Positions 1 through 36,479 of a stretch of 36,479 nt of DNA are shown in pieces. The DNA lies in NCBI GenBank assembly GCA_000320545.1, contig ADNK01000072.1, positions 1-36,479 of the forward strand. Direction: 5' to 3'. The notes under the pieces are model-generated. The model was not told the origin of the DNA, searched no databases, and saw only the letters and a program-made list of their open reading frames with translations. Both the position numbers and the translations under genes were made by a program. How positions within the stretch are numbered: position 1 is the stretch's first letter; each line of letters begins with the position of its first letter. This DNA comes from Bigelowiella natans CCMP2755 (taxonomy: Eukaryota > Protista > Cercozoa).

Positions 1-62
1 TTTTCTTCTTCTTCTTATCATTATTATTATCATTATTATGAAAATGATGGATATAGTGTATA

Positions 63-431
<369 letters not shown>

Positions 432-641
432 CTTTTTTAATGTGTTTGGCATGTAATTAGTACAATTGGGAGTTTTTCTACAATTTGGACACAAATTACA
501 CGAGCGAGTTCGGGCCGAAGGAAAAAATCTTACCGAGATCCGGTAGTATGCATAAACCTTGATAAGAAGATATATCGACGATGCACTGACACTCAATATC
601 CCCCCGCCCCCTATCGTTAATGTGTTATTGTCTTGCAAAAG

Positions 642-1274
642 GTCCAACACCTTCTTGGATTATGAACAACTACTTTCCCGGAACTTTCTGGGACAAGTAC
701 ATTATTTCTGCTCGGGTCGCATATATTCGCGTGTGTGCGTGTGTGCGTGTGTGCGTGTGTGCGTGTGTGCGTGTGTGCGTGTGTTTATGCATACAAACAT
801 AAATACTCTGCAATGCTCAAGTGTGTTGTTGTCTGTGCAGGTCAACTATCGTTTTAATCGCGTCATCACAGTTTTTTGTGGAGGCAACTCAGTTTCATTA
901 GGAGCTACCTTTACCTGCGATGAATATCTGGAAAACAGTGTCCTGGTAAGGTCTATGTTAAAAGAGTGAAATGCTGAAACGAAGGAGGACAAACACTCCT
1001 GAATATTGAGCTGTGCAAACGTCTACGTACTGCATCGAATGACTTTCGAATACAGAGTCCGCATATACATGCGCACACATAATTTGGAAGGCGGGGGGGC
1101 GGGGATAAAAGGAGAAGATAAGAGTAGGATGAGGGATCAAGATGCGTGTCAAGACTGTGAAGCATGGTAACATTTGCCTTGTCTTTTTGATTACTTTACA
1201 GGATGTGATGATCACCGGCATCACCTTCGTCGCCTCGTTCAACGCTTTCCTTCTCCTTCTTTTCCAGTAATGCG

Positions 1275-1331
<57 letters not shown>

Positions 1332-1664
1332 GCTAGTGACAATACTTCTCTGCATTCGGTAGCGATCATGAAAGAATGCTGGTAAATAGTATTTAATATG
1401 GCTCCTTTCAGACAGACAGCTGCCAAACACAGCTTCGCACGTTTTTTATAGCATGGCTCTACGTTATTGTCGCCCTTCCCATCTGCCTCCAGGTTTTACT
1501 TCTTCAACTGCCAGAAGAACAATCCTGGTCAGATGGACCCGAAGACTAAGGATCTCCTCCGCGGCCAAGTGCTTGAGGGGAAAATCGTGAATGAAATCAG
1601 CGGTACTGATGGCCAAAGTCCCGTGCTGGTATTGAATAGCTCAGACACGTGTGTGGTGATGTGA
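642..1664 (+). CDS. 3' part of a spliced gene for an unknown membrane protein with a C-terminal CaaX box (TCVVM*); 5' end upstream of the window
   Basis: Phase-compatible GT-AG exons 642-715 and 841-945 (both less certain), 1202-1266 and 1493-1664 give ...DVMITGITFVASFNAFLLLLFQFYFFNCQKNNPGQMDPKTKDLLRGQVLEGKIVNEISGTDGQSPVLVLNSSDTCVVM*: one hydrophobic helix, then a polar tail. No family recognised. Confidence 0.55.
729..784 (+). repeat. (GTGTGCGT)n octamer tandem repeat, intronic
   Basis: gcgtgtgt unit repeated about 7 times. Confidence 0.9.
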
Positions 1665-2756
1665 GCGTGTGCTCGCGCTTGCGCTTGTGGCTTACATCGT
1701 GAGTTGATGTCGGTTGAATTTTGGATTTCTTGCAACGTGCGACACGTGCTTGTACCTGGAATGCCACCAACTTGTACATTCTCGTTACGGTCTTAGGCGT
1801 CGGTAGTCGATGATGAAAAGGAGGGCGGAGTAGCACTAGGTAAAAGTTGAAAAACGAAAACTAATATTCGGATACACCTTCACAAATGAATTTTAGGCCT
1901 TACGACAAGATAATAATCTTATATGTGCATGGATAGGTTCCGTGAACATGGTGGGACTCGTGAGTAGGAAAAAGCGAAATAAAAGCAACGAGAACGACAG
2001 CTCGGTCGGGGCATCTTTGTCGCCGAGTGTGGTGTCGATCCGGGGCCGAAAACCAGAAAGTATCACAATGTCTGATATGCGAGTATCCATGTGATCGGCC
2101 CTGCTCGCCATATGTATGAGAACTTATTCAATGTACGACTCGATAAGAGTGCGGAGCGTGTATAATAGACAAAGTAATATCATATGGTATTACATGTCTA
2201 TAAATGTGTGCACGCGCAAGCAGCCAGTAGCAGTATATGAGCATGTGGATACACACATATGCATGATGCGATTGTGCTACGTACTCTGATATCGATGCGT
2301 GTCGCTCACTGCTGCAAAATGATAGACACAGTAAGGTAATGATATATAATTCACAATATATGTAATACAACATTTGCTTAGCGCTGTAGCCGCTGCTTTG
2401 CATAGCTCTACGGATGACTATTGAAAAGATTTAATCAAGCCATATTACATCCGTCTCACATGCAACAACATCATGCATTGTCCATCTTCAAATGCTGGGC
2501 TTTTACAATTGTGCATGGATTAATGCATTACAACACAGCGAGCTATCTTTGCGTTGTTGCTACATCGCAGCTGTCAACATTGTAACAAAATATTTCGATC
2601 TACATTCTGCAGTTTTCCTACACAAATATTCTTATCTGAGCATATGCATCTAGCACTTAGTAGTCACAGAGTGCTATGATCATTATCAGAACTTTGCAAC
2701 TCTATGAATTGAAATTGCACATTGCTAACGAATCCGTGCGACTACACACAAAGCGA

Positions 2757-3115
2757 TCATTCTAGGATGTCCATTTTTGCAAGAACCGAGTGCAGATCTG
2801 TGTGGTCCTTGCACACCTTTCCCATGATATGTTCAATTCCCGGGCCTTTCAGAATCACCTTTCCTTCCTTGACTTCTGCAGAAATCTGTACAAATTGTCA
2901 AGTATCCATCGGGTGTGTGTGCATTCATGTACAAACACTTTGCTAAGAACTACCTTAACATCTTCAATTTTATTCAACTCTTTGATGTCATCTGGTTTTG
3001 AGCCACGGCCGGATTTGCAATTCCAGGATGTGAAGGTGATGTTTACCCCACTCTCATTTTTCTCATATGTGCCAACAAATTTATCGGCTCTACCTGTGTG
3101 TTTAGGCCTGTGGGA

Positions 3116-3163
<48 letters not shown>

Positions 3164-3465
3164 CAGAGGGAGAGGGAGGACATGCGAAGAAAGCATGTGT
3201 GCATTGAGTACCATAGAAAATAGCATCACTCCTGTCATCGTTGCCATCTAAGGTAGCGGTAAGGGTAGCGTTGTCGCCCAACGATAGCACCAGGCAGTAG
3301 TCATCATCGTATTCATTGTTTTTCCGCTTGCCGGCTTTGGACTGAGCACATTGCACACATGAGCCAGCAGTTGCACGCACTCTCGCTCTCCCACAAATGC
3401 GCCAAAAAGCAACAACACAAGGTGCGGCCCAAACTACTGTGGACCTGTGCTCGCTTGAAAGACAT
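2757..3465 (-). CDS. Hypothetical protein, 139 aa, 4 exons; possibly a small beta-barrel
   Basis: Exons 3465-3445, 3341-3212, 3093-2954 and 2885-2757 join in phase through GT-AG introns, with accATG context: MSFKRAQSKAGKRKNNEYDDDYCLVLSLGDNATLTATLDGNDDRSDAIFYGRADKFVGTYEKNESGVNITFTSWNCKSGRGSKPDDIKELNKIEDVKISAEVKEGKVILKGPGIEHIMGKVCKDHTDLHSVLAKMDILE*. Confidence 0.7.
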
Positions 3466-3902
3466 GGTGTAGACCTAGATCTGATGGAAAATGGAGAAGG
3501 GGGCTGAAAGGAAAGATTCAGCGAGCCGTTACGTTCTGAGCCGTTCACTCATCGCAGTACCCCTTGCTGTCGTCATTTCGGCGAAAACAGCCAATTTTCC
3601 GTGCAAGTGCAACTCCATCCAATGCTCGAACTCGTAGGGGATTTGCTTTCTGCGACAATCTGTAGTCACACATGCTTTCGCATTATTCAGGTGCATTTAT
3701 TCACCAGAATTTGCCTGAGAGACGCTCTGGTCGTCTGGCGGATACGGTTTTGCCACGGACGGCCGTTACTGATAGAGAAACCGCTCCAGTTGGAACATAT
3801 CTCGATTACATGTACTAGATCTACGAGTAGATCTACATGTACTCATAAGCTGGCTGTTTTACTTACCCTCTACCTCAATCATCGCAGTCATCGCAAAGTA
3901 TA
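3466..3902. promoter_or_regulatory. Probable bidirectional promoter / 5' UTR region between divergent genes
   Basis: About 440 bp separate the divergent ATGs at 3465 (-) and 3903 (+). Each ATG is preceded by a pyrimidine-rich 3' splice-site-like sequence, suggesting 5' UTR introns. Inferred from gene layout only. Confidence 0.4.
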
Positions 3903-6088
3903 ATGTCTGACCTTTTCGAAGCAACAACCAAAAAGGACCTTCCTGAGCTAAAAAGTTTAATTGAGAAAAAGGCTGACGTCAATACGAAGAATGATTATGG
4001 TGGGTAGCATCTGCAGCATTACTATCATTATTTGTTTAATTCATATAAATACGGCAACACCGTATTCAAGGAATGAGACATCGGAAAGATTTCGGCAGCA
4101 GTTGTAGTTCTTGATATTGTATACATACTATCATTACTTTTGTGTCTAATATGAAATCTGTTACCACCAGGTCAAACACCGCTGGTTTTCGGTTCCAAAA
4201 AAGGGGAATTGGAGATCGTCAAGTATCTAGTAGGCATAAAGGCGAACATCGAGGCAAGGGACAATGTAGGTGGGTAGCAGCTGCAGCATTACTAGCGTTT
4301 AGGCAATAATTGCAGTATTGGGTCAATAATAGTAGTGTTGGATTAGTGTTTTAGTGGCAGTACAAGTAATAACAATAGGATTGAGTATATGGGATTGGAT
4401 ATCACCAGGTAATACGGCTTTGATGCAGAGTTCCGACAATGGCCATTTGGAGATCGTCAAGTACCTAGTGGGCATGAAGGCAAATGTCAATGCGAAAGAC
4501 AATGGAGGTGGGCAGCAGCTACAGCATTACTAGCATTTAGGCAGCAGTTGAAGTATTGGGTGAATGATAGCAGTGTTGGATTAGTTTTTTTAGTTGCAGT
4601 ACAAGTAATGGTAAGAGGATTGAGTGGGAAGAGGAGTAGAAGTTGTAGATGTATTGGTATTATGAATCCTGGTAGTAGTAGTAGTAGTAGTAGTAGTTGT
4701 TGTTGTAGTTATGGTAGTAGGATAGAGCACACATGAAGGTTAGTATGGATGGTGGTTGGGAATTATCACGGGTCATGAACGACTCGCTGAGGTTACTGAG
4801 ATATCAGGATGAGGATAGTTCTTCATATTGCATACATGCTATTCTTATTTTTGGGATTAATATGGGTTTGAATATCACTAGGTAATACGCCGTTAATTAA
4901 GAGTTCTCACTGCGGTTACTTGGATATCGCTAAGTACCTGGTTGATATGAAGGCAGACATTGAGCAAATGGACAAAGACGGTAGGTAGCAGCTGCAGCAT
5001 TACTAGCATTTAGGCAGAAGCTGTAGTGTTGGCTGAATAATAGTAGTGTTGAATTGGTTTTTTAGTAGCAGTAGAAGCAATGATAATATGATTGAGTAGT
5101 GAGTAAGAGGAGAAGCTGTAGAGGCATTGGGTTGTGAGAAGCAACACTGATATCTTGAATCATAGTACTACTACTAGTAGTAGTAGTGCTAGTAGTAGTA
5201 ATATATGTTGGTATGGATGGTGGTTGGGAATCGTCACGGATCATGAATGACTCGCTGGGGTTAATTAGATGTTAGTGAGATGATAGTTCTTGAGATGATA
5301 GCTCTTGATATTGCATACATGTTATTGTTAATTTTATTTCTAATATGGGAACGATCATCATCAGAGGCTACGGCGTTACTACATGGTTCTTTCATGAATC
5401 GCATTGAGGTTGTCAAGTACCTGGTTGATAAGAAGGCAAACATCGAGACGAAGAGCAATCGAGGTGGATGGCAGTTGTAGCATTACGAGCATTTAGGCAG
5501 CAGTCGCAGTGTTGAGTAATTGGTAGTAGTGTTGGATTAGTAAGAAATAGAGTAGAAGTAGTACTAGTAGTTCTAGTAGTAGTAGTAGTTGTAGTTGTTG
5601 TTGTTGTTGTGGTAGTAAGATAGAACACACATGAAGGTTAGTGTGGATGGCGGTTGGGAATTATCACGGGTCATGAACGACTCGCTGAGGTTACTGAGAT
5701 AGCAGGATGAGGATAGTTCTTCATATTGCATACATGCTATTCTTATTTTTGGGATTAATATGGGTTTGAATATCACCAGGTAGTACGCCGTTAATATTTG
5801 GATCACAGCAAGGGCATTTAGAGATCATCAAGTATCTAGTAGGCATAAAGGCAAACATCGAGGCAAGGGATGATGGAGGTGGGTAGCAGCTGCAGCATTA
5901 CTAGCATTTAGGCAGCAGCTGTAGTGTTAGGTGAATAATAGTAGTGTTGAATTGGTTTTTTAGTAGCAGTAGAAGCAATGATAATATGATTGAGTAGTGA
6001 GTAAGAGGAGAAGCTGTAGAGGCATTGGGTTGTGAGAAGCAACACTGATATCTTAAATCATAGTAGTAGTAGAGGTATGTAGTAGTAA

Positions 6089-6125
<37 letters not shown>

Positions 6126-7431
6126 GAGATAGAGCACACATGAAGGTTAGCATGGATGGTCGTTGGGAATTGTCGTGGTTCATGAACGACTCGCTGAGGT
6201 TGATTAGATGGTGGTTGGGAATTATCACGGATCATGAATGACTCGCTGAGGTTGATTAGAAGTTAGTGAGATGATAGTTCTTGATATTGCATATATGTTG
6301 TTGTTAATTTTGTATCTAATATGAAATCGGTTACAACCAGGATATACGCCGTTGCATGCGGCTTGTCAACCAGGGCATTTGGAGGTTGTCAAGTACCTGA
6401 TTGATAAGAAGGCAAACATCGAAGCGAGAGACCGTCAAGGTGGATACAAGCTGTAGCATTCTAGCATTTTGGCAGCAGTCGCAGTGTTGGGTGGATGGTA
6501 GTAGGGTTGAATTAGTTTTTAGTGGTAGTAAAAGGAGGAGAAGAAGTAGAGGTATGATGTTGTGAGTAGCGGCACTAGCAATACTGGTAACATGAATCGA
6601 AATAGAATTATGTAGTTGTAGTAGTAGTAATTGTAGCAGTAGTAGTAACAAATGTTGGTATGGATGGTGGTTGGGAATTATCACGGATCATGAATGACTC
6701 GCTGAGGTTAATTGTTAGTGAGATGATAGTTCTTGATATTGCATATATGTTATTGTTAATTTTGTATCTAATATGAAATCGGTTACAACCAGGATATACG
6801 CCGTTGATTTTGGGTTCTCAAGAAGGGCAATTGGAGGTTGTCAAGTACCTGATTGATAAGAAGGCAAACATCGAAGCGAGAGACCGTCAAGGTGGATACA
6901 AGCTGTAGCATTCTAGCATTTTGGCAGCAGTCGCAGTGTTGGGTGGATGGTAGTAGGGTTGAATTAGTTTTTAGTGGTAGTAAAAGGAGGAGAAGAAGTA
7001 GAGGTATGATGTTGTGAGTAGCAGCACTAGCAATACTGGTAACATGAATCGAAATAGAATTATGTAGTTGTATACATGTTATTGTTAATTTTGTATCTAA
7101 TATGAAATCGGTTACAACCAGGTGCTACGCCGTTGATTTTCAGTTCCATTCAAGGCCATTTTGATATCGTCAAACACCTTGTTGATATGGAGGCAAACAT
7201 CAACGCGCAAACGTCGAAAGGTTTTTTGTGTGTTTAAAAATTGCATTATTTATAGTAGGTTGATTTGTTGACTAGAGAATGGTGGCTGATTATGGTATTG
7301 TGCCTCGCAAACGTTGTTTAATTTTCACACCAGGCTATGACGCATTACACTACGCTCAGAAGAGGGGCCATTCAGATATCATTACTTTTCTCAAATCGAA
7401 TAAGGCCTCGGATTGCTGTGTGCTCTTGTGA
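3903..7431 (+). CDS. Ankyrin-repeat protein, 328 aa (N-cap, 8 internal repeats, C-cap), ending in CCVLL prenylation motif
   Basis: Exons 3903-3999, 4171-4269, 4409-4507, 4882-4980, 5365-5463, 5780-5878, 6341-6439, 6793-6891, 7122-7220, 7334-7431. All introns are GT-AG and phase 1; all 8 internal exons are 99 nt and translate to the ankyrin consensus (e.g. GYTPLHAACQPGHLEVVKYLIDKKANIEARDRQ). 987 nt open to TGA. The acceptor at 3887 is in frame, so an additional upstream coding exon cannot be excluded. Confidence 0.93.
4171..7220 (+). repeat. Tandem exon+intron duplication array (units about 240-560 bp)
   Basis: Introns share a 5' block (gcagctgcagcattactagcatttaggcag-like), a (TAG)n/(TTG)n tract, a ~48-nt element and a 3' block (gatagttcttgatattgcata...caccag). 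The first ~180 nt of introns 7 and 8 differ at one position. Confidence 0.92.
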
Positions 7432-7606
7432 AACGGTCATTTATACGCCTGAATAACTCTTCGGCCTACATTATTCTTCTGTGACTGCCCTCTTGTGATG
7501 TAACTTAGCTCTACTTTGTTGTTTACATTCGAATTATCGTGTTTGTTCAGTCCAAACCAAGAGCCTAAATATGCATATATTATATATTGTTAAGTCTATA
7601 TATATA

Positions 7607-7650
<44 letters not shown>

Positions 7651-8584
7651 GCGTATAGGGCTCTAGGCGTACCCATAAATTTAACACATATTATAGACAC
7701 AGTAATAGCATATATATGATCAAAGCAGCGTGTCCAGACGTGCACCACTGCTTTGTCGTGATCATGGTTTGTTCGTGTCGTCCAAGTTCGCTAGCTGGTT
7801 CGGTTCGTGTCACACGCGTAGACAGCTAGGCAGTGTGCAGAGTGCACATCGTCATGTCACGTGACACGCGTTGAGTATACACCATCCAGCCACGTGCACA
7901 AGACGCCCAGAAAGCTGCATGTGAGCGCAGAACTTGCTGGCTGGCTCTTGCATTGGTGCCATATCGATCTAGCTACACCAACACTGCGCTGCATGGGCGC
8001 CAACACTGTCCGGCCTGCGCAGCATTAACTGAATGATCTCAAGCATCAATTGCATGAAAAGCACCAACTTAGCAAGGCGTCAAGCACAGAGAGATGGATT
8101 GTGGACCCATTGTTGAGAGACAAGTGCACACCACTGCATGCGTGCGTCCGGCTGTGTCTCTGCAATCATTGTGTCAATCCATCTATAGCTAGTTAGCTAG
8201 CATTCAATAATAAGCCATGCAAACCAGTCGTTCCACGCCATGCACGTCCTCACGCGCGTGCAGTTCTGAATTACGAACACGTGATGTCATTCACTACTAG
8301 TTGATGCGCAGCATGATCAAGACAATGAACACTGCTAGCACGTGCAGAGTTCACGCATGCTAGTGCTGTGTCACAGCTGGTCATGTCACATTGGATTCCT
8401 TGTTGCTGCAAATGGTCTAACAATGACTAATGTCGATGCATATGCGAGACTCTCTAGATCTGTTTGCTAGCCAAAGGAAAATTAATCGTATTCGATTATT
8501 CGATGAACTTACAACCATGCGCACGCATCCAGTACGATACACATGTGCTGTGATGGTTCTTCAGATTCTCCTGGAATAGGAAAA

Positions 8585-9778
8585 TCACTCATCACTTGAT
8601 GTCTTCCTGCGCCTACGTTTGCCACCGTTAGTCGATGAGCCACCTTGAGAGAGAAGGGCTGCAACAGAGGCCTTAATGTCCTCAGGTTTGATTCCATCTA
8701 ATGTAATGAGCCTCATTCTTCGTTGCGGATCTTTCTCATTTCGTATTGCATCTAATCGGGCAGCTAAGGTGTCCCTCTTTGGAGGTTCTACCAACTTTGG
8801 CAGCTCAGTCTCTGGCTTCTTTTGTAAAGTGACGTACATCCCTGGCCAAAAACAACAGACGAGAAATTTTTTCAATAGCTGTTATCACGCGTTGGTGTCA
8901 GGGGATGAGCGACCAAAAGAATACCCCATTTTTACGGGCTGTGAAACATTTTAGCAATATTCATCGTTCAAATTGTTTTACTAACACCATTGCTTTCAAG
9001 GACATGATATTCTTAGATAGGCATTTTAAAGAACAACTTTAACGACTCATTTCTCACCGTTTTCTTGGCAGATTTTCAGTAGCGCTGATGGCGGAAGGGA
9101 CTTTATTTTCCCATTCGGTGGTAGTATCACTGTTCCTGGCTCCGACATTTGTTTCTTCAGTTTCTCGACATATCCCATTGTAGCTTCATAAGACTCGAAG
9201 GCAACAATGACCTCCTTGGTGCTTCCATCGTCCTGCTGGACAATATTGTAGTAAATCATCTCATTCCCTCCATCAGTGAACGTGATAATGAACACTTCCT
9301 CCGCCGTATTCCAAAACTTAGCGTCTTTTGTTTGCTTCGATCCTCCTAAGACGATTCTCTTCTGCAAGGCTAATCGAATACTGTTAACGACGCCAGAGAG
9401 CACATTTCTGGTTGTTTTGATGATCTGCTGCTCTATCGACGAATCGCTTGCATTATTTTTGGGTTGATCTGGTGAGGTTCCATCCATATCATCGTTTGTA
9501 GCACCGTAAACGAAGAGCCCAGATCGTCTGTTTCGACTCATCGAAGATCTTGTTCGAAAGTTGTCGCGAACGGTGCTCCAACCTTCCTCTCGTTTGGCTC
9601 CAAGGCGAAGGCGCGGACAATTGAGTGCGATCTTCGAAGATATATATCTATTCGAAAGGTATGAGGGAGTGCGGACAGTGGGCTTAGATCCTAGTGCAGG
9701 AACCCAGAAAATGGCTCCATAAAGAAAGATTATAGAGACTGAATGAGGCATCCTTTCCTGATTTCGAGTTGGCGCCAT
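8585..9778 (-). CDS. DUF3110-like protein with signal peptide plus transit-peptide-like leader (probably plastid-targeted), about 325 aa, 2 exons
   Basis: Exons 9778-9058 and 8841-8585 join in phase 1 (G|GTGAG...CCAG|GG). Hydrophobic SVSIIFLYGAIFWVPALG is followed by an R/S-rich stretch. The core VFIITFTDGGNEMIYY...EVIVAFESYEATMGYVEKL...ALLKICQENG resembles the cyanobacterial/plastid DUF3110 pattern as recalled; not searched. Confidence 0.7.
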
Positions 9779-10831
9779 GGAAAAATAAACTTGATATTAT
9801 AATAGTCCTATATAGTCTCCTGCGGATTCAGTCGGATTGGCTAGGAATCCGTCGCCCCGTGAGAGGATTCCATAGCCTTACGAGCACGTTCAGATGTGTG
9901 GGCAGAGAAGAGGTACTCTTACAACCTGAAGTTGTTTTCGTTAAGGGATCACTCCAACAATCAATTTCAGATGTTTTATCGATAACAATTTATCGGATCC
10001 GAGTGAACGATGAGAGTCCATTTTTTAGGAAATTTCTTCGATGTGCATTCCGAAAGAATAAACTAAATTAGACAACAATGGGCAATGCTCGCAAATGAAC
10101 AATCATAGGAACTAATCTCAAGGATGATTTCAGTTTGCAATATATCCTACCGTTCTTTGCATTATTTTATTGCACGAAAATGCATGGTTTGCTACGACAC
10201 GCACAGGGTAAACGCCTCTGCGACAATGCCCGGATGCTCTAAAATTTTATCTAGAAATCGCTGCAGGTACGGAAGGTTCTTGGACTGGGAGAAACAAACA
10301 AGGCATACTTACTACAAGGGAAGGCTGCGTACGACAAGGAAGAGATTCGATTCTGGATGGAAATTCGAGGCCGTTGAGCTGTTCGATTTATTTGTTTCGC
10401 CAACGAAAAAAGTATAACTTGCTGCCTCCCGCGGACCGGTTTTCGAGGAGCCCAAGAGATATTTTGCACCTTTCCAGTTGGTCTCTTTTCCATGCAGAAA
10501 AGAACCTGCGACAATGAAATCCACATGCCGTTAAAATTCGGCGCGGGGATTCCTCAACAAGGGTTTGTGATTTTGTGTCAGATTCCACCCCCGGAATACA
10601 ACCGGCTTAGCCTCCTCCTTCGTTTGGTGCTGGCTTCGGATCAGGAACGCTATCGTGCTTGCGGGGATTGGAATAAACTGTAGAAATTCGAATTTGTTGT
10701 GTGCTATGAAAGAATGTCATTTTTTAGCTTTGGAGCTTCGAATACCGTGCGGCGGGTGGTGATAGGCCTTACATTCTTTGCACTGCTAGGGCAATCTTCG
10801 CTTCGGGGCCTGCACTGGAACACGTCAAACG

Positions 10832-11194
10832 ATGGGAGTTCGGAGCTCCCATCTAGGCAGCATAAACTTGGATGATTACGAGGATTTGAAGCTCACTGTG
10901 CTTGAGCAAAGCCTGTTCGATGACAGGTGCCCCTCCTCATCCTTATCTTGCTAGAGGATATTTATAATTTATTCGAGTATTCATACAATTCACCTGCAGT
11001 GTCCTGGAGACTATCGCGACCAAGACGAAGTACAAGGAACAGACTCCCACGTACTCGCCAGGCGTGGACTTTCCTGGCTCTATCTTCTCGATTCCTCAGA
11101 ATGTATTGACCCCCTTCTTGTAGTGTACAGCCTCGTTTCTTTTCGTTCAGCATCCGTATCATTCGTGGAGAAATGGAGCATTCTGTCGTCAATC

Positions 11195-11290
<96 letters not shown>

Positions 11291-12042
11291 TATCTCGCAA
11301 ACGAAAATGAGAGTATCTGCCCCCCACCATCTGTTTCGCCTTCCAGCAGAAGAAGAAGAGTGCGGTGGAGAGTCTCGACCGGCGCTGGGCTATTCAGACG
11401 ATGGAGGACGTCACAAGCCTAGCTGATGCTGATCCAGAAGTAAGGGAGTTTACTCGGTGGATATTGCGCCAGCAGCACGTAATCCGGCAGATGTTCGAAG
11501 CCATGCGACGCCAGACGAAGCGCGTGGCGATAAATAAACAAAAGACGATGAATGCTCTTGTGGAAAAGCTCGAGTTCCAAAACATGCGCATGTCTCTCGG
11601 CACTCGTATGGCAATTCGAATGGCCACACACGCGTTTTTGCGGACAGTGAAGCTCATTAAGCGTATCAGTAAGGATCACTACACCTTCTACGTGGAGGTA
11701 GTTGCTTGTTTAGCCGGGTTGAGAGAGAGTGGTACTCATATAATTATCTTTTGTAACCTCTTCCTCCTCCTACTCCTCCTCCTCCTCTTCCAGGAAATAT
11801 TAGAAATGCTTTCCGTTATGCTGGAGGAAGTACCTAATTTGGGACTGAAGAACTCGCCTGTTTTCAAGTGCTTCAACGGCATTTACGATTTCATCACGTC
11901 ACTCATCCTCTGCGCCAAAACAGATGCGAGAGCCAAGGTACGAAAGTTTTGTATATGGTGTATATATATATATATATATATATATTAATGTGCGCAGCAA
12001 TCGCCACAAATCTTGTACATTGAAACATATATATTTTTTGAT

Positions 12043-12077
<35 letters not shown>

Positions 12078-13291
12078 TATATATTGAAGGTAGAATGGCA
12101 TGCTACCCATGCATTTTTACGTGAGCTTTAATATGCACAAATGCACCAACCCCATGGCGACCGGTCTCCATTTTTCTATCTACATCTCGTTAGGGTCTCG
12201 AAATTTCCGCGGAACTTCGCAATCTGGCCGTGCAAGTAAGCAGAGAGGGAGTCAAGGGGAGTGATGGTTCTAGATCTATCATCATGGATGGATCGCTCGT
12301 AGTCCCTGCGTAGCTGCATTGTACAGATGTCGCAACCTGCTGCGAGTGCTCCATGTTTCCCCCCCCCCCCCTTCCCTTTCTTGTAAAGGTTCTTTTTAAG
12401 ATGGCCTTAGCGACTGGATCCGTCGGGGAGATCCTATTTCTCGTAGAAAGCTTCCTGATAAACGAGCTCGGCGGGGTTCATGAGAACTACAGGTATTCGA
12501 AAAAGAGGAGGAGTATTAGAGGAGGAGGAGTATTCAGAGACGAGAAGGCATCAGGGGCAATCCGATTCTGCATAGAAGAACCTGGATACGCATCCCCCTC
12601 ACAACAGTTGTGCTGTGCCACGCCAGCTGTCGGGTTGGGAGGGGGGGGCAGCATCGTTCCGCGAGACATCGTTCTCTATTTTTGATATGAATTCTCAAAG
12701 CCATATCGTCGATGTGTTGCTTCTAAAACCGTTCATTGAGAGATGCGTAAGAGATGTAGCATGATCCACGTATGCCTTTATGATAATAAAAATATTATTA
12801 TCATTAATAATAATAATACCGATGCCACTGTTTAAGTAGAATTCCAAAATCCAGGCGAAATTATCGATGGTTATTCGATACTCTCCCGTCATTCTTACGG
12901 CCATTCGGTCTGTTTTTGTCAAACCGCTACTACTAATTAGAATCGAGAAATCGCTGGCATATCTCGTCGACTACAAGCCTTCCGACAAAGGAAAAGCGGC
13001 GCGGATGTTCCTTGGAAAGATGGTAAGTCTACCCTTGCGATTGCGTATCCGGGTTCATCCGAGCATTCTTCTGTTGTGTGCTCACAGAGCCTGGCGTGGT
13101 TTTCTCTTCCGTTGATGTAGGTGCAAATACAAACTGAGAGCGGAAAGTACTTATGCGTCGAGCCTTCCAAGAAGATTTTGGTAGTCGTGATAGTGTGTTA
13201 CTAGTGAGAAAAGGGCCTCTGCAGCACAGCAGCAGCACAAATTACCTCAGTACCTGCCCCCCCCCTTTTTTCCCTCCTTCTTTTGTTCATA

Positions 13292-13337
<46 letters not shown>

Positions 13338-13706
13338 GACTCTGTCCAATATCCCCAGCGAGTTCACCGTTTTCGAGATTCAGAGCTCCGGTAAGACAAA
13401 ATTGTTCATGCTTGTCAATCGTTGGTAAAAAAAGGGGGGGAGGGGGGGGGGGAGATGTCGGGAGCTTTTCGAAGGCACTCTCCCGCCTTGTTTCTTGCCT
13501 TAGGCCGCATCTAAATCCATGCTTTTATCTACTGGTGCTATCACTGAATTATCCTGGTAGGCACTGTGAACTCAACAAGGACTTCCTACGACACATTCAG
13601 TATCAAAAACCCGCGCTCATCGCTGTACATCACAAACATGGTACGTGAGGGCCAACAGGGGAAAATGCAGTGTTGATATCATCCACACACACACACACAC
13701 ATACAC

Positions 13707-13748
<42 letters not shown>

Positions 13749-16700
13749 GCACAGACACCTATATGCAAATGCACATTCTCTTCTGTTGTTTGTGTTCTCC
13801 GAAGAACATGAAAGGGCAGAAAGAGATGAAGATGTCCCCGACCTGCGGTCCGCAGGAAAAGTGGAAAATCCAGCGTTCAGGAGGGGCGGGGTGAGAACTA
13901 AAAGTGCTAGCTAGAGCAGCTGGCATGCACACGACGACGATGCTGCTTATTCTCCATTGTCGCATTTGTGACTTTTTAATGTATAATCTCCGTCGTTTTA
14001 TCGCATCCGCGAGAGGCGTGAGCGAGCAGGAATCTGCCATTTCTCCCTCTCACTCCTCCCCGCCTCTTCCAATCTTAGATTCGGCTCGCGCCCCATCCCT
14101 GGCCTGACCGACGAGAACGAGGAGAAGTCCCCATTATTCACAATCGTAAACTGCTCGACTAGCGTCTCTCTCTGGGCGACTGAGGACGACATCAAAGTGA
14201 AAGGAGTGGGGTTTGGCAACGTTCAGTCCGCGCAGGACGGCGGTTTGGCATTCCGCATTGAGGTGGGCACTAGCAATGAGACTGCCACTGTTTTGCTTCT
14301 ACGATGATGCCATGTATAAAACCCTGCGTCGTTTGACAATACACCTTTGCGAGGAGAAATAATGCCGTCCTCTATCGAGCAGGGTCATCTAGTAGAGTCT
14401 TGATTTAGACAGCATATTCGTAGGAGAAAGAAATTTGTCCTCAAAGTCTTACGTGACTGTATACATACCCCCCCCCCCCCCTTCCTCCCCCTCCCCCACA
14501 ACACGCAAATCCCCATATTAAAAATCGTTAGATTAAGGAAGAGGAAGCACTGTGGGACGATGAAGAAGAAATCGATATTGGGGATAAACCGCTAACACTG
14601 GACTCCGAAGATGCGCTCGAGCGGTTCGGTGTTCCGTTGCTCAAGAAGGCCTCTGCTGTCGCGGGGGGCATATCGACGGCGTCCCGCCTCTCGATGCCCG
14701 CTGACGGCAAACTAGGCGACGAGGAGAAGGCGATTACGTCATCATCCTCCTCGCCCACCCCCCTCTCCAACATTCAGGAAGGCAGTCTCCTCGCGTCGTC
14801 GTCGTCGTCGTCGTACGAGGGTGATTCAGCCGGCGGCGGGGTTGCAGCTAAGACGGCCGCGGTTATGATTCTCGCGTCGCTAGACCGGCTCGTCGGCGCG
14901 GAGAGCATTGGCGTTGGCGAGGTGGGGGGGAGCGATTCCGGGCTGGCGACCGTCTCGAAGCCTCTTTGCATCAACGTTTCAGGCAATACGCTCAAGAGGA
15001 CGCTGAGCATAATCTCGCTGCTCTCGCCTTCGTTCTTCGCTTCGGGAGGCGTATCCGACGACGACTATGTGCCGCAGATGTACATGCTCATTGCCACGCT
15101 GCGCGTCTTGAAGGCCCACATCTACCAGCTCGTGAAGTCGAAGCTGCCGCTGAAATACTTCGAGGTCTCCCTGCTCGATGCTGCCGCTATAAAGAAGCAC
15201 ATCGTAGCGTTTATCCAGGACAAACCTAAGGCACGCACGGGGCGTCACCGCCTCTCCGCGCTCAAGATCGAGGCCATCGTGCAGGCAGAGGCCGCGCAGA
15301 TCTTCGCCGAAGGATTCGAGTTCTTCTTCCAGGCCGTCTCTGACCAGGTCACCTACCTCGCGGACCTGCTGACGAAGAGGCTCAAAACCACACAGCTATC
15401 GAAGGCCGAGCTCACCCTGCTCAAGCTGCTGCTCACCCGCTTCGCGTCGTTCTCCTCCGGCGCTCTGTTGATGGACGAGCTCGAGGGCAAAGGGCAGGTG
15501 GCGGACCACAAGAAGAGTCTCGCGGCGGTGCAAGGGACGCTCGGGCTGCTGCTTGAAGTGGCTGCTGCGGAGGCAGTGAAGGCGATTGAGGAGTTGCGAC
15601 CCGCGAAGGCGGGCAAGTCGCCCGTGATTCTGATCCTGGCCAACCTCCAGAAGCACCTCCTTTCGCGCGCAGGTCAGTGGAAGATCCTATCGGCCGAGGA
15701 GGAGCTGAAGGCGAAGAAGATGCTCAAGGCCAAGAGCAGCGCGGCAGGGAGTGACAGCTCCTGGCGCATTGCCTTCGAGACCCTCCTCGCGTACACGAAG
15801 AACCTGCTCGAATCGTCGCTCAAGGTGCTCGATAGAGCAGCCGCTCGGCTGCGCGATGTGGACGACGCGAAGCAGTTATCAGCGCTGTCCAACGCCGTCC
15901 TCCACGATTCAATGGTAGGCCAGCTTGCACGGCCAATGCTCTCCGCGGTGTCGATGTTCGTGAGCGTGAAACGGCAGTGGGTATCGGCCGCTCTGCTGCC
16001 CTTGATGGCGAAGCTGACCATGCGCTTGGATGCGATTCTGGTGCTCGCAGATCGCGTCCCTGGCTCGAAGAAGAAGGTTCCCGTCACCAAAGTGAGGACC
16101 GCGAACTCCTCCCACCCTTACGTCCCCAACAGGCGCATCGTGGACCATATATCCGTGGCGGGGGCGACGGAGATCCGCGTGGAGTTTGACGCGAGGTGCG
16201 AGACCATGAGCAACACCGACACGCTGCAGCTGTTTGCGAAGCCGGGGAAAGCGTCCCCCCTCACGCCGCCGCTGTTCGGGCCCGCTGCGAAGAAGAAGAG
16301 CGGCGGCGCCGATGCAAAGTCTCCGCGCGCGCCGCGCGACAGCAAGTCGTCTTCCGCCGCTGCTTTTACTGGCGATGCCGACGTGAAGGAGGGAAAGGAT
16401 GAAAAGGACTCGAAGCTGGGCTCCCTAGCTGCGACGACTGCGCCGAACCCTGCAGTAGCATCATCATCATCATCATCATCATCATCACGTAAACCACGTG
16501 CCACAAGGGGCGGCCCTGTGGCACCTACAGCGGCGTCTGTCCCCCCCCCCGCTGCTGCCGCTGCCCCGCGCGCGGCCGAAGTGAAGAGCCCAAAAGTCGA
16601 TGGGGCGGTGGGCGAGGGGAAGAGCGGCTACTGGCCGGCGCAAATCGATGTTTCCGGCTCGAGCTTCTACCTATCCTGGACGACCAATGGCAACGGAGGC

Positions 16701-19396
16701 TGGGGCTTCGGCCTCACCATCAAGGCGAGCGTGATGGAGATCCCGACGGCCTGGGTTCGCAAGATGGCAAAGACCGCGGCCTGGCTGACAGGAGGAATCG
16801 CAGCGACGCTCATACAGGTTGGAGACGTTGAGGCCTCCGAGACGCGCTGCAAGAGCTGGCTTCAGTCGAATCTCTTCAAGGGAGGGCTCAAGGACGGCTG
16901 CCCGCTGCTCCGCGGCATTGCTGGCCCCGAAAGCAGCTTACCCGCTCTGCACGCAGGGCTCGAGAAACTTAAAGAGCTTAAGGATGAGGCGGAGGTGAAA
17001 GAAATCGTCGCCATCGGAGCTGCAGGGACGGGCCGTCGCGAGAGCATTCCTAGTGCAGACGCAAGAGGGCTCGAAGCGTCGGCGGCGGCCTCGTCGTCCT
17101 CTCCCCATTCTTCTCTTTTCGGGAAAGGTCTAACGGGCGAGCTCTTGGGGCAAATCGCCGCAGGGGAGGGGGTGGGCGGATTACTGGTCGCAAAGCTTCG
17201 TAAAATCTGCAAGATACCGCCGGTAATGCTCGCGAGTGTGAAGCCGACAGCCGCGCGGCTGGTAAGGTCTGTATTCGCGCTTCTTCTCTACCACACCGGG
17301 ATGGGGCACACGGCCAGGAAGCTTGTAGAAGAGCAGGAGAAGAAGGAGGAGGAAGAGGGCTCTGAAGCCGACGTCCCCGAGGACATCAAAGCGGTGTTTC
17401 TGAAGGCCTCCGAGATGCAGATCGAGGCGCAGCAGATCAAGGGTCGGAAGGGAATCGAGGGGCTGGCGCAGTTTGAGAAGGAATTCATGATGAAGCTTGA
17501 CCTCGCCGCGAGCCTGAGCATGAGTACGTCGCTTTCCGAAGAGGACGAGGAGGAAAAGAACAGCAGCGAGGTCGGCGGAGGCAGTGCTGGGCCGGAGATG
17601 CCCTCCGACGTACCGCCCTTACTACTGCGCACAAGTTCGTACAACAGACAGCGACAGCTCACGACCAAGCTCAAGAGCGCCGTGCGAGCTCTCCAGCAGA
17701 TGATCTCCGCGAGGACAACCGTGGAGAAGGAGGCCGGCGACGAAAAGCTGATGAGCGAAGTCATCCGTTTCATGCGCATTCGGCCTAATCTCCTCGGGCC
17801 GCTTAAGCACGCGCTGCTATCTTCCCGCTACCGCGCAACGGCGAGGCTGTTGGCATTGAAGCACGTCGCCGAGCTTGTCCGGGAGCTACGAAGCCACTAC
17901 CTCATACCGGAGATGCTGCGCCACGTTTCCCTTTCATTCCGACTCCCGACCAACGCGTCCTCCTCGGCGAGCAAAACCAGCAAAGCGGCCGCTGGGCCCC
18001 AGGCCCCCGTCGCGCCGAGCCTAGCCAAGATCCACTTCCTGTCGCAGCTCGACGTCGCCGGGGAGAGCGTGCGCGGCGCCATCGAGGACAGCTACTTCCT
18101 CATCATCGCCGCCCTCATGACCAAGTCGAAGCTGGACGCGGCTAGCCGCATTCTTCTCTGTGAGCTCTGCAACGTGGAGTGCTCGCAGCGCGACCTCATT
18201 CGTCTCACCCAGGTGGGAATCGTGCCGCTTTTGCGCCAGGCGCTTGTAGAGGTGCTCGTAGGTCTTGCAGGCCGAAACAAGCACTGCAGGGACGTTATTT
18301 GCGCCAATGCCAACTTCGCCGAGGCGTTTGAGGCGTTCCAGGATGGTGAGGATGCAAAGGCGACAACTTCTGCTGCTGCTACCGCTACTGGTACTAGAAC
18401 CCCAACCGGTAAGATAATCCAGGGGGAAGTTGTGCGAGGGCTGGGAGACCGCACGCTGGAGCGCAGATCGTGGAATTCGCGGGCACAAACGTGGGCGCTG
18501 ACCAGGCTGCTCACGTACTTTGTTTCGCAGTATGCGGATGGCGGCAGCAGCAGCAGCAGCAGCAGCGACGAGGAGGAATCGAAGAAGACCGGAGGCATGC
18601 GAAACCTGCACGACGCGGTGATGAAGATGGTAGTCTCGCAGATCGAGGCCCTACTAGAGCTTGGACGAATCTCAACCGCGAAGAAGGGCGCGGGCAGTAG
18701 TAGGGCCCCTGATGCGAAGAAGAGCAGCCGCGGCGGCCCGAACGACGCGAAAATAAAGGCGATTTTGGACCGCTTTTGGAAGGAGGACGACGAAGGCGGA
18801 ACGCGCATTCTGCACAAGTCCCCGAGCGACGATAAGGGGATCTTTCACTTCCTCGGCACTGGACTGGGGAAGGCGGCGTTCCAAAACCCGCACGACAGCG
18901 GCAGGGTGGAGGTCACGTGCTCTGATATCGCCCGCGACGGCAACGAGAAAGCGAGCAAGGTGGTAGGTCGGGAGGCCTTCAACTACACCACCAGGCTCGC
19001 CTCGAAGCCGTTCGTCCAGGTCGATCTCAAGGCGCACAAGGTGCTCATACACGCCTTCCGGGTGAGCTTCCACAGCGCCATCGAGGACAGCAATGTCGTG
19101 ACGTGGGAACTGCAGGGCTCTGCGGACGGAAAGCACTTTGACACGATTGAGACTCACGACTCTAGTGAGCTCTTTGGAGCTTCCTCGGCCGCAGCTGCCC
19201 CTTCCTCCGGGTTCAGTTTCGGGGGCGCTCGTGCTAGGGGAGGGGCGGCACTGGCGCAGCCTTCTTCTGGGTTTCGATTTGGCAGTGGTTCTTCTTCTTC
19301 TTCTTCTTCTTCTTCGGCTTTAGCTGTATCCTCATTAAGGATTACAGCAGCAACATCAACATCATCCTCCGGCTTTAGTTTCGGGTGGCGTCGACC

Positions 19397-19435
<39 letters not shown>

Positions 19436-19950
19436 TACATATTTTAACACACACACACACACACACATTATATATACATATATACAATATCATATGGGGA
19501 GGGGTCAGAGGGGGAAGAAAAGAGAGAGAGAATGAATATCTTTCTCACAACATTTTTTACTACATGCATCGATGACGACTTTGCGTTCTTCCTCAGGGGA
19601 GCGATCATGCCGCAAGTAGCACAGCCCCTGAGGCTAACAACAGCTGCGCCCCGGAGGATCTCAGCACCCCGTAAGGCAGCAGTGAAAAATCCCGCTCCAG
19701 CCGAACTTAGCAAGCTTTATGTGCTGAAGAAGCCATCGACGATTCCTTACTCGTACCTTCGCATTCGTGCCGTGACCCTCAAAGGCACAAAGATTGAATT
19801 CGTACTCCCCCGGCTCGAGATCTTCGGTATCCTTGACCCTCAGAAGAAGGAAACGGTTGCTAAAGCCAAGGTCAGCAGCGACGAACTCCTTCCGATCTCT
19901 CTCGTTAGACAAAATGCGTTACGGAACAATATCGTAAAGTTTCTGCTGTG

Positions 19951-19982
<32 letters not shown>

Positions 19983-22900
19983 TACTATCATCATCCTAAA
20001 CAGCCACTACGATAATACCCCTCCCCCCCCTCCCCCTTTACATTTGCAGGAGAAACCGAGCGATTGGTGGCAGCTACCGGAGGCGAAGCTGCAGCCAAAG
20101 ACACAATGGAGACTAGCAAAGCCGAACTCCGAGTACCCCCTCTCTATCATCATTGGCCAGTTCTCTCGCGAGCGCAAAGGAACTGGGGGAGGGGGGGCGA
20201 GGAGCGCTGGCGGGGCCACCCTAACCTCGTCTGCAAGCATCTTTGCTACACCGCAGCCAGCGCCGCCATTATCGTTCGGAATGAGTAACGAGATAATGAA
20301 TGATCTAGACGCCGAGCTCAGCGCCTACGATGATGCTGAGTTCTCCTCGGAGGAGTCAGACTGCTTCACCGACGAAGATGACATCTTTGAACAGCAGCAG
20401 CAACTCGCAGTGATGCCGAGTGCGGCCGCCGGGGGCGGGGGTCTGTTTGGTGGCGGGGTCCAAACGGGCACGCGTACAGTCGCGTACAACAGAGGCGGTT
20501 TTGGCGTCGGCGGCAGCTTTGGCAGCGGCGGCGGATTTGGCAATCCGCGTCGTGCGGAACAACTCTCGGCCATGGCTGGTAACATCAACTACTTCGGCAT
20601 GTACGGGGTACGGGGGAGCACAGTATATCCCGAGGGGAAGCATCGCATTACGCTTCGCATCGAGATGTCCGGGGCGGGAGGGAAGAATGGCGGTGGCCGC
20701 CGCAGCCGTGGCGGCCGCCGCGCATCGCGGAACCGCGGTGCTAGCCATGGAGGCGGCCGCAGCAGCAAAGGCGCCCCCATCACCCAATTCTGCTTTGTCG
20801 GGTTGCAAGATACAAAGGTAAATGAGAACCTTCAAGCAGGGAGGGGGCCGACTGGCGGACCGATGCCTTACATGAACTATCACTCCGGCACATCGCTCTT
20901 CCAGCGCTCCTCCGGCCTCTTGGTAGCCCAGGGCAATGCGTGCTCGGGGGCTAACCCGCAGAGGAACATCGGCGTCAATATGGGCTGGTTTTGCAGCGGC
21001 GAAAAGCTCACGATCGAGTGGGATACGAGCGGCTCGGGCACGATGCGGTTTTACAAGGACGGCAAGCCAGTCGGGACACCCGTTCCCCTTTACGGGAGCA
21101 TCAAGAACGCGTACCTTGTCGTGGAATGCACGGGGAGCTTCCGCATCACGATGATGACGAGGAAAAAGGCTGAGTCCTCCGAGGACGTTGGCGGTAGCGG
21201 GGAGATATGGGCTCGGCGCTCGCGGACGGCGCACCTCTCGGATGCCTCCAACGGCTGGTACATCGACACCTTCCGTGATATTGGCTTCACCGGCGTCGCG
21301 GCTGTCCGTGATATGCTCCCAGCCAAGGGAGAGGTTGACGCGTACCTGAATCAATTCTTGTGGGTGGTGCTGCGCTGTATCAAGTCGCGGCCGGTGCAGC
21401 AATTATTGTCGCGAACAAACCATCTCCAGACCATGCTCGCTCTGACAGAGGCCTCCAGCTCTAAGGTCCAGCAGATCCTGGCCATCCGCATCGTCCGCAG
21501 CTTGCTCCCCCACAACATCGAGATGGGAGGGGGCGGCGGAAACGACCAAGCTCTGGTGCTTCTCGACTCCTACTTCGAGCGTATCGGTTTCGCAGTGCTC
21601 GGGCACAGCGGCATCCTCTCCGAGTTCGTTCACAACGAGGGCGATGATAACAAAGGTGATAAAAAGCAGCAGCAGCAAGGGGGGCAGCATGACGACATCG
21701 GCGCATCATCGAAGGCGAAGAAAGGGAGCAGCCCCGACACGGAGATAAGCGTGGCCTCCGAGCTCGGCTCGCTCATGCGCTCACTCATGCGAAAGGAGGG
21801 TTGGAGGCCCCTCGTAAACAAAGTCCTCAAGGAGTCGGGAGCAGGTTTGAAAAAGGTTCTAGCGACGCTCAAAGCGGCTGAGGAAGCCAAATCGCGCTCC
21901 GCTGCCTGCACGCAAGATTTCCGGACGACTCTCGCGAAGACCCTCGCAGCCCTCTACGTGCTCATGGGGCACTGCGAGCCGCTGAGGGAGGGCGCACGCG
22001 TGGTCGCGGAGAGCAACGGCGAGGTTGTGGCTGGGACCGTCGTGTGCATTACGAAGATGAACGAGGGCGCGGCCGCTGCGATAATGATGGAGTCGAAGGC
22101 ACAAGGAGGAGGCCAAATGGCGCCGAGCGCTCCTGGAGTCCCCTCGAGCAACGGCAAGGGCAGGACGAGCAAGAAGAAGAAGGGTGGCGTGAACGCCTAC
22201 TCAATCCACTTTGACAACGGCGACTCGGAGGTGATCGTCGACGAGACCAAGCTGGACTTCGTGGCCGATGTAGATCTAGATCGAGGGAACATCGCCGCGG
22301 AGTTCGTGGAGCTGGCGAAACCGATGGTGGCCTTCGTCGAGAAAACGGCCGAGGTAGTCCCGGTCAAGGGCTCTGACCAGCTTGCGCCAGTAACCTCGCT
22401 CCTGCTTCAGCTCCGCGCGTACACGCTGAAGGCGCTCAACTTCCTCCTCAAGGAACACGAGTTTGGGAACGTGCTGCTCGACATGAAATTCGGCACCGTC
22501 CTGAACAAGATCGCCCTCAGCCATACCGACGCCTTCAAGGACTTCGAGTTCCCGTCCCCGTACAATCTGGAGACGCTCGCTGTGCGAACCGGGTGGAAGT
22601 TTCGGGAGCTAGAGCAGAAGAGGGAGGAGGAAAAGTACCTATGGCAGTACTACGGCGGCGAGCTCCACGAGGGCGACCAGAGCGGCATCATCTACTACAT
22701 TGCAACGGACGGCTACAAAGCGCCGTGGAAAAACCCGTGCGACGGCAAGAAGATCGCGGTCACTTTCTCGTCGATGTCCCCCGACGCCGCCTCGGCCTCG
22801 GCGGTGGTTGGCCGCTCGGCAGAGCGCTGTGTGTCGCAGAACAAGCCGAAACAGTCGGTCACCGTCGACCTGCAAAGCTTCCGGGTTAAGCCCACGCACT

Positions 22901-25900
22901 ACACGCTCCGCCATTACAGCAGTGCGAACCAGGAGGCGCTCCGAAACTGGGACCTCATGGGCTCAGTCGACGGTCAGGCATGGAAGGTGCTTAAGAGTCA
23001 TCGTAACGACGCCAAGCTGAGTCAGAAGGGCCAGGCGGCCACGTGGGAGCTCCCCAAGGCCGCCAGGAAGGACTTCTACCAGCAGTTTCGCATCCAGATG
23101 ACCGGGAAGAACTCCAACAACACGTACTATCTCGCCTGCTCTGGCTTCGAGCTCTTTGGCTCCGTGATGAAGAACGACGTGCGCGTGAAACGCCCCGATC
23201 GGTCGGGCGTGGCAGTCGTAGAGGGGGGGGTGGGGGGCGAAAACGAGCGGAAGGCTGTCGCGCGTGTGATGAGCGCCAGCGCTTATCATGGGGAGAGCAT
23301 ATATTGTTGGGCGCAGTACGATGACTACGGTCTGTGTCTCACCGGGCAGAATAACGGCTTGGGCGTCCGCTCTCCGAAGCAAATCGACCAGTCGCTCTTC
23401 AACGACGAGGACATCGTCCAAATCGTCTGCCCCGGATCTCGCGCGGTGGCGCTGACCGCCTCCGGCAACGTCTACTACTGGGGCCAGCCCTTCCAGAGCG
23501 GCGGGGGCTGGGGGTTCGGCGGCTCCGGCGGCCGCATCAACCAGCCTAAGCTCGTGGAGAGCATGAGCGAGCACAAGGTCATCCAGGTGGCTGGAAACTA
23601 CCAGATCCTCCTAATGCTGACGGAGGAGGGCAAGCTCTTCTACCTGGGCTATATGCAGCGGGTCGGCGTTCCAGCGAACCCGAACCAAAGCGAGGCGCAG
23701 GATGTTCCAGGGCTAGAGGAGAAGAAGATTCGCCGCATCGCCACCTCTTCGCAGGGCCAAGCGATCGTCCTGGCGCACACCGATACCAACGAGGTGTACG
23801 TGTGGGGCAATGTTTCGCAGGCCATTTCTTGCCTCATGAGCGATCAGAACTCGAATCCGGTGCCCGGCTTCAACCAGTACAGCAACAAGCAAATCCTGAC
23901 GCCCACCCTTGTCGACGCGCTCTCCGAGCACAAGGCGGACTGGGCGCAGTTCGGCATTGGAGGGCAGACCTTCATGGCCCTCGACGTGAATGGCGACCTG
24001 TACACGACCGGGGCTATGAACCACGGCCACGGCTCCGGCACGCCGGTGAGGGAGCTCACCAAGTTGGACGACTTTGACGGCCACAAGGTGGTTTTCATCT
24101 CCGCGGCCGCTTACGTCTACTATGCTATCACTGACGAAGGACGCCTCTATGCGTGGGGCCAGAACTCCGATTATGGGTGCGGTACAGGAGGACAGGTGCG
24201 CTCGAATGTGCCCACGCCGACGCCTTGCGCGAATCTTGACGGTGAGCGCGTGGTACGGGTCTCGGGCACGGGCAGCAGCGGCCTATGTGTCACGGAAAGC
24301 GGTAATCTGTACAGGTGGGGCTACACGGATAACGCGACGTTGATGGCCCCAACGCGCTACGAGGACATTTGTTCTCTCGGCTATCAGTGGTCATGGATCA
24401 CCGTCGACCCCTCTTCCAACGGCTGCTTTCTTCTCAAGAGCAAACATGATATGCGCGTTCCAAGCAGCCCCACCCCCTTCCCCTTTACGGGGGCTCGAGG
24501 CCGTGCGAAGACGCACTTGCCGTGGTATCCGGACCTCGCCCTTCTGTGCGGCACGTTCGGTTCTTTCCTCGACTCTAAAACGCTACTCCCCAAGGACTAC
24601 GTCAACGAGATCGAAACCCTCTCTGGAGGAAGCGGGGGCGGGGCAGCGCAGCAGGAGAAGGAGAAGAAGAAGAAGAAGAAGAAGGATCAAGACCTGACCA
24701 ACAGCAGCAACTCTTACTCGCTACCTCTCGGGGAGCCTGTCTTCTCTGAGAACGAGGCGAAGTTCCTCCCCCTGGGGGACAAGGCGCAGCTTTCCGCTCG
24801 CATCCGCTTTATGGCAGGAGGTAAGGAAGCCGGTTCTTCCGATTCCCAAGATACATCTTGGTTTGAGGACGCTATCGCTGAGCAGGCAGAGGGGCAGAGC
24901 GTATTCCTCCTTCCCTTCACCATGTCCATCCGCATCAAGCCCAGGCAGCAGTCTAGCATCCCCCCCGCAGTTAAGGCGGCAAAGGGAGCCGGCAAAGAGG
25001 GCTTTAACCCGTTCGGGGGGTCGGACGCATCGACGCCAGCAGCAGATGCGAAACAGGACGTAGCAGCAGCAGCAGCAGGAGGAGGAGGAGGAGGAGGAGG
25101 AAAAGGAGCCAAACAGAGTGAAGGCCCGGGAGCAGCATCCTCGAGTCTAATCAGTAACAATGACGAGAAAATCAGTGTCGTGCTTTGTAGAATGGTGCTT
25201 CCTGTGGCGGGCGGAGAAGGAGGCGCGAACTACACCGTGGTTGAGGTTTTAGCGAACCCCTCCCTCTCGCGACTGCACCTCCGACTCATCTCGAAGAGCG
25301 GCGAGAAGCTGACGATGTTCCGTCACAAACAGACCTCTGACGCATTCGCCTCGAATAACGCTCAGGACGTGAAAGCGAAGGACATGGATATCGGCGACGG
25401 TAGCCACTCGATCACGATCGTAGGCGGGGTGAATGCAGAGGTCTCTGGTTACGTCGATGACAATCTCGTCCTACAGGTCGACACAAAGCTGCCCAGCGAG
25501 ACGCTCGATGCTGAGGAAAAGGGGCGGCTCGAAAAGGCCGTTGCGGAGACCGTCAAAACCCACAAGGAGGAGGTCTTGCTCACGTTTGCCAGCGGGTGCA
25601 ACGCGTGGGTGCGGGACGCTGGATTCTGGAAGTTCGCAGGCGATGAGGACTTCGTGAAACGCGTCGCCTCATGCGGCCTGGCATTCCTCGACAAAGATCT
25701 CACCGACGTCGAGTCTGCGCTGCAGAAGGTGCAAACGGTTGATTTCGACGCGCAAGCCGAGGCCAAGGAGCTCACAATGGGTATCATCCTCGGAGGAAAT
25801 GGCGGTTTCCTCCCCCGCGAAAACAGTACTAACAATCGGCACGACCCAAACATCAAAGAACAGGAGGGAGCTGCTGCCGGCGCTGACAAATCATCATCAG

Positions 25901-28900
25901 CAGCAGCAGCAGTAGCAGCAGCAGTGCCGATACCACATTGCTACCGCCTCCGGGAAAACTCTAACCTGATGATTCCCGTGAGTGTTGAAGCCAGCTCGAG
26001 TTGGACTGCGATCTTAGATTTCTCCGTGGAGAGTCTCCCCAAAGAGAAGGAGCCGTTGGTGCTGTTCTCCTGCAGCCCCAACGACTTCTTCGACGCTAAG
26101 GTCGACATCCCCTTCTTGCAGGTGGAGCTTCGCCACAACGGAAAGCTGCACACGAAAACCTCGACGCGGGACGCGAAGAAGGCCAGCGCCGTGCGCAAAT
26201 CGGCGAGTGTGAAACCGAAGACTTGGTATCGGCTCATCCTCACCTACGACAAAGGTGCGAACACCGGGAAACCCCACGTGTCGCTCGGCGGCGGCTTCGC
26301 CCCCGCTCTCGCAGGAAGCAGCAAGCTCACAGGAACGCTCAACGGCCGAAGCGCTCTAGTCGCGAGCATCGCCGACAAGGTTGCAGTGCCGACCTTGGAC
26401 CCCAACACTGGCCTTCCACTGCCCGCTGAGAAGAAGGGCATCAAGGTTATCACCCTCGGCAGCTCCGCGCACACAGCCGAGTACAACGTCGCCATGCTGC
26501 AGTTCTGGCCGCGGGCATTCAAGAAGGAGGAGGTTTCCGCTGTCGAGAACCCCCGCGCTCCGTTGTTGGACCCCCTCCAGACGTCGGACTACACGCGCTC
26601 GCTTCTAAAAATGGGTCACCCTGAGAGATGGTGCCTTAAGGCCATCGAGGCTTCAAAGAAGTCACGGAAGGGCGCCAGCGACTGGATAAGGCTCAATGTC
26701 GATGAGCTCAAGCGGCAGGACGAGGCCGCCGAACACCTCAAGATGTCGCAGAATCTCTCTCTCACAGGATTCCCCGTCGCGTGGTGCTCCGAGGCGCTCA
26801 GCGTCGTTGGAAACGACGAAGATGCCGCTATCGCGTGGCTGCTCTCTCACTACGACGAGCTCACTAACAAGCAGCAGCGCAAAACCGCCGAGCAGAAGCG
26901 CCAGGAGGCAGAGGAGCAGCGCCGCGCCCAGCAGATGAGGCTACGATTCACCGCCGAGAAAAAACAGTCGGGCCAGCAAACGTACCGAATCCTGAAATCC
27001 ACGCAGGAGCAGATGGACATCGAGCTGGGGACGCTGATCCAGAAGCCGAAGCCGGAGAGGGCCAAGGGCTTCGACTGCCTCGACCATGAGTCCCTCACAC
27101 GCCTTCGCTTCCAGGACCAGAAGCTGCACAAGAGCATGGCCGTGCTGTACGCGCGGCAGTGCATCCTGTCCATGCTCTCCAACTGGCCGGAGGGCGGCGC
27201 GAAGCCGCTTGATTTCGAGCACTTCGGCGGGTTTGAGTTCGTCGGGAAGTTCCTGAGACTCGTCGACTTTTCGCGCATCGACAACGGGATGGACGTCCTG
27301 CGCACGGCCGTTTCAGTGGTTCTCAGCAAAGAGAAACAGAAGGTTGAGGCCATCGTCACGGAAGGGGACTCGGAGGTGTCCATGCAGGATTTCTCGGAGA
27401 CCGCGCCGCTCTCTCTCTTCCTCGTCTCGCAGGGGCTTGGCCAGCTCATCAAGATATGCTGCGGGATGGGCGAGGACGTCGAGGATGTCACCAGTGAGGA
27501 GAAGTGCCTAGGAGCGTGGAACGCAAGCATGGTCGTTTGGATCTTCGACGTCTTCATTAAGCTTGTTCGGCCAAACAGCACGGCGGGAGAGCAAACGACG
27601 AAGCTGTCCGCGGAAGCAGCAGTCGCGCCGGCTCTTGGAAAGTACGGAAAGAAGGTGTTGCTGAAACAGGTGGTGAATCTCGTGTTTAAGTCGATCGCAG
27701 TGCTCAAGGGCCGAACCAGGCTCAGCTTCGTCCAGCTGTTAACAACGCTCATACGCCTTGGCGTCGACTACGACCGCGAATCGTGTGACGTGCTCAAGGA
27801 CCTGCTGAACCGCATTTGGCAGCAGCAGAAGCGCGACAACAAGTTTACGCAATTCTTTCAGGCCCTCCTCGAGCTGGTCATCATCCTGGATCAACAGCAG
27901 AAGGAAGAGGACTTCGCTGCAAAGGCCAGGGCGGCGGCGGAGGAGCAGAAGGCGAAGGAGCAGAAAGAAAAGGAGGGGGCGGATGCGAAGCGAGGCAGCA
28001 GCGGCGGAAGTAGCGGCGGCGGCGGCGGCAAAGAAGGAGAAATGGACGTGGCCGAGGTGGGCGGCGAGGGCGAAGAAGGGAGCAGCCTGCGTTTCACCGA
28101 ATGCAAGTTCAAGAGGAACCTCGACACCAACGGCGTCCTCTACCACATAGGCTCAAGAGGCAAGAAGGCCTACTGGGAGAACCCGGGGGAGAGCGGCGAG
28201 GTGGGCATCAGCTTCTCCTCCGTGGATGAGAAGGCGTTGGTCGATGACTTCGAGGTGTTCAATCGCGACACGTACGTCGTGGGGCTGCTCACCGACCCCA
28301 ACGACCCCCAGCCTTCGGTGACTTTCAATTTCTACGATCGTAAGATCACGCCTACGCACTACTCTTTGCGGTGCGGTGCGGACGTATCGATGGCCCCTCG
28401 CAACTGGCGGCTGGAGGCCAGCAGCGACGGGGAGTTCTGGGCGGCGCTACGAATCCATTCCAACGACAAAGGCCTCGCCCAAGCGTCCTCCACATACACC
28501 TGGCCGATCATACTCAACCCCACGCTGCGGGGCCCTTTCTCGATGTTCCGACTGGTGGGGACTGGCGGCAACGCGGGCGGCAAGGCTCAGCTTTTCGTCA
28601 GCGGTTTTGAGATATACGGCACCGTCTCCGAGCCATCGATGACGCGACTAACGTTCAACGTCTTTGACGCTAGCGAGGACCTGAAACTCGCGCAAGAGGA
28701 CCTCGGCAGCGACACGGCGTGGGTGAAATCTGTAGGCGGGGAACCAGTGAAACCCTTATCCGATAAGCTCGACAGCAACCTTTTCGAGGGGAAGAAGCAG
28801 CAAAAGACGCCGCTCGACCCGCGCCCAACGGTCGTTTGCTCCGATAAGGACGGCGTAAGAATTGTCAAGTCCGTGCAGGGCTTCACTTCCGGCCGCCATT

Positions 28901-31878
28901 ACTTCGCCTTCGAGATCTTAGCAGTTCCATCCAAATCCAGAGGCGGCTTCGGGGGCAAGAAGAAACCGCTCATCGTTTGCGGCTTGGTCAGCGATTCCTT
29001 CTCCGTGTTCTCCCCCGACCCCAGCGTGGGTAGCCAAGAAGGTACGTGGGGGCTCTCAGAGAAGGGCCAGAAGATTCACAAAGGGAAGCAGGTCGACTAC
29101 GCCAGCGCCTTCAAGCGGGGCGACACGGTCGGCGTGGAGGTGGATCTAGATGCTGGAACTCTGCACTTCTACATCAACGACATCGCGCAAGGGCTGGCCT
29201 TCCTCGACGTTAAGCGTTTCCGAGCGTGCCACCCGGCCGTGAGCCTCAACGGCAAGGGCGCGAAGGTGAAGATGCTTGGGGAGATGGCGAAGCCCCCCAG
29301 CAGGAGGCCAGAGAACTGGCCGTGGTTCGACCAGGTGCTGCTCGCGGGGCGCATCATGCTCGCCTTCTCCGACCGCAAGGATTTCACGCTGCCTTACGAA
29401 TTCATTTCGCAGCTCCACTCGAAAATCAACAGCATGTCGATGGGCTCCGCGGAGAGGGAGCTACCGCAGGGCGTGGACGCGAAGCAACTCGACCCCGCGC
29501 TCCGCATTCCCTCCTCCGACGCCGACGCCATCCGGGCCATCTTCGCGCAGCACCTCGAGCGGCAGCGCCAGGCGAGGCTCGCGTCCGGCAGGAAGCCGGC
29601 CGACGGCAAGCGCGAGGTTCGAACGTCGTTTTTGTGGCCAATGGACCTAGAGCCGAAGAATGGCTTTTATCTCGACCTGGCGGGTATGAGCGACATGCTG
29701 AAGCCGCATCTTAACCCTTACGTGGCGATTTATTGCCTCCGGGAAGGAAAGGGCGACTCGGAAGTCTCTCGCATAACGCTAGGGGCGGAGGCTATGGCTG
29801 ATGAAGGGCTGACGTGGGACTCGTCCAAGGCGCCCAAGACGTACGGGACGTACGAGTTTCGCTTGATTACGAACCAGCAGAACTTTGGCAAGACGAAGAA
29901 GATGTACTTCGCCAGCAGCAGCAGCAACCGCTCACATCTGAACCAGAATGCCGGCACCCAGACCTCGCCGACCTTCCGTGTGAGGGAGAAGGTCAAGGAC
30001 GCTTTGTCCGACGGGCTCGCGAGCGTGCCGGGCGGCTTTTACCACATCGCCTACGACGCCAAGGCCTTCTCGCTCGCGGCCGACTCGCAGCTGGTTGCGT
30101 GTGTCGACCGCATCTGCGACAAGAAGTCGATCGACGCCACGATCAAGAAGTTTCCTCCCAACGACTTCAACCCCACCCCGCACCTCATCCACTACCCGGA
30201 CATCGAGAACTGTACCACCACACAGCTCCAGATCCGCCTACTCACGCTGCAGCTTCTCAACCGCTCGGTGACGAATCTGCTGCCCATGCTGGACTTCTCC
30301 GTGAAGCAGGGAATGTCGCGGCTCACGGATACGGTGCGCGCTTTGCGCACGCTGATCTTCTGGTCGACGAAGAACAAGCTGTGGATGTCGGCGCTCCAGG
30401 ACACCCAGGCGTCCGGCCACTCGAGAATGGGCACCGTGCAGATCAACCGATTTCGGTCAAACCGGCTCAAGTCGCAGGGCAAGTGCGACGTGCGCGGGAC
30501 GCGCACGTGCTTCGGGCAGCTGTTCCGAAAGCTCAACAAGATGGACGTGGCCCTTTTCCGCGCGGGCAAAGGGATGCGCGTGTGGAAGACCGAGTTCGCC
30601 GGGGAGGGGGGCATCGACGCTGGGGGTCTGTACCGCGAGCTGATCTTCGTGATGTGTCAGGAGCTTCAGTCGCCGCAGCTTCCTCTCTTCATCCTTTGTC
30701 CGAACGGCCGCGAGCAGATCGGTCAAAACCGGCACAAATGGGTGCCCAACCCCTCGGCTGTCGAGCCTTTGCACCTTTCCATGTACGAGTTCCTTGGGAA
30801 ACTTATGGGGCTGGCCATCCGAACCACGTCGCTGCTCTCCCTGGACTTGCCCTCGATTGTGTGGAAGCCGCTCATCGGCGCCGAGATCGAGGAGTCGGAT
30901 GTCGTCGCTATCGACCGCCTGTCTTTCAAGCTAATTGAGAACATGCAGACGATGGAGCCTAAGACATTCTCCTTTGCTGCCGACTCGCCGCTTGGACTTG
31001 ACCTTGACAATAAGCTCAGGGTCGTTGGAATCATGCCAGGCAGCCAGGCCGAGAAGAACGGTCTCAAACGCCGAATGAAGATCATCGAAGTGGCCGGAGT
31101 GAAAGTGGACTCCAAGGCATCGTTGGGCGAGCAGCTGGCTCGCTGCAAGAAGGCGGCGGAGAAGAGGTTCTCGTTGACCGTCTCCGGCCGCGTGACCCCG
31201 GAGCAGTTTGACATGGCCTTCTCCCAAACGAAGTTCGTCATCGTCGGCTCTGACCAGAAGGAGCGCGAGCTGATTCCCGGCGGTAAGGAGGTTACGCTAA
31301 CGTGGAGCAACCGCAAAGAGTTCTGCACCAAGATCGTCGACTATAGGAAGAAGGAGTTCCAGCAGCAGTGCGCGGCCATCCGCCGCGGCCTCGCGTGCGT
31401 GGTGCCCTACCCGCTTCTATCAATTTTCGCGTGGGAGGAGCTCGAGATTCAGGTGTGCGGCCGGTCGCAGATGAACGTGGACCTCCTGCAGAAGATGACG
31501 CGCTATCAAGGGTGTACCGCCAACGATACGCATATTCAGTTCTTCTGGCAGATCATGCGCGAGCGCTTCGACGAGATGGAGCGGGCGAAGTTCCTCAAGT
31601 TCGTGTGGGGGCGCGCGAGGCTTCCCGTCCGCGCCGCCGACTTCCAAACGCATTTCACGATCAATGTGCTGCCAACTGCCGGCAGCCCCGACTCCTACAT
31701 GCCCATCGGCCACACGTGCTTCTTCTCTATTGACATGCCTAAGTACACCAATCTCGCCATGATGCACAAGCGCCTGCTCTACGCCATCACACATTGCGAG
31801 GCCATCGACGCGGACTATGGACCGGAGAACATCCAAGTTGCGGATGAGGGAGACAGCGATGATGATGATGACTTGTAG
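10832..31878 (+). CDS. Giant HERC-like HECT E3 ubiquitin ligase, about 6,160 aa, 15 exons
   Basis: Phase-consistent exons: 10832-10926, 11000-11102 (donor uncertain), 11347-11697, 11794-11937, 12194-12235, 12389-12492, 12701-12746, 12840-13022 (may hide an intron), 13339-13390, 13561-13640, 13805-13890, 14079-14262, 14532-19384, 19597-19933, 20050-31878. This joins the 1588-aa, 155-aa and 3976-aa ORFs. HECT motifs FAGEGGIDAGGLYRE, FLGKLMGLAIR, FLKFVWGRARLP, PIGHTCFFSIDMP are present. Confidence 0.9.
16095..16728 (+). other. CUB-like domain (SxHPY type seen in giant E3s), split by a low-complexity insert
   Basis: TANSSHPY...ISVAGATEIRVEFDARCET...DTLQLF, then about 115 aa of A/S/P/K-rich sequence, then YWP...VSGSSFYLSWTT...GWGFGLTIKA. 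Confidence 0.6.
18823..19835 (+). other. Discoidin/SUN-like (HECTD1-type galactose-binding fold) domain 1, interrupted by an FxFG-rich loop and an intron
   Basis: DDKGIFHFLGT...FQNPHDSGRVEVTCS...VQVDL...WELQGSADGKHF, then after the insert YSYLRIRAV...LEIFG; paralogous to domains 2 and 3. Confidence 0.7.
20600..21150 (+). other. SPRY-like domain 1 with Arg/Gly-rich insert
   Basis: GVRGSTVYPEGKHRITLRI...FCFVGL...GEKLTIEWDTSGSGTMRFYKDGKPVG...AYLVV. Confidence 0.65.
22672..23160 (+). other. Discoidin/SUN-like domain 2
   Basis: DQSGIIYYIAT...WKNP...VKPTHYTLRHY...LRNWDLMGSVDGQAWKVLKSHRND...FRIQMTGKNSNNTYYLACSGFELFG, the HECTD1-type motif series. Confidence 0.85.
23293..24438 (+). other. RCC1-like beta-propeller (about 7 blades)
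   Basis: Repeated ALTASGNVYYWG, MLTEEGKLFYLG, HTDTNEVYVWG, ALDVNGDLYTTG, AITDEGRLYAWG, CVTESGNLYRWG motifs. Confidence 0.9.
24900..26545 (+). other. Two putative LamG/concanavalin-like beta-sandwich domains
   Basis: FTMSIRIKP...DGSHSITIV...VSGYVDD...VRDAGFW and SWTAILDF...KPKTWYRLILTYD...LNG...VAMLQFWPRAFKKEEV match the LamG_3 pattern by eye. Confidence 0.55.
26590..26850 (+). other. Tandem UBA domains followed by a coiled coil
   Basis: SLLKMGHPERWCLKAIEASKKSRKGASDWI and NLSLTGFPVAWCSEALSVVGNDEDAAIAWLLSH match the UBA MGF...AL...A..WL pattern. Confidence 0.8.
28117..28620 (+). other. Discoidin/SUN-like domain 3
   Basis: DTNGVLYHIG...WENP...ITPTHYSLR...PRNWRLEASSDGEFW...FRLVGTG...VSGFEIYG. 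Confidence 0.85.
28860..29280 (+). other. SPRY domain 2
   Basis: GFTSGRHYFAFEI...IVCGL...YASAFKRGDTVGVEVDLDAGTLHFYINDIAQGLAF...HPAVSL. Confidence 0.88.
30500..31815 (+). other. HECT domain, catalytic Cys at 31717-31719, containing a PDZ-like insert at about 30964-31188
   Basis: Canonical HECT motifs and GHTCFF. Insert: FSFAADSPLGLDLDNKLRVVGIMPGSQAEKNGLKRRMKIIEVAGVKVDSKASLGEQLARCKKAAEKRFSLTV. Confidence 0.92.
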
Positions 31879-33022
31879 ACTGGTGACAGGGATAGGAGGA
31901 AAATATAGCGGTAAGATGGACGAACGAAACTCAGTAAATATAAATAGCATTTTAACTTAAAAATCTACGTATGAGCAATTAGCTCGGCGAAGTAGATATA
32001 ACTACTCTACAGAATTATGGCATGCTTTTTGCATGTTACTTATGATGATGATTATGCTTGCTAGCTTGGGAAACAAAGCAAATCTTGTTTACAATGCATG
32101 CCATTACATGTCTAGCTCTCTAGTTCTAGAGATGTGCTGCTGCCCCAACGCAGTCATGAAATCTTAAATGTAAAACTTCATGTAACACGCGAGTTCGCCA
32201 ATAACGTGCTAGATATTCACACATGCTAGCATGTGCAAGCATGCTAGCAAACATCGCACTAGCTGTGCGAGATCAGATTCATTGAACAGTGCTAGAGTGC
32301 CACCTAGCCATTGCTCAAGCGCACGTAACTACGCACATTAACACACTCTACATGAAGGCTAGCTAGCTAGTCAAGCTAGCATGCACGACACATCATGCAA
32401 CTTTCTCAATTCTAGAATTGTGTACATTGCATTGTTGTTAGCTGTTGAACAGCAAAAACATCTTGCAACGTTTTGGAAACACATACAGTTCATCATCATT
32501 GTTCATTGTTCATTTTTCATTGAGGAGGGCGTGCTAGCGTGGACAAGTCAGCATGCGTGCATTGACGCAGTCTAGTTTTCGTTGGACTCACGCATCCGTG
32601 CTTCAACTGCACGTGCTAGCGTGGCGAGGCGGTCCTTTCAGCTGCGTGCCAGCGTGCCACATTGGAAAGCTGCTTTGGTTCTTCAATCCCTTCTGAACTT
32701 CTGGACTTGCTAGCTTGTTGTTTGCACTTTCTAGCTTTCCCAAGAATGTGGACACGTCTACTAGACGTGAAACGTGCGATACGATGTGAAACAAGTTCAT
32801 GTGCAGAGATGTGGAGATGCATTTGCGCGCAATGTTTCATGCTAGCTAGCTAGCTAGGACAATGGCTAGATGGGTTCTCATCCGTCCGACGAATGCCGCG
32901 AAACAAACTGCATTGACACACCTGGACATTGCAAATGCTCATGAAGCACTAGAGCATGATGATTTCGCTCAAGTTGTTGACAGCTAGACAGGTCTAGAGG
33001 TGTTACAATGATGTTTCATCCA

Positions 33023-33225
33023 TTACATAAGCGCTACAAGAATGGCAACTATGATGAGTGCCACCACCATCGAGAATGACTGCCAGTACAACGAGGGCTC
33101 ATCTCCTGGATAAATACGATGGAAAGATGCATGGTTGGATGAGAGATCTGGCGATGGTTTGTACATAATCCCATGAATTCGTTTGGATGGTGTATGTGAT
33201 CTTTCAATTTCATCTTTACAAAATC

Positions 33226-33260
<35 letters not shown>

Positions 33261-33618
33261 ATGCGTGAAAATATTTATATTCACCATATTAATGTTAAGT
33301 GTGACAGACCGAAATACTTCTCCCTCTCACGTTTTTCCCTTTCATTGTCGAAGAAAACTGGCGTCGTTTGGAAGCCAACCTTATCACATCCATTTTGCAT
33401 CACACGTTGCATATATGAAACAAAAAACATCGGGGAAATACGCTTTCACGAACAAAACGAAATCAAAACGAGTTGATCTGCACGCCAGACGACATCAACA
33501 ACCTCAATGTAGTGGCACACCAGCGGGAAAAATAAGAACAAGGCGAAATGCAGGGAGGCTACCGTGGCGTGCTTGATGTGCTCGTATTCTACGCGTAAAA
33601 TCGTCCACTGAAATCTAT

Positions 33619-33677
<59 letters not shown>

Positions 33678-34325
33678 TATAATCGTGAGGACGGAGACGT
33701 ATAGGGCATTACTACCATATAATTTTACCTTCGAAACAGCTCGAAAAATACGACTAGAGGCACGATGACATATTGGTATCTGCAGCGGAGGAAAGCATGT
33801 GTAAGGAAATCATAATAAATTGTGAACAACGTCATATATAGCATAGTAAAGGACAACGGCCTCCTTGCGACGTGTAAAGCCCATATCGGAAATCAGCAGC
33901 GGCGACGATTTCTTGTTTCCGCGACCAATCTCCACCCGTGTAAAATCAAAGCCTTTATTGTTCGCTTTGTATGACATCTTCCTCCTTTCTTCTTCTTCTT
34001 CTTCTTCTTCTTTCTTCTCTAACATCCAAAACTATGGCACAAGCAGGGCTGTGGTGACTACGGACAAATTCGGCTGATTGAAGATGGCAAACGGCGTGAG
34101 CGTTAAAGTCCACGAGAACCGTAGCACCAGGTTCGACACGATGGCCCAGTAGTAGAAACTTCGTTAGTCGCAGCATCACGAAGACAAGTGAAGAGTGGTC
34201 AGACAAAGTGGGGGAACATCGAGTGTCTATTGCATAAAACAAGCAAAAAATAGCGAAGCGAAGCATGGGGAGTGTTTTCATGGGGCGCGCATACGTGGGA
34301 ACACGCCACATAAACTTGCAAACAA

Positions 34326-34367
<42 letters not shown>

Positions 34368-35181
34368 TGTTCTGCCAACGCCGCCTGACAATCACGCACA
34401 CGCCTTGCTATGATTGTGTGCTTTCTTACTGTTTATAAGGGAAGAGTCGCTTCTCCCTCAAATATCCGAAATTAGCATCCATGAGCCCCCAGTCCTTATA
34501 CAACATGCGTCCATTTCAATTTCTACACTTCCCCTCCAGCTGCCACCAGGCTGCAAATCTCCCAAACCGTTGGTTGAGATACCCCCCCCCCCCCCTCTAT
34601 CCTCACCAAATGCAAATGATAATATTAAGTACTATTCATTAATAATAATCGAAACACTGACAAAAAACCTTAATTTTACGCAAAAGAGCAGTAAATCGCT
34701 CTGCGAAAGTACTCAAAGGCGGCATCTTCGAGGCCACGCACGCAATGCTATATACTACTGCGGTACCATGGTAATATCCCACACAAACGTGTATATAGTG
34801 GAGGAGATCGTTGACAGCAGCCAGACGATTCGAGCCACCGGCCATTCCGAGGCGACGGCGTTCTGTGCAAAATACCAAAAAAGAAAAATCATACCTATCA
34901 TATCGTATATAGCGCACCCGCAAAACCCACGGGAATTATTCTATGCAAACACTATCTTAGCACTGAAACCCCTCCCCCTTTTCATTCATCTAGCCAGTTC
35001 ATCAAAACCTTTGAGAAGGTGGGGTGGAAGGTCCCAGCGATGACGATTGTATGTGCCAAGGCGTACTGAGCTCATTCAATACATATGCGCCCGCGCGCGC
35101 ACACACACACACACAGTCAACAATTTGTAAAAGAGAGCTTTGCGCTCCACTATTTGCCGATGAGAATAAAATCATGGAATA

Positions 35182-35226
<45 letters not shown>

Positions 35227-35384
35227 TCAATGGCAATGGCAATGGCAATACGATTTTTCTACCGACCTTCAAAGCATTGACTAGGTACGGAAACCTAAGA
35301 TTTACATCCATATTTTAAATACAGATGCCAGCTACCTCCTGATGACTACAAGTGTGTGTAGTATAGTATATGTTCCGTTACACG

Positions 35385-35422
<38 letters not shown>

Positions 35423-35534
35423 GTACATGTATACATGCTCGTATAATAAACAATTGCCTTTTGTGGGTGAAAAAGTAGCGGTTAATGCACTGTTGGAACC
35501 GAATCCATAGAGGTAAAGCCGACAGCAGCGGAAT
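33023..35534 (-). CDS. EXS-domain membrane protein (XPR1/SYG1/PHO1/ERD1 family), 3' part; gene probably continues towards or past the window end
   Basis: Exons 35534-35458, 35294-35267, 35065-35009, 34862-34767, 34494-34430, 34158-34066, 33779-33729, 33614-33563, 33379-33331, 33213-33023 splice in phase to LPLWIRFQQCINRY..KRFPYLVNALKY...STIYTFVWDITMDWGL...LREKRLFPYKHFYYWAIVSNLVLRFSW...FFELFRRFQWTILRVEYEH, the complete EXS motif series. Exons upstream of 35534 are not resolved. Confidence 0.88.
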
Positions 35535-35605
35535 CTGACGATATGGTCCCATGCACACACACACACACCCATACACACACGCGCGCGCGCGCACAGGTGG
35601 GAGAG

Positions 35606-35645
<40 letters not shown>

Positions 35646-35788
35646 AAAGAGAAGGAAGATGAAATAACGGAATAACAGTTGTTGTGTATTTGGTCACAAG
35701 CGTCCATCGTACACTATCTAATGCTATACTGTCGGTTTTTCCTCATCATCATCACTCACCCTCTTCTTCTCCTACTCGTATACACTTA

Positions 35789-35833
<45 letters not shown>

Positions 35834-36041
35834 TGATATTTGAAGTGGCACACGGTACCATGACTGAATCCGAGGACACCCACTTCCAGAATAGCAGGGC
35901 GCTCTTTTTAAAGGCAAGGAGGAGGATGGGGAGGAAGGGGAAGAGTAAACAAGCATGATAGTCGTCTAAATACGTGCTCACAGGACAACATATTAGCGAA
36001 TCGGAACTCCTCTCGCCCTGGAAACATCCAAATATTTTGGG

Positions 36042-36098
<57 letters not shown>

Positions 36099-36479
36099 AC
36101 TTCCGCAGCCGAGTTCTGCTCTGTGGAAAGCTCTTCGGTCTGCTCCAGCGATACCATATCCTGTGGGGCAAACCGCCTACAGCAATACGAAGAATACGCG
36201 GATTTTATGCTACAAAAAACCGGGGGAAAACAATGATCATTCGAACAGCAACCACATATATTTTTGGTAAAAAACAAAATTGGAAAAATCAATGAGATCG
36301 GGGTATCTAACGGAGGGGGTCAGCATGGAACTCGCGCCTGTACGTCTACTTCGTCACCGTGAGTGCTTGAAATTGGGCCAAGAATATCACTAGCTCAATG
36401 GAATACCAACGAACGACATGCCAGACATCGATCCATATCTGGGGACAGGGAGAGGGGAGGGGGAAGGGGAGGGGGAGGG

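What the first reader, a model, noticed from the sequence alone, without database searches (positions are those of the whole stretch)
3903..7431. Natural DARPin-like cassette gene: one ankyrin repeat per symmetric 99-nt exon, caps on terminal exons, lipid anchor
Seen: 8 internal exons of exactly 99 nt, all phase 1-1, so any can be skipped, duplicated or swapped without frameshift. The framework (T[PA]L, [LIF][ED][IV]xK[YH]L, A[ND][IV]) is constant while positions 2, 6-7, 10-11 and 32-33 vary strongly (10-11: KK, DN, HC, FM, QQ, QP, QE, IQ; 6-7: VF, MQ, IK, LH, IF, HA, IL, IF). Established: positions 2, 10-11 and 32-33 are the beta-turn and helix-1 residues randomised in designed ankyrin repeat proteins, and one-repeat-per-exon shuffling is described for brown algal LRR-ROCO and NB-ARC-TPR candidate immune receptors. 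Inference: a diversifying, membrane-tethered intracellular recognition protein in a protist. Caveat: repeat-aligned exons alone also occur in ordinary ankyrin genes; the homologous introns and focused variation are what set this one apart.
Basis: partly seen in the sequence, partly recalled or inferred. Interest (0 to 1): 0.85.

Follow-up and report, generated by a model that had tools for sequence, protein, structure and literature searches.

The report
One-repeat-per-exon ankyrin cassette gene
This is a real 10-exon algal gene for a small, probably lipid-anchored ankyrin-repeat binding protein, an outlying member of a large family in this genome whose one-repeat exons are copied, lost and varied mainly at the binding-surface residues.

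Summary
Window 3903-7431 (+) carries a 10-exon GT-AG gene: eight internal exons of exactly 99 nt, all phase 1-1, each one ankyrin repeat, plus cap exons and a C-terminal CCVLL (canonical geranylgeranyl CaaX).

The introns are homologous. Within this gene their flanks are more alike (75-78%) than the exons (65%). Two unit pairs are mosaics: 97-99% identical introns surround a strongly divergent exon patch.

The gene has no close copy, and its CaaX exon is unique in the genome. It is a divergent member of a large family: at least 150 family-type cassettes (842 first-look candidates) and at least 23 N-cap exons.

In 20 paralogous loci, eight positions (2, 6, 7, 10, 11, 31-33) are hypervariable. 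Their nonsynonymous divergence is 1.6-3 times the synonymous and intron divergence. The framework is under purifying selection.

An intronless retro-pseudogene joins family exons exactly at the predicted splice junctions. Near-identical segmental duplicates carry 7, 2 and 2 cassettes.

No RNA reads could be obtained, so isoforms are untested. The recognition or immune role and the lipid anchor are inferences.

First-stage notes flag similar arrays elsewhere in this genome. The closest analogues are the exon-shuffled LRR/TPR genes of Ectocarpus and the internally conserved ANK repeats of fungal NLRs. I class this as a new variant of a known kind.

The parts
3903..3999 (+). Exon 1: start codon and N-terminal capping half-repeat (32 codons plus 1 base)
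   Evidence: The N-cap exon is conserved in at least 23 family genes, and the window copy is 57% identical to a typical one.
4171..4269 (+). Exon 2: ankyrin cassette, 99 nt, phase 1-1
   Evidence: Pfam Ank 21.3 bits against a cut-off of 21.1.
4409..4507 (+). Exon 3: ankyrin cassette, 99 nt, phase 1-1
   Evidence: Pfam Ank 33.3 bits.
4882..4980 (+). Exon 4: ankyrin cassette. Bases 4898-4980 form a patch with 35 mismatches in 83 aligned columns (about 42% divergent) against exon 6, inside intron flanks that are 97-98% identical.
   Evidence: 35 mismatches in 83 columns against 8 in 322 flank columns, Fisher P = 4e-20.
5365..5463 (+). Exon 5: ankyrin cassette; the split first codon gives E instead of G
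5780..5878 (+). Exon 6: ankyrin cassette; partner of exon 4 in the mosaic unit pair
6341..6439 (+). Exon 7: ankyrin cassette. The 24-nt patch 6355-6378 (codons 6-13) differs at 9 bases from exon 8, and all changes are nonsynonymous.
   Evidence: No donor for the patch exists elsewhere in the genome; the best match is 81%.
6793..6891 (+). Exon 8: ankyrin cassette, a recent tandem duplicate of exon 7; matching patch at 6807-6830
   Evidence: 2 mismatches in about 333 bases outside the patch.
7122..7220 (+). Exon 9: ankyrin cassette, 99 nt, phase 1-1
7334..7431 (+). Exon 10: C-terminal capping repeat, then CC-V-L-L (CaaX at 7417-7428) and stop at 7429-7431
   Evidence: Weak Pfam Ank match. This exon is unique in the genome. 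Paralogues carry a charged ER/K-rich tail instead.
4690..4881 (+). 3' module of intron 3, near-identical to 5588-5779 (intron 5)
   Evidence: (97% over 150 nt).
4981..5170 (+). 5' module of intron 4, near-identical to 5879-6068 (intron 6)
   Evidence: 5 mismatches in about 180 nt.
6262..6620 (+). Duplicated unit (end of intron 6, exon 7, start of intron 7), repeated at 6714-7072
   Evidence: (family D4, 97%).

Best explanation
The locus is a working nuclear gene of a eukaryotic alga. Earlier notes of this scan call the genome Bigelowiella natans; I did not verify that here. The gene encodes a 328-residue all-ankyrin protein made of an N-cap, eight internal repeats and a C-cap. It ends in CCVLL, a canonical CaaX box that should be geranylgeranylated and so hold the protein on the cytosolic face of a membrane. 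The protein has no signal peptide-like start and no other domain, so it most likely acts as a binding or adaptor module. The gene was built, and is still being remodelled, by tandem duplication of exon-plus-intron units and by recombination or short-tract conversion between those units. It is a divergent member, without a close copy, of a lineage-specific family of hundreds of such 99-nt cassettes. In that family the fold-determining framework is kept by purifying selection. Eight residues on the canonical ankyrin binding face (beta-turn and first helix) change faster than silent and intron sites, so almost every cassette shows a different surface. The family therefore behaves as a germline repertoire of intracellular binders under diversity-enhancing evolution. 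Shown here: the gene structure, the family, the rate pattern, the mosaics and the variation in cassette number. Inferred: expression of this particular gene, its lipidation, and what it binds.
For: Gene model: 10 exons, all GT-AG, open frame, eight 99-nt phase 1-1 exons, with Pfam Ank hits on single exons.

Family size: 217 DNA matches including introns. There were 842 first-look candidates; all 150 scored reached at least 68 bits, and most lie in open frames of 38-64 aa, as expected for one repeat per exon. At least 23 N-cap exons were found.

Variability: entropy is 2.1-3.5 bits at positions 2, 6, 7, 10, 11 and 31-33, and below 1.4 bits elsewhere. Among 85 cassettes there are 76 different surface signatures, while one framework version recurs 19 times.

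Rates: along the unit, pi is 0.05-0.1 in the framework, about 0.2 in introns and 0.5-0.75 in variable codons. In 36 independent pairs, K(intron) is 0.091, pS 0.144, pN(framework) 0.043 and pN(variable) 0.285 (31 of 36 pairs, sign test P = 1e-5). Pairing by closest exons, which is conservative, gives pN(variable) 0.184 against pS 0.117 (Fisher P = 5e-4).

Within the window gene: exons are 65% identical and intron flanks 75-78%; the exon is lower than both flanks in 20 of 28 pairs. Framework dN/dS is about 0.23. The two mosaic unit pairs are shown.

Transcription and splicing of the family: the intronless retro-pseudogene L030:4118-4680 joins N-cap, cassettes and C-cap exactly at the predicted junctions.

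Turnover: segmental duplicates with 97-97.6% identical flanks carry 7, 2 and 2 cassettes with different surfaces. Dead cassettes occur, one with an AT donor and others truncated.

CaaX: CVLL is the canonical geranylgeranylated box of yeast Rho1 (PMC11304957). Prenyltransferase alpha-subunit repeats and ICMT are encoded in the genome.
Against: No orthologue or second strain was available to compare.

The window gene is the least library-like member. Its repeats are only 52% identical, its framework dS is about 1 (saturated), and it has no close paralogue (best 68-73% DNA identity). It may therefore be an old gene with a fixed function.

The excess of nonsynonymous change is modest under the conservative pairing (omega about 1.3-1.6). 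The hypervariable set was chosen partly from the same data. The a-priori DARPin set gives the same direction, but its per-pair sign tests are not significant under the conservative pairing.

Gene conversion breaks the assumptions of pairwise dN/dS, and intron similarity may partly reflect splicing constraint.

The CaaX is not conserved in any paralogue, and a four-residue motif can arise by chance.

No ligand, effector domain or phenotype is known.
Confidence: 0.6

Rival explanations
1. This is an ordinary housekeeping ankyrin adaptor. The repeats arose by old tandem duplication and each has since settled on its own fixed partner-binding residues. Surface positions differ because they are unconstrained or specialised, as in any ankyrin protein. 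The intron similarity comes from neutral gene conversion and splice-signal constraint, not from selection for diversity.
For: The window gene has no close copy. Its repeats are anciently diverged, with framework dS about 0.96 and 52% amino-acid identity. Variable surface positions and a conserved framework are generic to ankyrin repeats; that is how the DARPin consensus was derived (PMC8683736).
Against: Family-wide, pN at the surface sites exceeds both pS and intron divergence. Paralogues with 97% identical flanks differ at nearly all surface residues and in cassette number. In this gene, the very recent exon 7/8 duplicate has 9 changes, all nonsynonymous, in 24 nt, against 2 in about 333 nt.
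Confidence: 0.25
2. A dedicated mutational mechanism, rather than selection on ordinary mutations, makes the variation. Candidates are templated micro-conversion from a pool of donor cassettes, somatic or programmed cassette assembly as in lamprey VLRs, or a local hypermutator such as the TpA-specific one reported in B. natans.
For: The divergent patches have sharp edges inside near-identical units. Variable codons carry multi-nucleotide changes in 63 of 158 cases. The two variable patches of an exon are almost unlinked (rho about 0.11-0.17). A local hypermutation process exists in this species (bioRxiv 10.64898/2026.01.13.699255).
Against: No donor for the exon 7 patch exists in the assembly; the best match is 81%. 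Changes in variable codons are mostly transversions and are no more often at TpA sites than intron differences are (32% against 43% of differences; 134 tv against 103 ts). Only one surface signature is shared between loci. No orphan or reverse-strand cassettes lie in this gene's introns. Nothing here bears on somatic events.
Confidence: 0.07
3. The locus is a decaying or unexpressed copy of the family, and its open frame is a leftover.
For: No expression data could be obtained. The family does contain pseudogenes and dead cassettes: L030; a stop in the N-cap of L025; cassettes with lost donors.
Against: All 18 splice sites and a 328-codon frame are intact across repeats whose silent sites are saturated. 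That, together with framework dN/dS of about 0.23, requires long purifying selection.
Confidence: 0.05

Closest known systems
Ectocarpus LRR-ROCO and NB-ARC-TPR candidate immune receptors (Zambounis et al. 2012, PMC3341825; also PMC11378527)
   Same: One repeat per frame-preserving exon of constant length. A multigene family with gene birth and death. Inactivated exons occur. Positively selected sites lie on the ligand-binding face. The organism is an alga. (One search compared.)
   Different: The repeat type here is ankyrin (99 nt) rather than LRR (72 nt) or TPR. There is no ROC-COR, NB-ARC or other signalling domain; the proteins are caps plus repeats plus a short tail. No cassettes were seen on the non-coding strand of this gene. 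The host is a rhizarian, not a brown alga. Here the introns are more conserved than the exons.
Highly internally conserved ANK/TPR/WD repeats of fungal NLRs (Dyrka et al. 2014, PMC4986451)
   Same: Ankyrin repeats have a near-invariant framework. A handful of hypervariable, positively selected positions lie on the concave face (inner helix and beta-hairpin). Repeat number varies, and concerted evolution acts within and between genes.
   Different: Fungal repeats are not split one per exon and sit behind a NACHT/NB-ARC domain and an effector domain. The window gene does not reach the 85% internal identity criterion (52%); its paralogues reach 72-97%.
Designed ankyrin repeat proteins (DARPins)
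   Same: The architecture is N-cap, 33-residue internal repeats, C-cap. Solved DARPins and consensus ankyrins are among the best sequence matches in the PDB for a family fragment. Five of the six randomised positions coincide with the hypervariable ones.
   Different: DARPins are man-made. The natural family also varies positions 6, 7 and 31, which are framework H, L and D in DARPins, and keeps position 30 conserved. The helix-1 motif here is TPL-x-x-GS rather than TPLHLAA.
CaaX-geranylgeranylated proteins such as yeast Rho1 (CVLL)
   Same: The four-residue C-terminal box is identical. The genome encodes prenyltransferase alpha-subunit repeats and ICMT.
   Different: The carrier is an ankyrin stack, not a small GTPase. 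There is no polybasic stretch; a second cysteine precedes the box. Lipidation was not tested.
Human ankyrin-R/B membrane-binding domain (24 ANK repeats; PDB 4rlv, 7tw3)
   Same: These are the best-scoring solved relatives by sequence. Their genes are also known, from my memory and not tested here, to encode many repeats on 99-nt exons.
   Different: They are single conserved genes with spectrin-binding and death domains. They are not an expanding family with hypervariable surfaces.

Membership tests
Ankyrin repeat (Pfam PF00023, clan Ank) | 33-residue repeat matching the Ank profile above the curated threshold | tested here: met
   Five single exons were scanned and all score 21.3-42.3 bits against a cut-off of 21.1.
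Ankyrin repeat (Pfam PF00023, clan Ank) | Helix-turn-helix plus beta-hairpin stack in three dimensions | tested here: inconclusive
A single-sequence AlphaFold2 model of a contiguous family fragment (L030:4273-4611) had mean pLDDT 56.6 and is not usable. Sequence matches to solved ankyrins and DARPins are strong, E down to 1e-77.
CaaX-prenylated proteins (GGTase-I substrates) | Cysteine at -4, two aliphatic residues, and L at the C-terminus | tested here: met
   The frame ends C-V-L-L-stop, identical to the canonical box of yeast Rho1.
CaaX-prenylated proteins (GGTase-I substrates) | Modifying enzymes present in the organism | tested here: met
   PPTA repeats at C3195 and ICMT at C1043 and C1364 score above Pfam cut-offs.
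CaaX-prenylated proteins (GGTase-I substrates) | Motif conserved among relatives, and lipid actually attached | tested here: not met
   No paralogue has it. Attachment cannot be tested with these tools.
Exon-shuffled repeat receptor families (Ectocarpus type) | One repeat per symmetric exon of constant length, in many paralogous arrays | tested here: met
Exon-shuffled repeat receptor families (Ectocarpus type) | Excess nonsynonymous change at binding-face codons | tested here: met
   Pairwise counts on independent pairs show it, modestly under the conservative pairing. No codon-model likelihood test was run.
Exon-shuffled repeat receptor families (Ectocarpus type) | Repeat array fused to a signalling domain (ROC-COR or NB-ARC) | tested here: not met
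   Only Ank was found on the exons. Paralogue tails are charged helices, not domains.
Fungal-NLR-type highly internally conserved repeats | More than 85% identity between repeats over at least 100 residues | tested here: not met
   The window gene shows 52% overall and 64% in the framework. Paralogous arrays show 72-97%.
Fungal-NLR-type highly internally conserved repeats | Repeat-number polymorphism | tested here: inconclusive
   Three segmental duplicates with 97% identical flanks carry 7, 2 and 2 cassettes. No second strain or haplotype of the window gene was available.
Somatically assembled cassette receptors (VLR-like) | An incomplete germline gene completed from flanking donor cassettes in somatic cells | not testable with these tools
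   The germline gene is complete. No donor cassettes lie in or beside it.

The most novel reading that the evidence does not exclude
The family, including this membrane-anchored member, could be a germline-encoded intracellular recognition repertoire of a unicellular rhizarian alga, a natural ankyrin binder library. In this reading the conserved introns serve as recombination and splicing guides, so that frame-neutral cassettes can be exchanged, duplicated or skipped. The targets would be fast-evolving, for example proteins of the ChlorV giant viruses, to which B. natans strains show strain-specific resistance (bioRxiv 10.1101/2025.11.19.688996).
Probability: 0.15. Interest if true: 0.85.

Novelty: new variant of a known kind. 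Interest (0 to 1): 0.6.

Why it matters
Rapidly diversifying repeat-cassette families are taken as signs of innate immune recognition in plants, animals, fungi and brown algae. Almost nothing comparable is described for Rhizaria. In 16 papers that mention both Bigelowiella natans and ankyrin I found none on this family.

Here the pattern is unusually clean. There are hundreds of frame-neutral 99-nt exons and an almost invariant scaffold. Among 85 cassettes there are 76 different binding surfaces. The introns are better conserved than the coding sequence.

If the family binds variable ligands, it offers a tractable system in a culturable alga with known giant viruses. It could be used to ask whether protists keep germline binder repertoires. 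It would also be a natural counterpart to engineered DARPin libraries.

The window gene adds a variant with a lipid anchor. That suggests some members work at a membrane.

Tried and rejected

2. The exons were joined only inside a local script to check the reading frame. All searches used single exons or contiguous references.

3. A profile of 88 cassettes was searched against 1.84 billion representatives. The best 150 hits were giant generic multi-ankyrin proteins from other organisms, ranked by summed repeat scores. The family's own annotated proteins and close relatives in other species were not recovered. This says nothing about their absence.

4. A single-sequence structure prediction of a contiguous family fragment gave mean pLDDT 56.6. 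I discarded it and ran no fold search.

5. Mobile-element ("introner") origin of the introns: rejected. The intron module occurs only in this gene and four paralogous arrays.

6. TpA-specific hypermutation as the source of variation: no signature was found.

7. A donor for the exon 7 patch: none in the assembly.

The family statistics rest on 19 other loci and 85 cassettes.

9. The species name was not verified. 18S genes were located, but no reference set was available to compare them with.

10. ORFs upstream and downstream of the gene (192-650, 2790-3251, 9047-9778, 11365-11988) gave no meaningful Pfam match; the first two are low-complexity sequence.
Full report
THE OBSERVATION.

- Exon 1 is 3903-3999.
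- Eight internal exons of 99 nt lie at 4171, 4409, 4882, 5365, 5780, 6341, 6793 and 7122.
- The last exon is 7334-7431.
- All nine introns are GT...AG.
- Every internal exon begins with two bases of a split codon and ends with one. Any of them could therefore be removed, copied or exchanged without shifting the frame.

The joined frame is open for 328 codons. I joined the exons only inside a local script to check the frame.

Single exons score above Pfam's gathering threshold for the ankyrin repeat.

The first exon encodes a helical half-repeat (N-cap). The last encodes a C-cap followed by CC-V-L-L and a stop.

THE INTRONS.

The introns are homologous to each other. The intron module is not a dispersed element: it occurs only in this gene and four paralogous arrays.

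Within the gene the exons are less alike than the introns.
- Exons are 65% identical at the nucleotide level.
- The 70 nt of intron on either side are 75% and 78% identical.
- The exon is the less conserved part in 20 of 28 unit pairs.
- Framework codons have dS of about 0.96 and dN of about 0.22.

The repeats are therefore old and under purifying selection for the fold, while the intron flanks are either constrained or homogenised.

Two unit pairs are mosaics.
- Exons 4 and 6: about 320 aligned bases of intron and exon start differ at 8 positions. An 83-column patch, from codon 6 to the donor site, differs at 35 positions, including silent ones (Fisher P = 4e-20).
- Exons 7 and 8 are a very recent tandem duplicate, with 2 mismatches in about 333 bases. 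A 24-nt patch (codons 6-13, the first helix) differs at 9 bases. These change six residues, and none is silent (P = 3e-10). No other place in the genome carries that patch; the best match is 81%.

THE FAMILY.

The genome (G000, 91.4 Mb in 3736 contigs) holds many relatives.
- The gene's DNA, introns included, finds 217 matches at 65-80% identity.
- A profile of cassettes finds 842 first-look candidates. All 150 that were scored reach at least 68 bits, and most lie in open frames of only 38-64 residues, as expected for one repeat per exon.
- At least 23 N-cap exons are present.

Their introns are about 312 nt or about 80 nt long. All arrays start with a conserved N-cap exon and end with a conserved C-cap exon.

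The paralogues continue into a charged ER/K-rich tail rather than a CaaX box. The window's last exon is unique in the genome.

The window gene is the outlier of the family. Its repeats are 52% identical (framework 64%). Other arrays show 72-97% overall and 83-100% in the framework.

RATES.

Across 93 cassettes, entropy is 2.1-3.5 bits at positions 2, 6, 7, 10, 11, 31, 32 and 33, and below 1.4 bits elsewhere.

Along an aligned exon-intron-exon unit, nucleotide diversity falls into three classes:
- about 0.05-0.1 in framework codons;
- about 0.2 in introns;
- 0.5-0.75 in the variable codons.

I ran two sets of independent pairs.

| Pairing | n | K(intron) | pS | pN(framework) | pN(variable) | Test |
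|---|---|---|---|---|---|---|
| Closest introns | 36 | 0.091 | 0.144 | 0.043 | 0.285 | 31 of 36 pairs pN(variable) > K(intron), P = 1e-5 |
| Closest exons (biased against the hypothesis) | 35 | 0.122 | 0.117 | about 0.04 | 0.184 | Fisher vs synonymous P = 5e-4 |

With positions defined beforehand as the DARPin-randomised set, the direction is the same. The per-pair sign tests are not significant under the conservative pairing.

Framework codons lying between the variable ones are as constrained as the rest. Conversion tracts alone therefore cannot explain the pattern.

Changes in variable codons are mostly transversions and are not concentrated at TpA. This argues against the TpA-specific hypermutator reported for B. 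natans.

Among 85 cassettes there are 76 different eight-residue surfaces, whereas one framework version recurs 19 times.

TURNOVER AND EXPRESSION OF THE FAMILY.

Three loci (L020, L022, L028) share 97-97.6% identical downstream flanks, yet carry 7, 2 and 2 cassettes with different surfaces.

Dead cassettes occur: one has an AT donor and two are truncated.

L030:4118-4680 is an intronless copy. In it the N-cap, three cassettes and the C-cap are joined exactly at the predicted junctions. It now carries a frameshift and a premature stop. This retro-pseudogene is fossil evidence that family genes are transcribed and spliced as modelled.

THE ANCHOR.

CVLL is the canonical geranylgeranylated box of yeast Rho1 (PMC11304957). 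The genome encodes prenyltransferase alpha-subunit repeats and ICMT. The extra cysteine just before the box could carry a second lipid; that is inference. Because no paralogue shares the motif, its function rests on the motif alone.

COMPARISON WITH KNOWN SYSTEMS.

The alignment of a contiguous family fragment to solved structures puts ankyrin-R/B and many DARPins at the top. In the DARPin D12 repeats shown there, the differing positions are 2, 10, 11, 30, 32 and 33 in this register. Five of these six are among the family's eight hypervariable positions (P = 0.0015).

The family also varies 6, 7 and 31, and keeps 30 conserved.

One repeat per frame-neutral exon, with positive selection on the binding face, is described for LRR-ROCO and NB-ARC-TPR genes of Ectocarpus (PMC3341825). 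Near-invariant ankyrin repeats with hypervariable concave-face residues, repeat-number polymorphism and concerted evolution are described for fungal NLRs (PMC4986451).

The present family combines the two features in a different lineage and without any NOD or GTPase domain. I found no paper describing it.

VERDICT.

The cassette architecture, the caps, the CaaX motif and the focus of variation on the binding face are real, and the family shows diversity-enhancing evolution. However, this gene is its oldest-looking member and has no close copy. Isoforms, lipidation and any recognition role are untested.

First-stage notes of this scan flag similar arrays on other pieces of the same genome. The phenomenon is therefore genome-wide rather than special to this window.

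The species name comes from those notes and was not verified here.

Noticed in passing
window 14637-19403 and 19948-31878 (+): Two very long open frames (1588 and 3976 aa) lie in a 60% GC block, against about 40-45% GC around the ankyrin gene. The second carries F5/8 type C, RCC1-like, UBA-like, SPRY and HECT domains, so it looks like a HERC-like giant E3 ubiquitin ligase. The first has no Pfam match and may be the 5' part of the same gene, separated by a short low-GC intron near 19400-19950.
   Followed up: partly
L030:4118-4680 (G000:C970:14118-14680): An intronless retro-pseudogene of a family member, most similar in its tail to the gene in L027. It has a one-base deletion in the first cassette and a premature TAG in the tail.
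   Followed up: yes
L020, L022, L028 (G000:C2939, C2069, C554): Segmental duplicates of a family gene share several kb of 94-97% identical flank but carry 7, 2 and 2 cassettes.
   Followed up: yes
L018, L024, L026, L029 and other last exons: Family tails are tandem copies of a charged 18-19-residue ER/K-rich unit whose copy number differs between genes (about 1 to 6). This is a second length-variable repeat, and it looks like a single alpha-helix or coiled-coil spacer.
   Followed up: no
L029 (- strand, index 5130); L016 (index 3506); L026 (index 4341): One cassette is intact in sequence but has an AT in place of the GT donor. Two others are truncated at the 3' end. These are inactivated exons left inside the arrays.
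   Followed up: partly
G000:C1827:13845-14039, C2038:1719-2009, C2040:666-761: Family-type repeats lie in open frames of 179-316 aa. These are arrays without introns between repeats, or further retrocopies.
   Followed up: no
window 4001-7000: There is a strong positive GC skew (+0.34 to +0.47). The introns are G/T-rich and C-poor, full of (GTA)n/(GTT)n runs and therefore of stop codons in all frames.
   Followed up: no
window 63-134, 256-300, 1279-1331, 7590-7650: Long (TA)n microsatellites, some flanked by (CA)n, (GA)n or (CT)n, lie on both sides of the gene. The upstream 'ORFs' 192-650 and 2790-3251 are low-complexity artefacts.
   Followed up: partly
window 3800-3850: An imperfect palindrome containing CTAGATCTAC / GTAGATCTAC lies about 60-100 nt upstream of the start codon. 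It could be a promoter element, or related to the CTAG insertion scars noted elsewhere in this genome.
   Followed up: no

Follow-up and report, generated by a model that had tools for sequence, protein, structure and literature searches.

Two neighbouring exons of an ankyrin-repeat gene in Bigelowiella natans CCMP2755, exons 7 and 8, are nearly identical except for a patch of 24 nt, which holds nine substitutions, every one of them changing the encoded amino acid. We attribute this pattern, with a probability of roughly 0.6, to a tandem exon duplicate that is young, or whose flanks were recently homogenised, and in which selection remodelled, in place, helix 1 of one of the two copies. The window analysed is one whole contig of 36.5 kb from a 91.4-Mb assembly of 3,736 contigs, and the stretch is contained in 14 DNA runs of the same species (2025).

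Two tandem copies of an ankyrin exon

As read from the sequence, the ankyrin gene lies on the plus strand at positions 3904-7431 and would begin with an exon that holds the ATG, continue with eight internal exons and close with a terminal exon (Table 1). Each of the internal exons, 2 to 9, is exactly 99 nt long, in phase 1, and encodes one ankyrin repeat. Scored against the Pfam family Ank (PF00023, cut-off 21.1 bits), exons 7 and 8 reached 42.3 and 29.0 bits, both above the cut-off, and exons 2-6 and 9 ranged from 16.6 to 33.3 bits, with exon 5 (16.6 bits) under it. These protein comparisons were made exon by exon. The C-terminal CCVLL followed by the stop codon is presumably a CaaX-type prenylation signal. 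RNA data contributed 14 reads over 4 kb, most of them on the terminal exon and with no splice joints among them, and an Rfam scan of positions 3700-7700 detected no intronic RNA family.

Table 1. Positions of the gene's exons, tandem units and related features in the window.
Feature	Position	Strand	Basis or remark
Exon 1, ATG and N-terminal cap-like part	3904..3999	+	Read from sequence; donor GT right after 3999
Exons 2-6	4171-4269, 4409-4507, 4882-4980, 5365-5463, 5780-5878	+	AG/99 nt/GT open-frame scan
Exon 7, ankyrin repeat GYTPLHAACQPGHLEVVKYLIDKKANIEARDRQ	6341..6439	+	Sequence and AG/99 nt/GT scan
Exon 8, ankyrin repeat GYTPLILGSQEGQLEVVKYLIDKKANIEARDRQ	6793..6891	+	Sequence and AG/99 nt/GT scan
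Exon 9, ankyrin repeat with IFSSIQGH patch	7122..7220	+	Sequence, open-frame scan, Pfam
Terminal exon, final repeat ALHYAQKRGH, C-terminus ...CCVLL then stop	7334..7431	+	Read from sequence
Two copies of a 52-nt intronic element	6155..6260	+	TRF, period 52
First tandem unit: 3' portion of intron 6, exon 7 and intron 7 as far as the (GTA)n tract	6207..6658	+	TRF, alignment
Second, shorter tandem unit: exon 8 flanked by the 3' portion of intron 7 and the 5' portion of intron 8	6659..7072	+	TRF, alignment
Exon 7 patch HAACQPGH	6355..6378	+	No second copy within 3 mismatches in assembly
Exon 8 patch ILGSQEGQ	6807..6830	+	Family-typical state
Unit 4 versus unit 6, apparent mosaic	4700..5165 vs 5598-6063	+	Alignment

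Exons 7 and 8 belong to a direct repeat that TRF reported with a period of 452 and 96% matches across positions 6207-7072. The similarity of the two units starts exactly at the second copy of the 52-nt intronic element, and past 7072 intron 8 continues directly with the final ~49 nt of this type of intron. Their alignment contained 12 substitutions in 410 ungapped sites and one 4-nt indel. Nine of the 12 fell inside the 24-nt patch; the remaining three were found at 6254/6710, 6300/6752 and 6571/7023, and at two of these three sites unit 8 reads TpA where unit 7 reads TpG. The other 75 bases of the exons were identical, the introns that follow them differed once over their first 181 nt, and the units as a whole were ~99% identical outside the patch, with a flank divergence of 0.0078 (~0.8%). 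A concentration of nine of 12 substitutions in 24 of 410 sites is highly unexpected (Fisher p=3.1e-10), and when 12 substitutions were placed at random, none of 200,000 trials put nine or more of them in any 24-nt window.

The pair has the properties of a tandem exon duplication: the units lie head to tail, 398 of 410 sites are identical, and the shared core of 309 nt was covered at ~2x single-copy depth in three DNA runs. Illumina-derived (Logan) contigs from these runs carried the exon 7 patch exactly in X2 and the exon 8 patch exactly in X1 and X3; these contigs are bubble-popped, and none carries both patches. Both states of the 6571/7023 site were also recovered from the Illumina data. 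The doubled core depth and the exact patches thus indicate that two copies exist and that the patch is not a Sanger error. The DNA runs probably come from lines of a single strain and thus do not represent independent isolates. The first-pass annotation had described nine differences in 24 nt, all amino-acid-changing, with 75 identical exon nucleotides and a near-identical intron around them, and the alignment, the 181-nt intron comparison and the Illumina contigs all agree with that description.

Codons, polarity and selection

Used as a protein query against the genome, exon 7 returned at least 649 first-look candidates, and all 150 of those that were scored were significant; a DNA search likewise returned many ankyrin-exon arrays. 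The family statistics given below come from 67 loci with ~130 distinct exons, out of these at least 649 candidates, and the codon-by-codon comparison was made on the same ~130.

The patch spans codons 4 to 11. Six of these codons differ between exon 7 and exon 8, namely codon 4 (CAT and ATT, respectively), codon 5 (GCG and TTG), codon 6 (GCT and GGT), codon 7 (TGT and TCT), codon 9 (CCA and GAA) and codon 11 (CAT and CAA); codon 8 is CAA and codon 10 is GGG in both. All six third bases of codons 4-9 are equal between the two exons, a match to exon 8 that was seen in none of 130 family exons and for which the product of frequencies is 0.0047. The glycine codon GGG that exons 7 and 8 have in common occurred in only 2 of the 130. 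Overall, 15 of the 24 patch bases (62.5%) are identical, as compared to the 25% expected for an unrelated block (p=1e-4). From the shared third bases and the shared rare GGG it follows, as far as codons can tell, that the patches derive from each other in place, and the comparison shows them to be related by descent without import.

Several observations bear on which of the two patches changed. The framework of the family is TPL-[I/V]-x-G-S-x-x-G-H, in which ILGS ranks as one of the most frequent motifs, and the exon 8 codons ATT, TTG, GGT and TCT are common in the family. Moreover, a run of 15 nt that extends into the patch is common to exons 8 and 9. HAAC, or HAACQPGH, was found in one of 131 sampled family exons, that is, in exon 7 alone. 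The Pfam Ank score of exon 7 is the best of all the gene's exons and exceeds that of exon 8 by 13.3 bits, which shows, in terms of the profile, a shift of the exon 7 patch toward the universal ankyrin consensus. Thus, it appears that the exon 7 patch is derived and that the exon 8 patch is probably near-ancestral. Since exon 8 is family-typical and HAAC is unique, ~8 of the changes would be assigned to the exon 7 copy and one (H to Q) to the exon 8 copy. Four of the six changed residues, the His of TPLH, the next two small residues and the GH histidine, belong to the framework of helix 1. The six correspond to DARPin positions 9, 10, 11, 12, 14 and 16, mostly helix-1 framework and not the classical variable surface.

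The strongest sign of selection comes from comparing the patch with the intron to which it is linked. The patch had nine changes in 18.7 non-synonymous sites, as compared to three in ~311 intron sites (p=1.6e-10), and if the mutation rate is uniform this contrast is decisive for positive selection after duplication. Within the patch itself, nine non-synonymous changes (18.7 sites) and no synonymous change were observed; there are only 5.3 synonymous sites, and nine random hits would all be non-synonymous with P ~0.10, so that the comparison of dN with dS inside the patch is only suggestive. The first-pass annotation had offered homogenised flanks, together with selection preserving a binding patch, as one explanation. 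Selection on the patch is supported by the intron contrast and homogenised flanks are possible, and the word binding is only partly apt, as four of the six changes are at framework positions.

The time available can be estimated from a 15-line mutation-accumulation experiment in B. natans, which gave a rate of 3.5e-10 mutations per site per generation (preprint 10.64898/2026.01.13.699255). At this rate, the flank divergence of 0.0078 corresponds to ~1e7 generations. In a large population, an adaptive walk of nine steps would fit easily into this time, so that strong selection would be needed and no exotic mechanism.

Donors, mutators and recombination between units

A search for donor cassettes with each 24-mer, which the first-pass annotation had proposed, was run on the 91-Mb assembly and found no match elsewhere to either of them with up to 3 mismatches. 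A search of the assembly for the patches in degenerate codons gave matches that fall outside ankyrin repeats, and only three sites in the 91 Mb code exactly for TPLHAAxxxGH, none of them close in DNA. In the window itself, only 9-10-mers at chance level could serve as a local template, in agreement with the earlier statement that it holds no exact donor. When the 43-aa open frame surrounding exon 7 was used in a protein word search, only distant ankyrin fragments were retrieved, and two metagenome scans for natural variants, using the conserved flanks, gave no match. Conversion templated by a donor cassette found no support, as the 91.4-Mb draft assembly contained no matching donor, and as a donor would be expected to bring its own silent sites, and instead the third bases of codons 4-9 and the GGG are shared. 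For the same reasons, the absence of a donor from the assembly and the silent-site backbone and GGG common to both patches, the patchwise gene conversion suggested in the first pass is unsupported.

The differences inside and outside the patch have different spectra. One transition and eight transversions were counted in the patch, and three transitions and no transversion outside it (p=0.018). Six of the nine patch changes form three adjacent dinucleotide changes, and TpA is absent from both patches. Hypermutation in B. natans has been described as consisting only of T/A to C/G transitions, at TpA only (preprint 10.64898/2026.01.13.699255). With eight of nine changes being transversions and no TpA in either patch, this mutator does not fit the patch and was ruled out. 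Mutagenesis of the type of diversity-generating retroelements found no support either; no second copy of the patch was present in the window or the genome, and the changes hit all four bases. Neither inverted repeats nor a hairpin were found around either patch, and a template-switch or quasi-palindrome cluster was discarded for want of a direct or inverted templating copy near the patches. Targeted mutagenesis, another proposal of the first pass, is therefore unsupported: the eight-to-one excess of transversions, the missing TpA, the lack of an A-specific pattern and the 13-bit gain in consensus fit all speak against it.

Other units of the gene bear traces of recombination with one another. 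Between units 4 and 6, 14 of 383 flank sites (3.7%) differ, as do 35 of 83 sites in exon nt 17-99 (42%; Fisher p=6e-19). In this core, nine of 17 codons for the same residue are synonymously different, and the divergent block begins at the same exon position as the patch of exons 7 and 8. Read from the alignment, the two units clearly look like a recombination mosaic within one gene. Similarly, exons 2 and 6 are alike in their 3' two-thirds (eight differences in 66, with an identical run of 25 nt), and their introns are 15-18% different. This gene thus clearly undergoes recombination between its units, as the family probably does too.

In the family, 108 pairs of adjacent units had a median divergence of 0.29 in the patch, 0.125-0.20 in the introns (windows anchored at splice sites) and 0.12 in the rest of the exon. 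In the patch of these pairs, pN was greater than pS when they were less diverged, and pN equalled pS where intron divergence was 0.15 or more. The most variable family codons were 0, 5, 8, 9, 30 and 31, which include five of the six DARPin-randomised positions. Exon pairs with three or fewer differences outside the patch showed a bimodal distribution of patch distance, with 11 pairs at 0-2 and 13 pairs at 9-11, and in pairs with four or fewer outside differences the patch differences were evenly spread over codon positions; together, these two features probably reflect patch exchange or old patches in the family. Exons 7 and 8 are set apart from such pairs by their common silent-site backbone. 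Family-wide homogenisation of introns, considered from gapped alignments, was not borne out in ungapped windows anchored at splice sites. The literature searched contained no published description of this family, whose ankyrin repeats are encoded one per exon.

Explanations and meaning for the ankyrin family

In the explanation that we prefer, a 452-bp unit, made up of a 99-nt ankyrin exon and an intron, would have been duplicated in tandem recently, or its flanks would have been homogenised recently. The exon copies would then have diverged in place via point substitutions limited to a stretch of eight codons in the first (inner) helix. In the exon 7 copy, about eight changes at first and second codon positions would have converted I-L-G-S-Q-E to the canonical H-A-A-C-Q-P, and in the exon 8 copy a single change would have replaced H by Q. 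The driving force would be selection on the protein, which makes a donor cassette and a dedicated mutator unneeded. Because the changed residues pack together in one helix, linked changes would be favoured once the framework starts switching, and the gain of 13.3 bits by exon 7 makes random damage an unlikely source. We infer that selection, and not a single odd mutational event, made the cluster; the youth of the flanks would be due to the duplication itself or to later homogenisation.

As recombination between units is active, two readings that depend on it stay alive. One of them agrees with the preferred explanation in assuming selection on the patch and change in place, and differs from it only in the cause of the young flanks: the duplication would be older, repeated gene conversion or unequal exchange would have erased the flank differences, and selection would have kept the patch as an old island. 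Units 4 and 6 of the same gene, with their similar flanks, dissimilar core and identical starting position, provide an example of such a mosaic, as do exons 2 and 6, which share their 3' two-thirds despite the divergence of their introns; moreover, zero synonymous differences in 5.3 sites would still permit a moderate age. However, conversion tracts would have to end almost at the edges of the patch, no more than a few bases away on either side, and if the island matched the core of units 4 and 6 in age, about half of its codons should differ at the third position, whereas none was observed to do so. A single duplication followed by selection is also simpler, and we regard the older duplication as possible but rather unlikely. 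The other reading, in which a short tract of ~17-24 nt was converted into exon 7 from a paralogous ankyrin repeat whose donor is lost or unassembled, seems improbable to us. It would require a donor that agrees with exon 8 by chance at six third bases and in the GGG (~0.005 or less), no donor was found in 91 Mb either within 3 mismatches or by degenerate codons, and canonical TPLHAAxxxGH repeats are almost absent from the genome. These points are set against an evident exchange between units, limited to exons, in the gene and the family, against the position of the patch between the two most conserved stretches of the exon (the TPL and GH-LE codons), where a tract would naturally end, and against the fact that the new residues are the canonical ankyrin ones.

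Two further readings would do without selection as the main agent or without a real duplication. The cluster might go back to one complex mutation, for instance an error-prone repair patch that gave several adjacent double substitutions, or to a local mutator, with selection merely tolerating the result. The three adjacent dinucleotide changes and a spectrum unlike that of the flanks would suit such an event, codon position alone is compatible with one, and localised hypermutation has been reported for B. natans (preprint 10.64898/2026.01.13.699255). That mutator, however, is confined to TpA and to transitions, which leaves it without a target in the patches and without an account of eight transversions in nine changes. 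Nine changes per 24 nt are far denser than known multi-nucleotide events, neither a template nor a hairpin was found around the patches, and a 13-bit improvement in consensus fit would not come from chance damage; we therefore give this reading very little credence. An artefact of assembly or polishing, by which two alleles of one exon were set in tandem or a repeat was collapsed, would be compatible with the absence of any contig or read across the junction between the two copies, as the Logan contigs break at the (GTA)n tract. Two alleles would give single-copy depth, whereas in three runs the depth of the core was about double that of the single-copy flanks, and both patches and both states of the 6571/7023 site were recovered from independent Illumina data, so that an artefact is scarcely credible.

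Events of the preferred kind are known from other systems. In young duplicates of snake-venom phospholipase A2, conotoxins and primate ECP/EDN, coding sites evolve faster than introns. These resemble exons 7 and 8 in their near-identical non-coding flanks, in the excess of amino-acid changes in a short functional segment and in the asymmetry of the copies; here, in contrast, a single internal repeat exon is concerned and not a whole gene, and the residues are mostly framework ones that converge on the ankyrin consensus. The tandem red and green opsin genes of primates have introns homogenised by gene conversion, and selected exon sites stay different. The likeness lies in the tandem copies, in flanks that are closer than a few selected coding sites and in active recombination, here seen in units 4 and 6, but exons 7 and 8 sit within one transcript, and since the patch has no synonymous differences, an old island is not required for them.

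DARPins and natural ankyrin families place variable surface positions on a fixed framework. The variable codons 0, 8, 9, 30 and 31 of the present family equal DARPin positions 5, 13, 14, 2 and 3, whereas the changes between exons 7 and 8, being mostly in the framework, amount to a framework switch and not to a swap of randomised surface positions. Diversification of cassettes by gene conversion is known from lamprey VLR, trypanosome VSG mosaics and the pseudogene donors of chicken Ig, which likewise combine a short divergent patch in conserved flanks with a repeat protein and a large genomic family of units; unlike in those systems, the assembly holds no donor for either patch, and the recipient's silent-site backbone was kept. 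Tandemly duplicated exons can be mutually exclusive or optional, as in Dscam and ion-channel genes. Exons 7 and 8 are comparable to these in being adjacent, equal in length and phase and different only in a functional segment, so that skipping one keeps the frame; in contrast, every internal exon of the present gene is such a unit, and the 14 RNA reads contain no splice joints. Exon skipping in B. natans has been reported but disputed (PMC6142364).

In a wider scheme, which we hold to be doubtful, exons 7 and 8 would represent the first stage of diversification in the germline, by which hundreds of 99-nt phase-1 exons form a natural, DARPin-like library of binders. The exons would be multiplied and reshuffled via recombination in the repetitive introns, with their (TAG)n tracts and the conserved 52-nt element, and helix 1 and the hairpin would then be driven apart by diversifying selection. 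If this were true, the library would perhaps recognise the giant viruses and virophages by which chlorarachniophytes are infected and into which they integrate.

The pair of exons 7 and 8 adds a clean case to a known type of event, within a large ankyrin family for which we found no published description. As a natural case the pair is unusually clean, for the neutral background is almost blank and each step in the remodelling of a helix in a repeat protein would be readable, including the return of a lineage-specific framework, I-x-G-S, to the H-x-A-A/C of the universal ankyrin consensus. For protein engineers it may serve as a natural pair in which to relate a framework switch to stability and binding, and it would be a case of selection on a duplicated exon that is dated, by a measured mutation rate, to ~1e7 generations. 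The pair and the mosaic of units 4 and 6 together suggest that recombination between units and fast change in place both shape this family of at least 649 candidate exons.

Probable exon-limited exchange within the ankyrin gene

We compared units 4 and 6 of the ankyrin gene, each consisting of one ankyrin exon and intron sequence. These units differ at 14 of 383 flank sites and at 35 of the 83 sites that make up exon nt 17-99, many of the exonic differences being silent. The two units form a sharp recombination mosaic, the upstream edge of which lies at the same exon position as the start of the 24-nt patch that distinguishes exons 7 and 8. Exons 2 and 6 have the 3' two-thirds in common (8/66 differences), including a 25-nt run that is identical even at silent sites. 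This similarity is found despite introns that are 15-18% different and suggests conversion confined to the exon.

Features considered in this section
Feature	Location	Strand
Exon 2	4171-4269	+
Unit 4	4700-5165	+
Unit 6	5598-6063	+
Exon 6	5780-5878	+
Ankyrin gene 3' end	7420-7431	+
Two very large open frames (1,588 and 3,976 aa)	14637-31878	+
L014 ankyrin array	G000:C891:13137-16391	minus

Patches in other ankyrin arrays

Adjacent units of L014, an ankyrin array elsewhere in the genome, have introns that are just 2-7% different, by a gapped-alignment estimate that understates divergence. By contrast, their patches show 9-11 differences over 24 sites, and the remaining exon shows 4-8 over 75. 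The array alternates between two types of patch and so forms a higher-order repeat of two units. At two further ankyrin loci on separate contigs, L026 (G000:C869) and L030 (G000:C864), the 24-nt patch encoding IAGSKSGH is identical, and the remaining exon sequence shows a single difference. Either these loci represent a segmental duplicate or haplotig, or the patch is shared between arrays.

Intron and intergenic composition

On the coding strand, the ankyrin-gene introns (within 4000-7333) contain only 10% C as compared to 28% G, and GC skew is 0.34-0.47 across 4-7 kb of the window. (TAG)n/(GTA)n tracts are abundant in these introns, several of which carry a conserved ~52-nt element; a search of them against Rfam matched no family. 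Two of the three differences between units 7 and 8 outside the patch, at 6254/6710 and 6300/6752, are TpG in unit 7 and TpA in unit 8, the type of dinucleotide change described for B. natans hypermutation (preprint 10.64898/2026.01.13.699255). A sample of two sites is too small for a judgement. Long microsatellites made of perfect dinucleotide repeats are very numerous in the intergenic DNA at 1-1400, 11197-13750 and 33200-36100, where (TA), (AC), (AG), (TC) and (TG) types occur.

Predicted gene products

The two very large open frames, separated by ~540 nt richer in AT, lie in a block of ~60% G+C, as compared to 40-45% in the surroundings. Their domains are RCC1-like, F5/8 type C (under its Pfam cut-off), UBA-like, SPRY and, at the C-terminal end, HECT. 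This domain set marks the two frames as a HERC-like giant ubiquitin ligase. The last residues encoded by the ankyrin gene before its stop codon are CCVLL, a putative CaaX-type prenylation signal with one additional cysteine; this ending suggests that the product is a membrane-anchored ankyrin scaffold.
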